NCBI GenBank assembly: GCA_026989455.1
Contig: JALSJH010000019.1
Span: 14,596-78,595 of the forward strand
Source of the DNA: Chromatiales bacterium
GTDB lineage: Bacteria > Pseudomonadota > Gammaproteobacteria > RBG-16-57-12
DNA length: 64,000 nucleotides
Direction: 5' to 3'
Shown: positions 1 to 64,000 of the stretch, one piece after another
Numbering within the stretch: position 1 is the first letter of the stretch
Layout: the number at the start of each line of letters is the position of its first letter
The notes under the pieces: generated by a model
What the model saw: the letters and a program-made list of their open reading frames with translations, nothing else
Databases searched by the model: none
What the model was told of the DNA's origin: nothing
Position numbers and translations under genes: made by a program

Positions 1-2
1 GT

Positions 3-158
3 CGCAAGGCTTCCATCTCATCGGTACAGCGGCGGCTGAAAGTGGGTTATAACCGGGCCGCTAATTTAGTGGAAGAGATGGAGCGTAACGGCGTTATTTC
101 GCCACCACAATCAAATGGTAATCGAGAGGTGTTGGCACCGCCACCACCGGAGGGTTGA
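3..158 (+). CDS. ftsK: DNA translocase FtsK, C-terminal fragment (5'-truncated by window edge)
   Basis: Frame 3 translates [51 protein letters not shown], the FtsK gamma winged-helix C-terminus. Stop TGA at 156-158. lolA follows immediately, as in E. coli. Confidence 0.7.
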
Positions 159-781
159 GATTGAAAATATTATTTATTGTACTGTTGGTTGTGACACCTC
201 TATTTTCAGCGTGGGCGGGTGAAGCGAGGAGTCAGCTCGATGCTTTTCATCAACAGATGAAAACCCTGCAAGCTGACTTTGAACAGCAGCTAGTGAGTGA
301 AAAAGGGGAGGTCAGGCAGCATGCGTTTGGCAAGGTATACATTCAGCGCCCTGGCCAGTTTCGCTGGAACTATCATGCCCCCTACGAGCAGATGATTATG
401 GCGGATCACCATAAACTGACGCTCTACGATGTTGACTTAGAGCAGGTGACCATCAAAAAAATAGATGATGCCTTTGGGCAAACCCCCGCCGTTGTTTTGA
501 GTGGTGCGGGTGATCTTGATGAGAGTTTCAACATCATTGAGCTTGAACCCCATGACGGCATGCAGTGGGTAGCGTTGTTGCCGCGTAACAAAGAGGGGAG
601 CTTTGTGCGTATGCAGCTCGGCTTTCTTGAGGGTGAGTTAAGCGTGATGATACTGCAAGATAGTTTTAATCAACTGACGACGATCACCTTGAGCAATGTG
701 GTGCGCAACCAACCATTGCCCGTAGGGATTTTTGAGTTTGAGGTGCCCGAGGGTGTGGATGTTGTGGGTGACCTGGACTGA
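155..781 (+). CDS. lolA: Outer-membrane lipoprotein carrier protein LolA
   Basis: 208 aa with a signal peptide, then LolA-like sequence ([18 protein letters not shown]...). TTG start overlaps the ftsK stop. Conserved ftsK–lolA–rarA order. Confidence 0.85.
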
Positions 782-786
782 ATCTG

Positions 787-2115
787 ATGGATGACCTTTT
801 TTCCAGTACCGAAAATGATAACGTACCTTTAGCCGATCGTTTACGCCCTACCGATTTGGATGAATATTTTGGCCAGCAACACCTGCTGGGGGCAGGGAAG
901 CCACTGCGTCAGGCGGTAGAGTCAGGCTCTCTTCACTCAATGATATTCTGGGGGCCACCGGGTACCGGTAAAACCACCCTTGCACGCATGATTGCTAATA
1001 AGGCGCAGGTACTTTTTCTTACTCTTTCCGCTGTGCTCTCGGGGGTTAAAGAGATTCGAGCGAGTGTTGATCAGGCAAAACAAGCTCGGATGCAGGGCAA
1101 AGGGACGGTTCTGTTTGTTGATGAGGTGCATCGCTTTAATAAATCACAACAGGATGCCTTTCTGCCCTATGTCGAGGATGGCACCTTTATTTTTATCGGT
1201 GCGACCACCGAAAACCCCTCATTTGAGCTGAATAATGCGCTACTGTCTCGGGCGCGGGTCTATGTGCTGAAGTCACTCACCCATCACGATATTCGACAAA
1301 TTATCGACCGTGCGCTCAACGATAAAACAGGTGGCTTAGGGGGGCGTAACTTACAAATCCCCCATGAGCAGCGCGAGCAGATTGCACAAGCGGCTGATGG
1401 GGATGGTCGCCGCGCATTAAACCTTCTGGAGATTGCTGTCAGCCTTGCAGAGTCGCGAGAGGGCGTTGAGGTGGTCGATCAATCCACATTGAACGAAGTG
1501 CTCTCCGGTGGTCTGCGTCGTTTTGATAAGAGTGGCGAAGCCTTTTATGATCAAATATCGGCGATGCACAAATCGATGCGCGGCTCCAACCCCGATGCGT
1601 GCCTCTATTGGATGGCACGGATGCTGGATGGAGGTTGTGACCCGCTCTATCTTGCCCGCCGAATTGTTCGTATGGCATCAGAAGATGTTGGCAACGCCGA
1701 TCCACGTGCGCTACAGCTAGCGATGAATGCGTGGAATGTACAGGAGCGTCTCGGCTCCCCGGAGGGTGAGCTGGCCATAGCCCAAGCACTGGTTTATCTC
1801 GCAGTAGCGCCCAAAAGTAACGCAGTATATAAAGCCTATAATGCCGCAATGGCCGATGTGAAAAATCAAGGCTCTATCGAAGTGCCGATCCACCTTCGAA
1901 ATGCGCCCACTAAGCTGATGAAAGAGCTAGGTTATGGTAAAGCTTATCGCTATGCTCACGATGAACCGCACGGCTATGCGGCAGGGGAGAGCTACTTTCC
2001 TGAAGAGATTGGTGTTCGCCATTACTACCAGCCCGTTCCACGAGGAATGGAGCAGAAAATCACTGAAAAACTCAAATTTCTGAAAGAGTTGGATGCGCAA
2101 GCGTTAAAAGAGTAA
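787..2115 (+). CDS. rarA: Replication-associated recombination protein A (AAA+ ATPase RarA/MgsA)
   Basis: 442 aa. Walker [32 protein letters not shown] and RarA C-terminal domains. Position after lolA is conserved. Confidence 0.9.
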
Positions 2116-2212
2116 AAGCCGTATTCAAAAAAACATGAAAATAACACCAATGAATGGGTTTTGTTATGATGGTAAGAGATTTGTTAACCGATTGAATGAC
2201 TGGAATTAACCT

Positions 2213-2674
2213 GTGACCAATAATGATATTTTACGCCGTCTTCGTTACACCTTCGATTTCAACGACTCGAAAATGATGCGGCTTTTTAGCCAGGCGGACC
2301 AGCAGGTTACGCGGGCGCAGGTGAGTGCTTGGTTAAAAAAAGATGACGATCCGGGTTACCAAGCTTGTCGTGACATCGAACTAGCTATTTTTCTCAATGG
2401 CATGATCAATGAGATGCGGGGTAAAAGAGAAGGGCCGCAACCTGAGCCGGAAAAACGCTTGAACAATAATATTATTTTTAGAAAGCTCAAAATTGCGCTG
2501 AATTTGCAGAGTGATGCTGTGTTGGATGTGTTGGCGCTGGCAGGTCAGCGTATGAGCCAGCATGAGCTGAGTGCTTTTTTCCGCAAGCCGGAACATAAGC
2601 ACTATCGTCTTTGCAAGGATCAGGTATTACGCAATTTTTTAAAGGGGCTGCAACTTAAGAATAAGCCCGCATAA
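2213..2674 (+). CDS. DUF1456 family protein (YehS-like)
   Basis: 153 aa, GTG start. Strong resemblance to E. coli YehS (MxxNDILRRLRY..., RGKREG, NNNIIFRKLKIALNL, HELSAFFRKPEHKHYRLCKDQVLRNFLKGLQL). Confidence 0.7.
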   Translation: MTNNDILRRLRYTFDFNDSKMMRLFSQADQQVTRAQVSAWLKKDDDPGYQACRDIELAIFLNGMINEMRGKREGPQPEPEKRLNNNIIFRKLKIALNLQSDAVLDVLALAGQRMSQHELSAFFRKPEHKHYRLCKDQVLRNFLKGLQLKNKPA

Positions 2675-2712
2675 AAGCTCAGCCCCCTTGGTGGATAACT
2701 CAGACCATCTTC

Positions 2713-4785
2713 TTACTCTTCAAAGTTGTAGTGCATCTCTCGATCAGGCTGTTGCAAGTAGTATCCCTGGACAAAGTTGACACCACTCTGCCAAAGAACC
2801 GCCAAGGTGTTGGCATCATGCACAAACTCCGCGATGGTTTGCATATTGTTGGTTTGTGCCATCTCTGAAATCTTTTTAGCAATCTCTTGTGCACCTTTGT
2901 CGTTGGCCAGTGTGCCTATTAATGATCCATCAATTTTAAGGAAATGAGCCTTAAGCCGGGTAAGGTAATCAATTGATTCCGGAAGCCCTAAAACATGCCC
3001 GATGGCGGTGAGGCAGTGGAGTTGATTGATCATGTTAATAAAGGCTTCAGACTCTTTTTTATGCCTCAGAACGTGTTCCTGGTCGAGTTCAAAGATTAAG
3101 TTGTCACCGGGGATGCGTGAATCCCGAAGGTATTTACTGATCCACTTGATGGTCTCTGGATCCAGTAGTGACTCTTCAGATAGTTTGATGAAAAGTTGTA
3201 ATTTTTTGCCTTGCTGACGTTGCTTGATGAGTGTGTTGATGCTGTTAACAATGACCCAACGATCAAACATCTTCATCAAACCAGGCTCTTGCGCGGCGGC
3301 TGGGAAAAAGTCACTGGGGGTGATCTCTTCATTTTCACTGTTCACCATGCGCAGTAGCACTTGGTAGCGCTCACCCGGTGTCGCATGCAGGCTGACGATG
3401 GGTTGAAAAACCAATCTGAAACCGTTCTCTTTAAGTGCGGTTTTAATCAGGTCCGTGTCGCAGCTGCTTTCAACTTCATCCGGTGTTGATGTGGCATCCT
3501 GTGGCATCTGTGCCCGGTTTCCTCCCGCTTGGTGTGCACTGTTGCAGGCACGTTCCAGTTCTACTAATACTTTTTCTGCGGAGTGCTCTCTATTTTTAAG
3601 TGGTGCACAACCAATGCTAACTGAGGTTATTATCTCTTGATCATCAATTAGAAAGTGAGCGCTGGCAATCGCGCTGCATATCTCTTGGGAGAGCTGGTTG
3701 ATTTCGCTTTCTGAAGATACTGGGTGATGGCAGGCAAACATCTCATCAGCAAAACGTGCCAAATTGCTGGCGTTTTTAAGTATTGGCTGAATGATGTCGG
3801 TGATATCTCGTAGAATCATGTCACAGCCAGCGATGCCGAGTTGCTGCTGTAGTTCGGGGTAGTTATCCAGCTTGATAAGAAGCACCGCGTGAGGAAACTC
3901 ATCCCATGCTGCTGGATCTGCCATGAATACTTTTAACTGCTCGATAAAGTGGCCACGGTTATTTAAGTTAGTGACAAGGTCTTTGTTGCTCAGCTCCAGC
4001 AGTTTCTGGTTAAGCTCTTCATCGTAACTCTGATCCTGTATCACTAGTTGGATGCTGGCTTCACCTTCTAGCAGTGCTTCAGTGAAGTCGATACTGACGT
4101 TAAACAGTTGTGTCCCTTTGATTGCAGCGCAGTTGAGTGTGGCGTGAGCCAGCTCTTGCCGACTAAATTGCCGCAAGATACTTTTTACCTCATCGCGGGA
4201 ATCTTTATCAATCAAGTCTAGCAGTGGTGTGCTGTCGAGTTTGTCCTGCTCTTCAAGGTCGAACATTTCAAGGTATGAGGTGTTGGTGTATGCATGCATT
4301 CCATCTTGAATGTAGGCGATGGCATCACGAGAGCTATCCATCAATATGCGATTCCGTTGCTGCTCCTCTTCTGTTTTTCGCTGAGCATGGTGCAGTTGAT
4401 TTTGCAGGGTGTGGGCACTGATCATTCTTGGGAGTAGAACCTCAAGAACTTTGATTTGATCATGTTCGATAATCTGGGTGGCACCCGCCATATAGAGCGC
4501 ATGGGTGGCATTGCAGCGCTCCTTTTGGCACAGGTAGACGGTAATGAGATTGGGCTGTTGTATGCTGATTTGTTGTTGCAGCGTCAGTGGTGGCAGGTCG
4601 ATTGCGGTGGTGTTGATTATGAATACATCCCAAACTTTTTCGGAAAATGCATCTTGTAGCGCATCGCTATCTTTTATTGATCTGTCTCTTACCGCAAATC
4701 CGGCATTTTTGAGGATATTGATGTATTGTTCACGCTGCTCCTGCTCATGTTCCCACATGAGAAGGTTAAGAATATTCTTTTTCAA
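2713..4785 (-). CDS. FimX-like c-di-GMP signalling protein: degenerate REC – PAS – degenerate GGDEF – degenerate EAL
   Basis: 690 aa. N-terminal receiver-like region without the phospho-accepting context, then a PAS-like segment. GGDEF position reads RFADEMF. The EAL domain is recognisable (ENGFRLVFQPIVSL, FDRWV, KIDGS, QGYY), but the EALLR motif reads QVLLR and the DDFGTG catalytic loop reads TAIGHV. This matches the architecture and length of Pseudomonas FimX (about 691 aa). Confidence 0.7.
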   Translation of the reverse strand: MKKNILNLLMWEHEQEQREQYINILKNAGFAVRDRSIKDSDALQDAFSEKVWDVFIINTTAIDLPPLTLQQQISIQQPNLITVYLCQKERCNATHALYMAGATQIIEHDQIKVLEVLLPRMISAHTLQNQLHHAQRKTEEEQQRNRILMDSSRDAIAYIQDGMHAYTNTSYLEMFDLEEQDKLDSTPLLDLIDKDSRDEVKSILRQFSRQELAHATLNCAAIKGTQLFNVSIDFTEALLEGEASIQLVIQDQSYDEELNQKLLELSNKDLVTNLNNRGHFIEQLKVFMADPAAWDEFPHAVLLIKLDNYPELQQQLGIAGCDMILRDITDIIQPILKNASNLARFADEMFACHHPVSSESEINQLSQEICSAIASAHFLIDDQEIITSVSIGCAPLKNREHSAEKVLVELERACNSAHQAGGNRAQMPQDATSTPDEVESSCDTDLIKTALKENGFRLVFQPIVSLHATPGERYQVLLRMVNSENEEITPSDFFPAAAQEPGLMKMFDRWVIVNSINTLIKQRQQGKKLQLFIKLSEESLLDPETIKWISKYLRDSRIPGDNLIFELDQEHVLRHKKESEAFINMINQLHCLTAIGHVLGLPESIDYLTRLKAHFLKIDGSLIGTLANDKGAQEIAKKISEMAQTNNMQTIAEFVHDANTLAVLWQSGVNFVQGYYLQQPDREMHYNFEE

Positions 4786-4854
4786 TAGGGTTCCTTTCTT
4801 GTACTGCTTGATGGTTTTTTATTGGCGCATCCGCATGTGCAAAGGTCTCAGAAA

Positions 4855-6600
4855 TTAAAGAAGCTCCCAAGCATTGTCCAAGCTGTCATCACTGCCCCGG
4901 GTATCGATAGCCTTCTTCGAAGCAATCTTGGCTATTTGCTCTATGCTCTCATATTGATACAGGGCGTGGCCACCTCCACGCTTGGTCTGCTGCTTGAGTA
5001 GTACCAGTGTATCTTCATCTCTGTGGTGCAAAGTTATCCGCTGGCCTTCTTTAAAGGTATTGGGGGTGACCAGGGTTGCGGGCTGTTTGATTGCGCTCAG
5101 TTCAGGAAGCAGTAGCGCCCGCATTTTGTGTTGTGCCTCGGGGTGTACCTCTTCAGCATATAAACTAATCTCAACCGGAGTGGCGCTGGGGGCAATGAGC
5201 TCAATGCCAATGACCAGTTCATTGCCCGTTGTTTGATGTACCCAGCGAATCAACGCCAATCCAAACTGCTTTCCTGATCCGTTAAAACCTTTATGTAAGC
5301 TAACCAATTCACCCACCTTGAGGCCATTGGCGGTTGTATTTTGTTTGAATTTTAGCTTGTAACCATTTGCGCTCTCATCAATAACATCGAAGTCATGGGT
5401 TTTATATTCAACCGGTTTGCTAGCGCGGTCTTCGCCGAAAACAGTTGTAGTCGTGGCTTCGCGGTATACATTCCAGACATCGGGTGCATCGTCACGCCCG
5501 ACGCTGGTGACGAATGAGTTCATGTAGCAGGCTGGGCGTGCAACATCATGGTTGCCGTGGCCAATATGGTGGCTGAGCATCCAGTGGATTGCACTGATAC
5601 CAATTGCCAAGGTAAACATATCTGATTTTTCTGAGCGGCTAAATACTCTCTTCTGCTCGCCTCCCAATTGTTTTTGTAGGCGCTGCAAGGTCTCTTTGTG
5701 CAGTGCGGTTAAGCTGGGGTTGCTGCGGCTCTTGGTTATTTCATCTTGCAGTGAAGAGCGCAGACTACTGGTGTCAATGATTCGCCAGCTTTCGCTCTGT
5801 TGTGTGGGCTTTTCAAGATATAACGGTCCATCATCACTGTTTAGGTTTATGAATAGGGCGTGTAGTCCCGGAGTATATTTCTCCATGCTGAGTAGGCGGC
5901 AGCTAGAGACCCAAGTTTCTAAAAGGTGGTTAAGTTGGGTTATCTCACGTTGCTCCAGACAAGCAGGTGTGGAGGCCGTGAGGAGCAGTGCCTGTTTGAA
6001 GCGATTAACAACGCTCCAAGGGGAGCGGCTGCCAAAAACAGCAATATCCGCAAGGGAGAGCTGTTCTGCATACTGCATGATCAGACACTGCTCACGCCAG
6101 AAGCTTTTAGGTATTGTGCTGTAGGTCAGGTACAGGCATAACAGGAGCCGGTTATTAAAGGCTAGGTGGCTTTGCATTACGGTCGCTAGTCGCAGGCGAC
6201 TTTTGCTTGACCCACCCTCGTTGAGGCTGTCAAGAATGATGGATTTATGGGCAATAACGACCTCATGTAGCAAGCTTTGTGCTAGACGTGCTATTTTTTT
6301 ATTTTTTGCGGGGAAGGGTAGCGATAGCCCAATGTAGTGTTTTTCCATCGCCTCAAGAATGTAGTCGATGGGGTCGTACAGCTGCTGGATTAACCGCTCT
6401 CTTTCGGTAGAGGGCAGTTTAAGGGCGTTTGATTCAGTGAGTAGCGCGTAGACCTGCTTCGCCATCAGGCCTAAATTAGCACGTGGCATATCCGCTAGCC
6501 ACTGCTCTATCGCTTTTGAGCGTAGGTCGCGACTACTTTTTGTCTGAGCTTGCTGCTCAGGTATTTTGAAACTGAAACTTTTCACCCTACATATTTCCAT
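4855..6600 (-). CDS. Hypothetical protein (581 aa), upstream partner of the FimX-like gene
   Basis: Long ORF with coding-like composition on the same strand, 69 bp upstream of the FimX-like gene. Soluble, no TM segments. The C-terminal about 120 aa is beta-rich with a weak PilZ-like pattern (GFNGSGKQFGLALIRW). No confident family assignment. Confidence 0.6.
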   Translation of the reverse strand: MEICRVKSFSFKIPEQQAQTKSSRDLRSKAIEQWLADMPRANLGLMAKQVYALLTESNALKLPSTERERLIQQLYDPIDYILEAMEKHYIGLSLPFPAKNKKIARLAQSLLHEVVIAHKSIILDSLNEGGSSKSRLRLATVMQSHLAFNNRLLLCLYLTYSTIPKSFWREQCLIMQYAEQLSLADIAVFGSRSPWSVVNRFKQALLLTASTPACLEQREITQLNHLLETWVSSCRLLSMEKYTPGLHALFINLNSDDGPLYLEKPTQQSESWRIIDTSSLRSSLQDEITKSRSNPSLTALHKETLQRLQKQLGGEQKRVFSRSEKSDMFTLAIGISAIHWMLSHHIGHGNHDVARPACYMNSFVTSVGRDDAPDVWNVYREATTTTVFGEDRASKPVEYKTHDFDVIDESANGYKLKFKQNTTANGLKVGELVSLHKGFNGSGKQFGLALIRWVHQTTGNELVIGIELIAPSATPVEISLYAEEVHPEAQHKMRALLLPELSAIKQPATLVTPNTFKEGQRITLHHRDEDTLVLLKQQTKRGGGHALYQYESIEQIAKIASKKAIDTRGSDDSLDNAWELL

Positions 6601-6705
6601 TCATGCTTCTTAGGCTTGTCGCCTAAATAGAAGGCGCCGCGTACTCTATTCCAATGAAATAGTCTAGTCGCTATGTTAAAAAAATGCAACTTTCTGTGAT
6701 GCGAC

Positions 6706-7713
6706 TCACGTTATAACGGTTTTATTCGGCTCTCCTGCCAGCTCTTGAACCAAGGTGGGCACAAGATAGCCTGGGAGCTCCGCTTTGAGCTCTCTATGTA
6801 GTTGTCGCGCCTGTTTGAGCGGGATGTCGAAGTGTGCGGCGCCCGATGTTTTATCCAGTAGGTGAAGGTAGTATGGGATGATTCGGTGTCCAAATAGTTT
6901 TTCACTGAGCGCTTTGAGTGATGAGACTGAATCGTTGACTCCTTTTAACAGTACACTTTGATTAAATAGCGTGATACCGCTGCGGGAGAGCTTTTCGATG
7001 GCACTTTCCACTTGGTGATCAAATTCATTAGCGTGGTTGAAGTGAAGAACCACTATTTGTTGTAGGCGGCTATGGTTTAAGGTCTCCAGTAGCCTGTCGG
7101 TGATGCGGCTGGGTAGTACAACAGGCTGGCGGGTGTGAATGCGTAGTCGCTTGAGGTGAGGGATGGTGTCGAGCTTGGATATAATCTGTTCGAGGCGCTC
7201 ATCGCTGAGCGACAGGGGGTCGCCGCCGCTGAGAATAACTTCACTTAAACTGCCATCGCCTGCAATATATGCCATGGCTTGAGTGAGTGACTCTTCATCT
7301 AGCCGCGATGCTTGGTAAGGGAAATGGCGGCGAAAGCAGTAGCGGCAATGCACTGCGCAAGCGGCTGTGGTGATTAATAGACAGCGGCCCGAATATTTGT
7401 GCAGCAATCCGGGAAGTTTTATTGATGCGTTGTCTCCTACCGGGTCAATGCTATAGCCATTAACCTGATCAAGCTCCTCCCCTTGTGGCAATATTTGAAG
7501 TAATAGCGGGTCGTTGGGGTCGCCTGGGCGCATGCGTGAAAGGTAGCTTTCGGTGACGCGCAAAGGGAATTGCTTGCACGCCTGATATCTGTCAGCAAGT
7601 TGATGGTGACAGAGGTTGAGCCGACTAAGCAGCACTTCGGGGTCTCGAATTGCCCCGGCCAGTTCATTTTGCCATGCAGAGACCTGCCATATTGTGTTTG
7701 TTCGCGCTATCAT
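6706..7713 (-). CDS. epmB: EF-P beta-lysylation protein EpmB (lysine 2,3-aminomutase-like radical SAM)
   Basis: 335 aa. Radical-SAM CAVHCRYCFRR motif. Strong similarity to E. coli EpmB/YjeK. Divergent from efp. Confidence 0.85.
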   Translation of the reverse strand: MIARTNTIWQVSAWQNELAGAIRDPEVLLSRLNLCHHQLADRYQACKQFPLRVTESYLSRMRPGDPNDPLLLQILPQGEELDQVNGYSIDPVGDNASIKLPGLLHKYSGRCLLITTAACAVHCRYCFRRHFPYQASRLDEESLTQAMAYIAGDGSLSEVILSGGDPLSLSDERLEQIISKLDTIPHLKRLRIHTRQPVVLPSRITDRLLETLNHSRLQQIVVLHFNHANEFDHQVESAIEKLSRSGITLFNQSVLLKGVNDSVSSLKALSEKLFGHRIIPYYLHLLDKTSGAAHFDIPLKQARQLHRELKAELPGYLVPTLVQELAGEPNKTVIT

Positions 7714-7768
7714 GTGGCTCTTTAATGTGTTCTAAATAATTGACTGATTTTCTCAGAATGAGGGTGAA

Positions 7769-8338
7769 ATGGCTACATACAGTACTAATGAGTTTCGAGG
7801 CGGTTTGAAAATCATGCTTGATGGTGACCCTTGTGCGGTGATTGAAAATGAATTTGTAAAGCCGGGCAAGGGGCAGGCGTTTAACCGTGTGAAGATTCGT
7901 AACTTGAAAACGGGCCGAGTGGTTGAGCGTACCTTTAAGTCGGGTGAGAGCGTTGAAGCGGCGGATGTTATGGATACTGATATGCAGTATCTCTACACGG
8001 ATGGTGAGTTTTGGTATTTTATGGATGCTAACACCTTTGAGCAAGTTGGTGCGTCTGAATCAGCCGTTGCGGGTACCAAACAGTGGTTGAAAGAGCAGGA
8101 TACCTACACACTGACGTTATGGAACGATGCTCCCATCTCCGTTACGCCGCCAAATTTTGTTGATCTGACGGTGACGGAGACAGATCCGGGCGTTCGCGGT
8201 GATACTTCGGGTGGTGGTGGTAAACCGGCAACATTGGAGACGGGGGCGGTTGTTCGTGTGCCGCTCTTCATTAATATCGGTGATATGTTGAAAGTGGACA
8301 CGCGCTCAGGTGAGTATGTTTCACGCGCAAAGGAGTAA
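7769..8338 (+). CDS. efp: Elongation factor P
   Basis: 189 aa, [38 protein letters not shown]... with the conserved KPGKG loop (lysylation site). Confidence 0.92.
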
Positions 8339-8344
8339 TGACCG

Positions 8345-9340
8345 GTGGTTTCTGGTGACATCGGGTGGCGCTCTTCAGCAACACTGGAAAGCCTGAAAAT
8401 AAGAGCCGCTATTTTATCCAAAATACGTGGCTTTTTTTCTGCCCGTGAAGTGCTAGAGGTGGAGACACCTGTTTTGAGCCAGGCAGCCCTAAGTGACCCC
8501 TCTATTGAGAGCTTTAGCACCCGTTACGTGGGGCCTGGGTTTGCCCAGGGGCGGAATTTCTACCTTCACACCTCGCCCGAATTTGCTATGAAACGGCTGC
8601 TCGCATCCGGCTGTGGTGCGATATATCAAATTTGCAAAGTGTTTCGTCAAGGGGAGAGTGGGCGACGCCATAATCCGGAGTTTACGTTGCTGGAGTGGTA
8701 CCGACCCGGCTGGGATCACCACCAATTGATGCTCGAAGTTGAAACCTTGGTGTGTGAGCTGTTAGCACCGTATTGTGATTTGGCGGTGACTGAGAGGGTG
8801 ACTTATCAAGATGCTTTTTCACGCTATGTCGGTATAGACCCCTTTTCTGCGACTATTGATGAGTTGAAGGCGTGCGCTGATGCTTTGGGCATTTCAATAG
8901 CGTGGGATAGTGGCGATGCCACTCGGGATGAGTGGCTTGATTTAATTTTAAGCCACGCCATCGAGCCGCAGCTGGGGCTGGGGAAGTTGACGTTTTTGTG
9001 TGATTACCCGCCTTCGCAGGCTGCACTCGCGGTTGTCAGGCCGGGGGATCCCGCTGTGGCTGAACGCTTTGAGCTCTATCTGGAGGGTGTGGAGCTGGCG
9101 AATGGTTTCCATGAGCTGGTGGATGCAGATGAGCAGCGGCAGCGTTTTGAGTGTGATATCACTCAGCGGGGTGAATTAGGCTTGGTGCAAAACCCGCTGG
9201 ACGAGGCGCTTCTTTCCGCTTTATCGTCCGGTATGCCGCCCAGTGCGGGTGTTGCACTGGGGGTGGATCGTTTGCTGATGTTGGCCTGCGGTGTGGACTT
9301 GATTGAAAAGGTGATGACCTTTGACCTGTCGAGATCGTGA
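8345..9340 (+). CDS. epmA: EF-P–lysine lysyltransferase EpmA (PoxA/GenX, class II aaRS-like)
   Basis: 331 aa, class-II lysyl-tRNA-synthetase-like catalytic core (FYLHTSPEFAMKRLLA, GFHEL, GVALGVDRL). Immediately downstream of efp. The true start may be slightly downstream. Confidence 0.85.
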   Translation: MVSGDIGWRSSATLESLKIRAAILSKIRGFFSAREVLEVETPVLSQAALSDPSIESFSTRYVGPGFAQGRNFYLHTSPEFAMKRLLASGCGAIYQICKVFRQGESGRRHNPEFTLLEWYRPGWDHHQLMLEVETLVCELLAPYCDLAVTERVTYQDAFSRYVGIDPFSATIDELKACADALGISIAWDSGDATRDEWLDLILSHAIEPQLGLGKLTFLCDYPPSQAALAVVRPGDPAVAERFELYLEGVELANGFHELVDADEQRQRFECDITQRGELGLVQNPLDEALLSALSSGMPPSAGVALGVDRLLMLACGVDLIEKVMTFDLSRS

Positions 9341-9365
9341 CTACACCGAATAGTTACTCGAACTC

Positions 9366-9533
9366 TTAATCGGGCTTCTGATTTTCCCACTTTTCAAAGC
9401 ACGCCTGGCCACAGAAGTGGTAAACATATTCAACACCCTCTTCACGCTTTGCCAGATCTTTTGGAATCTCTTTCATACAGATTTGGCAAGCGAGTATTTC
9501 GGGTTCTTCCGGCTTAAGTTTTGGGTCGCTCAT
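9366..9533 (-). CDS. Small zinc-ribbon protein (55 aa; DUF3330-like), not in the supplied ORF track
   Basis: Reverse strand encodes MSDPKLKPEEPEILACQICMKEIPKDLAKREEGVEYVYHFCGQACFEKWENQKPD* (CxxC...CxxxC). Strong SD, AGGAGAAGAGATT-ATG. Directly downstream of psd on the same strand. Confidence 0.5.
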   Translation of the reverse strand: MSDPKLKPEEPEILACQICMKEIPKDLAKREEGVEYVYHFCGQACFEKWENQKPD

Positions 9534-9586
9534 AATCTCTTCTCCTGAAATGCTGCACTACCCTGAGTGTAGTTCAGTTTGGTCAA

Positions 9587-10477
9587 TTATGCTTGCGGAT
9601 GGTGCTCGGCTAGTAACTCCCCTAGTCGGACACGCTCACCGGCTTGGATGTTGTCGGCAAACGTTATCTCAGGGTTGGCAAATAACATAATGACGGTTGA
9701 ACCCATGTTAAAGCGCCCCATCTCCGCCCCTTTTGTAAATGAGACACTCTGTTCGCCTTCATAATGCCACTGTTTAACATTGTGACGTGAGGGAGGGGTT
9801 ACTACACCGTGCCATACGGTTTCGATGCTACCGACAAAAATAGCCCCCACCAGGATCATCGCCATGGGGCCGTGCTCGGTCTCAAACAGTGTGACTACCC
9901 GCTCATTACGTGCAAACAATCCGGGGATAACTTTGGCTGACGCACTGTTGACGCTGAATAGCCGACCTGGAACGTGCAGCATTTGCGTCAATGTGGCATC
10001 ACAGGGCATGTGGATGCGGTGGTAATCTTTAGGCGAGAGATAGATAGTGGCAAAACTTCCGTTGTTGAATGTTTCGGTTAGTTGCGGCTCTCCACCCACT
10101 AATGCTTCTAGGGTGTAGTCATGTCCTTTAGCTTGATAGATTCGACCATCACTAATGGCTCCCGCCTGGCTGATAGCGCCATCCACAGGGCATGCGAATC
10201 GATTGTTGCCGGTAATGATCTCCCGTGCATCGTCTCGAAGCTCACGGGTGAAGAAGTGATTGAAGGTAGGGTAGGCCGTCAACTCGGGCTGTTTCGCCTC
10301 ATTCATATCGATATTGAACTGCTTGGCAAACCAGCGAATATGCCTGTTTTTGAAAGGGGCAAAACGGATTCTGGTGAGTGCTAACATCGCTCTTGAGAGT
10401 AGGTGTTGTGGTAGGAGATAGAGGGGGGCCGCTTTAAGGTAGTCAAGCAGAGTGGCAGTCGATTCGTCTTGTTTCAT
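9587..10477 (-). CDS. psd: Phosphatidylserine decarboxylase proenzyme
   Basis: 296 aa. LSPKDYHRIHMP, the self-cleavage site FNMGSTVIML (LGST-type), high similarity to E. coli Psd. Confidence 0.9.
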   Translation of the reverse strand: MKQDESTATLLDYLKAAPLYLLPQHLLSRAMLALTRIRFAPFKNRHIRWFAKQFNIDMNEAKQPELTAYPTFNHFFTRELRDDAREIITGNNRFACPVDGAISQAGAISDGRIYQAKGHDYTLEALVGGEPQLTETFNNGSFATIYLSPKDYHRIHMPCDATLTQMLHVPGRLFSVNSASAKVIPGLFARNERVVTLFETEHGPMAMILVGAIFVGSIETVWHGVVTPPSRHNVKQWHYEGEQSVSFTKGAEMGRFNMGSTVIMLFANPEITFADNIQAGERVRLGELLAEHHPQA

Positions 10478-10888
10478 CTTAGGTATCTTGGTTGTTGAAT
10501 GCGTGGTAAGGGAAGCTCTAAATAAGTGATGATTATTACATGCCCGTATAGCCAGAGCCTATTTTTTTGTCATTTTGGGTTTAAATCTCCAAATAATTTA
10601 TGAATTAGGTACAATCGAGCTTGTTCCTTGATTTCATAAGGAATATTGAATCTGGATAATTCATGAATTATGCACAATATTACTTGTTTATTGCCTACAT
10701 GGACGCAGGTAAGAGGCGCTAGCAGGACGCGGTAGCTTTGACTCTGCAGAAAATATTTCCTCCATCGTCCGTAATCACGGATATGAAGCTCTTTCGGAAA
10801 TTCTCCTGTGAAGCCAATATCCTGCGTGTTTTTTGCACAAATTAATGAAATGTCGGGGTGGGTTGTTTCGTGGATGTACGGGTTTTTT

Positions 10889-11935
10889 ATGAAATACAAA
10901 AGTGAGATCTCCCCCCATAATCGCCAAGCGAGGGTGGGTGTGTTGTTGTTGAATTTGGGCACCCCGGATGCTCCGACTCCTTCGGCACTGCGCCGCTATC
11001 TGGCTGAGTTTTTGTGGGACCCTCGTGTTGTTGAAATGTCACGGCCGCTCTGGTGGCTGATTCTTCATGGCATTATATTGCGTACACGGCCCAAGCGGTC
11101 AGCAAAAGCTTACCAAACTATCTGGACTGAGCAGGGTGCACCACTGTTGGTGACTTCTCAGCAGCAGGTAGATGGCTTGCAGACGCGATTGCAACAGGAG
11201 GTTTCTCCTCATTTTGTTGTAGAGCTGGGGATGCGCTATGGTAATCCATCCATTGTCTCTGCTCTGGCGCGATTAAAAGAGGCGAATGTACAGCGCCTTG
11301 TGGTGTTGCCGCTCTACCCACAGTACTCGGCTGCGACGACAGCCTCTTGTTTTGATGTGATCTATCAGGAGTTACAGCGCTGGCGCTGGATTCCTGAGCT
11401 GCGTTTTATCAATGGCTATGCGGATCACCCGGCTTATATTTCGGCACTGGCCGATAGTGTTGAGAGCACCTGGCGGGCAGAGTCACGCAGTGACCTGCTA
11501 ATCTTCTCTTTCCACGGTACGCCGAAGCGCTATTTTGAAGCGGGTGATCCCTATTACTGTTTTTGTCAGAAAACGGCTCGCTTAGTTGCTGAGCGCTTGG
11601 GGTTGGAGGAGGGGGCTTATAAGGTGACCTTTCAATCCCGTTTTGGCAAAGAGCCGTGGTTGCAGCCTTATACGGATGAGGTGTTGGCCGCTCTGCCGTC
11701 TCAAGGGGTAAAGAGTGTAGCGGTTATCTGTCCGGGCTTTTCTGTTGATTGTCTGGAGACGATTGAAGAGATCGATGTGGAGAACCGTGAAATCTTTCTT
11801 ACCGCAGGTGGTGACTCATTTCAGTACATTCCAGCATTGAACGCTTCTTTCAATCATATAGATATGATGTTTCAGTTACTTCTTCAGCATACTGCGGGTT
11901 GGCCGTTATCGGAACAAGATAAATTGGCTGAGTGA
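10889..11935 (+). CDS. hemH: Ferrochelatase
   Basis: MKYKSEISPHNRQARVGVLLLNLGTPDAPTPSALRRYLAEFLWDPRVVE..., near-collinear with E. coli HemH. ATG at 10889 chosen; the track ORF extends upstream to 10808. Confidence 0.88.
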   Translation: MKYKSEISPHNRQARVGVLLLNLGTPDAPTPSALRRYLAEFLWDPRVVEMSRPLWWLILHGIILRTRPKRSAKAYQTIWTEQGAPLLVTSQQQVDGLQTRLQQEVSPHFVVELGMRYGNPSIVSALARLKEANVQRLVVLPLYPQYSAATTASCFDVIYQELQRWRWIPELRFINGYADHPAYISALADSVESTWRAESRSDLLIFSFHGTPKRYFEAGDPYYCFCQKTARLVAERLGLEEGAYKVTFQSRFGKEPWLQPYTDEVLAALPSQGVKSVAVICPGFSVDCLETIEEIDVENREIFLTAGGDSFQYIPALNASFNHIDMMFQLLLQHTAGWPLSEQDKLAE

Positions 11936-11961
11936 TCGAAAACAGGCCTAGGGTTTGAAAT

Positions 11962-14361
11962 ATGGATACTACCGTGGATAAAACAGAGCTACCGTACCCC
12001 TCATTACTAATCGAAGATAGTGACATCGCCGTGGGGCCGAAAAGTGCCATTATTGTCACCCTCATCAGTGGTAAAAAACTAAAAGGCCGTCTGGTTGAGT
12101 TTCTACCCAACTCACCCACCATGGCGGTTGCTGGAAAAGGTGATGAAAAGCTGATTGTTCACCTAGGGTTGATCAAGACGCTAACCTTCCCAACCAAACG
12201 TAATAGAAAAACACGTCAACCTGCGCTTGATGAAACTCAGGGCATCGAAATGCCGCCCAGCAGCCAGCCCTTCAAGATTGTTTTTAATGATGGTAGTGAG
12301 GTGAAAGGGGAGACCTTGGGTTACCGCCCTGATCAGCACGGTTTGCACCTTTTCCCACTGGTTGATGAAAATCTTTTTATTCAAACATTCTATTCACACC
12401 GGGCGATAAAAAGTTACCAAGTGGGTGATTTCTTGGGTGAACTGCTGTTGAAGGATGGGCTGGTTACCGAGAGTGATTTGCAGCAGGCGGTCGAAACGCA
12501 ATCGAGTGATCGCAAACAGCAGCTGGGTGATTATCTGGTCGGTAGCGCCATCGTTTCAAGCGAAGATTTGCAAAAAGCACTCCTGCGTCAACGCTCTATG
12601 CCCAACATGCGCCTAGGCGAAATCTTAGTTAGCGAAGGGTTGGTAAGTGATGCGCAAATTGATGAGGCGCTGGACGCTCAGAAGGTAGATCGTGGTCGCC
12701 CGCTGGGGGAGATTCTGGTCAGTCAGGGGGTGGTTGAACAAATTGATATTCAGCGCAGCCTGGCTAAAAAACTGGGTATCCCCTTTGTTAATCTGGCTGA
12801 TTATCAAATACCCCCCGATGTGATTCAACGGCTGGATGAGGGGGTGGTGAGAGAGCTAGAGGTGATCCCCATCAGCATGTTTGAGGGGCGCTTGGTGATC
12901 GCCATGGAAAACCCGATGGATCGTGAGGCGATTGAGGTTATCCGCTTTAACTGTAACGTCACCGTTGAGGCGGTGATGGCGGATGTGGCAGGAATTAGAA
13001 AAGCGATCGATTTTTATTACTCGGCGGCGGCTGGGAGCGAATTTTCTGATCTTGAAATAGAGGATGATGGGCTGGATGATGACCTGCACAGCCAGGAGCT
13101 GGAGCAGAATTTATCGGATAACCTAGTGGTTAAAATGGTGAATAAAATTGTTATTGATGCCCATGCCCAAGGGGTTTCCGATATTCACATTGAGCCTTAT
13201 CCAGGTAAAAACAAAACCATTATCCGTTTTCGAAAAGATGGCTCTCTGTTGGAGTATGTACAACTCCCCTCCCAATATAAAAACGCCCTGGTTGCCCGTA
13301 TTAAAGTGATGGCGCTGCTGGATATTTCCGAAAAGCGCCACCCTCAGGATGGAAAAATTGATTTTAAAAAGTTTGGGCCATTAAAAATAGAGCTGCGGGT
13401 TGCCACCGTGCCAACAGCCGCTGGCCTAGAAGATGTGGTGATGCGTATTCTAGCGGCAGGGGACCCCATTCCGCTGGATAAACTGGGCGTTAGCGACCAC
13501 AACCTAGTGCGACTCAAATCATTAATCGCCAAACCCTACGGAATGATCTTCGTTTGTGGCCCGACTGGGTCGGGTAAAACGACGACGTTGCACTCTATTC
13601 TCGGCCACATCAATGTCCCTGAGCGTAAGATTTGGACGGCTGAAGATCCGGTCGAAATTACTCAGGCCGGACTCCGGCAGGTGCAGATCAACCCAAAAGG
13701 TGGCCTCACCTTTGCCGATGCGATGCGCGCATTTCTGCGGGCAGACCCCGATGTAATTATGGTGGGTGAGATGCGTGATAAAGAGACCACCGGCATGGGT
13801 ATCGAGGCTTCTTTGACCGGGCACTTGGTCTTTTCAACACTTCACACCAACAGTGCGACGGAGAGTATTGTGCGTCTGCTGGATATGGGGATGGATCCCT
13901 TTAACTTCTCCGATGCGCTACTGGGTGTTTTGGCACAGCGACTGGCTAAACGCCTCTGCTCGGAGTGCAAACAGGCCTATCACCCCGATGAATCTGAGTT
14001 GAACGGACTGCTGGATGAGTATTGTAGCGACCTACCCACTGAGGGTGATGAAGTACCGCAACCGAAAGTGCTGGCCGAATGGCAGGCGCAGTTTCTGGAT
14101 AAAGAGGGGAAATTCACCCTCTATAAAGCGATTGGCTGTGATCACTGCAACGATACAGGGTACGCCGGGCGCTTGGGGCTGCATGAGTTGCTGGTAAGTA
14201 GTGATGATATTAAACGGGCTATTATCAGTAAAATGCCGATTGTTGACTTGACCCGCTTAGCGATGACAGAGGGGTTGCGCACACTGCTGCAGGATGGCAT
14301 TGAAAAAGTGCTGCAAGGGACAACGGATATACACTGCATTCGTGCGGTGTGTAGCAAGTAG
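11962..14361 (+). CDS. Orphan GspE/PilB/MshE-family secretion ATPase with tandem MshEN c-di-GMP-binding motifs and an N-terminal tandem beta-repeat domain
   Basis: 799 aa. C-terminal secretion-ATPase core (Walker A VCGPTGSGKTTTL, DPDVIMVGEMRD, tetracysteine C-x2-C...C-x2-C). Residues about 157-270 hold four 24-aa motifs at 30-aa period, each matching RLGxxhhxxGhhxxxxhxxhLxxQ (FLGELLLKDGLVTESDLQQAVETQ / QLGDYLVGSAIVSSEDLQKALLRQ / RLGEILVSEGLVSDAQIDEALDAQ / PLGEILVSQGVVEQIDIQRSLAKK). Residues 1-150 are two similar about 65-aa repeats (…VTLISGKKLKGRLVEF… / …KIVFNDGSEVKGETLGY…). Confidence 0.85.
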   Translation: MDTTVDKTELPYPSLLIEDSDIAVGPKSAIIVTLISGKKLKGRLVEFLPNSPTMAVAGKGDEKLIVHLGLIKTLTFPTKRNRKTRQPALDETQGIEMPPSSQPFKIVFNDGSEVKGETLGYRPDQHGLHLFPLVDENLFIQTFYSHRAIKSYQVGDFLGELLLKDGLVTESDLQQAVETQSSDRKQQLGDYLVGSAIVSSEDLQKALLRQRSMPNMRLGEILVSEGLVSDAQIDEALDAQKVDRGRPLGEILVSQGVVEQIDIQRSLAKKLGIPFVNLADYQIPPDVIQRLDEGVVRELEVIPISMFEGRLVIAMENPMDREAIEVIRFNCNVTVEAVMADVAGIRKAIDFYYSAAAGSEFSDLEIEDDGLDDDLHSQELEQNLSDNLVVKMVNKIVIDAHAQGVSDIHIEPYPGKNKTIIRFRKDGSLLEYVQLPSQYKNALVARIKVMALLDISEKRHPQDGKIDFKKFGPLKIELRVATVPTAAGLEDVVMRILAAGDPIPLDKLGVSDHNLVRLKSLIAKPYGMIFVCGPTGSGKTTTLHSILGHINVPERKIWTAEDPVEITQAGLRQVQINPKGGLTFADAMRAFLRADPDVIMVGEMRDKETTGMGIEASLTGHLVFSTLHTNSATESIVRLLDMGMDPFNFSDALLGVLAQRLAKRLCSECKQAYHPDESELNGLLDEYCSDLPTEGDEVPQPKVLAEWQAQFLDKEGKFTLYKAIGCDHCNDTGYAGRLGLHELLVSSDDIKRAIISKMPIVDLTRLAMTEGLRTLLQDGIEKVLQGTTDIHCIRAVCSK

Positions 14362-14373
14362 TGGAATTTTAGT

Positions 14374-15033
14374 ATGATCAAGTGGCAGCAGGTTGATACT
14401 GTCATGCTGGATATGGATGGCACCTTGTTGGATCTCAACTTCGACAACACCTTTTGGCAGCAACAACTGCCAAAGTATTACGCAAAAAAACATCAGCTCA
14501 GTTTTGAAGCCGCGCGTCATGAGCTGATGACGCGCTATGCACAACATAAAGGCACGCTCCAGTGGTATTGCCTTGATTATTGGCGAAAAAACTTAGATAT
14601 TGATTTGATGATGCTGAAAAAGCAAACCACCCACCTTATTAAAGTGCTACCCCATGCTATTGAGTTTATCGATCGGCTGCGCCAAGCGGGTAAACGGGTT
14701 TTATTGGTGACCAATGCACACCCGGATAATTTGGTGCTAAAAATGGAGGTGACACAGCTCCACCATCACTTTGATGAGATTGTCTGTTCCCACGATTACG
14801 GGTATTGCAAAGAGGAGCAGCGTTTTTGGTCCTCTTTTAAGCAGCAACACGGATTTGATGCCGCTCGCTCGTTGATGGTGGATGATAATCTACAGGTACT
14901 AGCTAGTGCGCAGAAGTATGGCATTGCGCAACTCTTGGCGGTGCGCAAACCGGATAGCTCTCGACCAGAAAATAGTGTTGTTGAATACCCTTCCGTAAGT
15001 GATTTTTCTGAAATTATACCCACCATTGGTTAA
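14374..15033 (+). CDS. yrfG: HAD-family GMP/IMP nucleotidase (YrfG-like)
   Basis: 219 aa. WQQVDTVMLDMDGTLLDLNFDNTFWQQ, then LLVTNAHPDNLVLKME and FDEIVCSHDYGYCKEEQRFW; aligns along E. coli YrfG. Confidence 0.75.
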   Translation: MIKWQQVDTVMLDMDGTLLDLNFDNTFWQQQLPKYYAKKHQLSFEAARHELMTRYAQHKGTLQWYCLDYWRKNLDIDLMMLKKQTTHLIKVLPHAIEFIDRLRQAGKRVLLVTNAHPDNLVLKMEVTQLHHHFDEIVCSHDYGYCKEEQRFWSSFKQQHGFDAARSLMVDDNLQVLASAQKYGIAQLLAVRKPDSSRPENSVVEYPSVSDFSEIIPTIG

Positions 15034-15052
15034 CCGCAAGGTTTAAGCTGTA

Positions 15053-16710
<1,658 letters not shown>

Positions 16711-16727
16711 GATTTACGTTGCACCCA

Positions 16728-16757
16728 GATCCTGCAAGCACGATCACTTGCAGGATC
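16728..16757 (+). terminator. Perfect 11-bp stem hairpin (GATCCTGCAAG-N8-CTTGCAGGATC) between murU and gacA
   Basis: Read directly. Starts 18 nt after the murU stop. No U-tract follows, so it may equally be a regulatory hairpin or operator. Confidence 0.4.
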
Positions 16758-16786
16758 TAGGTCGCACCTTAAAATGGATGGGCTAT

Positions 16787-17425
16787 ATGATTCGGGTAAT
16801 GATCGTTGATGATCATGGATTAGTCAGGGCGGGGCTGGCACGCGTGCTGGATGATGCCCCTGATATTGAGGTGGTTGCCGAGGCAAACTGTGGTGAAGTT
16901 GCGCTGAGTTCCGCCGTGCAGGCGCACCCTGATGTGGTTTTGATGGATATCAACATGCCGGGTATCGGCGGTATGGAGGCGACCACAAAATTACTCCAAA
17001 TACAGCCAAACCTGAAAATTATTATTGTGACGGTGCATGCCGATGGCCCCTTTCCCAATAAGCTGCTGCAAGCGGGTGCAGTGGGTTACCTTACTAAAGG
17101 GTGCGCCTGTGAAGAGATGATTCAAGCGATTCGCACCGTCTTTGAGGGGCGACCCTATGTCGCCCGCTGTGTGGCACAAAATATTGCACTTTCACATAAA
17201 AAACAAACCGAGGTCTCTCCTTTTGAGTTGTTGTCACAACGTGAATTGCAGGTTGTGATGATGTTGACCCAGGGGCTGAGTGGGCAGGATATCTCTGATC
17301 GGCTCAGCCTTAGCCCTAAAACTGTCAGTACCTATCGGTGTCGAGTCTATGAAAAGCTAAAAATAGGCAGTGATGTGGAGCTGATGCAGTTGGCACTAGA
17401 GCATAATTTGCTGGAGGAGGAGTAG
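16787..17425 (+). CDS. gacA: Response regulator GacA/UvrY (NarL/FixJ family)
   Basis: MIRVMIVDDHGLVRAGLARVLDD... aligns along E. coli UvrY / Pseudomonas GacA, including the C-terminal LuxR HTH. ATG at 16787 preferred over the track start at 16748. Confidence 0.8.
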   Translation: MIRVMIVDDHGLVRAGLARVLDDAPDIEVVAEANCGEVALSSAVQAHPDVVLMDINMPGIGGMEATTKLLQIQPNLKIIIVTVHADGPFPNKLLQAGAVGYLTKGCACEEMIQAIRTVFEGRPYVARCVAQNIALSHKKQTEVSPFELLSQRELQVVMMLTQGLSGQDISDRLSLSPKTVSTYRCRVYEKLKIGSDVELMQLALEHNLLEEE

Positions 17426-17522
17426 CCTCTCCTCAGCTTCTATTTCAGTGATATATGGCCTGCAAGCATTTGCCATTTCATGTAAACTTCGTTAATCGAA
17501 ATAGCTATCAAGGGGTAGGGTT

Positions 17523-17942
17523 ATGGTGTACCTGAAAAATAGTGGATTGGTTTTTCTATTTGTATTGCTCAGTGGCTGTTCTGGAATGACACCTGATCAG
17601 GTAGTGAGCGAGATCTATGGTGATTCGGGTGAAGATGGTCAACTCTATCAAAAGCTGTCTAAACTACAGTTTCAATTAGATGCTCTGACACAGCAAGCTC
17701 ACTGTAGCTCAGATTTTGAGTGCCAGACAATCGGTGTCGGTACCAAGCCTTGCGGGGGCGCTCGCTACTATTTTGCTTACTCGATTACATCTTCAGATGT
17801 GACCCAAATCACCAGTGTGGCGCGGGAGTATGATATTACAGACAATAAACTTGATCACCGGCTTGAGCGAGTTGATAAGTGTGCAATTGGCGTTGACCCA
17901 GGAGCCAGTTGTCGTAATTTGATCTGTACCTTGAACTATTAA
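17523..17942 (+). CDS. Cys-rich lipoprotein, unknown function
   Basis: 139 aa. Lipobox LLSGC|S. Six further Cys (CSSDFECQ, KPCGG, KCAIG, ASCRNLIC). Confidence 0.55.
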   Translation: MVYLKNSGLVFLFVLLSGCSGMTPDQVVSEIYGDSGEDGQLYQKLSKLQFQLDALTQQAHCSSDFECQTIGVGTKPCGGARYYFAYSITSSDVTQITSVAREYDITDNKLDHRLERVDKCAIGVDPGASCRNLICTLNY

Positions 17943-17969
17943 CCCATTTCATTGGGTGGGCACTTTCTA

Positions 17970-18536
17970 CTAGCGTATACCCCAGCGCTCACGCAGTGCT
18001 TTGAATACTTTGTTGGGGTAGCGAAAGCTGCCCAAGCTTCCATTGTAGCGCGCCAGGGCACGGCTGAGCTGCCCCTTCTCTCGATCAAGGTAGTGCCGAA
18101 GAATGGTGCAGCCGAAACGAAGATTGGTGGATATATCAAACAGGTTATCATCCGGTCGTTCCAGCTCATCTAACCAGAACGGCATAATCTGCATCAAGCC
18201 TCGGGCACCCGCAGATGAGATCGCCCAGCGATTAAAGTTACTCTCCACCTCAATGACCGCTAACACCAACTCGGGCTGTAATCCGGCAATTTTTGCTTCT
18301 TGATGAATCATCTTCAGGAGACTGATGCGCTTTTCATGGTCAGGAATGCGCCGGGCAAGGCGGGATGACATATCGTGCAGCCACACTTCCGCGTCAAATC
18401 GATCATCAAAGCTGTGAACATCAGAGACCGCTTTACTCAATAACTCAAGCAGTTCAGGTTCGGGGTAGTCTGTTTTTGCATGGAGCTGAGTTGAAAACAT
18501 CAGCAGTAATAGAGCACCGCTCGCTATGTTGATCAT
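17970..18536 (-). CDS. Lytic transglycosylase, SLT-domain (MltE/EmtA-like)
   Basis: SLT catalytic motif AVIEVESNFNRWAISSAGARGLMQIMPF with a signal peptide. Start set at MINIASGALLLL (18536); the track ORF extends to 18584. Confidence 0.75.
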   Translation of the reverse strand: MINIASGALLLLMFSTQLHAKTDYPEPELLELLSKAVSDVHSFDDRFDAEVWLHDMSSRLARRIPDHEKRISLLKMIHQEAKIAGLQPELVLAVIEVESNFNRWAISSAGARGLMQIMPFWLDELERPDDNLFDISTNLRFGCTILRHYLDREKGQLSRALARYNGSLGSFRYPNKVFKALRERWGIR

Positions 18537-18674
18537 CTGACGAACTTTGGGTGGCTTGTAGTACAACATAAAATTCTCGCACATCTGTTTGGCTACTCTA
18601 CTGCTTTAAAAGCGGCTACTTTACCGAAAACTATAAATGAGTTGCTATCGGTATGGCAAAAATTCCTTCATCGC

Positions 18675-19856
18675 TTAGCCCGGTCGCCCATCGACGCGTG
18701 CCTTTAGCAGTATTGGCGTGTAGAACCCGATGAAAATGAGAAAGCTTAAGCACCATGCCGCCGCCGCAAGCCCCAGTGGCCAATGATAACTGAGTGGTAG
18801 CAGTGGCGCGAATACGCGAATCAAAGCGGCCAAGTTTATTAAGACAAAAGCGTAAACCAGTGCCGGATGGGGAAGTCGCATCTCACGGCCAGTGTGACCC
18901 ACGGCCACGCGGGCCATCATCCCTAGGGAAAGAACCCCCAGTGCGCCTACAAAATAGGCGTGCAATGCCCAGGATAATGGCATGACACCGTACATGGCGA
19001 GTGCGTGCAGTGCAAAGCCAATAACCAGCCACAAATAACCCAGCCACAACACCCAAATTAATGGCTCGCGCCACAGCTGGTGGGTATACCACCCCAATAG
19101 ACGAACCAGATGAACAGCCGCCGCAAACAGAGCCGCCAGGCTGATGAGTGTGGAGCTAGAAGAGAGTTGTGCGAAGATCAGCAATACCAACGTGGCTGGG
19201 CTGAGAAACTCAATAATTCGCCAACTCTTCCGCTTGAAACCCTGCGTGGCACGCTCGATAAAAAAGGGAACCACTCGCCCCGCCATGATAACCAGAATCC
19301 ATAACATCAGCAGCGCGGCGATGGTGTTGTTGCGTTGAATGTCGGTCTCAATCATCCCCAGCATGGCCAAGTGAATGAATAGGTTGGCACCACCAATGAG
19401 TAACAGTAAGAGTGGAAATACCTGGTTGTTATGCTGGCGGCTACGCCAGATGGGGATGGCGATCAGCAGTGCGAGGAGTGGCGCAAATAGCAGGTCGAGT
19501 GTGGCGGTGATGAGTATGGGCAGCTCGAAGAGTGGCGCGATGCGCGCTGCTAGCCACAACAGAAACAGCATGGCCAGTGGTGTACCACTTGGTGTGGGTT
19601 GATTGGTCCAGTTTTTAACCGCAGTGAGCAGAAAGCCCGCAATCACCGCCATCACATAGCCAAATAACATTTCGTGGCGATGCCAAGCGATATTATCAGC
19701 GTAATAGGGTGAAATTAGCCACGCCTGCCCAAGCTGGCTGAGCCAGAAAGGGAAGATGATGAGTGCAAACACGCCAGCTGCCCAAAAAAAGGGCCTAAAA
19801 CCGAGTGCAAAGGGAGTGTAACCGGTAATAGGGTCGTGGGGGCGTTCGATTTGCAT
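18675..19856 (-). CDS. nnrS: NnrS family heme-copper membrane protein (NO-stress associated)
   Basis: 393 aa polytopic membrane protein. N-terminus FALGFRPFFWAAGVFALIIFPFW is typical of NnrS. Conserved His in TM helices. Confidence 0.7.
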   Translation of the reverse strand: MQIERPHDPITGYTPFALGFRPFFWAAGVFALIIFPFWLSQLGQAWLISPYYADNIAWHRHEMLFGYVMAVIAGFLLTAVKNWTNQPTPSGTPLAMLFLLWLAARIAPLFELPILITATLDLLFAPLLALLIAIPIWRSRQHNNQVFPLLLLLIGGANLFIHLAMLGMIETDIQRNNTIAALLMLWILVIMAGRVVPFFIERATQGFKRKSWRIIEFLSPATLVLLIFAQLSSSSTLISLAALFAAAVHLVRLLGWYTHQLWREPLIWVLWLGYLWLVIGFALHALAMYGVMPLSWALHAYFVGALGVLSLGMMARVAVGHTGREMRLPHPALVYAFVLINLAALIRVFAPLLPLSYHWPLGLAAAAWCLSFLIFIGFYTPILLKARVDGRPG

Positions 19857-19939
19857 GGTAGATAAATAACCTCAAAGTAGCCCGGCAGGCGCATAGTGAT
19901 TGCTATTTCCACTATAGCATTTAATCAATATGAGATGTT

Positions 19940-19953
19940 TTGATGCAGGTCAA
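19940..19953 (-). promoter_or_regulatory. FNR/Dnr/NnrR-type box TTGAT-N4-GTCAA upstream of nnrS
   Basis: TTGATGCAGGTCAA lies about 85-98 bp upstream of the nnrS start codon, a position compatible with class II activation at -41.5. Confidence 0.4.
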
Positions 19954-19995
19954 TTTATTAGAGCTTAGAGCGCCCCTTATGCGAATTCAGGGAGG

Positions 19996-20880
19996 TTAAA
20001 AATCATGGGTAGTGGTTTGATTGGCGATCACGGTCACATGGGTGGTACCGATGTAGTTGAGTATTTCACTGCTGGTTGGAAGATCATTTGTAGCATCGCA
20101 GACAAAGCTGATGGTGTAGTCACCTTCCGGGAGAAATCCGAGGCCGTACTGGTAGGTGGTATCGGTGAGGAGCGAGGTTGTAATGGGTTCAACCCCCATA
20201 TTATCAACATCATCTGGCTCGACATTTTGTCCGGAATAAGCGTATACCGCATAGCTTGTTCCGGTGCAACTCGCATCATTCATGGTAGTGCCACTCACAG
20301 TACCTTGGATGTGGCCACTGCGCTTAGTCATTATCTGTCGAAGCACGGGCTTTAAGGTGTAGTTTACATCGGGTAACTGCGGTGCGGTGATGGACTTTCT
20401 CAGGTCAAAGTCGATGGTGATATAGGTATCGCTGCTGTCAGAGATAGAGAAACTCCGGTTGAGTCGAAGACCACTTTCGCTGCCGCTGGGCATATAGAGT
20501 GAGTAGCTGCCACCGTTTGCTTCAATATAGGAGTCTTGGGTGTTCTCAAGTGCATTTACTTTAAGGCGCATCCAGCTATAGGTGCCTGCTTCGATGGGTT
20601 TGTTGTCTAATAGCAGCTCAAATTGACTCCCCTGTAGAGCCAGTAGGTTGATTTTTTTGGGTGCATCAAAATCGATGCTGAATTGGTTTGCTGATGCTGA
20701 GAGTGGCTTGAACTCAATGCCGCTAAATTCGATCCAGACAGCGCTAACATCATCCACCGCCGCATCGGTAATGGCGAGGGTGAGTCCACCATCATTTACG
20801 CTAAGGTCTGGGCCACTACCGCAGCTGATTAACAGGGCACCGGCCACTAGGTAGCCAACGGTTTTTGTTGTTACGAGCAT
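19996..20880 (-). CDS. DUF4382-like lipoprotein
   Basis: Lipobox ALLISCGS, then GGLTLAITDAAVDDVSAVWIEF, typical of the DUF4382 N-terminus. Start set at MLVTTK (20880); the track ORF extends to 20919. Confidence 0.6.
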   Translation of the reverse strand: MLVTTKTVGYLVAGALLISCGSGPDLSVNDGGLTLAITDAAVDDVSAVWIEFSGIEFKPLSASANQFSIDFDAPKKINLLALQGSQFELLLDNKPIEAGTYSWMRLKVNALENTQDSYIEANGGSYSLYMPSGSESGLRLNRSFSISDSSDTYITIDFDLRKSITAPQLPDVNYTLKPVLRQIMTKRSGHIQGTVSGTTMNDASCTGTSYAVYAYSGQNVEPDDVDNMGVEPITTSLLTDTTYQYGLGFLPEGDYTISFVCDATNDLPTSSEILNYIGTTHVTVIANQTTTHDF

Positions 20881-21018
20881 CTTACCTATTCCTGTTTCAT
20901 ATACCCGCCACGTTAACATATATTTAACGCATCCAGTGAAGGGGTTTGCATCTCTGCCACTGCGGTATGTTAGAATCGGCGTTTTGCCCCGCTACATTAG
21001 AAGAATATAGAGGAGAGG

Positions 21019-22389
21019 GTGGTGTCACAACGATCAATCCATGGACAATGGTCCTCGCGCTGGATGTTTATGCTGGCGGCTACCGGTTCGGCGGTGGGTC
21101 TGGGTAATATCTGGAAGTTTCCCTACATCACAGGTGAGAATGGTGGTGGGGCTTTTGTGCTGGTCTACCTACTCTGTATTGCCGCGATTGGTATTCCCAT
21201 TATGATGGCAGAAATCATGCTGGGTCGCCGTGGCCGGCAAAGCCCGGTTAATACCATGGCGCTGTTGGCAAAGGAGGCTGGCAGCCACAAACTATGGAAA
21301 TATCTTGGCTGGATGGGGGTGATTGCCGGATTTTTAATTCTTTCGTATTACAGCGTGATTGCTGGCTGGGCAACAGCCTATGTATTTCGTGCTGCCAGCG
21401 GGGTTTTTGTCGGTCAGACCGCAGATGGTATTGGCAACCTGTTTAATGACTTGATCTCTGACCCGGAAAAACTGCTCGCATGGCACACTATTTTTATCGT
21501 TTCGACCATGTTAGTGGTGTCGCGTGGTGTCGCCCATGGCCTAGAAAAAGCGGTGCGCTTTTTAATGCCGTCGCTCTTCATACTGCTACTCATTATGGTG
21601 GGGTATGCGATTAATAGCGGTGCGTTTAGTGAGGCGGTTAATTTTCTGTTCACCCCTAACTTTGATGCGCTCACCGCTCAAGGGGTGTTGATTGCCATGG
21701 GTCACGCCTTTTTCACCTTAAGCCTAGGCATGGGCGCGATTATGGTTTATGGCGCTTATCTTGATAAAGAGACCTCGCTGGCACAAGCTTCCATCGGTAT
21801 CGCCTTTGCGGATACCGCGGTTGCCTTGCTGGCAGGTCTGGCCATCTTTCCTATCGTTTTTGCCAGTGGCCTAGAGCCAGGTTCTGGCCCCGGTCTGATC
21901 TTCAATACCTTGCCCATCGCTTTTGGGCAGATGGTTGGTGGCACATTTTTTGGCACGCTATTTTTTGTTCTATTGGTTTTTGCCGCATGGAGCTCGGCGA
22001 TCTCCCTGATTGAGCCACTGGTAGCCTGGTTGGTTGAGAAGCGAGGTATGACCCGTGTAAGTGCTTCTGTCTGGAGTGGCTTGGCGGTGTGGCTGGTGGG
22101 TATCGGCACGGTACTCTCATTCAATAACTGGGCGGACAACAAGATTTATGGCATGACCTTTTTTGAGTTGGTGGATTTCTTGACCTCAAACGTCATGTTG
22201 CCACTGGGTGGATTGTTAATCGCACTCTTTGCCGGTTGGGTGATGAAGCGGGAGCACGCCAAAGATGAGCTGGCCATCGGCTCCACACTGTGGTTTCAAC
22301 TGTGGCTCTTCCTGGTACGTTTTGTCACACCGACTTGTGTGATTATTGTCTTTCTGAATGCCCTTGGCGTATTTGATTTGGCGGGGTAG
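21019..22389 (+). CDS. Sodium-dependent transporter, NSS/SNF family
   Basis: 456 aa. The NSS signature WSSRWMFMLAATGSAVGLGNIWKFPY, about 11-12 TM segments. GTG start with a GAGGAGAG SD. Confidence 0.85.
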   Translation: MVSQRSIHGQWSSRWMFMLAATGSAVGLGNIWKFPYITGENGGGAFVLVYLLCIAAIGIPIMMAEIMLGRRGRQSPVNTMALLAKEAGSHKLWKYLGWMGVIAGFLILSYYSVIAGWATAYVFRAASGVFVGQTADGIGNLFNDLISDPEKLLAWHTIFIVSTMLVVSRGVAHGLEKAVRFLMPSLFILLLIMVGYAINSGAFSEAVNFLFTPNFDALTAQGVLIAMGHAFFTLSLGMGAIMVYGAYLDKETSLAQASIGIAFADTAVALLAGLAIFPIVFASGLEPGSGPGLIFNTLPIAFGQMVGGTFFGTLFFVLLVFAAWSSAISLIEPLVAWLVEKRGMTRVSASVWSGLAVWLVGIGTVLSFNNWADNKIYGMTFFELVDFLTSNVMLPLGGLLIALFAGWVMKREHAKDELAIGSTLWFQLWLFLVRFVTPTCVIIVFLNALGVFDLAG

Positions 22390-22393
22390 TTGA

Positions 22394-22828
22394 GTGGCTT
22401 CAATCAGTCGTAATGCGTTGGTCCCTTACTCTGCCGCACAAATGTATCAACTGGTGGATGATATTGAGCACTATGATCAGTTTCTACCTTGGTGCGGTGG
22501 TACTACAGTCATCTCCCGTGATGAGGATGAGGTGCGAGCTCGCATCAGTATCTCTAAGGCGGGCTTCAACAAAAGCTTCGCTACCTGTAATCGCTTGCAG
22601 CGAAACAAGATGATTGAGATGAGGCTGCTAGAAGGCCCTTTTAAACACCTGGAGGGGTATTGGCGTTTTGATGTGCTGGCAGACGATGCCTGTAAAGTGA
22701 CGCTCGACTTGCAGTTTGAGTTTTCCAGTAAAATTATTGGCGCAACCTTTGGCCCCATTTTTGGTCAGATTGCCAGCGGCATGATGGATGCCTTTATGAA
22801 AAGAGCGAAGCAGGTTTATGGAAAATAA
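22394..22828 (+). CDS. ratA: Ribosome-association toxin RatA (SRPBCC/polyketide-cyclase fold, YfjG)
   Basis: 144 aa. ISRNALVPYSAAQMYQLVDDIEHYDQFLPWC aligns with E. coli RatA. GTG start. Confidence 0.85.
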   Translation: MASISRNALVPYSAAQMYQLVDDIEHYDQFLPWCGGTTVISRDEDEVRARISISKAGFNKSFATCNRLQRNKMIEMRLLEGPFKHLEGYWRFDVLADDACKVTLDLQFEFSSKIIGATFGPIFGQIASGMMDAFMKRAKQVYGK

Positions 22829-23141
22829 GCAGTTGATCAATGTAGAGGTCGCCTATGCACTGGCAGATAAACAGACGCTGATTCCTCTGGCGTTGGAAGA
22901 GGGGAGTACAGCGCAGCAGGCAATCGACTCTTCGGGGGTCTTGTCGCAATATCCGGAGATCGATCTGGCTAAAAACCGTATTGGTATCTTCGGCAAACTG
23001 TGTAAGTTAAATACGGTTTTGCGAGAGAAAGACCGGGTGGAGATTTATCGCCCGCTGATTGCAGACCCCAAGGCGGTAAGAAAAAAACGCGCTCAAGAGG
23101 GGAAGGCAATGCGTAAAGGCACCAACTCTACGGCTACTTGA
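22818..23141 (+). CDS. ratB: RnfH-family protein RatB (YfjF)
   Basis: 107 aa, VEVAYALADKQTLIPLALEEGSTAQQAI...RVEIYRPLIADPK, similar to E. coli RatB. Overlaps ratA by 11 nt. Confidence 0.8.
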   Translation: MENKQLINVEVAYALADKQTLIPLALEEGSTAQQAIDSSGVLSQYPEIDLAKNRIGIFGKLCKLNTVLREKDRVEIYRPLIADPKAVRKKRAQEGKAMRKGTNSTAT

Positions 23142-23146
23142 TTGAA

Positions 23147-23488
23147 CTACTCGATTTTCCCGCTGCGCTCTTTTGGCGGCGTGTAGCCACTCTTGTCGAT
23201 AGCGCTCAATACCCCTTCCGCATCAAAATATAGTATCAAATGGCTGGTCTCGGTCTGCTTATCTTTTTCACGATAAGTGTAGGTGTAGTCCCAGCGATTA
23301 GCATGGAAAGGGTCTGTGATGGGGGGTGAGCCGAGCAGAAAACGAACCCGCTCCTGACTCATTCCCACATGCAGCTGTGCGAGCACTTCAGGGGTGATGA
23401 CATTGCCTTGCTGAACATCCAATTTATGCAGGCTACAGCCCATTAACAGCGCCTGGCTAATGCAAATAATAATGAGAAGTTTTTTCAT
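23147..23488 (-). CDS. bamE: Outer-membrane protein assembly factor BamE (SmpA/OmlA)
   Basis: 113 aa lipoprotein (LLMGCSLHKLDVQQGNVITPEVLAQLHVGMSQERVRFLLGSP). Conserved position opposite ratAB. Confidence 0.85.
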   Translation of the reverse strand: MKKLLIIICISQALLMGCSLHKLDVQQGNVITPEVLAQLHVGMSQERVRFLLGSPPITDPFHANRWDYTYTYREKDKQTETSHLILYFDAEGVLSAIDKSGYTPPKERSGKIE

Positions 23489-23590
23489 TGCTTGTGTAAG
23501 ATAACCGGTTGTTGGCTGAGTTAAATAATTGAGCGAGCATCATACCCCAAGCGCCGGGCAATAGCACGCCACTCAATTTAGAGGTGCGAT

Positions 23591-24007
23591 ATGAGTAAAA
23601 TTGATCTAAAAAAAATGGGTTTGAAAGTGACCCTGCCGCGCCTGAAAATACTTGCTATTCTTGAGGGTAATCAGGGTGAACACTTCAGCGCAGAGGATGT
23701 GTATAAGGCGCTGCTTGAAAGCGGTGAAGATGTTGGCTTAGCAACCGTTTATCGAGTGCTTACACAATTTGAGCAGGCGGATATACTTAATCGTCACCAC
23801 TTTGGTGAAGGGCATTCAGTATTTGAGCTGAACCAGGGCGAGCATCATGACCATATTCTTTGTGTAAAGTGTGGTGAGGTGAATGAGTTTTCAGATGATG
23901 TTATTGAAGCACGACAAGAAGCCATTGCTAAAAAAATGGGTTTCGAAATAACCCACCACAGCCTTTATCTTTATGGAATCTGTCCTGAATGCCAGAAGAA
24001 AAAATAG
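23591..24007 (+). CDS. fur: Ferric uptake regulator Fur
   Basis: 138 aa. LKVTLPRLKILAIL, HHDHILCVKCG, CPECQ: canonical Fur. Confidence 0.92.
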   Translation: MSKIDLKKMGLKVTLPRLKILAILEGNQGEHFSAEDVYKALLESGEDVGLATVYRVLTQFEQADILNRHHFGEGHSVFELNQGEHHDHILCVKCGEVNEFSDDVIEARQEAIAKKMGFEITHHSLYLYGICPECQKKK

Positions 24008-24048
24008 ATCGAGAATTATTTAGCTATCGAGTTGATGGGTGAAAAGCT

Positions 24049-24486
24049 ATGAGTGATGTTTTACATATTGTTTGTCCGCACTGTCATGCGACTAATCGGA
24101 TTCCAGTGAGTCGCGTAGGTGATAGCCCTCAGTGTGGAAAATGCCATCAAGCACTTTTTAGTGGCCGCTCTGTGGCATTGAGTGCGGCAACATTTGCGAC
24201 CCATGTCGGGCGTAATGATATTCCGGTGCTGGTGGATTTTTGGGCTCCCTGGTGCGGCCCTTGCAAATCGATGGCCCCAGCTTTTGAGCAGGCAGCGGGG
24301 CAGTTGGAACCCCAAGTACGCTTGGCCAAAGTGGATACGGAAGCTGAGCAGCTTCTCGCTACTCAGTATGGCATTCGCAGTATTCCCACCCTGGTGCTGT
24401 TGAAGGGTGGAAAAGAGATTGCCCGCCAGCCGGGTGCCATGAGTGCCGGTGATATCGTCGGCTGGGTGCGTTCGCATCTGCCGTGA
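24049..24486 (+). CDS. trxC: Thioredoxin 2 (zinc-finger N-terminus + WCGPC)
   Basis: 145 aa. N-terminal CPHC...CGKC zinc finger and active site WAPWCGPCK, like E. coli TrxC. Confidence 0.85.
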   Translation: MSDVLHIVCPHCHATNRIPVSRVGDSPQCGKCHQALFSGRSVALSAATFATHVGRNDIPVLVDFWAPWCGPCKSMAPAFEQAAGQLEPQVRLAKVDTEAEQLLATQYGIRSIPTLVLLKGGKEIARQPGAMSAGDIVGWVRSHLP

Positions 24487-24501
24487 TTTGCGCTTGATAT
24501 G

Positions 24502-24726
24502 CTAGTAGTGGGGCGGCGGACTCTCTTCGCTTTGTGCTGCAATATTGGATGATGCCAGGTTTTTGAGCATATGGCGTAGGGTGTGGGTTTCACGCAAGAG
24601 TGTGCTGATGGTCTGTGACTGTTCGGCGACAATATCATTTAACTGGTGTAATAGGTCATCCTGAAATGCCTGCTTAGTCTCTAACTCAATAATACGGTCT
24701 TCTAAGCCACTCTCCTCTCGAACCAT
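24502..24726 (-). CDS. slyX: SlyX family protein
   Basis: 74 aa coiled-coil. C-terminal ...AAQSEESPPPHY matches SlyX (...ETPPPHY). Overlaps the rlmL stop by 1 nt. Confidence 0.75.
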   Translation of the reverse strand: MVREESGLEDRIIELETKQAFQDDLLHQLNDIVAEQSQTISTLLRETHTLRHMLKNLASSNIAAQSEESPPPHY

Positions 24727-26876
24727 TATTTTTCTCCCTTGCGGGTGATGCGCCAGCAGTTATGAATTTTTTGGTTGCGCTTGAAGTCTTCAGGAATGGT
24801 TTGAGCGCTGATGTCGACAATCTCCAATGTGGGGAGTGCATCATGATCCATTTTGAATTTACGATTGTTGTTTGAAAATATCAGAGTGCCGTCATCACTC
24901 AATAATTGGCTTACTTCATTGAGCAGTGCCGCGTGGTCACGCAGCACATCGAAGGTCTGCTCCATGCGCTTTGAGTTGGAAAATGAGGGGGGGTCGAGAA
25001 AAATCAGGTCATATTGAGTGCCTTGTTTTAGCGCCTGCTTGATCCACTCAAGGCAGTCAGCCTTGAGCAGGTGGTGCTCTGTTCCGGTGAAGCCATTCAG
25101 CTCCATATTGCGTTGCGCCCATGTGATGTAGGTGTTGGACATGTCAATGGTGCGTGTTTCGCGGGCACCACCAGCCGCCGCATATAAGGTGGCGACACCG
25201 GTGTAGGCAAACAGGTTAAGAAAGCGTTTTCCTCTGCTCATTTCACCGATCATGCGGCGAGTGAGGCGGTGATCAAGAAAAAGCCCGCTATCCAGGTAGT
25301 CGCTTAGATTGACTAGGCACTTGATCGGCCCTTCGCTGACCGTGTGGAACTGCTCTTTCTGATCATAGCGTTCATACTGGCTGCTCCCTTTCTGTTTACG
25401 GCGCTGCTTGAGAAAGAGCTGGGAGTTATTGATTTCGAGCACCTCTTTAATGCTGTGCAGCGCATCCCGCAGGCGTTGTGCGGCTTTGGCCGGATCGATG
25501 GTGGCGGGTGCTTGATACTCCTGAACATTTACCCAAAGTTTATCGCCTTGGTAGAGGTCGATGGCGAGTGCATATTCTGGCAGGTCGGCATCGTAGAGCC
25601 GATAGCAGCTAATCTCTTCGCGGCGCAGCCAGTTTGCCAAACGTCGGCGGTTCTTTTTTAAACGGTTAGCCAGCATCGGTGCGCCTTCACTTTCACCATC
25701 CAAAGCTTTGCTTAACTCACTCTTTCTCGCGCCATAGCAGAGCAACACACACTGTAGAGTACCGTTAAAAAGCGTCTGTTTTGTCTCAGGATAGAGCCCG
25801 GTATAGCTGGCCATTTTGGGCAGGCCGGTAAAGATGGCGCTATGCCAGTCTGAGAAGGCTTTGTTGAGGGTGCTACCCAGCTGGCGATAGAGCTGGGAAA
25901 GATCTTTATTGCCGCCTAGGCGCTCACCGTAAGGGGGGTTGGCGACTACCAGGCCGGGAGGCAGCTCTGCCGGTGTTGCTTGGGTGATGTCTGCGGCCGC
26001 GATGCTGATTTGGTCCTGGAGTCCGGCACGTTCGATATTGGCTCGCGCAATGCTGATCATTTTTCCATCAATATCAAAGCCTTGAATGGCGGGTAGTTTG
26101 GCAAGGCCCCGATCACGGCGTTGCTCTGCCTCCATAAGCAATGAGGCCCATAAAATAGGGTCGTGCTGTTTCCAGAATGTGAAGCCGAAGTGGCTGCGTA
26201 GCAGGCCGGGTGCAATATCAGCCGCCATCATAGCGCCCTCTATTAAGAGAGTGGCGGAGCCGCACATCGGGTCTACCAGTGAGCCACCTTTTTCTGCAAT
26301 GGCAGGCCAGCCCGCCGAGAGAAGAATGGCCGCGGCCAAGTTCTCTTTAAGTGGAGCACCCCCACCCTCTAAGCGGTAGCCGCGACGGTGCAGGCTGTCA
26401 CCGGAGAGGTCGATGCTGAGGCGGCAGATGTTTTTTGCCAGATAACAGTTGATGCGCAGGTCAGGGTATTCGGTATCAACTGAGGGGCGTAAATCATACT
26501 TGTCACGGAATTGATCAACGACCGCATCTTTTACTTTAAGTGCGGCATAGTGGCTATGGTTGATCTTGGAGCGACTAATATTGAAATCGACCGCCAGGGT
26601 GCCTTCGGGTGACATCTGTTTAGACCAGTCGGTTCGCTGTATCCCATCGTAAAGCGCTTCGGGTGTTTTGGCTTCGAAGCTGGGGAGCGAGAGCAGAACA
26701 CGGTTGGCAACGCGGGACCAGAGGCAGAGTTTGTAAGCCGTCTCGAGGGTGCCAGTGAACTCAACACCTGCCCGAACCGGATTCATATGGAAGCCACCTA
26801 GCTGTTTGATCTCATCGGCGAGTAGTTGCTCCATCCCCTTGGGTGTGGATGCAAACAGTTTCAGATCTTCTGGCAT
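24726..26876 (-). CDS. rlmL: Bifunctional 23S rRNA m2G2445/m7G2069 methyltransferase RlmKL
   Basis: 716 aa. THUMP plus two SAM-MTase domains (VANPPYGERLG, DPPSFSNSK). N-terminus MPEDLKLFASTPKGMEQLLADE is typical of RlmL. Confidence 0.9.
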   Translation of the reverse strand: MPEDLKLFASTPKGMEQLLADEIKQLGGFHMNPVRAGVEFTGTLETAYKLCLWSRVANRVLLSLPSFEAKTPEALYDGIQRTDWSKQMSPEGTLAVDFNISRSKINHSHYAALKVKDAVVDQFRDKYDLRPSVDTEYPDLRINCYLAKNICRLSIDLSGDSLHRRGYRLEGGGAPLKENLAAAILLSAGWPAIAEKGGSLVDPMCGSATLLIEGAMMAADIAPGLLRSHFGFTFWKQHDPILWASLLMEAEQRRDRGLAKLPAIQGFDIDGKMISIARANIERAGLQDQISIAAADITQATPAELPPGLVVANPPYGERLGGNKDLSQLYRQLGSTLNKAFSDWHSAIFTGLPKMASYTGLYPETKQTLFNGTLQCVLLCYGARKSELSKALDGESEGAPMLANRLKKNRRRLANWLRREEISCYRLYDADLPEYALAIDLYQGDKLWVNVQEYQAPATIDPAKAAQRLRDALHSIKEVLEINNSQLFLKQRRKQKGSSQYERYDQKEQFHTVSEGPIKCLVNLSDYLDSGLFLDHRLTRRMIGEMSRGKRFLNLFAYTGVATLYAAAGGARETRTIDMSNTYITWAQRNMELNGFTGTEHHLLKADCLEWIKQALKQGTQYDLIFLDPPSFSNSKRMEQTFDVLRDHAALLNEVSQLLSDDGTLIFSNNNRKFKMDHDALPTLEIVDISAQTIPEDFKRNQKIHNCWRITRKGEK

Positions 26877-27050
26877 AATGATGGTCCGGTCAAAAGGGGG
26901 ATTTTAGCACGCAAACATGCGACCTACAGCAAGTTTAACTCCGCTGAGGATGCCGTGAAATATCACAGAGCCGCCCCTTTTGTGTGAAAACAGCTCGATG
27001 TAAGGTGAAATGTAAGCGCACGGTATCGTTGCAAAACAGCTTGCTTTAGG

Positions 27051-27132
27051 GGTTTCTGATTAACTCTGGATGAATTTAGACTGAGGGCGACTTCAGCCAG
27101 CATAAAGCACTCATGGCTTGACCGGAGCCTCC
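27051..27132 (-). repeat. Miniature inverted-repeat element, short form, copy 1 (inverted orientation)
   Basis: GGTTTCTGATTAACTCTGGATGAAT...ACTCATGGCTTGACCGGAGCCTCC. Terminal repeats and core match the other six copies. Lies between the rlmL start and the tRNA promoter. Confidence 0.7.
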
Positions 27133-27188
27133 CCTAGGGCGGTTTTATCGACAGAGCGGCATCGGTTCTGCCAGGTGTTTTTAAACGG

Positions 27189-27216
27189 TTGACAACAATA
27201 ATCCCAGCTATATAAT
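27189..27216 (+). promoter_or_regulatory. Near-consensus sigma70 promoter for the tRNA operon (TTGACA-N16-TATAAT)
   Basis: TTGACA at 27189-27194 and TATAAT at 27211-27216. tRNA-Gly starts 15 nt downstream of the -10. Confidence 0.65.
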
Positions 27217-27230
27217 ACGCAGCAAATCAG

Positions 27231-27306
<76 letters not shown>

Positions 27307-27371
27307 TTTTTTTGTCTTTGAGTATTATATAGCGTAACTGCGGACTTAAAGAGATGTTTCACATAGTTTAC

Positions 27372-27445
27372 GGCTGGGTAGCAAAGTGGTTATGCTGCGG
27401 ATTGCAAATCCGCCGACGGCGGTTCGATTCCGCCCTCAGCCTCCA
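27372..27445 (+). tRNA. cysT: tRNA-Cys (GCA)
   Basis: GGCTGGGTAGCAAAGTGGTTATGCTGCGGATTGCAAATCCGCCGACGGCGGTTCGATTCCGCCCTCAGCCTCCA; anticodon GCA. Confidence 0.95.
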
Positions 27446-27491
27446 TTTTATCCCCTTATAAATGACCTTACTGATTAATCAATGCCCCTCT

Positions 27492-27578
27492 GCCCGGGTG
27501 GCGAAATTGGTAGACGCAAGGGACTTAAAATCCCTCGGTGGAAACACCGTGCCGGTTCGATTCCGGCCCCGGGCACCA
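27492..27578 (+). tRNA. leuZ: tRNA-Leu (TAA)
   Basis: GCCCGGGTGGCGAAATTGGTAGACGCAAGGGACTTAAAATCCC...long variable arm...GGTTCGATTCCGGCCCCGGGCACCA; anticodon TAA. Order gly-cys-leu as in E. coli glyW–cysT–leuZ. Confidence 0.95.
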
Positions 27579-27660
27579 ATTTTCAGTTACTGTTCTCAGC
27601 TATTTCAAGCAGAACAGTCAATACTCCTACCGCAATATCTTGGTCACCTCGCTCCACTGA

Positions 27661-27806
27661 GGAAGCCCTGAGCCAACCATGAATGTTTTTTGCTGGCTGA
27701 AATTGCCCTCATTTATCCGAAAAATTTCACCCATAGAATAACTATTGCTGCGCATTTTGGCGCAAATAAAAATAATATCCGCTTACCCTAAATCTAATCA
27801 GACTCA
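27661..27806 (+). repeat. Miniature inverted-repeat element, long form, copy 2 (forward; degenerate right end)
   Basis: GGAAGCCCTGAGCCAACCATGAATGTTTTTTGCTGGCTGAAATTGCCCTCATTTATCCGAAAAATTTCACCCATAGAATAACTATTGCTGCGCATTTTGG... Nearly collinear with the reverse complement of copy 3. Confidence 0.7.
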
Positions 27807-27888
27807 TTTATAGATTCCTTGATAACATGATGGTATGGAGCCGTTATTCGTCTATCCATTCATGCAACGATTTTTGTAAGCGGGGAGT

Positions 27889-29469
27889 TTGTTGGTGGTT
27901 GAGTCTGTGGTGTGGGGTGCGTTATTTCTGGCGTTAATTACCGGTGCGATGCTGGGTGCTTGGTTGGTGTGGCGCAAGATGAGCGTGGCGGCTAAGCAGC
28001 AGCAGTCGGACGCGTCACAACAGCAGTCTGCTCGATTGGCTGAGGTGCAGGGTGAGCTTCAGCAGCGGCAGACTGCGTGGGCGGTGGCTGATGAGCGGGT
28101 TGTCAGCATGGAGAAACAGTTGCAGCAGGAGCTGGAAGAGCGGCGTTTGTCTCAGCAGCAGTTGCACGAGGTGCGAGAGGCGTTGAGTGAGGCGCGCCAG
28201 CAGTTGGAAGGTGCGCGTCGTGCCGAGCAGGCGTTGGTTGAACAGTCTCAGCAACTTAAGCAGCAACAGCTTGAGCTGCGCCAGCAACTGGATGAGATGC
28301 AGCAGCATAACAGCACACTGCGGGCTGAAAATACCGAGTTGCATACTCGCCAGCAGGAGAAAGAGCTCCATTATGCCTCACAGGTTGCACAGTTTGAGCA
28401 GCAGAAGCTTGAGCTTAGTCGCGAGTTTGAAAACCTGGCCAATCGTATTTTTGAGGCTAAAGGGAAGTCATTCTCTGAGAACAGTCGGCAATCGTTGGAT
28501 GATCTGCTTAAGCCATTTCGTCAACAGATTGTCGATTTTCGACAAAAAATAGAAGAGATTCATCATAAAGAGACCGAGCAGCAAGCGCAGTTGCGTAGTG
28601 AGCTGGGTTATCTAAAAGAGCTTAACAAGCAGATTACCGAGGAGGCTCATCAGCTGGCGACGGCACTTAAGGGGCAAAAGAAGAGCCAAGGGAATTGGGG
28701 TGAGTTGATTCTGGAGAATGTGCTGGATCGCTCTGGCTTGGTGATTGATAAAGATTATAAACGTGAGGTGAGCTTTAATACGGAAAGTGGCCGACAGCGC
28801 CCGGATGTTATTGTCTACTTGCCTGAAGATAAACATTTGATTGTTGATGCAAAAGTTTCATTGAACGCCTACACCCGCTATGTAAATAGTGAGAGTGAGG
28901 TTGAATCTCAGCAGGCGATGAAGGAGCATGTTGCAGCTATTTCTGATCGCATTAAAGAGCTATCTGACCGCCACTATTTTGAGCTGCCGGGTTTGAACTC
29001 GCCGGAAATGGTGTTTATGTTTATTCCAATTGAGTCCGCTTTTGTTGAGGCGCTGCGAGCGGATGAGACTCTATTCCAGAAAGCGCTAGAGCAGAATGTG
29101 CTGGTGGCCACGCCGACCACGCTGCTGACCAGTTTGAATATTGTTCGTCAGCTGTGGCGCTTTGAGGATCAAAACCGTCACACGGCTGAGTTGGCTGAGA
29201 AGGCGGGCAGAATGTACGACAAGTTCAATACCTTTTTGGGTTCGATGGAGAAGGTGGGGCGCTCGCTGGATAGTGCTAAAGATAGTTATGAGAAGGCGTT
29301 CGGCCAGCTCTACAGTGGTCGAGGTAACCTGATTAAGCAGGCTAACGACTTTAAGAAGTTGGGTGTCTCTGTTAAGGCCGAGTTGCCGGCGCTGTTGGTG
29401 GAGCGTGCAGAACTTGAGTTGGATCATTCGGCTGTTGATGTTGCGGATGAGACCGAAAAAAAAATATAG
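27889..29469 (+). CDS. rmuC: DNA recombination protein RmuC
   Basis: 526 aa. N-terminal TM, a long Q-rich coiled coil, then the RmuC domain (KGQKKSQGNWGELILENVLDRSGL, RPDVIVYLPEDKHLIVDAK). Aligns with E. coli RmuC. The start could be TTG 27889 or GTG 27895. Confidence 0.85.
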   Translation: MLVVESVVWGALFLALITGAMLGAWLVWRKMSVAAKQQQSDASQQQSARLAEVQGELQQRQTAWAVADERVVSMEKQLQQELEERRLSQQQLHEVREALSEARQQLEGARRAEQALVEQSQQLKQQQLELRQQLDEMQQHNSTLRAENTELHTRQQEKELHYASQVAQFEQQKLELSREFENLANRIFEAKGKSFSENSRQSLDDLLKPFRQQIVDFRQKIEEIHHKETEQQAQLRSELGYLKELNKQITEEAHQLATALKGQKKSQGNWGELILENVLDRSGLVIDKDYKREVSFNTESGRQRPDVIVYLPEDKHLIVDAKVSLNAYTRYVNSESEVESQQAMKEHVAAISDRIKELSDRHYFELPGLNSPEMVFMFIPIESAFVEALRADETLFQKALEQNVLVATPTTLLTSLNIVRQLWRFEDQNRHTAELAEKAGRMYDKFNTFLGSMEKVGRSLDSAKDSYEKAFGQLYSGRGNLIKQANDFKKLGVSVKAELPALLVERAELELDHSAVDVADETEKKI

Positions 29470-29550
29470 CGTAATGGTTTCCGTAGCCGTACCTGCTGGC
29501 TTTTCTCTGGCATAATACCCCGCATCTTCTTCCTATAAAATACAGACAGC

Positions 29551-30339
29551 ATGACAACAGAGAGTTATCAGCGCCGCTTTGGTGGTGTGCAGCGGCTATA
29601 TGGTGACGCGGGGCTTGAGATTCTCTCTCAGGCGCGTTTTTGTGTGGTTGGTATTGGAGGTGTTGGCTCTTGGGTTGCGGAGGCTTTGGCGCGGAGCGGA
29701 GTCGGTAGTATGACGCTGATCGATTTTGATGAGATATGCGAAACCAATATTAACCGCCAACTGCCCGCATTGAGTAATACCCTCAATCAAAAAAAATGCC
29801 AGGTGATGGCGGAGCGAATTGCCCTCATCAATGCGGATTGTCAGCTTGAGGTGATTGATGACTTTATCACCTTAAAGACATATCAAACATATCTTGATGG
29901 TGATTTTGACTATGTGATTGATGCGATTGATAGCATTAAATTTAAAGCGCTGATGATCAACTATTGTAAGCGTAATAAAATCCCGATTATTGTGACCGGT
30001 GGTGCGGGTGGTATGACCGATCCGACCCAAATTCAGGTGCAGGATCTGAGCCGTACCTTTAACGATCCGTTGATTGCCAAGGTGCGCTCACAATTGCGAA
30101 AAGAGTTCGGTTTTAGCAAAAACAGTAAGCGTAAATTTGGCATTGATTGTGTTTTTTCATCCCAACAGCCGGTCTATCCAAAAAAAGATGGTACGGTGGG
30201 CTATGAAAAACCGGGTATTCACGGGGTCTCACTGGATTGCCGTTTTGGTTACGGAGCGGCCAGTTTTATCACTGCCAGTTTTGGTTTTATGGCCGCAGGC
30301 CATGCGATAAATCGATTGATTAAGAGAAAATCTCTGTAA
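29551..30339 (+). CDS. tcdA: tRNA threonylcarbamoyladenosine dehydratase TcdA (CsdL; ThiF/MoeB fold)
   Basis: 262 aa. RFGGVQRLYG..., the nucleotide loop VVGIGGVGSWVAEALARSGVG and the MTLIDFDEICETNINRQ motif. Confidence 0.85.
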   Translation: MTTESYQRRFGGVQRLYGDAGLEILSQARFCVVGIGGVGSWVAEALARSGVGSMTLIDFDEICETNINRQLPALSNTLNQKKCQVMAERIALINADCQLEVIDDFITLKTYQTYLDGDFDYVIDAIDSIKFKALMINYCKRNKIPIIVTGGAGGMTDPTQIQVQDLSRTFNDPLIAKVRSQLRKEFGFSKNSKRKFGIDCVFSSQQPVYPKKDGTVGYEKPGIHGVSLDCRFGYGAASFITASFGFMAAGHAINRLIKRKSL

Positions 30340-30345
30340 ACATAA

Positions 30346-30503
30346 GGAGGCTCTGATTAAGTCTGGATGAATTTAGGCTGAGAGGAAATTGTTCTCATTT
30401 ATTCCGAAATGCGCAGCAATAGTCGCTCTATTGGTGTGGTTTTCGGGATAAATGAGGGCGATTTCAGCCAGCATAAAACATTCATGACTTGATCAGAGCT
30501 TCC
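30346..30503 (-). repeat. Miniature inverted-repeat element, long form, copy 3 (inverted; best-preserved, both terminal repeats intact)
   Basis: GGAGGCTCTGATTAAGTCTGGATGAAT ... ATTCATGACTTGATCAGAGCTTCC, 158 bp. Terminal repeats are mutual reverse complements over about 24 bp. Starts 7 nt after the tcdA TAA stop. Confidence 0.75.
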
Positions 30504-30528
30504 ATAAGCAGCTTTAAGGAGTGGTGAA

Positions 30529-30897
30529 ATGTATTTTGTATTACTGGTGGTGCTGTTAAGTGCTCTCCTGGGTGGCTGTAGTCGTGAGGCGGGTGATGCC
30601 ATGACGACGATTAATTTAGAAGATCGAGCTCAGGGTAAGGTTAAGTCGATCATTATTCGTGGGGGCTGTTTTGGCTGTCATGATGTTAATGAACACCGTT
30701 TTGGCCCTGCGTGGAGTGCGGTGAACGAGCGTTATAAAGATGACCCTGAGGCGGCTCAAAAACTATTTGAAAGTGTGAAGTATGGTAGTGGTGGAAAGTG
30801 GACTGCGGTGTCTGCTAGTGCGGTAATGCCGCCGAATGAGAGCAAGGTGAATGATACGGAAATAGCCGCCGTAGTTGAGTATATTCTTTCGCTATAA
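30529..30897 (+). CDS. Class I c-type cytochrome lipoprotein (c551/c552-like)
   Basis: 122 aa. Lipobox LLGGCS. A single heme-binding CFGCH. Distal Met region AVMPPN. Confidence 0.7.
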   Translation: MYFVLLVVLLSALLGGCSREAGDAMTTINLEDRAQGKVKSIIIRGGCFGCHDVNEHRFGPAWSAVNERYKDDPEAAQKLFESVKYGSGGKWTAVSASAVMPPNESKVNDTEIAAVVEYILSL

Positions 30898-30954
30898 ATT
30901 TTTAGTGCAACGGAGCTGCTTTCTGGCTGAACTCAACTTAAAGGCGAGGGTTGT

Positions 30955-31428
30955 ATGGGGTATCCGTGGCGATTACTGATTGTTGTGTTAACAGTGTCGG
31001 GGTGTGTGGCGGACTCGGAGCGGGGGCGCTCACAGCAAGTCTCTGAAATCGAAAAGCGGATGGTCAAGCAGGATGTCGATAAGGGTGTTGTGGCGGAGCG
31101 GTTGCTACAGGAAGCCAATAATGCCCGAATGGTGGGGGATACCTATCTGGCGATTGATTACACAAAACGGGCTAAGTATTATACCCCGGAAAGCCCAGTG
31201 ATCTGGTTTCAGCTAGCACAGCTTTACCTACAGCAGGGGCGCTACAAAGAGGCTGAGGCGAGTGCGCTGAGAACGATCCGCTACTCTAATAATAGCACTC
31301 AGATACAGGCTAAAGGGTGGCGTTTGATTGAGCAGTCACGGCTGTTATTAGGGCGCGAGGATCGTGCTCAATATGCCGGAACTCGTGCCGCCGAGCTTGA
31401 GCGCGAACAAGTTTTCTTTAAAGATTGA
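30955..31428 (+). CDS. TPR-like lipoprotein, unknown function
   Basis: 157 aa. Lipobox TVSGCV. Helical TPR-like repeats (YLAIDYTKRAKYY, WFQLAQLYLQQGRYKEAE). Confidence 0.5.
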   Translation: MGYPWRLLIVVLTVSGCVADSERGRSQQVSEIEKRMVKQDVDKGVVAERLLQEANNARMVGDTYLAIDYTKRAKYYTPESPVIWFQLAQLYLQQGRYKEAEASALRTIRYSNNSTQIQAKGWRLIEQSRLLLGREDRAQYAGTRAAELEREQVFFKD

Positions 31429-31469
31429 AAAGGTTTCCATCTTTTTTTAAATTGGTTTATAAGACTCTA

Positions 31470-31505
31470 GTACATCAACCCGCCTATATAATAGGGTTGA
31501 TGTAC
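31470..31505 (+). promoter_or_regulatory. Perfect palindrome GTACATCAACCC-N12-GGGTTGATGTAC with TATATAAT in the spacer
   Basis: Read directly. It sits 37 bp upstream of the 31542 ORF. Could be an operator over a -10-like box, or a terminator for the upstream lipoprotein gene. Confidence 0.45.
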
Positions 31506-31541
31506 TAATTACCTATACATTTTATTTGTGAGAAATATCCG

Positions 31542-32045
31542 GTGGGTATCTACGCGGTTGATAAATTAATGAAAGAGGCTCGTACCTTGGCGGCGCAATA
31601 CCGCAAGGCGACGGGTAAGCCGCTAGGAATTAGCAGTGAAATTGCGGAGTATGATGCGGCGCGTTTACTGAATCTTGAGCTCTGTACCGACCGCTCTGCC
31701 GGGTTTGATGCCATTGGTGCGGGTGAGCGGGAAGGGCGGCGTGTTCAAATTAAGGGGCGCGCTATTTTCGATGAGCGCAAATCGGGCCATCGTATTGGTC
31801 AATTGAAGTGTGACAAATCGTGGGATAGCGTAGTACTGGTGATTATGAACTCGGAGTATGAACCCGTCGAGATCTATGAGGCCAGTCGTGATGTTATCGA
31901 TGAGGCGATGGCGGCTAGCCAGAGCAAACGGGCTAACCGTGGTGCGATGACGGTGGCAAAATTCAAAGTGATCAGTGAGCTGGTCTGGTGTGTTGAAACG
32001 GGTGCGATTACGGATGAGGTTCGGGATAGTCACGGTGATGAATAA
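31542..32045 (+). CDS. Hypothetical protein with Mrr-catalytic-like (PD-(D/E)xK-type) motif; putative nuclease
   Basis: 167 aa, GTG start. Contains ...AGFDAIGAGEREGRRVQIKGR..., which resembles the Mrr_cat D...QxK core (cf. GxDGGIDG...vQcKry). No other recognisable domain. Weak SD. Confidence 0.45.
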   Translation: MGIYAVDKLMKEARTLAAQYRKATGKPLGISSEIAEYDAARLLNLELCTDRSAGFDAIGAGEREGRRVQIKGRAIFDERKSGHRIGQLKCDKSWDSVVLVIMNSEYEPVEIYEASRDVIDEAMAASQSKRANRGAMTVAKFKVISELVWCVETGAITDEVRDSHGDE

Positions 32046-32080
32046 GATGTTGAGTTTCAGGGCTGATTGCTGAAAATACC

Positions 32081-34036
32081 ATGCAGAATTGTACTGACAT
32101 ACTGGGCCATGATGGCCCTTTTTCACACCACCTGACAGGCTTTGCACCACGTCTGCAGCAGCAAGAGATGGCTGAGCAGGTTGAGAAGGCGATTAGTGAT
32201 CGCTCGATTTTGGTGGCCGAGGCGGGTACCGGTACGGGCAAAACTTTTGCCTATCTAGTGCCGGCACTGCTTTCATCAGAAAAAGTTATTGTCTCAACCG
32301 GTACCAAAAACCTTCAGGATCAACTCTTTTATCGTGACCTTCCCCTAGTACGCAAAGCGTTACAGCAGCCAGGTAAGGTGGCTCTATTGAAGGGGCGATC
32401 TAACTATCTTTGTCACTACCGGCTTGATCTGTATCGGAATAGTCCTCGCGTTCAAAATCCGGCACTGCACAAAACATTAATCAAAATAAAGCGTTGGAGC
32501 GAAGTCACTAAAAGTGGTGATACCGGTGAGCTGACCGATGTGGCGGAAGATTCGCCACTCTGGCCGTTTGTCACTTCGACGGCGGATAACTGTCTGGGTC
32601 AGGAGTGTCCTAGTATTGCTGATTGCTGTGTGATGAAGGCACGACGTAAAGCACAAGAAGCTGATTTGGTGGTGGTTAATCATCATCTATTTTTTGCCGA
32701 CCTTTCACTGAAGGAGGAGGGGATTGCCGAGTTGTTGCCAGGGGCCAATGCGGTAATCTTTGACGAAGCACACCAACTCCCTGAAGTGGCCAGTAATTTT
32801 TTTGGCCAAGCCTACAGCAGTAATCAACTGCTGGAGCTGGTGAGTGATATCCAGGCTGCCATTGTGGATGAGGCGGTGGATATGCAGCTGCTCGGTAAAC
32901 TGGCTGATCGGCTGGAGTACACGGCAAAACTGTTTCGACGGGTGATGCCCGATAACAGTAACCGCATCACCTGGAAAGTGTGCAGGCAGATCGATGGCGT
33001 GGATGCCGCTCTGAAAGAGATGGGCGAAACACTGGGTGAACTACTGGAACAGCTGGAGGTGGGTGCTGAGCGGGGCAAAGTGTTAGCGAACTGTTTTGAA
33101 CGCTGTGGTGAGTTGTATGAGCGTTTCCAGAAGTTAACCGGGGAGACACCTGAAGGTTTTATCCACTGGGTTGGCGTGTTCAATCGCTCGGTGGTGGTTA
33201 ACCTGACCCCCATGGATATTGCTGATATTTTCAGGGAATATATGAAATCACGCCCCTGCGGTTGGATTTTCACATCCGCTACGCTCACGGTTGCTAACAG
33301 CTTTGAGCATATTTGCAGAACCTTGGGTATCGATGATGCGGTCTCCCATAGCTGGGATAGCCCATTTGATTACATGAACCAGTCGGTTCTCTATATCCCT
33401 ACAGGTCTGCCAGAGCCCTCAAGTAGTGAATATGGTGCAGAAGTGGTGGCGCAGGCGTTGCCGGTGTTACGGGCGAGTGAAGGGCGTGCATTTATGCTGT
33501 TTACCAGCCACCGTGCCCTTCAGGAGGCGGCGGGGTTGCTTGAGGATGAGTTGGATTACCCGCTGTTTATTCAAGGCAGTATGCCGCGTTCACAGCTACT
33601 GGCCAAGTTTCGAAAAACCGCCAATGCTATTTTGCTGGGCACCAGCAGTTTTTGGGAGGGGGTGGATGTGCGTGGCGAGGCGCTCTCTTGTGTGATTATC
33701 GATAAGCTGCCCTTTGCTTCACCGGGTGATCCACTGTTGCAGGCACGTATTGATGCGATTCGTGAACGTGGAGGTAACTCTTTTCGTGACTATCAACTTC
33801 CCCAGGCGGTGATCGCACTGAAGCAAGGGGTGGGGCGGCTGATTCGCGATGTCAATGATCGCGGAGTATTAATGATTTGTGATCCCCGTACGCTGAATAA
33901 ATCCTATGGCAGAATATTTATCGACTCTCTTCCCCGTATGAAACGTACCCGTAACTTAAAGCGTGTGGAGCAGTTCTTTGAGGAACCCCTAAAAGAGCCG
34001 ATAGTAGATTCAAGCGTAGATTCAAGCGCTCAGTGA
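32081..34036 (+). CDS. yoaA: ATP-dependent DNA helicase YoaA (DinG/Rad3 family, Fe-S)
   Basis: 651 aa. VAEAGTGTGKTFAYLVPAL, DEAHQLP, VVNHHLFFAD, the Fe-S Cys cluster (CLGQECPSIADCC), and C-terminal GVGRLIRDVNDRGVLMICD. Collinear with E. coli YoaA and followed by tsaB as in E. coli. Confidence 0.85.
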   Translation: MQNCTDILGHDGPFSHHLTGFAPRLQQQEMAEQVEKAISDRSILVAEAGTGTGKTFAYLVPALLSSEKVIVSTGTKNLQDQLFYRDLPLVRKALQQPGKVALLKGRSNYLCHYRLDLYRNSPRVQNPALHKTLIKIKRWSEVTKSGDTGELTDVAEDSPLWPFVTSTADNCLGQECPSIADCCVMKARRKAQEADLVVVNHHLFFADLSLKEEGIAELLPGANAVIFDEAHQLPEVASNFFGQAYSSNQLLELVSDIQAAIVDEAVDMQLLGKLADRLEYTAKLFRRVMPDNSNRITWKVCRQIDGVDAALKEMGETLGELLEQLEVGAERGKVLANCFERCGELYERFQKLTGETPEGFIHWVGVFNRSVVVNLTPMDIADIFREYMKSRPCGWIFTSATLTVANSFEHICRTLGIDDAVSHSWDSPFDYMNQSVLYIPTGLPEPSSSEYGAEVVAQALPVLRASEGRAFMLFTSHRALQEAAGLLEDELDYPLFIQGSMPRSQLLAKFRKTANAILLGTSSFWEGVDVRGEALSCVIIDKLPFASPGDPLLQARIDAIRERGGNSFRDYQLPQAVIALKQGVGRLIRDVNDRGVLMICDPRTLNKSYGRIFIDSLPRMKRTRNLKRVEQFFEEPLKEPIVDSSVDSSAQ

Positions 34037-34061
34037 ACTCTCAGCCAATAGAAGGTCTTAT

Positions 34062-34742
34062 ATGAGTTGCCATAAAATACTCGCCATTGAAACATCGACG
34101 GCGGCTTGCTCTGCCGCATTACAGATCGGAAATGAGGTGATTGGGGAGTTTGAAATTGCTCCGCGACAACACTCTGAATTGATCATTTCGATGGTAGACA
34201 AGTTGCTTGTTGAGTCGGGATTTTCATTGCGTCAGCTAGATAGCATCGCTTTTTCCCGTGGGCCGGGCGCCTTTACGGGGTTGCGTATTGCTGCGGGTGT
34301 GGTGCAGGGGCTTGCGTTTGCAAGTGACTTGCCGGTTACGCCCGTTTCAACGCTGGCGGCGATGGCTCACGGGGCCTTTCGCGACTACGGCACACAACGG
34401 GTGCTGGTGGCCAATGATGCGAGCATGAAAGAGGTCTATTTTGGTGCGTATTATATTCCTGAGCTTGGCCAAGCAAATTTATTAGACGAAGAGCGCGTGA
34501 TATCCATGGCAGATATCTCCTCGCTGGATGAGGGCGAGTGGCTGGCACTGGGCAATGGTTGGCAGCGTTATGCCGATCAAATACCTGCAGCAGTGGCTGA
34601 TCAGGTGCATAAGAGGGTGATCGAATACTACCCCGATGCAAAAGAGGTGGTAAGCCTAGCACAAGCCCTTTTTTCCAAGGGTGAGTATGTAGCGGCTGAA
34701 GAGGCGATTCCCATCTATTTACGTGACAAGGTTGTGGGTTAA
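34062..34742 (+). CDS. tsaB: tRNA t6A biosynthesis protein TsaB (YeaZ)
   Basis: 226 aa. ILAIETSTAACSAAL..., SRGPGAFTGLRIAAGVVQGLAF. Confidence 0.88.
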   Translation: MSCHKILAIETSTAACSAALQIGNEVIGEFEIAPRQHSELIISMVDKLLVESGFSLRQLDSIAFSRGPGAFTGLRIAAGVVQGLAFASDLPVTPVSTLAAMAHGAFRDYGTQRVLVANDASMKEVYFGAYYIPELGQANLLDEERVISMADISSLDEGEWLALGNGWQRYADQIPAAVADQVHKRVIEYYPDAKEVVSLAQALFSKGEYVAAEEAIPIYLRDKVVG

Positions 34743-34819
34743 GGAAGCTCTGAACAAGTCATGAATGTTTTATGCTGGCTGAAATTGCCTACATTTATCC
34801 AGACTTAATTAGAGACTTC
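34743..34819 (+). repeat. Miniature inverted-repeat element, short form, copy 4 (forward)
   Basis: GGAAGCTCTGAACAAGTCATGAATGTTTTATGCTGGCTGAAATTGCCTACATTTATCCAGACTTAATTAGAGACTTC. Begins at the nucleotide after the tsaB TAA stop. Confidence 0.75.
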
Positions 34820-34849
34820 TTAATGGGCCGAGTAAAGTGGTGATAACGG

Positions 34850-36055
34850 ATGTTTAAAAGAGAGTGGCCCTTGAAACAGTTGATAACAGTTTTAATGCTT
34901 GGCGGATTGTTGATGCTGGTGGGATGTTCGAGTATTCCGGACCATCGTTCAGATGCTGCGCGTTACTCTGCCCCCATCTCTGAGTTGGATGTTTATAGTC
35001 TGATGACCACTCGTCAGGCTGGGCGTATTAATTTCAGTGGCAAAAATCTTACACGCCTGACCATGAATAATGCCGATTTTTCCGGTGTGAAGTTTGTTGA
35101 GTCGTACCTCGGTTTTACCGAGCTACGCCGCACCAAGTTGGAGAATGCCGATTTTTCAGGTGCTAATTTGCACCATGTGGATCTTCGGGGGGCTAATTTG
35201 CGTTATGCCTCGTTGCGCGATGCCATGCTGCGTTATGCGGATCTCAGTGGTGCTGATTTAACCGGTGCTGATTTGACCGGTGCGGATCTGCGCGGCGCAA
35301 AACTGAATAGGACAATTTTTGATGGAACCATTTTGGTTGAAACTGATTTTATCGATGCAGAGATTCATCGTGCAAAATTTAGTAATGTAGAGTTTCGCTA
35401 TACTCGCTTTAAAAATGCGTCACTGGATTACTCTGTCTTTAAGGAGGTCATTTTCAATGATGGAATTTATGTTGGTGCATCTATGGTGAGTGTGGTGATG
35501 CGTAAAGCTAATCTATTTCTTATCGAGATGGAAAATGTTGATTTCACTCGGGCTAACTTTCGCGGAGCAAGTTTTGAGAGAGCTAAATTCACTAAGGTTA
35601 AATTTGACCGGGCTGATTTGAGTCATGCCTATCTGCATGCAACTACATTTAAAGATAACTCCATGCGGGGTGTGAATCTTCGCCATAGCAGGGCCATCTC
35701 TTCCAATTTTACAGGTAGTAATTTGGAGGGTGCTAATCTTTATAGAATGGATGCTACAAGGGCAAATTTTGTCTGGACAAATTTGAATAATGTGAAGGCC
35801 TCCGAGGCTAATTTTGAGTCGGCAAATATGAATAACGCCAGTATGCGTAACAGTGACTTTCGCCGTGCAAGATTCGTGGGTTCTAACCTGATCTCCTCCT
35901 CTTTTGCATATAGTGACTTGAGTGAGGCTGATTTTCTGAAGTCTGATATTCGTGGTGTTGACTTTACCGGGGCAAAACTTTTTCGGGTAAAAAACCTTGA
36001 TGATGTGAATGGCTTAAAGAAAACAAGAAACCTTGATCCTTCCACTATTTTGTAA
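34850..36055 (+). CDS. Pentapeptide-repeat lipoprotein
   Basis: 401 aa. Lipobox LMLVGCSS. More than 40 tandem A(D/N)LxG-type pentapeptide repeats (ADLSGADLTGADLTGADLRGAKL...). Confidence 0.8.
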   Translation: MFKREWPLKQLITVLMLGGLLMLVGCSSIPDHRSDAARYSAPISELDVYSLMTTRQAGRINFSGKNLTRLTMNNADFSGVKFVESYLGFTELRRTKLENADFSGANLHHVDLRGANLRYASLRDAMLRYADLSGADLTGADLTGADLRGAKLNRTIFDGTILVETDFIDAEIHRAKFSNVEFRYTRFKNASLDYSVFKEVIFNDGIYVGASMVSVVMRKANLFLIEMENVDFTRANFRGASFERAKFTKVKFDRADLSHAYLHATTFKDNSMRGVNLRHSRAISSNFTGSNLEGANLYRMDATRANFVWTNLNNVKASEANFESANMNNASMRNSDFRRARFVGSNLISSSFAYSDLSEADFLKSDIRGVDFTGAKLFRVKNLDDVNGLKKTRNLDPSTIL

Positions 36056-36073
36056 TGTCGCTATAATCAATGG

Positions 36074-36379
36074 ATGCGTATTGGCGATAATAATTCCTCT
36101 TTTTATGGCTTAGGCCATCAGACTCCTGCCGTTACCAAGCCAGCGGTTGCCGAATTACCCCAAAAACCTACAGCATCACCTCCTGTGCCAGTGTCACCCA
36201 TTGATGAGGCAAAAAAACAGCAGCTGTTACAGCGTTACCTGCAGACGGAGAGAGTGGATGATGGGGTGCTCAGCTCAAGCTACTCGCAACAGCGAGCAGT
36301 GGAGAGGTATAGCCAGCAGGCGCAACAAGATGAGTTGCAGCAGCTGCAGGCTGTGCTGGGTATCGATGAATATGCTTAG
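36074..36379 (+). CDS. Q-rich hypothetical small protein (doubtful)
   Basis: 101-aa ORF with no obvious SD and a low-complexity Pro/Gln-rich sequence. Kept only as possible. Confidence 0.3.
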   Translation: MRIGDNNSSFYGLGHQTPAVTKPAVAELPQKPTASPPVPVSPIDEAKKQQLLQRYLQTERVDDGVLSSSYSQQRAVERYSQQAQQDELQQLQAVLGIDEYA

Positions 36380-36395
36380 GCCGAACTCGGCCAGC

Positions 36396-36454
36396 TGCCT
36401 AAATGGACGCAGGCAAGGGGCGATAGCAGATAGCAGGACGCGGTAGTTTTGATC
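36396..36454 (+). repeat. Short dispersed repeat, family 2 (about 55 bp; second copy at 10692-10744)
   Basis: GCCTAAATGGACGCAGGCAAGGGGCGATAGCA(GATAGCA)GGACGCGGTAGTTTTGATCC versus 10692 GCCTACATGGACGCAGGTAAGAGGCGCTAGCAGGACGCGGTAGCTTTGACTC. Confidence 0.55.
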
Positions 36455-36500
36455 CCACCAGAGTTGCGCAATCCTTGCGCAAATTTACGAAGTATCCAGA

Positions 36501-37226
36501 TTAAAAGCGAAAGCCCAGTTTGGCGCTGTAGCTGCTGTAACCGCCAGTTTTGTCTGATTCAACGGCAATGTTCAATAGCCCCAAGTTGATATTAATACCC
36601 GCGTAGAGCTTACTTTGCGAGAAGTCGACACTGTCCAGTGCTGTCGAGTCAATATCACTGCTGGTCCAGACTCGCCCGATGCCTGCGTAGGGGGTTAGCA
36701 TCAAAAAGCCTTTTGATATGGAAAGGTCAAGGCTGCGAGTGCTCATTTCGTAGTTATCGACTCCGGTCAGGGAGGTGCCCGCAAGGCGTATGCCCACAGC
36801 GGGTGTTACGGTGCCACCATCCAAGATTGCATAACGTAGCTCATAGCCTGTTAGTTGGATATTGGTGCTGGGGATTGCGCTGATAAAGGCACCCACATCA
36901 ATGCCGAAGGGTAGGCCGACATGGGCGTGTAATTTTGGAATGATAATGGCGCTGGGCGCATCATTACCGAAAGCGTCGTTGAAAACACTATCATTGTCTA
37001 TTGTGGTGCTGCTCACCTCTAAGCCCACATCAAAACCAAAGGGTAGTAAACCGCTGGAGAGCGCCTCAGCGGGAGTGACGGCTTTATAACTCATCGCAGC
37101 ACTTAAGTTTTCTGATAGCTCTTTAAACTCAGCTTGAACGGTCATTGAGTCCAAATTGAGGTCGGCGGCCATGGCGGAAGAGCTGGCGGCCAGTAGTGAA
37201 ACGGCGCAAAGGTGACGAAGCTTCAT
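36501..37226 (-). CDS. Outer-membrane beta-barrel protein (small porin/OmpW-like)
   Basis: 241 aa. Signal peptide ...SSSAMA|AD. Alternating amphipathic beta-strands. C-terminal ...AKLGFRF ends in the aromatic Phe typical of OMPs. Confidence 0.6.
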   Translation of the reverse strand: MKLRHLCAVSLLAASSSAMAADLNLDSMTVQAEFKELSENLSAAMSYKAVTPAEALSSGLLPFGFDVGLEVSSTTIDNDSVFNDAFGNDAPSAIIIPKLHAHVGLPFGIDVGAFISAIPSTNIQLTGYELRYAILDGGTVTPAVGIRLAGTSLTGVDNYEMSTRSLDLSISKGFLMLTPYAGIGRVWTSSDIDSTALDSVDFSQSKLYAGININLGLLNIAVESDKTGGYSSYSAKLGFRF

Positions 37227-37302
37227 AAATCTTCTCCTGAATATAGGCGGATAAACGGTTGATAAGGTACAGTCGCATATTAGCAGTTTGCCTAAAGTGC
37301 TG

Positions 37303-38301
37303 TCACTTTTCTGTGAGTGAGGCCACCATTCGATAAAAACTGTTAATGCGTCGAGGTGTTATAGCGCCCGAATCGGCGGCGACTTGAATGGCGCAACCGG
37401 GTTCCGCTTGATGACGGCAATTTCGGAAGCGACAGTTACCAATATAAGGCTTTAACTCTAAAAAGCCTTCCGCCACTTGCTCTTCGGTAATTTCCCACAA
37501 ACCAAATTCACGTATGCCGGGTGAGTCGATTAGATCGCCGCCCTGTGGCAGGTGATAAAGGGTTGAGGCGGTTGTGGTATGGCGTCCTTTACCAGACCCC
37601 TCGGAGAGTGCACCGATACGAATTATCTGCTCGGGGAAAAGTATTTTAATCAGCGATGACTTGCCAACACCGGAGTGGCCAACAAAAATAGAGGTACGGT
37701 CTTTAAGTTGTTTTATCAGCTCATCCATACCATTTAAAATAACCGCGCTGGTATAGATGATTTGGTAGCCCAATTGATGGTAGATGGCCAATTGCTTCTC
37801 TATAATTGGACGGCTCTGTTCAGTGATTAAATCCGTTTTGTTGACCACAATGACCGGGGTGATGCCGGTGGCCTCAGCGGCCACCAGATAACGATCAATC
37901 AGCCCGGGGCTGATCTCTGGGTAGGTGGCGCAAGTGATCATTATCTGATCAATGTTTGCAGCAATTAGTTTTTTTCGGCCTTGAAAATCAGGGCGAGCCA
38001 GTAAACTATGGCGGGGCATTACTGCGCAGATTACCCCCGAGGTTTCATTTTCAGCCTGCCAGATGACACGATCGCCACACACCAGCTCACCTATGTTTTG
38101 GCGTAATTTACAGCGAACCATTTCGCCATCGGCTCCCTCCACATCCACCGTTTTGCCAAAACGGGTAACCACCAGCCCCTGCTGTTCTGTACCCAGTGAG
38201 ACGTTTTCTATGTTTTCTTGTTTTGCCGCACGCTCAAGGCGTTTCTCTTGAATGCGCTGTGTGTGGCGGCGTTGATTGTGGGTGAGTTTACGCTTGCCCA
38301 T
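37303..38301 (-). CDS. rsgA: Ribosome small-subunit-dependent GTPase A (RsgA/YjeQ)
   Basis: 332 aa. Circularly permuted GTPase (NKTDL ... VGHSGVGKSSLI), a C-terminal zinc-finger Cys cluster, and the basic N-terminus of gammaproteobacterial RsgA. Confidence 0.9.
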   Translation of the reverse strand: MGKRKLTHNQRRHTQRIQEKRLERAAKQENIENVSLGTEQQGLVVTRFGKTVDVEGADGEMVRCKLRQNIGELVCGDRVIWQAENETSGVICAVMPRHSLLARPDFQGRKKLIAANIDQIMITCATYPEISPGLIDRYLVAAEATGITPVIVVNKTDLITEQSRPIIEKQLAIYHQLGYQIIYTSAVILNGMDELIKQLKDRTSIFVGHSGVGKSSLIKILFPEQIIRIGALSEGSGKGRHTTTASTLYHLPQGGDLIDSPGIREFGLWEITEEQVAEGFLELKPYIGNCRFRNCRHQAEPGCAIQVAADSGAITPRRINSFYRMVASLTEK

Positions 38302-39545
38302 TATTTGGCCGACTCTTTCAGGTGCTGGATGCGGATCGCAGCAGGTGGATGTGAGTAGTGAAACCCGGCGTAGAGTGGGTCTGGGGTCAGAGTGCTGGCG
38401 TTATCTTTGTAGAGTGCAACCAGCGCATCAATCAGATGTTTGGGTTCACACTGTTGTGCGGCAAAGGTATCTGCTTCAAATTCATGTTTGCGCATCATTA
38501 ATGACGAAATGGGTGCCATAAAGAAGGTGAAGCTTGGCAGTACCAACATAAACAGCATTAATGCGGTATAGGTTGAGGGTGTTGAAACCCCCAGTCCGTG
38601 GAAAAACCACGGCTGTTGCATCAGCCAGCCCAGTAGGGCTAATCCGAGCAGGGAGGAGATCGCCATGGTAAAAAGTCGCTTTGTGACGTGGCGATGTTTG
38701 AAGTGGCCCAGTTCGTGTGCTAAAACGGCTTCAATTTGGTCGTGGTTAAGGCTTTTCAGTAGGGTATCGAAAAAGACGATACGCTTGCTGCCGCCTAGCC
38801 CGGTGAAGTAGGCGTTGCCGTGACTGGAGCGGGTGGAGCCATCCATCACAAAAATACCATCGCTTTGAAAACCGTTGCGTTCAAGTAGCTGTTCGATACG
38901 TTGGCGTAGCGCCGCATCTTCCAGTGGTGAAAATTTATTGAATAGGGGGGCGATGACCGCAGGGTAGAGCCACATCATTACCAGCGTAAAGAGCGACCAA
39001 ACGGCCCAAGCATAGAGCCACCACAGGCTGCCCGCGTTATCCATCAGCCAAAGTATTACCCACAGCAGCGGTAACCCTAGTAGCAGCGACAGGAGTAACT
39101 GCTTGGCGAAATCAGATAAAAACAGCCTGGGGGTTGTGCGGTTGAAACCAAAGCGTTGCTCTATTTTAAAGGTTTGGTAGGCGTTACTGGGTAGGTCGAT
39201 TATGGTCATTAATATTGAAGTGGCCAGTATGAAAATGACACCACTGATGATTTGATTCAGCCCCAGATGCTGTACCTGTTGGTCAAGAAACTCCAGCCCT
39301 CCGCCTAGCGTCCATGCAAATAGCAATAGCGTACCCAGTGTGAGTTCAAACATCTCGAAACGGGTCTTGGTGGTGGTGTATTCAGCGGCTTTTTGGTGTG
39401 CCTCAAGGGTGATCTCTTGTTTGAAAGCCTCGGGCACACTGTTTTTGTGGTGTTGCATATGGCGCAGGTGGCGCATCGAGAGCCAAAACTGTAGAAAAAG
39501 AGCGATAAATGCGCTGCATATAAACAAAAGGGTAAAATTATTCAT
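38301..39545 (-). CDS. M48-family zinc metallopeptidase (Ste24/HtpX-like, N-terminal multi-TM)
   Basis: 414 aa. HELGHFKHRH zinc motif, N-terminal TM helices. Overlaps the rsgA start by 1 nt. Confidence 0.8.
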   Translation of the reverse strand: MNNFTLLFICSAFIALFLQFWLSMRHLRHMQHHKNSVPEAFKQEITLEAHQKAAEYTTTKTRFEMFELTLGTLLLFAWTLGGGLEFLDQQVQHLGLNQIISGVIFILATSILMTIIDLPSNAYQTFKIEQRFGFNRTTPRLFLSDFAKQLLLSLLLGLPLLWVILWLMDNAGSLWWLYAWAVWSLFTLVMMWLYPAVIAPLFNKFSPLEDAALRQRIEQLLERNGFQSDGIFVMDGSTRSSHGNAYFTGLGGSKRIVFFDTLLKSLNHDQIEAVLAHELGHFKHRHVTKRLFTMAISSLLGLALLGWLMQQPWFFHGLGVSTPSTYTALMLFMLVLPSFTFFMAPISSLMMRKHEFEADTFAAQQCEPKHLIDALVALYKDNASTLTPDPLYAGFHYSHPPAAIRIQHLKESAK

Positions 39546-39809
39546 AGGGTGAAAGATGGTTTCTGGCAGTGGATTTTCAATGCCCTAATTCCCGGGTAAA
39601 AATGCAAGATAATGTGTAACATATTGATTCCACGGTGAAACAAAAAATAGGAATCGCCTCCATTGGTTCGGCGGCTATTTTTTGTTTTGCTGTGGGATCA
39701 AGCGCTTGAGCAGCATGCGTGTTTCTATCCGGGGATTAGGGTAATAACCAAGCAGGGTAGCCTCTGTTACAATGGTTAGCAACTCATTAAGGCGAGTAAC
39801 AGGCGAGAG

Positions 39810-40361
39810 ATGATGGCACAAGACCCGAATAACCTGATTTGGATTGACCTGGAGATGACAGGGCTCGATCCCGATAATGATCGTATTATTGAAATTGCAA
39901 CAATCGTTACCGACACTGATTTGAAGCTGTTAGCTGAAGGTCCTGTGCTGGCGATTCATCAACCAGATGAGGTGTTGGCGCTGATGGATGAGTGGAACCA
40001 AACCACCCATGGTAACTCAGGTTTGATTGATAGAGTCAAAGCCAGTACCACTACAGAGCAAGATGCGGTTGCAGAGACCCTCTCTTTTTTACAGCGCTAC
40101 TCTTCCAAAGGGAGTTCGCCGATTTGCGGTAACTCAGTGGGCCAAGATCGTCGTTTCCTCTATCGCTGGATGCCTGAGCTTGAAGACTATTTTCACTACC
40201 GTAATCTGGATGTCAGCACCCTTAAGGAGCTGGCGCGTCGCTGGCACCCAAAAATGTACAGTGGTTTGAATAAACGGGGCACCCATAAAGCGTTGGATGA
40301 TATTCGCGAGTCGATTGAAGAGCTGGCCTACTATCGCCAACACTTTCTCAAGCTGCCTTGA
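39810..40361 (+). CDS. orn: Oligoribonuclease
   Basis: 183 aa. [23 protein letters not shown] ... [18 protein letters not shown]; nearly collinear with E. coli Orn. Confidence 0.92.
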
Positions 40362-40468
40362 GGCTATCTTTAACCCGTTGGCATGGGCGGGGGGAAGGTT
40401 TTGATGGGGTGTAGAGAGGAGTGAAACGGGGGGATGGTTTTCGGCATCTATTTTGCGAGAACCTTTAC

Positions 40469-41353
40469 CTATGCTGCCATATCCTTGACCATTGCCATGA
40501 ACTCGCTCTGTTGTGACTGAACCCGCTCAAGCACCTCTTTTGCCTTCTCTTTATCAATACCCAGCTCTGCCAGTAGCTTTTCGGTGGGGAGTTGGCTGCT
40601 GTTATCTTGCATGCCCGGCATCTTTAGTAGGCGATTGCTGAGGGCGACCAATTTTCCGTAGAGAGCATGCTCCCCATCATAGTCGGGGAAATGGTGCTCC
40701 GCCACCGCCTGAATGATCTCTTCAGGCATCTCCCAAGCACGCATTAGCTCCATGCCAACCATGTCATGAGATATACCAAATGAGTGCAGCTCGAGAGCGC
40801 GAATCTCCGTATCTGGATAGCGCTCTACCATCTTGTTGAGGTAAGCGTACTCTTCTGGATGCAGATGACCAAATAGCAGATAACCAAAGTTATGGAATAG
40901 ACCGCTGAGGTAACTGATGCCACCGTTTGGTCTGTCTTTGATACGACATTTTGCAGCTAACAGTTGACTCAATTCAGCGCAGGCTAACGCTTGTTGCCAT
41001 ATGATGGTGCGGCCAAGCGGTCCGTTATTAGTGCACAGCAGCGCTTTGCCCGATGCGAGCCCAAGGCAGAAGTGCAGCGCAACATTAAAGCCCATGACCA
41101 GCGCAATGGAATCACCGACACTCTTTATCCGATCTCCGTAACCATAGAATGACTGACGTCCGTAGCGCAATACCTGAGCGGTCAGGCTGGGGTCTTGCTC
41201 TATCACACTGACCAGCTCTTCTAGCTGTGCATTTTCGTTGTTGCGCAGCGCAAGCAGTTTACGAGCCGTTTCAGGCAGTGGCGGTAGCTGCTGGGTCTGT
41301 TGGAGTTGTTGACGGAATGAGGCGTTAAACTCCGCTTTATTGACGATTTCCAC
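40469..41353 (-). CDS. HDOD-domain signalling protein
   Basis: 294 aa. The HDOD core covers the N-terminal and central part of the protein (LPPLPETARKLLAL, DPSLTAQVLRYG, FGISHDMVG...). Confidence 0.7.
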   Translation of the reverse strand: MEIVNKAEFNASFRQQLQQTQQLPPLPETARKLLALRNNENAQLEELVSVIEQDPSLTAQVLRYGRQSFYGYGDRIKSVGDSIALVMGFNVALHFCLGLASGKALLCTNNGPLGRTIIWQQALACAELSQLLAAKCRIKDRPNGGISYLSGLFHNFGYLLFGHLHPEEYAYLNKMVERYPDTEIRALELHSFGISHDMVGMELMRAWEMPEEIIQAVAEHHFPDYDGEHALYGKLVALSNRLLKMPGMQDNSSQLPTEKLLAELGIDKEKAKEVLERVQSQQSEFMAMVKDMAA

Positions 41354-41641
41354 TCTGAAGTCTCTCTTCGCAATTTGAGCAATAATTTTTAAGCGACTAT
41401 TTTTAGAGTAACTTTAGGTTTTTGTTAAATTTTCCATGCTTTAATCTCCCTTGATCTGTTTGTTGTCATGCCGTGGTTTCTATTTTTTTGGGGAAATGAA
41501 GTGTTTGAGGTGAAAGTAGGGTTGTTTGTTGCTGTTGTCTATATTTCGTTTGGCATAACGCATGTTGTAGTGTTTTAATGAGGGTAATCCTATACCTCCC
41601 AAGATAACCTGGAGAGTGATAACCAAAATGAATTCAGACAG

Positions 41642-43891
41642 ATGAATCAGACTGTTCACTATGACGAAGGTGGTGTCGAACGCCAACCACTCAAAGCGTA
41701 CGCGGAAGCGGCTTACCTAAATTACGCGATGTACGTGATTATGGATCGAGCATTGCCAAATATTGGTGATGGTCTAAAGCCGGTACAGCGGCGTATTGTT
41801 TACGCCATGTCTGAGCTGGGTTTAAAAGCGGGTGCTAAATACAAAAAATCTGCGCGTACAGTGGGTGATGTGTTGGGTAAATTTCACCCCCATGGTGACT
41901 CCGCCTGTTATGAGGCGATGGTTATTATGGCGCAGCCCTTCACATACCGCTACCCACTGGTGGATGGGCAGGGCAACTGGGGTGCGCCAGATGATCCTAA
42001 ATCATTTGCGGCGATGCGTTATACCGAGTCACGGCTCTCCGCTTTTTCTGAACTGCTGTTAAGCGAAGTCAGTCTGGGAACAGTTGATTGGTTGCCGAAC
42101 TTTGATGGTACCTTGGAGGAGCCCGCTATTCTTCCGGCGCGGGTGCCCCATGTACTGTTAAATGGCACCACCGGTATCGCGGTGGGAATGGCGACCGATA
42201 TTCCGCCCCATAATCTTCGTGAAGTGGTCACCGCTTGTATCCAGCTGCTGGAAAAACCTAAAACCACGTTGGATGAGTTGTGTGAACATATTCAAGGGCC
42301 CGATTATCCAACTGAAGCTGAAATAATTACCCCACGGTCAGATCTGTTGAAGATGTATGCCACCGGGCATGGTAGCGTGCGGATGCGTGCCTGCTGGGAG
42401 AAGGAGCAGAGTGATCTGATTATCACCGCGCTACCCCATCAGGTTTCCGGCGCTAAGGTGTTAGAGCAGATTGCGGCACAGATGCAGGCTAAAAAGCTCC
42501 CGATTGTGGAGGATCTGCGCGATGAGTCAGATCACGAAAACCCCACTCGGTTAGTGATTGTACCGCGCTCAAATCGTGTTAATGCTGAACAGTTGATGGC
42601 GCACCTATTTGCCACCACCGATCTTGAACGGACCTATCGCGCCAATATGAATGTTATTGGTCTGGATGGTCGCCCCCAAGTTAAAAATTTACACACCATG
42701 CTGAGTGAATGGCTCAGCTTTCGGGTTGCAACGGTACGTCGCCGTTTGCAGTACCGCTTGGATAAGGTGAATTCACGTCTGCACATTCTTGATGCGCTGT
42801 TAATCGCGTTCCTAAATATAGACGAGGTTATTCATATTATTCGCACCGAAGATAAGCCAAAGCCGGTATTGATATCCCGTTTCAGTATCACGCCTGAGCA
42901 GGCGGAGGCCATTCTTGAGCTTAAACTTCGTCACTTGGCTAAGTTGGAGGAGATGAAAATCCGTGGTGAGCAGAGTGAGCTGGCAAAAGAGCGGGACTTT
43001 TTAGAGAAAATTTTGGGTTCAGAGCGTCGCTTGAAGACGTTGCTGCGTAAAGAGCTTGAGTCAGATGCTGAAAAATATGGTGATGATCGTCGCTCACCGA
43101 TTGTCGAGCGCAATGCAGCTAAAGCACTGGATGAAACCGCTCTGATCAGCTCCGAAGCGATCACCGTGGTGCTTTCGGAAAAAGGGTGGGTGCGCGCCGC
43201 GAAAGGGCATGAGGTGGAGCCTCCGTCACTAAATTACAAAGCAGGGGATGGCTTTCTGGCGGCGGCGAAAGGTAAAAGTAATCAGCCGGTGTTTTTTCTA
43301 GATGACCATGGGCGTAGCTATTCGCTTGCCGCCCACACTCTGCCCTCAGCGCGAGGGCAGGGAGAGCCGCTTACTGGGCGCTTGAATCCAGCTGAAGGCG
43401 CACGATTTAGCCATGTGTTGATGGGAAGAGATGAGCAGTTATGTCTGGTTGCATCAGATGCGGGATATGGTTTTGTCACTAAATTGAGCAACCTGCACAC
43501 CAAAAATAGAGCAGGCAAGGCGCTTATTACGCTGCCTGATGCTGCGCGGCCACTTTCACCGCTGTTGTTTGGATCACCTGATCTTCTGGTCGCGGCGATC
43601 ACTAATGAAGGGCGACTGCTGATCTTTCCTGTGGCTGAGCTGCCTGAGCTATCCAAGGGGAAGGGAGTTAGAATTATCAGTATTCCAGCAAATCGGGCGG
43701 CTGAGCGTGAAGAGCTATTGATAAACCTTCAGCTGCTCAAAAAAGGTGCCACGGTTGTTGTTTTCGCAGGTCAGCGTCACTGTAAACTGAGAGGGCGTGA
43801 TTTAGAGTATTACTTTGGTGAGCGCGGTCGCCGCGGCAGTAAGCTGCCGCGAGGCTTTCAGAAGGTAGATAGAGTCGAGGTTATAGAGTAG
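41642..43891 (+). CDS. parC: DNA topoisomerase IV subunit A
   Basis: 749 aa, the ParC size. [32 protein letters not shown], active-site AAMRYTE. Collinear with E. coli ParC to the C-terminus. Confidence 0.92.
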
Positions 43892-43895
43892 TTTT

Positions 43896-45641
43896 ATGGC
43901 ACTGGGTGTTGTTGATCGACTGTTAAGTGTTAATTTTTCGGGGCGTGATGCGTTACCGCCACGTAATCTTGCGCTGCAATTTAATCTGCCGGTTCAAATG
44001 AGTGACAAACGCTATCGCCCCGAGCAAAACCTGAATACGCTGCAAAAAGAGTTTCGCTCCCATGGGAATACCTCTTTTGTTCAATTGGAGCTGGCTATCG
44101 AACAGCTCTCGCTGCTAGTTCGTTACAAGTGTTCAATAAAAAAACGGTTGGCGACATTAGAGCTGGTGGGCGCCGAAACATCGGCATTGATTCGCCACAT
44201 CTATATGCAATACCGAGATGAATCGGGGGTTGTTGAGAGTAATGCACGCAAACATAACCTGGAACACCTCCTAGAGTTGCTGCGCTTGTTAAATATCGGA
44301 TTCCAACAAGTATTCAGTGCTCTTTATCAGCTGCCTGAGTATCGCTATCAAAGACAACGGAAATCTCTGCGGAGTGTCGGAATGCGAATACTCGAGCTTT
44401 TCTATGTTGAACAGCGGGTGTGCGCACTGCGTTATCAGCTCTTTCCACCCCAGCGGTGGCGAGGCCTGAATCAGGTGTTTTTTGTACTTTGGTTGTGCGG
44501 TGAGGTTGATGAGCCTCAGTCGTTGATGATTGATCTGCCATGCCACCTGCGTAGTGCGGGGCTGGTGAAAAGTAAGGTAATACAAACTAGGCCACGTCAA
44601 CTGTTTGTTTTATTGCAACTTTTTGGCTTGGCTGACTGTTACACCTGGCCCAGTGACTTTGTTCAGGTTTTAGATAGTTACATAAAGCTACTGGAGCCAG
44701 AGATAGCACTCAAGCCTGATGAAGATGGTGAGGTTCCAAGTAGCCACTTGCTGACTTTTTCAAATTCAGGGCGAGCCCCTTTTTATCATCGTGTGGCGTT
44801 TCAAGGGGTAGGTTGCCTGATTGATATATCCGCCTTAAAACAGCAAATAAGTCGTGATGCTGCTTGCCTTAATGCCTTGACAGAGAGCGAGGCTCTGCAG
44901 CAAGTATCCGCTCCGCTCTCGGTTCTGAATCAAACACAGCGGCTCACCTTTGTCGAGCTGTTGCAAAACAAACTGCAACCTCAGCAGCGTCAGGATAGCC
45001 GTGATTTGATTGATGATTACCGTGACTTCTCCATTGTTTCCGGTTTTATGAACTGCTACAAAAAGCTACCTAAGAGCTGCAAAAAACCGACCAAAAAGGG
45101 CACTGTATTTGAAATTACACTGGATGAGATGCTGGATGGTCGCTCATCCGCACTGGCTGATGATAGTCGCGATATAAAAGAGGGGCAGTGGTACGTCATT
45201 AATGACTGTAAAGGGGGCGTGCTGGTGCGCGCTAAAGAGTCACGCTACCTAGTCGCCCTGGATGTGGGGCAGCTTGCACTCTTTAGCCAAGTGGTCGACC
45301 CGGGCAGCCCACCACAACTGGGCTGCATCTCCCGCCTGTTGCGATCGGGGCAGGGGGAGATTGCGGTGACACTGCAAAAGCTGACATCACAAGCTGAAAA
45401 TGTGGTGTTGCAAACGGCCTCAATGCATCAGTCGGGGGAGGCAGTTCCCGCTTTTTTGGTGCGTGCAATAAAAGGGATGGGCTGGCAACTACTGGTTCCC
45501 TCTAAATATACTGAAGTATTGAGTGACAACCGACTGTTTATGCGTCGCAGTAAGCGGCTATTTTCAGTGGCGGTGATTCAGGTTGTACGACGGCATAAGG
45601 ATTACGCGCTTCTCGATATTCAATCAACCAGCAGCGATTGA
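43896..45641 (+). CDS. Hypothetical protein (581 aa) translationally coupled to parC
   Basis: Starts 4 nt after the parC stop. Soluble, Leu/Gln/Arg-rich, no motif I can name. C-terminal beta-rich region with a weak PilZ-like pattern (RAKESRYLVALDVGQLALF). Confidence 0.6.
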   Translation: MALGVVDRLLSVNFSGRDALPPRNLALQFNLPVQMSDKRYRPEQNLNTLQKEFRSHGNTSFVQLELAIEQLSLLVRYKCSIKKRLATLELVGAETSALIRHIYMQYRDESGVVESNARKHNLEHLLELLRLLNIGFQQVFSALYQLPEYRYQRQRKSLRSVGMRILELFYVEQRVCALRYQLFPPQRWRGLNQVFFVLWLCGEVDEPQSLMIDLPCHLRSAGLVKSKVIQTRPRQLFVLLQLFGLADCYTWPSDFVQVLDSYIKLLEPEIALKPDEDGEVPSSHLLTFSNSGRAPFYHRVAFQGVGCLIDISALKQQISRDAACLNALTESEALQQVSAPLSVLNQTQRLTFVELLQNKLQPQQRQDSRDLIDDYRDFSIVSGFMNCYKKLPKSCKKPTKKGTVFEITLDEMLDGRSSALADDSRDIKEGQWYVINDCKGGVLVRAKESRYLVALDVGQLALFSQVVDPGSPPQLGCISRLLRSGQGEIAVTLQKLTSQAENVVLQTASMHQSGEAVPAFLVRAIKGMGWQLLVPSKYTEVLSDNRLFMRRSKRLFSVAVIQVVRRHKDYALLDIQSTSSD

Positions 45642-45692
45642 TTCACAACAGGGACGCTCATCTTAATTCAGAGCCTAAAACCATGGCTCACC

Positions 45693-45720
45693 CTTGAACT
45701 TTTTATTTTTATCCCCACCT
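45693..45720 (+). promoter_or_regulatory. Sigma32 (heat-shock) type promoter for htpX: CTTGAA-N14-CCCCACCT
   Basis: Matches the sigma32 consensus CTTGAAA-N13-15-CCCCATnT. 50 bp upstream of the htpX start. htpX is RpoH-dependent in E. coli. Confidence 0.55.
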
Positions 45721-45769
45721 AATGACGCCTGAGTATCTATATTTTTAATTGTCGTTTTTGGAGCTAAAG

Positions 45770-46654
45770 ATGAAGCGCATTTTGTTATTTCTGGCAACTA
45801 ACCTTGCTATTATCCTTATTTTGAGTGTCACTCTTCGTCTGCTTGGCGTTGATTCCATTTTGGCTCAGAATGGCACCCTCGATCTGAACTCATTGTTGAT
45901 CTTCTCTGCGGTGTTTGGCTTCGGTGGCTCCTTCCTCTCCCTCGCCATCTCCAAATGGATGGCTAAACGAGCCACTGGCGCGCAGGTGATCACTCAGCCA
46001 AGTAATGAGATGGAGCAGTGGCTGGTTGATACCGTTGCGCGACAGGCTAAGCAAGCGGGTATCGGTATGCCGGAGGTGGCGATATACAACTCACCCGAAG
46101 TGAACGCCTTTGCCACAGGAATGTCACGCAACAAGGCGCTGGTTGCAGTGAGTACGGGCTTGCTTAATAACATGAGTCGTGATGAGGCCGAAGCCGTTAT
46201 GGCACATGAGGTGAGTCATGTGGCGAATGGCGATATGGTCACGCTGGCGCTGATTCAGGGCGTGGTCAATACTTTTGTTATCTTTTTTGCCCGGATCATC
46301 GGCTATTTTGTAGATCGAGTCATTTTGAAAAATGAGAGTGGCCACGGAATCGGATTTTTCATCACCTCAATTATTGCTGAAATTATCCTCGGTATTTTGG
46401 CCAGCACGATTGTCATGTGGTTCAGCCGACAGCGTGAGTTCCGCGCCGATAATGGTGGAGCGGCGCTGGCGGGTCGCGAAAAAATGATCGCAGCACTGGA
46501 GCGTTTGCAGCTACAGTCAGGGCAGCCCTCGCAACTACCAGAGCAGATGGCTGCATTTGGTATCTCGGGTGGCCTGGCAACAGGGCTGAAAAAACTTTTC
46601 ATGACCCATCCACCATTAGAAACGCGGATTGCCAGCCTGAAAGCGCAGCGTTGA
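45770..46654 (+). CDS. htpX: Heat-shock membrane protease HtpX (M48B)
   Basis: [20 protein letters not shown] ... [14 protein letters not shown] ... [17 protein letters not shown]; collinear with E. coli HtpX. ATG at 45770 with a GGAG SD. Confidence 0.9.
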
Positions 46655-46689
46655 GTGAATCTTGAATTCATATGATGAGTGACGGCACC

Positions 46690-46717
46690 GGACTCCCACG
46701 ACCCTCCGTGGGAGTCC
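46690..46717 (+). terminator. Perfect 11-bp stem hairpin (GGACTCCCACG-N6-CGTGGGAGTCC) after htpX
   Basis: Read directly, 36 nt after the htpX stop. GC-rich stem, no strong U-tract. Confidence 0.45.
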
Positions 46718-46814
46718 GTACTGTATGATAGTGGTAGCGCCGTCTGTAGATTCAGTGTGACTTCATTGACCTCACCTCTCTAGTTTAACCTCAAATGGAG
46801 CTGGTTTTGACTCC

Positions 46815-46873
46815 TAAGGAATCTCTGATTAAGCCAGCATAAAACATTCATGACTTGATCAGCGCTTCCCTAA
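46815..46873 (-). repeat. Miniature inverted-repeat element, internally deleted copy 7 (inverted)
   Basis: TAAGGAATCTCTGATTAAG|CCAGCATAAAACATTCATGACTTGATCAGCGCTTCC. Both terminal repeats present, core deleted. Confidence 0.6.
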
Positions 46874-46891
46874 GGCAAGGAGTAGAAAATA

Positions 46892-47377
46892 ATGAAAAGG
46901 CGTGAACTGTTAAAGGGGATGCTGGGTGTTGTGGCAGCCCCGCTAGTCACCCCCTATGCTTGGGCTGCACCCTTGTCGCTAAAGATAGAGAAAATTGTTA
47001 TGAGTGATGCAGAGTGGCGACAGCGCCTTGACCAGCAGCAGTACCAGATCTTACGCGAAGAGGGCACTGAACGTGCCGGTAGTAGTGTATTGAACGATGA
47101 GAATCGTGAAGGCCTTTACCATTGTGCAGGTTGTGATTTACCACTCTTTCACTCCGATATGAAGTATGAGAGTGGCACGGGTTGGCCGAGTTTTTTTGAT
47201 AAAATAGAGGGTGCTATTGAGACCAAACTGGACTTTAAAATGATCTACCCACGTACTGAATACCACTGCGCCCGGTGCGAGGGGCACCAAGGGCATCTGT
47301 TCAAAGATGGCCCGGAGCCTAGCGGATTACGCTATTGTAACAATGGCTTGGCACTGCGGTTTGTGGCGGCTGAGTAA
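46892..47377 (+). CDS. msrB: Peptide-methionine (R)-S-oxide reductase MsrB with Tat signal peptide
   Basis: 161 aa. Twin-arginine N-terminus MKRRELLKGMLGVVAAPLV..AWA. The SelR domain with two CxxC pairs and GTGWPSF. Confidence 0.85.
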   Translation: MKRRELLKGMLGVVAAPLVTPYAWAAPLSLKIEKIVMSDAEWRQRLDQQQYQILREEGTERAGSSVLNDENREGLYHCAGCDLPLFHSDMKYESGTGWPSFFDKIEGAIETKLDFKMIYPRTEYHCARCEGHQGHLFKDGPEPSGLRYCNNGLALRFVAAE

Positions 47378-47514
47378 CCGGGCGCGAGAATTGATAGGGC
47401 TTACACTTGCAATTCACACTAAAAACAAGGTATTTTATGAGTTCCCCAGGGGTATAGGGTAAATTTCTTGGGTATGTATGAATCCATTTAAAAACGAGTG
47501 TGTGTGGGGTTGTT

Positions 47515-48474
47515 ATGGGTCAAAATGATCGGAATTCATCGGTTGCAGTTTTTATCGATGTGGAAAATATACATTATTCGACTTTGAATAGTTATGCAGA
47601 GACCCCGGATTGGTCGCGGATCGTGGATGCTTGCAAGGAGTACGGGCGAATCGCCTCGATACAGGCGTTTGGCGACTGGGTAAACTTCTCCAAAGAGGTG
47701 GCCGAAATTCAGCGAAATGGAATTCAGCCGATTTATGTTCCGCTGTCTCAGGATGGAAAATCAAGCCTCGATTGCTATTTAACGGTTTCAGCGATGAAGT
47801 TGTTTTTCCAAAACGACACCATCGATACGCTGATTCTGGCATCGGGTGATCGTGACTATATCCCCCTGATTGCTGAGCTGAAGGCGATTGGTAAACAGGT
47901 GATTATTCTCGCCGTACCCGATACCCTGTCACGGGATCTTACACGCATTGTTGATGACGTTATCTCATACACACCTCGCGCAGAAGAGAGGAGTGGTTCG
48001 CCGATTCAGGTTGTCGATAAACAGAGTGCCAGTGATTTTGTGGTGGCAACGATAGAGGGGCTGGAAAACTCTTTTAACCACCGCTGGGTTAACTTAGCCA
48101 GTATCGGCCTCGCGCTTAAAAAGCGCGATCCTCTATTTACCCATAAAAAGTTCAACTACTTGAAGCTGGTGGAGATGTTGGATGACATTCCCGAAATAGA
48201 GCTGAAATATGATAACCATGAAAAGACCATCGCCTTGGCGCGCACCGTAACCGGCAATATTGGCGAGGCATCGGAAGTGTTGAAAGGCTCCATTGTAAAC
48301 ATCAAAGATGGCTATGGTTTTATCAAACCCGATGTGGGTTGGGATAATATTTTCTTTCACTACAGCAAAGTGATTAACGGCAATTTTACCGAGTTATCGA
48401 TTGGTGACACGGTCTCATACACCATCTACAACACAGAGCGTGGTGAGAATGCGGAGAATGTGAGTCGTTTATAG
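47515..48474 (+). CDS. NYN (LabA-like PIN) – OST-HTH/LOTUS – cold-shock-domain protein
   Basis: About 320 aa. N-terminal NYN/LabA (VAVFIDVENIHYS ... ASGDRDYIPLIAELK). Middle LOTUS-like helical segment. C-terminal CSD (IKDGYGFIKPDVGWDNIFFHYSKV...GDTVSYT) resembling CspA RNP motifs. Confidence 0.7.
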   Translation: MGQNDRNSSVAVFIDVENIHYSTLNSYAETPDWSRIVDACKEYGRIASIQAFGDWVNFSKEVAEIQRNGIQPIYVPLSQDGKSSLDCYLTVSAMKLFFQNDTIDTLILASGDRDYIPLIAELKAIGKQVIILAVPDTLSRDLTRIVDDVISYTPRAEERSGSPIQVVDKQSASDFVVATIEGLENSFNHRWVNLASIGLALKKRDPLFTHKKFNYLKLVEMLDDIPEIELKYDNHEKTIALARTVTGNIGEASEVLKGSIVNIKDGYGFIKPDVGWDNIFFHYSKVINGNFTELSIGDTVSYTIYNTERGENAENVSRL

Positions 48475-48503
48475 TCCGCCTAGTTACGGGTTAAGCGCGT
48501 ATG

Positions 48504-48531
48504 CAACGGCCACCGAATGGAGTGGCCGTTG
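48504..48531 (+). terminator. Perfect 10-bp stem hairpin (CAACGGCCAC-N8-GTGGCCGTTG) between convergent genes
   Basis: 30 nt after the NYN-gene stop. Could serve both convergent genes. Confidence 0.5.
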
Positions 48532-48535
48532 TCTA

Positions 48536-48625
48536 TTGAGCAAACCATGAACACGTCATTATTTTTTATACTGGCTTAGATTGTCCTCATTTATCTCCAA
48601 AATCACACCAGTAGAGTGACTGTAA
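48536..48625 (+). repeat. Miniature inverted-repeat element, degenerate long-form copy 5
   Basis: AAACCATGAACACGTCATTATTTTTTATACTGGCTTAGATTGTCCTCATTTATCTCCAAAATCACACCAGTAGAGTGACTG aligns with the copy 2/3 core. Confidence 0.5.
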
Positions 48626-48636
48626 AAATTAGCCGC

Positions 48637-50448
48637 TTAGGCACACAGCTCTCCGCAGTCAGTGCTGTCACCGCCGCCGCCACCGTTATCACCACCAGAG
48701 GATGGATTACTGACCCAAGCTGAAAGGTATTTGGTAGTCGTGCCATATTGATTGGTGAATCTAACGGTAATCAAATAGTAATCCTCGCCTACGATATTAA
48801 AGATCTCTTGAGTCAGATTGAGGGTGGTTGCTCCGGTGCCCGCAATATCAGAGCTTGCGGCAAGTTGTGTCTCGCCCCCTCCCATTGGCAGAGAGTATGA
48901 AATGGTGACGCTGTCGGCACCCTCCACATCCCAAGAGATAGTCGCACTCTGCGTGGTTGAGTCCATAGCCACGGAATAATTAAACTCATGGAGAATCGGT
49001 GTAGGCTCAGCATCGTAGGGCAGGTTAACGGTTTTTGTAACGCTATTGTTGTCTGAATCGGTTGCTGTGAGTGTAAAGGTGTACTGGTCGGCAGGGACTC
49101 CATTCAGCCCCATGGGGAATTGGGTTGACCCCGTGGCATTACCGAGCGTGGTGTTGTGTCCTTGATCTGAGGTGAGAGCCAATAACTCAGCGCTGACAGT
49201 TGACCAAGTGAAGATCGCATCGTTTCTATCAAACACCCAACGGGTATTGGATGGGTTTTGTGGGTCGAGTTCCAGTATGAAAAAGGGCTTTACCCGGCCG
49301 TTAAACGAATGAATGATGGGGGTTTCCGGGCCAGTAAACGCCAGTGTCAGAGCTCCCGCCACACCGTCACAGTTGTGGGTGGTGTTCGCCCGGTAAAGCC
49401 CATCAGGTGCAAAGGCGGTAGATTTAAGCTCTATATCAACCCCTCTAGGCATGGCGAGCGTTCTTCCACTATTAAGTAGGTTGGTAGATGCTGTGCGAGG
49501 GAAGCTGCTTGTTGTGCTGCCATGTAGCCTAGGAGTATCGGCATCGCTGGGTAGGCCGGAGGGTGTGACTGATAGAAAGCAGATCTGAGGGGCGATATCA
49601 TGGTTCCACCAGGAAAAGTGTGTAACCGTTGCCTGCAGAGCCATACCGGTGGGTGAGTCGACAGATGCGATGATGGTACCGACATTTTCTTGCAACCACT
49701 CTCCTGTGGCTTCATCCAGATACCATAGTGCGCCATCGTCACCGATCTGAACGGGAATGCCGTCGGGGTGGTTAGTGATGAAAACAGGTATTTCAATGGT
49801 GGCCGATTGGCCGCCAGCCAAGTTCAGCTCATTGCCATTTTGTGAAAAATAATACTCTACTGTGCCGTAGGACATGATGATCGGTGCGGCATCACCATTA
49901 ATATCAGTGCCGCTAAATGCACCGGGGAATACACCCAGTTCATTGTCATCGGAAACATCGACCGGTGTAATACTGAGCTGGACAGTGCCCGTCACTGGGT
50001 TGCCATTGGCATCGACCAAGGCACCTGCTGGCAAGCTAACTCGGGCACCGGAGATGCCGGTAATATCAATCGCTGCATCAGCGCTGAGAGTGATGGCGGC
50101 ACTTCTTTTGCCCAAGGTTGCGATAAAATCTGCTTGGTCATTGTTTGTTTCGAGCATAACGGTTTGTGCCGCGTAGCCGGGCTTTCTTAGGCGAACGCTA
50201 TCGGCCTTGTTTGCGGCGATGGAAAAACTGACTATGCCAGCGCTGTTGGAAGTGGCCAGCACACCATCATCGTTATAGATTTCGACACCCTCCAGAACCA
50301 GCTGGTCAGGGGTGCGTACCATGCCTGTTACGCTCACATTACTAGCCGCTGTATTGTCGGAGTCAGAATTGCTGCTGGAACAGCCGGCAATCATACTGAC
50401 TAAAAATAAAAGAGAGAGTAGCCAGGTCAGCTTGTTTCGTATATCCAT
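48637..50448 (-). CDS. Large secreted lipoprotein with Ig-like/beta-sandwich repeats and Gly-rich Cys-containing C-terminus
   Basis: 603 aa. Lipobox MIAGCSSS. Thr/Ser/Gly-rich beta modules. C-terminal SSGGDNGGGGGDSTDCGELCA. Confidence 0.55.
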   Translation of the reverse strand: MDIRNKLTWLLSLLFLVSMIAGCSSSNSDSDNTAASNVSVTGMVRTPDQLVLEGVEIYNDDGVLATSNSAGIVSFSIAANKADSVRLRKPGYAAQTVMLETNNDQADFIATLGKRSAAITLSADAAIDITGISGARVSLPAGALVDANGNPVTGTVQLSITPVDVSDDNELGVFPGAFSGTDINGDAAPIIMSYGTVEYYFSQNGNELNLAGGQSATIEIPVFITNHPDGIPVQIGDDGALWYLDEATGEWLQENVGTIIASVDSPTGMALQATVTHFSWWNHDIAPQICFLSVTPSGLPSDADTPRLHGSTTSSFPRTASTNLLNSGRTLAMPRGVDIELKSTAFAPDGLYRANTTHNCDGVAGALTLAFTGPETPIIHSFNGRVKPFFILELDPQNPSNTRWVFDRNDAIFTWSTVSAELLALTSDQGHNTTLGNATGSTQFPMGLNGVPADQYTFTLTATDSDNNSVTKTVNLPYDAEPTPILHEFNYSVAMDSTTQSATISWDVEGADSVTISYSLPMGGGETQLAASSDIAGTGATTLNLTQEIFNIVGEDYYLITVRFTNQYGTTTKYLSAWVSNPSSGGDNGGGGGDSTDCGELCA

Positions 50449-50644
50449 TTTTTCCTCCAGTGATTATTGTGGTAAGCATTCAGAAAAGTGTATGTTGATC
50501 CGTTGACATACGAGGCATACCGGTTCCATGAATGCGAACATCTTATCGAAACTCCCTGTTCGGCGCATACCAACTCTTTGGTATGTGCTTCCTGAGGGTT
50601 TGTAATACACTTATCTGAAAACTAGGCGAATTTTATCGGAGCAT

Positions 50645-51286
50645 ATGCAAACTTATACCCTGATCCTCGTTGAAGATGATGCCGATATATGTGATCGCCT
50701 TGTGCAGCTCATTGCCCAGCATGACAACTTAAAGCTGCTGGCGGTGGCCAGCAGTGTCGCTGAAGGGTTGACGGCTCTGGCAAAGCACAAGCCAGATATT
50801 CTACTGGTTGACCTTGGGCTGCCCGATGGGTCGGGCATCGAAATCATCAAGGCTATCGACAAGCAGCACCTTGATTGTGAGGCGATGGTTATTTCTGGCT
50901 TTCAGGATGAGTACCGCGTTTTTAGTGCGCTGGAAGCGGGAGCTAAGGCGTATATTCTCAAGCACGACAAAAGCCAGAAAATTACCGATGCTATTATCAA
51001 TATGATGGGTGGTGGTGCGCCCATCAGCCCGGTTATCGCCCGCCTGATGTTGCAGAAGTTTAAGGTGCCGAGGTCACATGAGCAGGGCTTGGTAGAGGCG
51101 TTGACTCACCGCCAGACAGATATTCTTAAGCTGGTAAGTCAGGGGTTTTCATCCCGTGAAATTGCTGAAAAACTGGGAATTAGCTATTACACGGTGACCA
51201 CCCACATCAAAAGCATTTATAATAAATTGCAGGTCAACAGCCGTACCGAGGCTCTCTATGAAGCCGCTAGGCTTGGGCTACTCTAA
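50645..51286 (+). CDS. Response regulator, NarL/LuxR family
   Basis: 213 aa. REC (LILVEDDADI ... ILLVDLGLPDGSG) plus LuxR HTH (LTHRQTDILKLVSQGFSSREIAEKLGISYYTVTTHIKSIYNKL). Confidence 0.8.
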   Translation: MQTYTLILVEDDADICDRLVQLIAQHDNLKLLAVASSVAEGLTALAKHKPDILLVDLGLPDGSGIEIIKAIDKQHLDCEAMVISGFQDEYRVFSALEAGAKAYILKHDKSQKITDAIINMMGGGAPISPVIARLMLQKFKVPRSHEQGLVEALTHRQTDILKLVSQGFSSREIAEKLGISYYTVTTHIKSIYNKLQVNSRTEALYEAARLGLL

Positions 51287-51332
51287 GGAAGCGCTGAACA
51301 CGTCATGAATATTTTTTGTCGGAATGAACGCG
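51287..51332 (+). repeat. Miniature inverted-repeat element, truncated copy 6 (left terminal repeat only)
   Basis: GGAAGCGCTGAACACGTCATGAATATTTTTTG begins at the nucleotide after the response-regulator TAA stop. Confidence 0.55.
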
Positions 51333-51336
51333 TTTT

Positions 51337-53208
51337 ATGTGGTTAAGCGGCAACAAAAGCGGAGTATTCATTGCTCTTTTTTGTTATGGATTGGCGCTCA
51401 ATTATCTGGTGTTTCACCTTCCCATTACTTTTTTTAAAGCCCCGGATGTCGGACTTGTGCAGGATGTTGAGGTGATTGCCAGTGAAGTGGCTCTGCCCGC
51501 TGATTTGCCTCAGGTTAATTGGAAGCCTGTGTCTCTGCCCGATAATGGGTATCAAAATCAGCGGCAGCTGGAGCAGGTCTGGTATCGGGCCACTGTTGCT
51601 TTGGATGATGTCGGTGTCGATATATGGGCACTCTACTTTCCATTGGTTGTGCACAACGCTGCCGTGTTCATTAATGGAGTCTGGGTTGGACAGGCTGGGC
51701 CATTTGGCAAGCCGACTGCTCGGCACCATAACAACCCTTTGTTGTTTAGCTTCTCTCCCGCACTGCTGAAGGAAGGGGAGAATCGGATTGATATCCGTCT
51801 CCAGACATCATTTCACGAGCAGGGCTATTTAGATCGCTTTTACCTCGCACCAGAGAGCCAACTGAGCGCTATTTATGCCTGGAAGCACTTTGTCCGCATT
51901 GATCTGATTCAGTGGATCACCATGGCCATGTACCTGATGTCGGCTATTGTTTTCTTCTTTTGGTTGGCACGTCCGCAAGACAGCATCTATGGCCTGTTCT
52001 CCTTAGAGCTGTTTCTTTGGGCGACACACAACCTCAATCTGTTTATTACTGAAATCCCCGTATCTGCGCGCCTGTGGGAAGCGATGACGATGAGTACCTT
52101 GGGTTGGGCCGTTATCGCAATGATTCTCTTTAATCATCGTTATGTTGGGCAGGGCAATGCGCGCATTGAAAAGTTTATCCTGATCTTTTCAGTGTTTGGC
52201 ATTGGTCTGTTTTTTCTGCCCGATATCGGCAGTATCCTGCACATCGGTTACCGTGTCTGGGACGTTTTTCTGGTGATTTTTGGCTGTTACGCTATTTTTC
52301 ATCTACTTAAAGCCTATGGGCACAGGCCAAATGTCGACCTCCTCCTAATGCTGCTGGTGGGGTTTCCCATACTTATTTTCGGACTCCATGACATATTGGT
52401 GTTGAACCACATTATTGACCGACGTGAAGGTCTGATCATCCAATACAGCGCTATTCCGGCCGTGTTGCTGTTTAGTTGGTTTCTGATACGGCGTTTTGTG
52501 CAGTCAATCGACCGAGCTGAACAGCTGGCCGAGACCCTTGATCAGCGGGTGCGAACCAAACAGTTGCAACTACAATCGCAATATGAAGAGCTCCAATCTG
52601 TGCGGGAGGAGGGGCTGCTGCTGAAGGAGCGAGAGCGCATCATGCGTGACATGCATGATGGTATTGGTGGGCAGTTGGTTTCAGTGGTTAGTCTGTTACA
52701 GGAGCAACCGGGCGATCTTTATAAAAGGGTGCGTGAGAAAGTACAGCATAGCTTGACAGATCTGCGTCTAGTTATCGATTCACTCGACCCTTTGCTCAGT
52801 GACCTGCCGACCCTACTGGGGATGATGCGTGTGCGCTTGGTTGATCAACTAGAGGCGGCAAATATCACGCTGGAGTGGGCGGTCACTGAGCTGCCGGAGA
52901 TAAAAAATATGAGTCCCAGACGCAGCCTACACATTATGCGTATCGTGCAGGAGTCGATAACCAACAGCATAAAGCACGCTCAGTCGGAAAGAATCATGTT
53001 GGCCACAGGGGTGATTGGCGCAAAAAACCAGCAGGTGTATGTGGATGTAATGGATTATGGGGTGGGTATTATTGATGGCTTGGCGGCGGCAAGTTTACAA
53101 GGGCGGGGCATTAAGAATATGCAATATCGTGCAGAGCAGCTGGGCGCGACACTGGATATCGATTCCAGCAGAAGTGGCACGCGGATTCGGTTGTTGATGG
53201 ATGTATAG
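51337..53208 (+). CDS. Sensor histidine kinase, 7TMR-DISM-type N-terminus with HisKA_3/HATPase_c (NarX/UhpB class)
   Basis: 623 aa. Extracytoplasmic domain then 7 TM helices. Coiled coil, H-box RIMRDMHDGIGGQLV, C-terminal ATPase (G-boxes). Cognate of the upstream LuxR regulator. Confidence 0.75.
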   Translation: MWLSGNKSGVFIALFCYGLALNYLVFHLPITFFKAPDVGLVQDVEVIASEVALPADLPQVNWKPVSLPDNGYQNQRQLEQVWYRATVALDDVGVDIWALYFPLVVHNAAVFINGVWVGQAGPFGKPTARHHNNPLLFSFSPALLKEGENRIDIRLQTSFHEQGYLDRFYLAPESQLSAIYAWKHFVRIDLIQWITMAMYLMSAIVFFFWLARPQDSIYGLFSLELFLWATHNLNLFITEIPVSARLWEAMTMSTLGWAVIAMILFNHRYVGQGNARIEKFILIFSVFGIGLFFLPDIGSILHIGYRVWDVFLVIFGCYAIFHLLKAYGHRPNVDLLLMLLVGFPILIFGLHDILVLNHIIDRREGLIIQYSAIPAVLLFSWFLIRRFVQSIDRAEQLAETLDQRVRTKQLQLQSQYEELQSVREEGLLLKERERIMRDMHDGIGGQLVSVVSLLQEQPGDLYKRVREKVQHSLTDLRLVIDSLDPLLSDLPTLLGMMRVRLVDQLEAANITLEWAVTELPEIKNMSPRRSLHIMRIVQESITNSIKHAQSERIMLATGVIGAKNQQVYVDVMDYGVGIIDGLAAASLQGRGIKNMQYRAEQLGATLDIDSSRSGTRIRLLMDV

Positions 53209-53224
53209 AACCCCTGCTGTAGAG

Positions 53225-53794
53225 TTACTCCCTCACCGGGCGTTTCTGTAGTTTTCTCTGTAGTGTTCGGCGATGCATTCCAAGGCGGCGCGCCGCTTCG
53301 GATATGTTGTTGTTGCAATCCATCAACACCCTTTGTAGGTGCTCCCACTCTAACCGATTGACTGACTTTGGTTTCTGAGTAATTTTCATTGAGGCATCAC
53401 CCTCTTCACGACCAAAAGCGTTGATGACCTCTTCGGTATCAGCGGGCTTGGTTAAATAGTGGATAGCTCCCAGCTTAACGGCTTCAACGGCAGTGGCTAC
53501 ACTGGAGTAGCCGGTGAGTACGACAATTTTTGTGTGGCTGTCGAGCTGCTTCAACATCTCAACCATCACCAGACCAGAAGGACCCGGCATATTCAGATCA
53601 ACAACTGCAAATTCAGGCGGGCTTTGTTGGGCGAGCTCACTGCCTTGAGTTACATCGTATGCAAGCGTGACTTGAAAACCCTGGCGCTCAAGTGCCTGAC
53701 TAAGTACACGGCAGAAAACCTCATCATCATCCACCAGTAGTAATGAAGGGCGGTCCACTATTTCGTTGTTATTGGTCTCTATCAGGGTATCCAT
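53225..53794 (-). CDS. regA: Redox response regulator RegA/PrrA/ActR/RoxR
   Basis: REC domain plus the invariant RegA-type Fis-like HTH NISEAARRLGMHRRTLQRKLQKRP at the C-terminus. Start set at MDTLIE. Confidence 0.8.
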   Translation of the reverse strand: MDTLIETNNNEIVDRPSLLLVDDDEVFCRVLSQALERQGFQVTLAYDVTQGSELAQQSPPEFAVVDLNMPGPSGLVMVEMLKQLDSHTKIVVLTGYSSVATAVEAVKLGAIHYLTKPADTEEVINAFGREEGDASMKITQKPKSVNRLEWEHLQRVLMDCNNNISEAARRLGMHRRTLQRKLQKRPVRE

Positions 53795-53805
53795 CTGCCG
53801 GGCTC

Positions 53806-55101
53806 TCAAATAAGTAGTTTTTGTAATGGCAAAGTAACCGCTGTACAGGCACCACCACCCTCACGGTTGGTGAGTTCTATCTCACCGCCTAAGCGATGGA
53901 TGACTGAATAGGCAAGAAATAGCCCAAGCCCCATTCCCTGGTCACCCTCTTTGGTGGTGAAGATCGAGCGTCCTGCACGGGCATTGGTCTCATCATCAAT
54001 ACCCGCCCCTCGATCAAGCACTGTTAACTGGAGCAGGTTTTCATGCCACTGTGCAGTGATCTCAATATCATGGGCCGATGCGTCAGCGGCATTATTAAAT
54101 ATGTTGATAAGCGCCTGTGTCAATGTCTGTTCTGCAATTAATAGTGGAGGGGGTTGCTCACCTTTCAGGCTGATTAGTAGCGAAATACCCGGGCGCATCT
54201 GTTGCCACTGTCGAATGATCTCATCAAGGTATTCATCCAGCGGTAGGCTTTTTCCTGATGCTGCTTGCAGTTGCCCTGCGGAGGCTGAAAGCGTTGAGAG
54301 CGTCTCTTTGCAGCGCTGAACTTGTGAGCGTAGGGTGGATAATTGCTCACTGAGGGCTTTATCCTCTGCATATTGATGTTCCAGTTCGCTGGCTAATATG
54401 GCAATAGTACCTAAGGGGGTGCCCAGTTCGTGGGCTGCCCCTGCAGCTAGAGAACCCAGCGCTACCAGTTGTTCGTCACGCAGTGATTTCTCTTTGGTTT
54501 CGGCGAGAATATGGTCTCGTTCTCGCAGGGTATGCCCCATTTTTGCCGCAAAGGTGGCGATTAACGCAGCGCTAATGACAAAACCCCACCACATGCCAAT
54601 AATGTGGATATTAAAGTGCTCTGTTGTATGGTGTTCGAGTGGAATGAAGGGCTGATAGTTAAACAGTAAAAAGCTGTAAGCGGCGATGGTGAGGAGTGCA
54701 ATGCTCCAGATATAGCGCATAGAGAGCACCGAGGCGGCAACCACAAGCGGGAGCAGAAACATAAGCGTGAACGGATTGGTAGAGCCACCACTAAAATAGA
54801 GCAGCAGGGTTAAAATGGCGACATCCAGAATTAGCTGAATAAAAAAACGTGAATCGGCAATGGCCTCCATCTTCTTGATATGCCACCCGGTCCAGAGCGA
54901 TAAGCCGCTCCAGAGAGCAAGGATCAGTAGCAGTGGCCAGATTGCAGATTGCAGATGCAGCGTAAAGGTGACAACCAGCAAGGTAAGCAGCCAGCTGCCG
55001 ATAGCAACGCCCCTGAGTACCAGTAAACGGCGCATGTTGAGGTGTGTGGTGTGCTGGTGTACATCGTGGTAACTATTCAGTGTGTTCATCTTTTGTCTCA
55101 C
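53806..55101 (-). CDS. regB: Redox sensor histidine kinase RegB/PrrB/ActS/RoxS
   Basis: 431 aa. 6 TM helices with the RegB quinone-binding motif GGxxNPF (FSGGSTNPFTLMFL). H-box AAHELGTPLGTIAILASEL. 4-nt overlap with regA. Confidence 0.8.
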   Translation of the reverse strand: MRQKMNTLNSYHDVHQHTTHLNMRRLLVLRGVAIGSWLLTLLVVTFTLHLQSAIWPLLLILALWSGLSLWTGWHIKKMEAIADSRFFIQLILDVAILTLLLYFSGGSTNPFTLMFLLPLVVAASVLSMRYIWSIALLTIAAYSFLLFNYQPFIPLEHHTTEHFNIHIIGMWWGFVISAALIATFAAKMGHTLRERDHILAETKEKSLRDEQLVALGSLAAGAAHELGTPLGTIAILASELEHQYAEDKALSEQLSTLRSQVQRCKETLSTLSASAGQLQAASGKSLPLDEYLDEIIRQWQQMRPGISLLISLKGEQPPPLLIAEQTLTQALINIFNNAADASAHDIEITAQWHENLLQLTVLDRGAGIDDETNARAGRSIFTTKEGDQGMGLGLFLAYSVIHRLGGEIELTNREGGGACTAVTLPLQKLLI

Positions 55102-55224
55102 TTCATCGCGTTCAATTAGCCACAGATTCCCTATATGCTCCCTCTTTTCGTGCGAAAATGCCTCGGTTTGAAAGGAAATATAAACACGTTAAATAGTGAC
55201 AACTTATGAAGTGTTCGGGGGTAG

Positions 55225-56286
55225 TCATTTTTTCTCTTTTTCGGTCAATCTTTTGAGGTTGCTTATCACCTGCTCGGTTCGTAGGATGTTGATTTGTGCT
55301 TGTTTGTTATCCGGGTCAAGTTTTAGTACTTGATTCCAACGGGTAATGGCATCAGCAAACTGATCCTGACGGTAATATTTTCTGCCCTGTTCCATGTGCT
55401 GTTCGACGGCCTGCTCGATCTCTTTGTGTAGCTGCTGTTTTAGTGGCTGGATCTTTTCACTGTTTCTGTTGATCGCTTCGGCCTGTTTTAGTAGCACAAT
55501 AGCTCGCTCCAGATCTCTTTTTTCCAAGGCGGCTGCTAGTTTTGAAGTTAACTCTCTGAGCCGTTGCCGTCTCTGCTGAGCTAGGCTCTGTTGCTTTAGC
55601 TCTATGCTCTCTTGATGCTGTTGAGTCAGTACCTTTTCCAGTGCTGCTTTGGCCTCTTTGCTCTCTGTTGTGGCGCTTAGCTGATAGGCTAGCGGCAGTG
55701 TCTGCTGGGCGAGAACTAGGTTCTCTTCTTGCAGTGCTTGCTTACCTGTTTTTAGTAACTTTTTGACCGTTAGTTGGGTTTTTTTACGGTATTCCAGAGA
55801 GCGTTTTTTGGCTTGTGAATTTTCAGGGTCGATGTGTAGCAGTTGTCGGTCAATGGTCATATTGGCATAGAGCGCTTCTGAGTTGGCGATGAGTCGCTCA
55901 GTCTCAAGACGCTGTTGCTCTTTTTTCTGAGTCGCTTGCCAGCGTACTTTTGCTTGTTTTAATACCGGGCTGTTGGGAATGCGGTGTTCCGCTTGTAATA
56001 GCAGCCGGTTAGCCTCTTCCCAGTGTTGGTCGGTGATCAGCTGTTCCAGTTTTTTTGGTAGGGCGGCCTCGTAGTTGGCGATCACTTTTTCGACCTGTTG
56101 GCGCTCATCCGGATTGTCGGCAGCTTGCAGGAGCGCTTGACTGTAATCACCACGGATAATGAGTTCAATGACATTCAGGTTGGAGGGTGGTGCCGGTTTT
56201 TTCTCTTTTATGGGAGCACAGGCGCTGAGGGTGCCCAGGATCAAGAGAAGCAGCGTATATTGAAAAAAAGTTTTATTTATCTGCAT
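55225..56286 (-). CDS. TPR/coiled-coil lipoprotein
   Basis: 353 aa. Lipobox LGTLSAC. Long helical Q/E/K-rich repeats. Terminal TPR-like YYRQDQFADAITRWNQVLKLDPDN. 14-nt overlap with the cyclase gene. Confidence 0.5.
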   Translation of the reverse strand: MQINKTFFQYTLLLLILGTLSACAPIKEKKPAPPSNLNVIELIIRGDYSQALLQAADNPDERQQVEKVIANYEAALPKKLEQLITDQHWEEANRLLLQAEHRIPNSPVLKQAKVRWQATQKKEQQRLETERLIANSEALYANMTIDRQLLHIDPENSQAKKRSLEYRKKTQLTVKKLLKTGKQALQEENLVLAQQTLPLAYQLSATTESKEAKAALEKVLTQQHQESIELKQQSLAQQRRQRLRELTSKLAAALEKRDLERAIVLLKQAEAINRNSEKIQPLKQQLHKEIEQAVEQHMEQGRKYYRQDQFADAITRWNQVLKLDPDNKQAQINILRTEQVISNLKRLTEKEKK

Positions 56287-57784
56287 TTGATATTAGAGCT
56301 TTCTTGAATAGTTGATAACACTGCTCTCGCGCATCGCCAATGTCAGTGACCCAATAAGTCTCTACCGGCTCTTTTTTGCCTCGTAGCTTCAGTGTGCCAT
56401 GAGGGATGACGGCTGGCGTGTGCTTGGCGGCAGAGAGCTCATCCAGCAACTGCTGGGTGATGATGGTCTGGTTTGATTCGGCTGCCGAGGCCAGTCTGGA
56501 GGCCAAGTTTACGGTATCACCAATTACTGTGTAGTTCATCCTTTCGGGCGAACCAATATTTCCGGCTAACATCCGCCCACTATTCACCCCAATGTGGAAG
56601 TGCAATATTCGCAATCCGTGGCGCTGCCGATGCTGGTTGACCAGTGCGATCAGCTTTTGAATCACCACGGCGCAGCTTATGGCGTGGTAGCGGTGATCCG
56701 AGTCATTGTCAGGGACACCGAACAGCAGCATGGCACAATCGCCAATATATTTATCCACATGTCCTTGGAAGAAGTCGGCAGCTTTGCTGATGTAGCTGAA
56801 GTAGTCATTAAGTAGGGTGCTCAGTTCATCTGGTGGTAATTTTTCTGAAAGCTGGGTAAATCCCACCACATCGGCAAACAGTACGCTGGCATCGACATAG
56901 CGCCCTCCCAGTTGCTCCCACTGGGTGTCGTGAACGATTGTTTTGGCCAGCGAGGGGGAGACGTAGCGAGAGAAGCTCTCCTCCAGTACACCCCTTTGCC
57001 GCATCCCCTCCTGCATTTTACTAAAAGAGACAAAGAGTCGCTCTACTTCATCAGCCGGTTGGCCGGTTGTTTCGGATATCTCACTCATCTCACCATGGTC
57101 GATGGATGCGCTGGCCTTGGCCATGTTTGTAATAGGGCGTGTAACCCGCCGCCCTAGGTAGAGTGAGATGATGGTGCCAAATATCAGCAGTATCGCGGTT
57201 GTTATCCCGAGTGCTTTTATGATCTGTTGTTGGGCTTGGCGCATTTTGGACTGACTTAAGGTGATTAAACCGTAGCCAATAACCACATCCTTAAACAGCG
57301 CGGGAGCTACGAATGCGCTCTTCTTTTCTATCCCGCCATCACGGTAGGTGTGTTGCCACTGAATGCGGGCTGATTTTTGTAGTGCCTCTTCCGAGAGCTT
57401 GCGCGGGGCAACGCCTGCCAGCGCCAGTGCCTCTCCCTGTTCCGAGTAGAGAGCCACACCCAGCACACTTTTATCATTTAAAAGATTGTTGGCAATCACC
57501 TCCAGCGCCAGCGGGTCGTTAGCCAGTAGCGAGTCTTTGGCCGACTCTACCATCTGTTTGGCAACAGTCTCCCCAAGCTCCAAATATTGTTGGTCAATAA
57601 GGCGTGAATGGTTGTGGGTGATGATTACGCCGAGCAGAATCATGCTGCTGCTGATCAAGAGTGTAAATAACAGTGCCAGTTTATAGGCGATGGGCATCTT
57701 TGCCAGTAAGCGAGCAGGGCGGTTTTTGGGTTGTTTAATGGCGTTATCTGGCGTGGGGTGGGACATAATACTAATCAGACTCAC
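56273..57784 (-). CDS. Class III adenylate/guanylate cyclase with periplasmic sensor and HAMP
   Basis: 503 aa. TM–periplasmic domain–TM–HAMP, then CHD (VLFADVVGFTQLSEKL ... GDCAMLLFGVP ... IGVNSGRMLAGNIGS). Confidence 0.8.
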   Translation of the reverse strand: MSLISIMSHPTPDNAIKQPKNRPARLLAKMPIAYKLALLFTLLISSSMILLGVIITHNHSRLIDQQYLELGETVAKQMVESAKDSLLANDPLALEVIANNLLNDKSVLGVALYSEQGEALALAGVAPRKLSEEALQKSARIQWQHTYRDGGIEKKSAFVAPALFKDVVIGYGLITLSQSKMRQAQQQIIKALGITTAILLIFGTIISLYLGRRVTRPITNMAKASASIDHGEMSEISETTGQPADEVERLFVSFSKMQEGMRQRGVLEESFSRYVSPSLAKTIVHDTQWEQLGGRYVDASVLFADVVGFTQLSEKLPPDELSTLLNDYFSYISKAADFFQGHVDKYIGDCAMLLFGVPDNDSDHRYHAISCAVVIQKLIALVNQHRQRHGLRILHFHIGVNSGRMLAGNIGSPERMNYTVIGDTVNLASRLASAAESNQTIITQQLLDELSAAKHTPAVIPHGTLKLRGKKEPVETYWVTDIGDAREQCYQLFKKALISNADK

Positions 57785-57944
57785 TCGATATCCAAAATGG
57801 CAGTGAAAGAATACCTTTAATTTAAAGCATCAACACTCTATCACAGATTATATAAATTGAGTGACACCGCGCAATTACGGTTGAGTCAAAATAGAGCAGG
57901 AGCCCGTGTTTATCTCGGCCCCTGAGCGCTATTTGAGCTGCGCA

Positions 57945-58742
57945 TTAGCGCTGGAGATTTTCAGGTAGCAGTGGTTTGATGGTGGAGAGGATGCCGTGGA
58001 ATACTTTGGGGCTGCCGGCGATAATGTTACCGGATTTTAGGTAGTTCTCACCGCCCGCAAAGTCGGTTACGATGCCGCCAGCTTCTTGTATGATGAGAGT
58101 GCCTGCGGCAATATCCCAAGGCTGGAGATTAAACTCCCAGAAGCCATCGATGCGGCCAGCGGCCACGTAGGCAAGGTCAAGTGCCGCAGAGCCGGGGCGG
58201 CGGATGCCGGCTGTTTTGGGTATTAACGCTTCCAGGGTTTTCATGTAGCTGTCAAGGTAGCTGAAGTCACTATAGGGGAAGCCTGTGCCGAGGAGTGCGC
58301 CCTCAAGGCTGCGGCGTTTGGTGACACGCAGTTTTCGGTCATTCAGCTTTGCGCCACCACCCCGGCTGGCGGTAAAGGTTTCACGGCGCATGGGGTCATA
58401 AATGACAGCAACTTCCAAACGCTCTTTGTGCATCAATGCAATTGAAACGGCAAATTGTGGGAAGCCGTGCAGGAAGTTGGTTGTGCCATCCAGCGGGTCG
58501 ATGATCCACTGATACTCGTTACCCTCTTGGAGGCCGCTCTCTTCCGCAAGAATGGCGTGCTCAGGATAGGCTTTTTTGAGGGTGTCGATAATCTCCCGTT
58601 CCGCATGTCGGTCAACATCGCTAACAAAGTCATTGTGGGACTTCGAAGTCACATCCAATGTGTCACAGAGTTCAAGAGAGCGCTCGATAAAATCACCCGC
58701 ACGATGTGCGGCTCGGATAGCGATATTCAGCATTGGATTCAT
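57945..58742 (-). CDS. suhB: Inositol-1-monophosphatase SuhB
   Basis: 265 aa. WIIDPLDGTTNF, LEVAVIYDP. Collinear with E. coli SuhB. Divergent from trmJ as in E. coli/Pseudomonas. Confidence 0.9.
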   Translation of the reverse strand: MNPMLNIAIRAAHRAGDFIERSLELCDTLDVTSKSHNDFVSDVDRHAEREIIDTLKKAYPEHAILAEESGLQEGNEYQWIIDPLDGTTNFLHGFPQFAVSIALMHKERLEVAVIYDPMRRETFTASRGGGAKLNDRKLRVTKRRSLEGALLGTGFPYSDFSYLDSYMKTLEALIPKTAGIRRPGSAALDLAYVAAGRIDGFWEFNLQPWDIAAGTLIIQEAGGIVTDFAGGENYLKSGNIIAGSPKVFHGILSTIKPLLPENLQR

Positions 58743-58932
58743 TATTTTGTTCTCTCATGGTTGGCGAACCTGCGGGCGCGGTATTCTAACAGTCTTTGCA
58801 CGGCCATGAAACGTCGATCTGCGGAATTTGCTATCATGGGGCGCTCTGGGTCAATTCAAGGTAGATTTGATACCGTACAGACTCTTTCTAAAATCAATCA
58901 ACGTGATCGTTCAAAGCGATATGTGGAGCGCC

Positions 58933-59676
58933 ATGAAGTTAGCGAATATTCGAATCGTAATGGTTGAGACAACGCACCCGGGGAATATCGGCGCGTGTGC
59001 TCGGGCGATGAAAAACATGGGGCTTTCACGTCTTCATTTGGTTAAGCCTGCCCGTTTCCCTGATAATGAGGCTTTTGCCCGGGCAGCAGGTGCCAGCGAC
59101 CTATTAGATCAGGCCGTTGTCTGTGATTCACTAGCGCAGGCGGTAGAGACCTGTGGCGTGGTGATTGGTGCCAGTGCGCGCCGTCGCTCAATTGCGTGGC
59201 CTGAGTTTAACCCCCGTGAGTGTGCCGAATTTGTTGCGCCACAGAGTGATGAGGTCGATATTGCAATTGTATTTGGTCGTGAGAGCAGTGGCCTCACCAA
59301 TGAAGAGCTGGATTGCTGTAGTCATCTTGTTCACATCCCCAGCAATGAAGCGTTTTCATCACTCAACGTGGCGGCCGCTATTCAGGTGGTCTGTTATGAG
59401 TTGCGGATGCAGTTACTACAGGGCGAGGGTGTACAGGGCGAGCAGGCGGTGCTAGATCAGCTCGCTACATCTGAAGAGCTAGAGGGGATGTATGAACAGA
59501 TGCAGCAGGTGTTGATCGAGATCGACTTTCTCGATGCGGATAAACCTCGTAAACTAATGAGAAGGCTGCGTCGCCTCTACAATAGGACCGCACTTGAACG
59601 CCGTGAGGTGAATATCCTGCGGGGTATATTGAGCGCCGCTCAGCGCCAGGCGCGTCTTGCAGCGGATAGTCAGTAG
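58933..59676 (+). CDS. trmJ: tRNA (cytidine/uridine-2'-O)-methyltransferase TrmJ
   Basis: MKLANIRIVMVETTHPGNIGACARAMKNMGL... SPOUT fold. Aligns with E. coli TrmJ including the C-terminal ELNILRGILSA. ATG 58933 chosen (58921 also possible). Confidence 0.85.
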   Translation: MKLANIRIVMVETTHPGNIGACARAMKNMGLSRLHLVKPARFPDNEAFARAAGASDLLDQAVVCDSLAQAVETCGVVIGASARRRSIAWPEFNPRECAEFVAPQSDEVDIAIVFGRESSGLTNEELDCCSHLVHIPSNEAFSSLNVAAAIQVVCYELRMQLLQGEGVQGEQAVLDQLATSEELEGMYEQMQQVLIEIDFLDADKPRKLMRRLRRLYNRTALERREVNILRGILSAAQRQARLAADSQ

Positions 59677-59741
59677 TTTTGTGCGGGATGCCGTTCCTGC
59701 CAAGTGCTCGTTAAAGCGATTTAATTGATAAAGAAACGATT

Positions 59742-60521
59742 ATGTTTGCACGTCTGAAAGAAGATATTCTTTGCGTATTTGAGCGGGATCCCGCCGCACG
59801 TAACATGTTTGAAGTGCTGACCACCTATCCAGGTCTACATGCACTTATTTTCCATCGTCTGGCGCACTGGCTCTGGGGCATTGGCTTGAAATGGCTGGCG
59901 CGCATGGTGTCGTATATTTCACGTTGGTTTACCGGTATTGAAATTCATCCGGGTGTAAAAATAGGCCGGCGCTTTTTTATCGACCACGGCATGGGGGTTG
60001 TGATTGGAGAGACGGCGGAAATTGGCGATGACTGCACGCTCTATCATGGGGTCACGCTAGGTGGCACACGTTGGAACAAAGGAAAACGCCACCCGACCTT
60101 GCAGGCCAATGTGATTGTGGGTGCAGGGGCAAAAGTGTTAGGGCCAATTACCATCGGTGAGGGTGCGCGTATTGGCTCTAATGCGGTGGTGGTTAAGTCG
60201 GTTGAGGCGGAGGCTACTGTGGTGGGAATCCCCGGGCGGGTAGTGAGTAAAAAAGCATCACCCAGTGATGAACAGGTGCGTAATCGACAAAAGATTGCAG
60301 AAAAGATGGGGTTCGATGCCTACGGTGCCACCAGCGATATGCCCGACCCGGTTGCCAATGCGATGCACCTGATGTTGGATCATATCCATGCCATGGATAA
60401 AAACATGGAGAGTCTCTGCAAGGCGATGGAGAGAGAGGGGCTTAAGGTGAATCAGGTGAGGTTGCCAGATATAGAGGCGTGCGAGCTAACACAGAAAGAG
60501 AAAAAAGAGCCACCGCAGTAG
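59742..60521 (+). CDS. cysE: Serine O-acetyltransferase
   Basis: 259 aa. N-terminal SATase helical domain ([30 protein letters not shown]) and hexapeptide left-handed beta-helix repeats. Confidence 0.9.
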
Positions 60522-60648
60522 CGATTTGTCCTCTCTTTTTTTGTTGGGCTGTAAAGTTGACAAAAACAGTAAGGTAAGAGTAGTATCCCTCCAGTTGCTT
60601 AAGTTTATTGTTTTACCGGGTTTTATTCAATTGCAAAAAATATGTTGA

Positions 60649-60661
60649 GTTACCCGGTAAC
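60649..60661 (+). promoter_or_regulatory. Perfect 6-1-6 palindrome GTTACC-C-GGTAAC in the iscR upstream region
   Basis: Read directly, about 170 bp upstream of iscR. Candidate regulator site. Confidence 0.3.
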
Positions 60662-60786
60662 CTGTAACTATTCAGCGCGTTTATATTTTGCCTCAAATTG
60701 AGGCGCTTTCGCACGCAAAGAGGGAGCTATAGGGAATAGGCGACCGATTGAGTACGAAAATAACGAAGAGTTGGGGCAAAAGATGA

Positions 60787-60810
60787 ATACGTTGAGTAGT
60801 TACATTGAAT
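60787..60810 (+). promoter_or_regulatory. Candidate IscR type-1 autoregulatory site
   Basis: ATACGTTGAGTAGTTACATTGAAT resembles the type-1 consensus ATAsyyGACTrwwwyAGTCrrsTAT. Ends 20 bp before the iscR ATG, overlapping the expected promoter. Confidence 0.4.
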
Positions 60811-60829
60811 TTTTAATGCAGGTGTCTGA

Positions 60830-61294
60830 ATGAGATTAACCACCAAAGGCCGCTATGCGGTGACCGCGATGTTGGATCTGGCTCTCCACAGTGAAAGTGG
60901 CCCGATCACCTTGTCTGAAATCTCTCAGCGCCAAGGAATATCACTCTCTTACCTAGAGCAGTTATTTGCTCGCCTGCGTAAAAACGGTTTAGTGCTTAGC
61001 ACCCGTGGCCCGGGTGGTGGTTACCGCCTTAGCCGCGAGGCGGCTGAAATTGCCGTGGTGGAAGTGATCACCGCAGTAGATGAGTATGTTGATGTGATGC
61101 GATGTGGCGGAAAAGCCGACTGCTCGGGTGATGGCCCCTGCTTGACCCATGAGTTGTGGGAAGAGTTGAGCCAGAAGATCCACGAGTTCCTGGCCAGTAT
61201 CAGTCTGGGCGATTTGGTTGGGCGTAAGGGTGACAATGGCGTGGCACCCTTAAATAGAGTGGCCAATATGGCCGAGGCTGAACCGGTCATTTAA
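60830..61294 (+). CDS. iscR: Fe-S cluster assembly transcriptional regulator IscR (Rrf2 family)
   Basis: 154 aa. [19 protein letters not shown] ... the HTH, and the cluster-ligand cysteines ([13 protein letters not shown]). Confidence 0.9.
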
Positions 61295-61296
61295 AA

Positions 61297-62436
61297 GTGG
61301 CCATCTATCTGGATCACAACGCGACAACACCGCTGGATGAGCGCGTGCTTGAGGCGATGCATCCATTTTTAACCGAAAGTTATGGTAACCCCTCGAGTGT
61401 GCACGGCTTTGGCCGTCATGTGCGGCGGGCAATCGACAACGCCCGTGAACAGCTCGCTGCACTGGTCAATGCTCACCCGTCACAGATCATTTTTACCAGT
61501 GGCGGGACCGAGGCGAATAACATGGTTTTCGCTGGATTGGCACAGCGCCAACCACCGGGTCGGGTGCTTATCAGTGCAATTGAACACCCGTCAGTGCTGC
61601 GCGGCACCCAACATATGGATAGCCAAAAATGGCAAATTGAGACGGTTCCTGTTGATCAAGCAGGGCGTGTCGAAACGGATATTCTGGCGGGTATGATGGA
61701 TGGCCAGACTCGGTTGGTCTCGATCATGGCGGCTAATAACGAGACAGGTGCCCTTCAGAATGTAGAGGCTTTAGCGGCCCGCTGTCGCGAGCATAACGTG
61801 CTCTTTCATTGCGATGCGGTGCAGGCGCTGGGCAAAATCAAGGTCGATTTTGCCGCTAGTCAGGCTCACTTAATGAGCCTCTCCAGCCACAAAATTTATG
61901 GGCCACAGGGGTGTGGTGCGCTGGTAGTCGATAAGTCGGTCGATATGGCACCTCTTATGTACGGCGGAGGCCAAGAGAGAGCACGTCGTGCTGGTACAGA
62001 AAATGTAGCCGCCATCGTCGGCTTTGGTCGGGCCGCAGAGATAGTGGCCAGTGAACTTGAGGTAAACCGACAACAGCTCACCTCATTGCGCCGGTTGCTA
62101 GAGCAGAGGCTACAGACCATTGAGGGTGTGGTGCTGTTTGCAACACAGGCGGAGCGGTTGCCCAATACCGTGATGTTTGCGGTTGAAGGGGTTGCGGGTG
62201 AAACCATGCTAATGGCACTCGACGAGGTGGGGTTTGCACTCTCCAGTGGTGCTGCTTGTGAAAGTACCCACGGAGAGCCAAGCCATGTGCTAACCGCAAT
62301 GGGTGTCCCTTATGAGTTGGCACAGGCCTCAATACGAATCTCTCTGGGGCGCGGTAATACAGCACAAGATATTGAAAGTGTCGTTGTGGCTTTGAAACAG
62401 CAAGTTTTGATGATGCGCAGTGTGGCGCGTTATTAA
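61297..62436 (+). CDS. NifS-like class I cysteine desulfurase (second desulfurase upstream of iscS)
   Basis: 379 aa, GTG start 2 nt after the iscR stop. IYLDHNATTP, TSGGTEANN, PLP-lysine context SSHKIYGPQGCGAL, active-site loop SSGAAC. Shorter than IscS and lacks its C-terminal extension. Confidence 0.8.
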   Translation: MAIYLDHNATTPLDERVLEAMHPFLTESYGNPSSVHGFGRHVRRAIDNAREQLAALVNAHPSQIIFTSGGTEANNMVFAGLAQRQPPGRVLISAIEHPSVLRGTQHMDSQKWQIETVPVDQAGRVETDILAGMMDGQTRLVSIMAANNETGALQNVEALAARCREHNVLFHCDAVQALGKIKVDFAASQAHLMSLSSHKIYGPQGCGALVVDKSVDMAPLMYGGGQERARRAGTENVAAIVGFGRAAEIVASELEVNRQQLTSLRRLLEQRLQTIEGVVLFATQAERLPNTVMFAVEGVAGETMLMALDEVGFALSSGAACESTHGEPSHVLTAMGVPYELAQASIRISLGRGNTAQDIESVVVALKQQVLMMRSVARY

Positions 62437-62497
62437 ATACGGTCAAATGAAAATGTTCCTGGCGAGCAATAGAGCGCCTGAAAGGTAAGTGTAAAAT

Positions 62498-63712
62498 ATG
62501 AAACGTCCAATCTATCTCGACTACTCTGCAACCACCCCGGTTGACCCCCGTGTGGCAAAAAAGATGATGAACTACCTGACCATGGACGGTGAGTTTGGCA
62601 ACCCCGCCTCTCGCTCCCATGTCTATGGGTGGCAGGCAGAAGAGGCGGTTGAGTGGTCGCGTAACCAAGTGGCAAATCTGATTGGTGCTGATGCTAAAGA
62701 GATTGTCTGGACATCCGGCGCAACGGAGGCAGACAATCTGGCAATAAAAGGCGCGGCGCACTTCTACAACAAGAAGGGCAAGCACATCATCACCTGTAAA
62801 ACTGAACACAAGGCGGTGTTGGATAGCTGTCGTCAGCTAGAGCGCGAAGGTTATGAGGTGACTTACCTTGACCCTGAAAGCAACGGCCTGATTGATCTGG
62901 ACAAGTTACAAGCGGCGATGCGCGATGACACTGTTCTGGTCTCCATTATGCACGTTAATAATGAGATAGGCGTGATTCAGGATATTGCCAAAATAGGCGA
63001 GATTTGCCGTGAACGCGGTACTGTTTTTCATGTGGATGCCGCACAAAGTGCCGGTAAGGTGGCGATTGATATGAAGAGCCTGAAGGTTGATCTGCTCTCA
63101 CTCTCTGCTCACAAAATATATGGCCCCAAGGGAATGGGCGCGCTCTATGTGCGTCGCAAGCCGCGTATCCGTATTGAAGCGCAGATGCACGGTGGCGGCC
63201 ACGAGCGCGGCATGCGCTCGGGTACCCTGCCAGTACATCAGATTGTGGGCATGGGTGAGGCGTTTCGTATCGCCCGCGAAGAGCTGGCGATGGAGACCGC
63301 GCACGCCACTCAACTGCGTGAGCGATTCCTGAAAGGTATTGAAGGTATTGAAGAGATCTATATTAACGGTGATATGGCGCAGCGTATTCCGCAAAATTTG
63401 AATATCAGCTTCAACTTTGTTGAGGGTGAATCACTGCTTATGGCGTTGAAGGATCTGGCCGTTTCATCCGGCTCCGCCTGCACCTCCGCCAGTCTGGAGC
63501 CCTCTTATGTATTGCGTGCAATTGGTCGCAGTGATGAGTTGGCGCATAGCTCGTTACGTTTTTCATTTGGTCGTTTCACCAGCGAAGCGGATGTGGATTT
63601 TACGGTTAAATTGATCCACGAAAAGCTAGGTAGATTGCGTGACTTATCACCGTTGTGGGAGATGTATAAAGAGGGCGTCGATATTGAAAAAGTCCAGTGG
63701 GCAGCTCACTAA
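62498..63712 (+). CDS. iscS: Cysteine desulfurase IscS
   Basis: 404 aa. [19 protein letters not shown] ... [19 protein letters not shown] ... [21 protein letters not shown] ... WAAH; collinear with E. coli IscS. Confidence 0.92.
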
Positions 63713-63733
63713 TCAGCGTCTTCTTAATTAGAG

Positions 63734-64000
63734 GTAATTAGCATGGCATATACAGAAAAAGTACTCGATCATTACGAAAACCCCCGCAATGTGGGCTCGT
63801 TTGATAAAGAAGAGAAAAATGTGGGTACCGGCATGGTGGGTGCGCCGGCTTGTGGTGATGTGATGAAATTACAGATCAAGGTTAACGAGCAGGGTGTGAT
63901 TGAAGATGCCTGCTTTAAAACCTATGGTTGTGGCTCGGCCATTGCCTCCAGCTCGCTGGTCACCGAGTGGGTAAAAGGTAAAACGCTGGATGAAGCGCTA
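63734..64000 (+). CDS. iscU: Fe-S cluster scaffold IscU (3'-truncated by window edge)
   Basis: ATG at 63734 gives MAYTEKVLDHYENPRNVGSFDKEEKNVGTGMVGAPACGDVMKLQIKV...; near-identical to the E. coli IscU N-terminus. Not in the ORF track because there is no stop within the window. Confidence 0.85.

Follow-up and report, generated by a model that had tools for sequence, protein, structure and literature searches.

A long PilB/MshE-class ATPase with tandem N-terminal barrels and a duplicated MshEN_N unit, encoded apart from pilus genes in Gammaproteobacteria

Results

A complete gene for a long ATPase lies between hemH and yrfG-amgK-murU

The window, that is, the whole 64-kb stretch of DNA that was analysed, carries on its + strand a complete ORF of 799 aa (11962..14361) for a long PilB/MshE-type ATPase. 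AGGG is present ~10 nt 5' of the ATG, and in alignments the N-terminus of the 799-aa protein is collinear with those of full-length relatives. From N- to C-terminus the protein consists of DUF6982-like tandem barrels, an extra MshEN_N unit, a canonical MshEN domain, N2 and the ATPase domains. Judged by its sequence, the product is an intact ATPase of the PilB/MshE class, and its c-di-GMP motifs are of the MshEN type.

Profile matches confirmed the neighbours that the preliminary description had named. Upstream is hemH (identified by TIGR00109) and downstream are genes for a YrfG-type GMP/IMP nucleotidase (240 bits, cutoff 189), AmgK and MurU (321 bits, cutoff 250); AmgK is the best match for its gene, yet its 314 bits fall below the equivalog cutoff of 550. 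These genes are on the same strand, with gaps of 26 nt between hemH and the ATPase gene and of 12 nt between the ATPase gene and the nucleotidase gene, and with a 4-nt overlap between amgK and murU. No terminator-like site was seen in either junction of the ATPase gene. When the surroundings of the gene were scanned for promoters and terminators, the results were no better than on shuffled sequence and are therefore uninformative on operon structure. Pilin, platform, secretin and prepilin-peptidase genes were not found within the 64-kb window, as had been stated previously, and no GspL-type partner gene was found near the ATPase gene. The window does contain two FimW-family genes and genes for a GGDEF-EAL protein, Orn and an HDOD protein, and its genome uses c-di-GMP and pilus-type signalling.

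The ATPase core retains all catalytic motifs and the zinc module

The C-terminal two thirds of the protein is a GspE/PilB/MshE ATPase, in line with the first reading of the sequence. Pfam T2SSE (PF00437) matched residues 385-790, which comprise the N2 and C-terminal ATPase domains (13114..14331, + strand), with an E-value of 3e-118 and a score of 395 bits (cutoff 24.9); four relatives scored 383-404 bits. Motif inspection located the Walker A sequence GPTGSGKT at residues 533-540 (13558..13581, + strand), the Asp box EDPVE at residue 561, the Walker B sequence VIMVGEMRD at 598 and the His box TLHTN at 626. The tetracysteine site, CSEC at 666 and CDHC at 726, has the cysteine spacing of a zinc module, C666-x2-C669 ... 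C726-x2-C729 (13957..14148, + strand). The two halves are spaced by 56 residues in the window protein and by 55-63 in most of the family, whereas at three related loci (L018, L034 and L070) the canonical MshE-like ATPases have a spacing of 30; the insertion of ~30 residues is family-specific.

The best solved-structure relatives by sequence comparison were PilF (444 bits) and PilB (410-415 bits), with GspE behind them (~320 bits). The top NCBIfam model was TIGR02538 (PilB), whose alignment begins at residue 218 and whose 534.8 bits are below the equivalog cutoff of 675.65; TIGR02533 (GspE) aligned end to end with 466.3 bits, also below its equivalog cutoff (630.25). Walker A is non-canonical in some relatives (P0170 type), a hint at possible regulatory rather than motor roles in parts of the family.

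One canonical MshEN domain precedes the ATPase domains

Four 24-residue motifs begin at residues 157, 187, 217 and 247, with a period of exactly 30. The second pair, RLGEILVSEGLVSDAQIDEALDAQ and PLGEILVSQGVVEQIDIQRSLAKK (residues 217-270; 12610..12771, + strand), is a canonical MshEN_N unit with predicted c-di-GMP binding. It is followed by an alpha/beta MshEN_C subdomain (residues 271-357; 12772..13032, + strand) that completes one MshEN domain: two 24-residue motifs folded as a four-helix bundle, then MshEN_C. NCBIfam NF053729, a c-di-GMP motif model, matched two stretches, the better of which was residues 217-269 with 90.9 bits against a cutoff of 38. Both motifs of pair 2 have G3, L6 and L21 in all of the 118 sequences.

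The preliminary description had all four motifs fitting the MshEN consensus. The 30-residue period stood, but a strict fit was found for motif 3, RLGEILVSEGLVSDAQIDEALDAQ, as the sole one of the four; motifs 1 and 2 failed. Motif 4, PLGEILVSQGVVEQIDIQRSLAKK, with P at its start and K at its end, passed only the relaxed motif of Wang et al., [RKPN]hGxxhhxx[GAS]hhxxxxhxxxhxx[QNKRYWST]. Position 1 of motif 4, Arg in the consensus, is Pro in 106/118 family members, and position 24, Gln in the consensus, is Lys in all 118. We predict from these features that pair 2 and MshEN_C make up one standard c-di-GMP sensor domain. In a reconstruction of PilF GSPII-A, loss of the motif-II Arg abolished measurable c-di-GMP binding, and the affinity of the canonical site in the window protein is therefore not assured.

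The first motif pair is a true duplicate of the MshEN_N unit

The first pair, FLGELLLKDGLVTESDLQQAVETQ and QLGDYLVGSAIVSSEDLQKALLRQ (residues 157-210; 12430..12591, + strand), is an extra MshEN_N-like four-helix unit. When profiles of pair 1 and pair 2 were compared using hhalign, they aligned in register over 53 columns with 99.1% probability (E 1.5e-18; negative control 0.3%). The duplication of the helical motif unit is statistically real. It had been anticipated that profile searches might recognise a single MshEN unit; one full domain is indeed what was found, together with a second helical unit. Pair 1 is predicted to form short-long-short-long helices with a pLDDT of 66-78, below that of pair 2. 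Sub-threshold Pfam matches over the motif region (DUF4388, FumaraseC_C and DUF2949) look like helical-repeat noise and were rejected.

Pair 1 retains G3, L17, L21 and Q24 and is without R1. Motif 1 opens with F (FLG...) and motif 2 with Q (QLG...A...), so that both fail even the relaxed motif at position 1. Across the family, motif 1 has varying residues at this position and motif 2 has mostly P; the relaxed motif was passed by 1/100 sequences for motif 1 and 6/104 for motif 2, and the strict motif by none. G3 is kept in 100/118 members in motif 1 and 99/118 in motif 2, Q24 in 99/118 and 111/118, respectively, and L17 of motif 2 in 118/118; both G3 and Q24 are present in both motifs in 94/118. 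In 18 of the 118 members most of pair 1 is swapped for a Pro/Ala/Thr-rich linker while everything else is kept.

The N-terminal block contains a proline peptide and two Sm-like barrels

Near the N-terminus is a proline peptide, LPYPS (residues 10-14; 11989..12003, + strand), whose P11 and P13 are invariant in the alignment. Its consensus in the family is h-P-x-P-[PS], and the motif lies inside the first 50 residues in 94/118 members. Two beta modules follow, module 1 at residues 29-81 (12046..12204, + strand) and module 2 at residues 102-154 (12265..12423, + strand), each predicted as an Sm-like small barrel with a pLDDT of ~90. They are mutually related (hhalign 88.6%, E 2.6e-6), which bears out the earlier description of this region as two related beta-rich repeats. 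Module 2 is the best-conserved stretch of the N-domain (F.I.F.DG..L.G.T.G.R.D..G.HLFP), and its D110 and G127 are invariant in the alignment of relatives. The predicted five-stranded, bent small barrel is that of the Sm/LSm/Hfq fold. Membership of the Hfq/Sm sequence family was not recovered, as Pfam Hfq matched only 2/22 members (E 0.0045). A PilZ reading of the barrels was rejected, since RxxxR and (D/N)xSxxG on a six-stranded barrel were not found, and the repeats are not a T2SSE N0-type domain.

Contrary to the initial statement that these repeats could not be assigned to a named family, Pfam DUF6982 (PF22478) matched 13 of 22 family N-domains, with a best E-value of 1.7e-10 over profile positions 3-131 of 134. 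In the relatives the match spans the whole 33-160 region, and three of them surpass the 24.5-bit cutoff. The window protein itself is sub-threshold, giving no match even with E up to 10, and its probable assignment to DUF6982 comes from alignment to relatives (23-61% identity). We found no mention of DUF6982 in the literature searched, and nothing there on PilB with an N-terminal extension, an Sm-like domain or MshEN. The N-terminal block is always N-terminal and is occasionally joined to a receiver domain or ankyrin repeats in place of the motor; it behaves as what would be a transferable input module.

The family is widespread and its genes stand alone

To scan a genome collection for relatives, we used an alignment of residues 100-285. 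The scan returned at least 185 species genomes, which span gammaproteobacterial lineages, and 658 cluster representatives with the N-domain. The family is widely distributed among environmental Gammaproteobacteria, such as sulfur oxidisers, Ca. Tenderia, Pseudohongiella and SAR86-type lineages; complete Pseudohongiella chromosomes with an orthologue include OZ245938.1 and OZ245763.1. Among the relatives listed, full-length identity was at least 49%. The gene occurs alone in changing housekeeping contexts, with platform, pilin and secretin genes unlinked in the window and in most relatives. The hemH/yrfG-amgK-murU synteny was present in 3/80 related loci, those of the three closest relatives (L005-L007); other members adjoin rpoA-rplQ, glyA-nrdR, globin/ferredoxin-reductase or RND efflux genes. 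Because the synteny is limited to 3 of 80 loci, it reflects lineage history and no functional link, and the notion of a motor embedded in a heme/peptidoglycan-recycling operon was not upheld.

The only recurrent pilus link of the family is an msh-like operon (AAA_22/MshM-like, secretin, TPR and MshE-like genes) located 0.9-7.4 kb downstream in 14/22 Pseudohongiella/SAR86-type loci. This association is restricted to a single lineage, in which synteny by descent may account for it. Identity to the window protein at L018, L034 and L070 is 47-48% for the long orthologue and 35-37% for the adjoining 572-aa MshE-like ATPase. Since the msh-like operon beside the gene keeps its own MshE, the gene is no displaced mshE in Pseudohongiella-type genomes, which contradicts for these relatives an alternative that had been raised at the outset. 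By sequence relationship, the long ATPase is a distinct paralogous family from ordinary PilB, MshE and GspE. Our literature search on orphan MshEN ATPases found no characterised member of this family.

Discussion

We propose, with moderate confidence, that the protein is a catalytically competent, hexameric "extension-type" traffic ATPase of the PilB/MshE class, which acts in trans, is gated by c-di-GMP and uses its N-terminal block as an input or adaptor. Residues 217-799 would work as in any MshE or PilB, with ATP hydrolysis in the ring driving a platform protein in the inner membrane that is part of a type IV pilus-class machine. As the family has no platform, pilin or secretin genes of its own, the protein has to work in trans, on a machine whose genes lie elsewhere. 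The target would be a type IVa or MSHA-type pilus, on which the protein would probably compete or alternate with the resident ATPase; with these genes unlinked in the window and in most relatives, the partner machine is a guess. Binding of c-di-GMP at the canonical MshEN site of pair 2 and MshEN_C would gate activity or recruitment. The proline peptide, the two Sm-like barrels and the duplicated MshEN_N would form the added module, most likely for protein-protein docking or autoinhibition.

The preliminary description suggested that the protein could have two complete c-di-GMP sites, and it is tentatively possible, if doubtful, that each helical pair binds one c-di-GMP and that the motor responds in a graded or cooperative manner, as in Thermus PilF, whose monomer takes up two c-di-GMP. 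Pair 1 duplicates pair 2 truly and in register, with the same predicted helix pattern, and it retains the residues responsible for most of the contacts in MshE (G3, L17, L21 and Q24). In MshE, mutation of Arg9 shifted affinity no more than five-fold whereas leucine changes lowered it more than ten-fold, and isolated MshEN_N can bind without MshEN_C (Wang et al. 2016). However, pair 1 is without the Arg at position 1 of both motifs (F and Q instead), the published relaxed motif is rarely present in the family, a linker replaces most of the unit in some members, and its pLDDT is below that of pair 2. Moreover, one domain of PilF, GSPII-A, is a near-consensus MshEN with good motifs and yet a non-binder. 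Two complete sites are thus not what the sequence bears out; a second c-di-GMP site in pair 1 is possible, not indicated, and as a second site for a nucleotide pair 1 may be weaker or vestigial.

The other alternatives concern what the ATPase serves. It is unlikely, in our view, that it is a signalling or regulatory ATPase that senses c-di-GMP and a second input via the barrels and relays them to a different process, for example the production of exopolysaccharide or an unknown machine, without assembling a fibre, even though the gene is never encoded with a machine, the N-terminal block is also fused to the non-motor outputs REC and ankyrin, degenerate Walker A variants exist and Myxococcus xanthus PilB is reported (PMC5544727) as a signalling intermediary in EPS production. 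Against this, the window protein keeps all catalytic and zinc-module residues, and the T2SSE scores and full-length identities given above fit selection on a working motor. Separate encoding is compatible with a motor role, as PilT/PilU-type ATPases are encoded apart from their machine and are still motors. Very unlikely is a GspE-type ATPase serving a type II secretion system encoded elsewhere: TIGR02533 aligns end to end (466 bits) and some database names label relatives GspE/PulE, but the GspE scores are below those of PilB-type models and structures, no GspL-type partner gene is nearby, and the N-terminal MshEN is of the c-di-GMP type, with binding residues that are conserved here and lost in XpsE/GspE N1 (Wang 2016). 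A tie to the local operon, in which the ATPase would work with ferrochelatase, the GMP/IMP nucleotidase and AmgK-MurU, for example to remodel the envelope or to dispose of GMP after c-di-GMP turnover, we regard as extremely improbable. The same-strand genes are tightly spaced, the junctions are without terminator-like sites, and the nucleotidase substrate GMP is the end product of c-di-GMP breakdown (NF011564), yet the scans were at the shuffled level, the arrangement is limited to the three closest relatives and the remaining members lie in unrelated housekeeping contexts. This reading is largely refuted by the unconserved synteny.

The trans-acting, c-di-GMP-gated motor is the reading that we prefer. 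A more speculative and quite unlikely extension of it is that the proline peptide, the barrels and the second MshEN_N form an autonomous transferable module and that the protein is a "third motor" which integrates two signals, displaces the resident PilB or MshE and switches pilus behaviour. With equal reserve, the signals might be two c-di-GMP sites of differing affinity, or c-di-GMP and a protein or RNA ligand on the barrels. Just as conjecturally, the motors would share a type IV or MSHA pilus platform, the resident one being displaced under particular conditions. To our knowledge, no motor-swapping input module of this kind has been described.

Type IV pilus-class machines run on interchangeable cytoplasmic ATPases, and how a cell selects one of these is under active study in the fields of surface sensing and biofilm entry. 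To a motor that is otherwise standard, with predicted gating by c-di-GMP, the family adds two input elements that are uncharacterised. Its partner and ligands would reveal whether bacteria reprogram one pilus via extra, differently wired motors, and would also assign a function to DUF6982.

In architecture, the gene product is an uncharacterised variant within a known class of motors. The arrangement had been called undescribed; Wang et al. 2016 list (MshEN_N)2 architectures and PilF has its two c-di-GMP per monomer. As MshEN, tandem MshEN_N and multi-site PilF are already published, current understanding is not overturned. Among the closest known systems are the PilB-PilZ-FimX complex of Xanthomonas citri (PDB 7LKM/7LKO) and, for the barrels, DUF6982 as a Pfam entry without function. 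Compared to Vibrio cholerae MshE, the MSHA pilus extension ATPase with an MshEN domain (PDB 5HTL), the window protein has 216 additional N-terminal residues (the two barrels and the duplicated MshEN_N), a motif II that opens with Pro and closes with Lys, and the ~30-residue insertion in its zinc module, and its gene is outside any msh operon. With the MshE-like ATPases of its relatives' msh operons it shares only 35-37% identity. Thermus thermophilus PilF (PDB 6F8L, 8PDK, 9G1W), the top solved-structure match, is likewise a traffic ATPase in which the N-terminal c-di-GMP modules are multiplied, to three tandem GSPII/MshEN domains. The alignment of its third GSPII domain starts at motif 2 of pair 1, so that PilF, too, has an additional motif copy before the canonical pair. 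In contrast to the window protein, PilF has no Sm-like barrels and carries whole GSPII domains (N and C subdomains) three times, whereas the window protein doubles the helical N unit and has one MshEN_C; and PilF is the main pilus and DNA-uptake ATPase of its cell, whereas the ATPase described here is an extra paralogue.

Gene and motor domain

The ORF at 11962..14361 (+) encodes a 799-residue ATPase of the PilB/MshE type, the start codon of which is supported by the colinear N-termini of its relatives. Pfam matched T2SSE over residues 385-790 (E 3e-118) and MshEN once, over residues 271-357. Among the NCBIfam models, PilB (TIGR02538, 535 bits) scored above GspE (TIGR02533, 466 bits), both below their equivalog cutoffs, and the alignment to the PilB profile starts at residue 218. 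The catalytic signatures are complete (Walker A 533, Asp box 561, Walker B 598 and His box 626), and CxxC pairs are present at residues 666 and 726. Comparison of the motor with solved structures gave 444 bits for PilF, 410-415 for PilB and about 320 for GspE. At the sequence level, the motor is nearer to solved pilus-extension ATPases than to GspE. The zinc module (13957..14148, residues 666-729) carries a family-specific insertion of ~30 residues between the two CxxC pairs, whose spacing is 56 residues in this protein and 55-63 in most of the family compared to 30 in canonical MshE-like neighbours. The window protein and the three long orthologues that were inspected also share an extra Cys in an E[YF]CS motif.

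Genomic context of the ATPase family

The preliminary description presented the ATPase as an orphan in a heme/peptidoglycan-recycling operon. A survey of the window genes confirmed that no pilin, platform, secretin or prepilin-peptidase gene is present in the 64 kb, and identified the neighbours as claimed: hemH, a YrfG-type nucleotidase, an AmgK-like kinase and MurU, the last followed by a UvrY/GacA-type regulator. The ATPase gene lies 26 nt from hemH (10808..11935, +) and 12 nt from the next gene, the YrfG-type GMP/IMP nucleotidase (14374..15033, +; NF011564, 240 bits vs a cutoff of 189). Degradation of c-di-GMP ends in GMP. The adjacency of nucleotidase and ATPase is conserved only in the three closest relatives. 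The start of hemH is ambiguous: the longest possible ORF, from GTG 10808, has 375 aa, and public gene calls give 331 or 348 aa.

A genome scan yielded 185 related species genomes, and 80 loci were examined. Only the three closest of these have the hemH/yrfG-amgK-murU setting. Pseudohongiella/SAR86-type loci have rpsD-rpoA-rplQ and then an aminotransferase and an EamA transporter upstream; Chromatiaceae/Tenderia loci have a globin and a ferredoxin reductase upstream and a polysaccharide deacetylase downstream; other loci have glyA-nrdR-ribD, or RND efflux and cytochrome genes. No gene travels with the family across the 80 loci. The sole link to pili is an msh-like operon that encodes an MshM-like AAA_22 protein, a secretin, a TPR protein and an MshE-like ATPase of 572 aa. 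In 14 of 22 Pseudohongiella-type loci it is located 0.9-7.4 kb downstream of the long ATPase, and it occurs in none of the other 40 loci. It lies about 1 kb downstream in three loci (L018, L034 and L070) and is also close in 11 further Pseudohongiella/SAR86-type loci, with a single GST gene intervening in the tightest cases; locus L047 has a lone secretin-cluster gene 4.1 kb downstream, without the MshM-like gene. That the long ATPase is simply a displaced mshE is contradicted in the Pseudohongiella-type loci. There the operon retains an ATPase of its own that shares only 35-37% identity with the window protein, compared with 47-48% for the long orthologue; the family is therefore an extra paralogue in these loci.

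The window also encodes two FimW-family paralogues of 581 aa each, at 4855..6600 (-) and, directly after parC (41642..43891), at 43896..45641 (+). Precomputed Pfam gives FimW_N and FimW_C for the former and FimW_N for the latter, although neither was matched in our Pfam and NCBIfam profile searches. FimW of P. aeruginosa has been described as binding c-di-GMP and promoting the assembly of type IV pili, and the two paralogues suggest that this organism has type IV pili. Other c-di-GMP/nucleotide-signalling genes encode GGDEF-EAL (2713..4785, -), oligoribonuclease-like RNase_T-family (39810..40361, +) and HDOD (40469..41353, -) proteins and a class III nucleotide cyclase with an SMP_2 domain (56273..57784, -). 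No Pfam family is recorded for two ORFs, of 603 aa (48637..50448, -) and 139 aa (17523..17942, +). At its N-terminus, the product of the shorter one carries a hydrophobic segment that terminates in Cys (VLLSGCSG) and gives it a lipoprotein-like appearance.

The N-terminal domain

Residues 1-156, comprising a proline peptide and two Sm-like barrels (29-81 and 102-154), had no Pfam match, but 13 of 22 aligned relatives matched DUF6982 over nearly full length. No paper naming this family was found in the literature searched. A profile of the domain retrieved 658 cluster representatives (E up to 0.001). In all of them the domain is at the extreme N-terminus, and about 125 of the best 150 matches were colinear with the window protein. 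Rare exceptions have a degenerate Walker A (P0170-type proteins of 769 aa, which match T2SSE less strongly and lack a canonical Walker A) or are fusions, in which the N-terminal sensor block is found on other outputs: P0255 combines barrels, MshEN and a receiver domain, and P0225 barrels and ankyrin repeats. A further family signature is the proline peptide, h-P-x-P-[PS] (11989..12003, residues 10-14), found at the very N-terminus of 94/118 members; its P11 and P13 are invariant. Either the neighbouring SH3/Sm-like barrels or a partner protein could dock onto this peptide.

A duplicated MshEN_N unit

Four 24-residue motifs begin at residues 157, 187, 217 and 247, with a period of exactly 30 residues, and the MshE-related c-di-GMP motif model of NCBIfam, NF053729, matched two stretches of the protein. 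Conservation was counted in 118 full-length relatives. In motifs 3 and 4 (pair 2, residues 217-270, the canonical MshEN_N), G3, L6 and L21 are invariant, as are Q24 of motif 3 and K24 of motif 4. Position 1 is R or K in motif 3 and P in 106/118 in motif 4, which has a conserved Arg three residues upstream.

Profile-profile comparison of residues 153-212, which contain motifs 1 and 2 (pair 1, 157-210), with residues 213-272 aligned 53 columns in register (99.1% probability, E 1.5e-18; unrelated control, 0.3%). For pair 1, both structure models predicted helices in the same short-long-short-long order, at lower confidence (pLDDT 66-78). The profile match and shared helix pattern therefore indicate a real internal duplication of MshEN_N, so that the doubling proposed in the preliminary description holds for this unit and not for the whole domain.

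Whether pair 1 is also a functional second c-di-GMP site is doubtful, and the evidence cuts both ways. Most members keep its G3, L17, L21 and Q24 (L17 of motif 2 in 118/118), G3 and Q24 occur together in both motifs in 94/118, the leucines count for more than Arg9 in MshE, and MshEN_N can bind c-di-GMP in isolation. However, the window protein has F (motif 1) and Q (motif 2) at position 1, only 1/100 and 6/104 members fit the published relaxed motif, and a Pro/Ala/Thr-rich linker replaces motif 1 and half of motif 2 in 18/118. Moreover, PilF GSPII-A does not bind although its motifs are close to the consensus, and in its reconstruction loss of the motif-II Arg abolished binding.

Proposed role and comparison with known systems

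Beyond the observed anatomy and conservation, we infer ligand binding, oligomeric state and the partner machine. The reading we favour, which we consider somewhat more probable than not, is a c-di-GMP-gated motor paralogue of the PilB/MshE class. Such a motor would serve, in trans, a pilus machine whose genes lie elsewhere, and the N-terminal module would be an added input or adaptor.

Neither the architecture of tandem Sm-like barrels/DUF6982, MshEN_N, full MshEN and motor nor its consistently orphan genomic status was found described in the literature searched. MshEN_N is known to occur as (MshEN_N)2 and fused to many domains (Wang et al. 2016). Thermus PilF has three GSPII domains, and each monomer binds two c-di-GMP; the third of these domains contains an additional copy of the motif, which aligns with motif 2 of the window protein.

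Follow-up and report, generated by a model that had tools for sequence, protein, structure and literature searches.

Intergenic repeats in the window

The window (the whole 64-kb stretch of DNA that was analysed) belongs to an uncultured gammaproteobacterium that is represented by MAGs only. It carries a 158-bp, nearly perfect palindrome, bounded by imperfect terminal inverted repeats of about 22 bp (GGAAGCTCTGA(A/T)CAAGTC and GGAGGCTCTGATTAAGTC), in the gap between a ThiF-family gene and a cytochrome c gene that both lie on the + strand. This palindrome is the intact form of a single repeat family, which comprises seven intergenic segments in the window and one possible remnant (Table 1; all coordinates are those of the window). 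We will refer to GGAAGCTCTGA(A/T)CAAGTCATGA as the A-end and to GGAGGCTCTGATTAAGTCTGGATGA as the B-end (the names are coined here); complete copies have the ends GGAAGCTCTGAWCAAGTC and GGAGGCTCTGATTAAGTC at their two sides. The intact copy has its A-end at the higher coordinate, and its + strand therefore starts with the B-end.

Table 1. Members of the repeat family in the 64-kb window.
Feature	Coordinates	Strand	Evidence and remarks
Intact copy, 158 bp	30346-30503	-	Profile E = 2.6e-56; A-end at high coordinate
ATAA target-site duplication of the intact copy	left 30342-30345, right 30504-30507	.	Read from the sequence
Full-length diverged copy, 158 bp	27661-27818	+	Profile E = 2.4e-44; 77% identical to the intact copy
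Short copy, 84 bp, both ends, centre deleted	27049-27132	-	Profile E = 1.3e-10 and 3.9e-5 (two ends)
Short copy, 77 bp, both ends, centre deleted	34743-34819	+	Alignment and profile
Minimal copy, 52 bp, essentially two ends	46818-46869	-	Alignment and profile
Degenerate half copy, A-end and left arm only	48537-48622	+	Profile positions 4-90, E = 1.3e-12
Solitary A-end remnant	51287-51322	+	Profile E = 1.6e-5
Possible eighth copy, end-only remnant GGAAGCTCTAAATAAGTGATGATTATT	10508-10543	+	Marginal, profile E = 0.02

An earlier note on this DNA had proposed that seven intergenic segments form one family with a conserved core, and both proposals hold. The segments align base by base (alignment A1) and match one another in blastn, and a repeat search joins the same seven places. 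A profile made from 18 full-length copies (2 of which come from the window itself) recovered all seven, with E values from 2.6e-56 to 1.6e-5. At up to 3 mismatches, GGAAGCTCTGAWCAAGTCATGAAT (the terminal motif) has 4 occurrences in the window, as compared to 0.01 expected from shuffled sequence, and the core motif has 3 (0.00 expected). It is therefore extremely improbable that the family is a chance or compositional likeness of AT-rich intergenic DNA, or an artefact of assembly: motif counts are far above the shuffled expectation, profile E values for the seven segments run from 2e-5 down to 1e-56, the same copies are present in independent assemblies of the window's own species (L001 and L136), and related copies are found in dozens of metagenome contigs.

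The members of the family are locally dense (about one copy per 9 kb, or 7 in 64 kb), have a G+C content of about 43%, and range from 52 to 158 bp, with no transposase gene in any of them. Just 2 of the 7 are full length. The long form that had been described measures 158 bp. The form of about 80 bp is not a discrete class, as the copies with deleted centres are of 52, 77, and 84 bp and have differing breakpoints. The limits of the individual copies changed in places. Those of the intact copy and of the copy at 34743 stand as first given; the copy at 27661 extends to 27818 instead of 27806; and the copy that ends at 27132 begins at 27049 instead of 27051. The segment 46815-46873 consists of a 52-bp element together with its two CTAA duplications. 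The segments that were reported at 48536-48625 and 51287-51332 do belong to the family, but each has one end only and somewhat narrower limits.

Comparison with the ORFs places every copy between genes, as had been proposed. The copy at 27661 lies between tRNA-Leu and rmuC, the copy at 46818 between htpX and msrB, and the half copy at 48537 between two convergent genes. The copy at 34743 sits at the stop codon of tsaB, and the remnant at 51287 starts where the reading frame of a response-regulator gene stops (CTCTAA, followed directly by GGAAGCGCTGAAC). A 67-aa ORF on the - strand (30399-30602) overlaps the intact copy and is almost certainly spurious. With the window's intergenic repeats now explained as mobile DNA, overlapping ORFs of this kind can be discounted.

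The copy at 27049-27132 is upstream of the promoter of the tRNA-Gly/Cys/Leu genes. It is adjoined by 15 extra bases (27133-27147, CCTAGGGCGGTTTTA), which are also missing from the empty site of a close relative (described below), so the segment inserted there is longer than the element. The flanks of this copy, TTTA and CCTA, are unmatched. The tRNA-Gly(GCC)/Cys(GCA)/Leu(TAA) cluster (27231-27578) is immediately preceded by a perfect sigma-70 consensus (TTGACA, 16 nt, TATAAT) at 27189-27216, and the copy lies about 57 bp upstream of the first hexamer of that consensus.

Terminal repeats and target-site duplications

Inverted repeats of about 24 bp had been noted at the ends of the copies. The repeats are there, but they are imperfect and measure about 22 bp. 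A search for target-site duplications had also been suggested, and they were found, with a length of 4 bp. The intact copy is flanked by ATAA on both sides, the copy at 34743 by TTAA (34739-34742 and 34820-34823), and the copy at 46818 by CTAA (46814-46817 and 46870-46873), while the diverged copy at 27661 has CTGA on one side and TTGA on the other. Thus, 3 of the 5 window copies that have both ends retain perfect duplications. Across 63 distinct complete elements, from the window and from the other loci that we collected, the two flanks agree at all four positions in 27 and at three of four in 19.

The duplicated tetranucleotide follows a pattern. In a scan of metagenome contigs, the sequence YTAR directly precedes 62 of 110 distinct end occurrences among the matches listed; by chance it would be expected at 1.6% (4 of 256 tetranucleotides). 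YTAR (5'-YTAR-3') is the target of IS5 (PMC5009759). Because YTAR contains TAA or TAG, insertions would often fall at or beside stop codons and at the 3' ends of genes. In the window, the stop codons of tsaB (34740-34742) and of the response-regulator gene (51284-51286) are examples.

The duplications also bear on whether the family is an already known repeat, namely ERIC/IRU, REP/BIME, or Correia, or else a TA-duplicating MITE derived from IS630/Tc1. (MITE is used here for miniature inverted-repeat elements.) In its size (about 158 bp), its fold as a palindrome, and its location between genes, the element is like ERIC and Correia elements, and TA is found within the flanks. However, four bases are duplicated (ATAA, CTAA, or TTAA) and not the two bases TA, which argues against IS630/Tc1, as do ends that match an insertion sequence with an IS5-type DDE_Tnp_1 transposase (see below). 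Correia (NEMIS) elements duplicate TA and are not known to share ends with the present element; the 4-bp duplication excludes them. ERIC elements have TA flanks. No hit was obtained by blastn (11-base words, E values of up to 10) in the 5,426 complete genomes of E. coli, a species in which ERIC, REP, and BIME are present; for ERIC/IRU, this result and the 4-bp duplications both argue against identity. REP and BIME are short G+C-rich palindromes without duplications, as compared to a 158-bp element with about 43% G+C and a duplicated target. Furthermore, at gathering thresholds the only Rfam matches in the window are three tRNA genes. Taken together, it is very improbable that the family is one of these known repeats or has an IS630/Tc1 origin, and the earlier note was right to hold it apart from ERIC, REP, and BIME.

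Blastn against plasmids found no match to the element. Literature searches for the end sequences found no paper that contains them, and those for the accession numbers gave nothing relevant. A scan of species-representative genomes yielded one MAG contig, with two tandem copies (described in the next section). A match from the same scan, in Candidatus Venteria, looks like chance, with no similarity beyond the 21-nt pattern, and the one pattern match from a scan of viral contigs similarly had no similarity beyond the pattern.

Empty and filled sites in relatives

We compared the window to the assembly GCA_054017615.1, whose contigs L128 and L135 are syntenic with it at 88-94% nucleotide identity (about 91%). 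In this relative, 5 of the 7 window sites are empty. The clearest case is the site at 34743. L128 reads GTGGGTTAA followed by GGGTC, with a single TTAA that includes the stop codon of tsaB and with no element; at the exact point of this single TTAA, the window has TTAA, the element, and TTAA. At the site of the intact copy, the gap between the ThiF-family and cytochrome c genes is 189 bp in the window and 23 bp in L128, which keeps a single ATAA in this region. There is no element at 27049 in L128 or at 48537 in L135. The site at 46818 has a single CTAA and no element in L135, while the element is present in L136, which is from the window's species. The remnant at 51287 is identical in L136.

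The site at 27661 is occupied in both lineages. The copy is 158 bp in the window and about 55 bp in L128, where the two ends are present and the middle is deleted. This indicates that short forms arise by deletion of the centre of the hairpin in place. Together with the differing breakpoints of the short copies in the window, it also indicates that the short copies are independent internal deletions, and not the discrete short form that a likeness to Correia elements had implied.

The contig that was found in the species-representative scan (L005; MAG contig JALSHQ010000104.1, positions 267-586) has two full-length copies in head-to-tail tandem. They share one TTAA and are 95% identical to the window's intact copy. 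Probably, one copy inserted into the duplication of the other.

These comparisons show that the family was recently active. At least five insertions separate the window's organism from a relative of about 91% identity, and several of these insertions are inside likely operons or at stop codons. With terminal inverted repeats, 4-bp duplications, and empty sites in a close relative, the original description of the family as a miniature inverted-repeat element is borne out.

Synteny between the window and the relative is broken at two places. After slyX (L128 from 12372 onward), the relative has a 95-aa Y1_Tnp (IS200/IS605-type) ORF at 12548-12835. After a 600-aa gene, synteny breaks again (L135 7628-8486), with an IS66-type transposase in the relative.

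Ends shared with IS5-group insertion sequences

The earlier note had suggested a parent of the IS630/Tc1 or IS1016-like type. Instead, the family has ends of the IS5-group type and, like that group, duplicates 4 bp of the form YTAR. In E. coli (NC_000913), the ends of IS5 are GGAAGGTGCGAACAAGTC and GGAAGGTGCGAATAAG, and the element's GGAAGCTCTGAACAAGTC matches at 15 of 18 positions. In a longer reading the IS5 ends are GGAAGGTGCGAACAAGTCCC and GGAAGGTGCGAATAAGCGG; it is the first of these that the A-end matches (15/18). Furthermore, in the element as in IS5, the two ends are distinguished by C versus T at the same position of the repeat.

We scanned metagenome contigs for GGAAGCNCTGAWCAAGTCAT and obtained at least 119 stretches. 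Among the matches listed, the interiors downstream of this motif are varied. When all of the fetched loci were searched by tblastn with InsH, an IS5-type transposase was found beside the motif only in L009, L113, and L125, none of which is from the window's organism; the host of L009 is a different, G+C-rich organism. The L009 metagenome contig contains a 1172-bp insertion sequence that runs from GGAAGCTCTGAACAAGTCATGACG to an inverted GGAATCTCTGAATAAG, with flanks CTAG and TTAG. Its bounding end, GGAAGCTCTGAACAAGTCATGA, is the same as the element's end over 22 nt, although the first 20 of these are identical by construction of the search pattern. Past about 22 nt, the element does not resemble the L009 insertion sequence, so that descent from it by simple internal deletion is uncertain. 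The gene within the L009 insertion sequence is 46% identical to InsH over 311 aa (tblastn) and matches the Pfam families DDE_Tnp_1 (E = 1.5e-28) and DUF772 (E = 6.8e-24). Its nearest relatives on plasmids have 64% identity and are annotated as IS5 family transposases; the ends of these plasmid elements are GGCAAYGCTGAWYAAG with TTAA adjoining, a pattern that the element's end resembles. The search for an insertion sequence with matching ends, which the earlier note had proposed, led to an IS5-type element in a contig of another organism, and not to one of the IS630/Tc1 or IS1016 type.

Tblastn with InsH found no IS5-type transposase in the window, in agreement with the earlier note's statement that no transposase is present there, or in the fetched contigs of the organism and its relatives. 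Judged at the level of sequence, the MITE is derived from the IS5 group. We are confident that the segments belong to a non-autonomous MITE whose terminal inverted repeats are those of an IS5-group insertion sequence.

We propose that an IS5-type DDE transposase, which would be supplied in trans, recognises the ends of about 22 bp and inserts the 158-bp element into a YTAR tetranucleotide, duplicating those 4 bp. The near-perfect palindrome loses its centre by deletion in place, giving heterogeneous short copies, and others are reduced to single ends. The family has spread in the window's lineage since its split from the relative of about 91% identity.

A hairpin that favours one strand

The long hairpin that had been predicted from the inverted repeats is nearly perfect in an RNA fold of the intact copy. 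Over 30340-30510 of the + strand, which is the B-end-first strand, the fold is a single long hairpin of -95.7 kcal/mol (z = -14.8). The complementary (-) strand of the intact copy reaches -61.8 kcal/mol. With DNA parameters, the corresponding energies for the intact copy are -48.2 kcal/mol (+ strand) and -32.5 kcal/mol (- strand).

This asymmetry extends well beyond the window. At least nine families of 157-162 bp share the end, with about 62-69% identity to the family of the window. Across them the G+C content varies from 37 to 58%, and all retain the ends, the length, and an apical AATAG..CTATT motif. The B-end-first strand folds better in 36 of 37 distinct full-length elements (means of -79.4 versus -57.4 kcal/mol). 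When 24 nt were trimmed from each end, this strand was still better in 9 of 9 families (-45.5 versus -31.0 kcal/mol). Nearly every difference between the arms (in at least nine families) is one that leads to G:U on one and the same strand. We relied on folding energies and consensus pairs because self-alignment of the arms for mismatch types is noisy, due to bulges. Cells at consensus pairs are Watson-Crick in 1014 cases, G:U in 181, and A:C in 17, and 18 of 37 pairs have changes on both sides (compensatory). On alignment A2, 94.2% of cells are paired versus 79.4% in shuffles (0 of 500), while in controls with slid partners just 30-46% of cells are paired; as the cross-family counts are not phylogenetically independent, the strength of the hairpin signal is uncertain.

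A purely selfish element that moves as double-stranded DNA by cut and paste would not be predicted to have a covarying hairpin that is strand-specific. These observations raise the question of whether the family is primarily a structured module of RNA or single-stranded DNA, with mobility being secondary. In that case, the 158-nt fold-back would itself be the selected function, as a strand-specific single-stranded structure and not a by-product of the MITE. Such a module might be a site for processing and stability in operon transcripts (by RNase III or RNase E), or a fold-back that is needed for mobilisation. The strand preference (both in complete elements and after trimming), the excess of G:U over A:C cells, the pairing above shuffled and slid controls, the compensated pairs, and the conserved length and apex all speak for this idea.

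Other evidence points away from it. Relative to co-directional flanking genes, orientation is unbiased (9 versus 8 for long copies and 4 versus 3 for short copies). Nor is there a bias relative to the leading strand, with 3 versus 4 window copies in the two orientations and GC skew positive throughout the window. The lack of orientation bias implies that the strand preference belongs to the element itself and does not stem from the host's transcription or replication. A consensus scan of the four copies in 26900-35000 found no promoter-like or terminator-like site over any of them. Close relatives differ in which copies they carry, copies decay freely, and the support from many families is tempered by their phylogenetic non-independence. 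Overall, we consider it unlikely that a selected single-stranded structure is the primary nature of these repeats, and we prefer the interpretation that they are an IS5-type MITE. If the fold-back is nevertheless selected, then the mobilisation of IS5-type MITEs may depend on a single strand that is folded, or else the elements might be orientation-dependent modules for RNA processing or stability.

Even as a MITE, the family might affect its neighbours. In the wider set, among the matches listed, the gene context is convergent in 13 cases and divergent in 3. When transcribed, the intact copy sets a 158-nt hairpin into what was formerly a 23-bp intercistronic gap. By analogy with ERIC and Correia elements (PMC3184786), it is plausible that the copies have effects on mRNA processing or stability and on neighbouring genes. 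A hairpin as stable as that of the intact 158-bp copy (up to about -96 kcal/mol) could alter mRNA processing at sites in operons and at stop codons. More broadly, the same ends mark widespread elements of about 158 bp in environmental metagenomes. Why a MITE that moves by cut and paste should keep a strand-specific hairpin could be studied on this large natural collection.

Other repeats and genes in the window

A second MITE-like family, also palindromic, is present in the window; its members are about 140 bp long and have the ends GTAACTAYTCAGYGYGTTYAT. Its two copies in the window (60664-60803 and 55069-55200) lie in opposite orientation and share 73% identity. Metagenome contigs that carry the first family contain at least nine further matches (7 full-length at 84-89% identity and 2 partial). 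In one of these contigs (L028 9182-9322), a copy of the second family abuts a copy of the first family whose A-end is cut off.

At 10692-10745 and 36396-36450, a direct repeat of about 55 nt lies between genes, with the sequence TGCCTAMATGGACGCAGGYAAGRGGCG.TAGCAG..GACGCGGTAG.TTTGA. The two copies are 88% identical over the first 34 nt and have no match in Rfam.

The - strand at 48637-50448 encodes a 603-aa protein with no NCBIfam match. Beside its gene is a gene (47500-48474) for a protein with NYN, OST-HTH, and cold-shock domains. Both proteins are conserved in relatives.

Comparison with known elements

The features that we found in this family (inverted ends, duplications, absence of a transposase, many copies, a stable fold, and both filled and empty sites) agree with the usual definition of a MITE (PMC3184786). 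Among autonomous elements, IS5 and the IS5 group are the closest: the ends begin with GGAAG and share ..GA(A/T)(C/T)AAGTC (15/18), and both have a 4-bp YTAR duplication. In contrast to an insertion sequence, the element has a length of 158 bp and no transposase, and its palindromic interior is unrelated to the interior of any insertion sequence that we found.

In plants, Tourist/mPing MITEs are small and palindromic, have TAA/TTA-type targets, and are mobilised by PIF/Harbinger transposases, which are eukaryotic relatives of IS5. They resemble the present element in being small, palindromic, and non-autonomous, but they are eukaryotic and unrelated in sequence, and their duplication is 3 bp (PMC2213677).

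Among bacterial repeats, ERIC/IRU forms a palindrome, likewise imperfect, of about 127 bp; it is transcribed together with genes and has reported effects on mRNA stability, and Correia (NEMIS) elements are about 104-157 bp (PMC3184786). The Correia elements and the present element are alike in their size range, fold-back, and intergenic location, and in having long and internally deleted forms. However, the Correia short form is one discrete deletion, whereas the short copies of the present element are heterogeneous.

Finally, MITEs that are related to the IS5 family have already been described in Porphyromonas and Neisseria (PMC4596501). BrickBuilt/MITEPgRS of P. gingivalis and the Neisseria ATR (linked to ISNme1) are, like the present family, non-autonomous, and were assigned to IS5-family parents by their shared ends (PMC4596501). 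They differ from it in having ends of the GAGACC.. type, in belonging to other IS5 subgroups, and in size, whereas the family that we describe here combines IS5-group ends with a 4-bp YTAR duplication.
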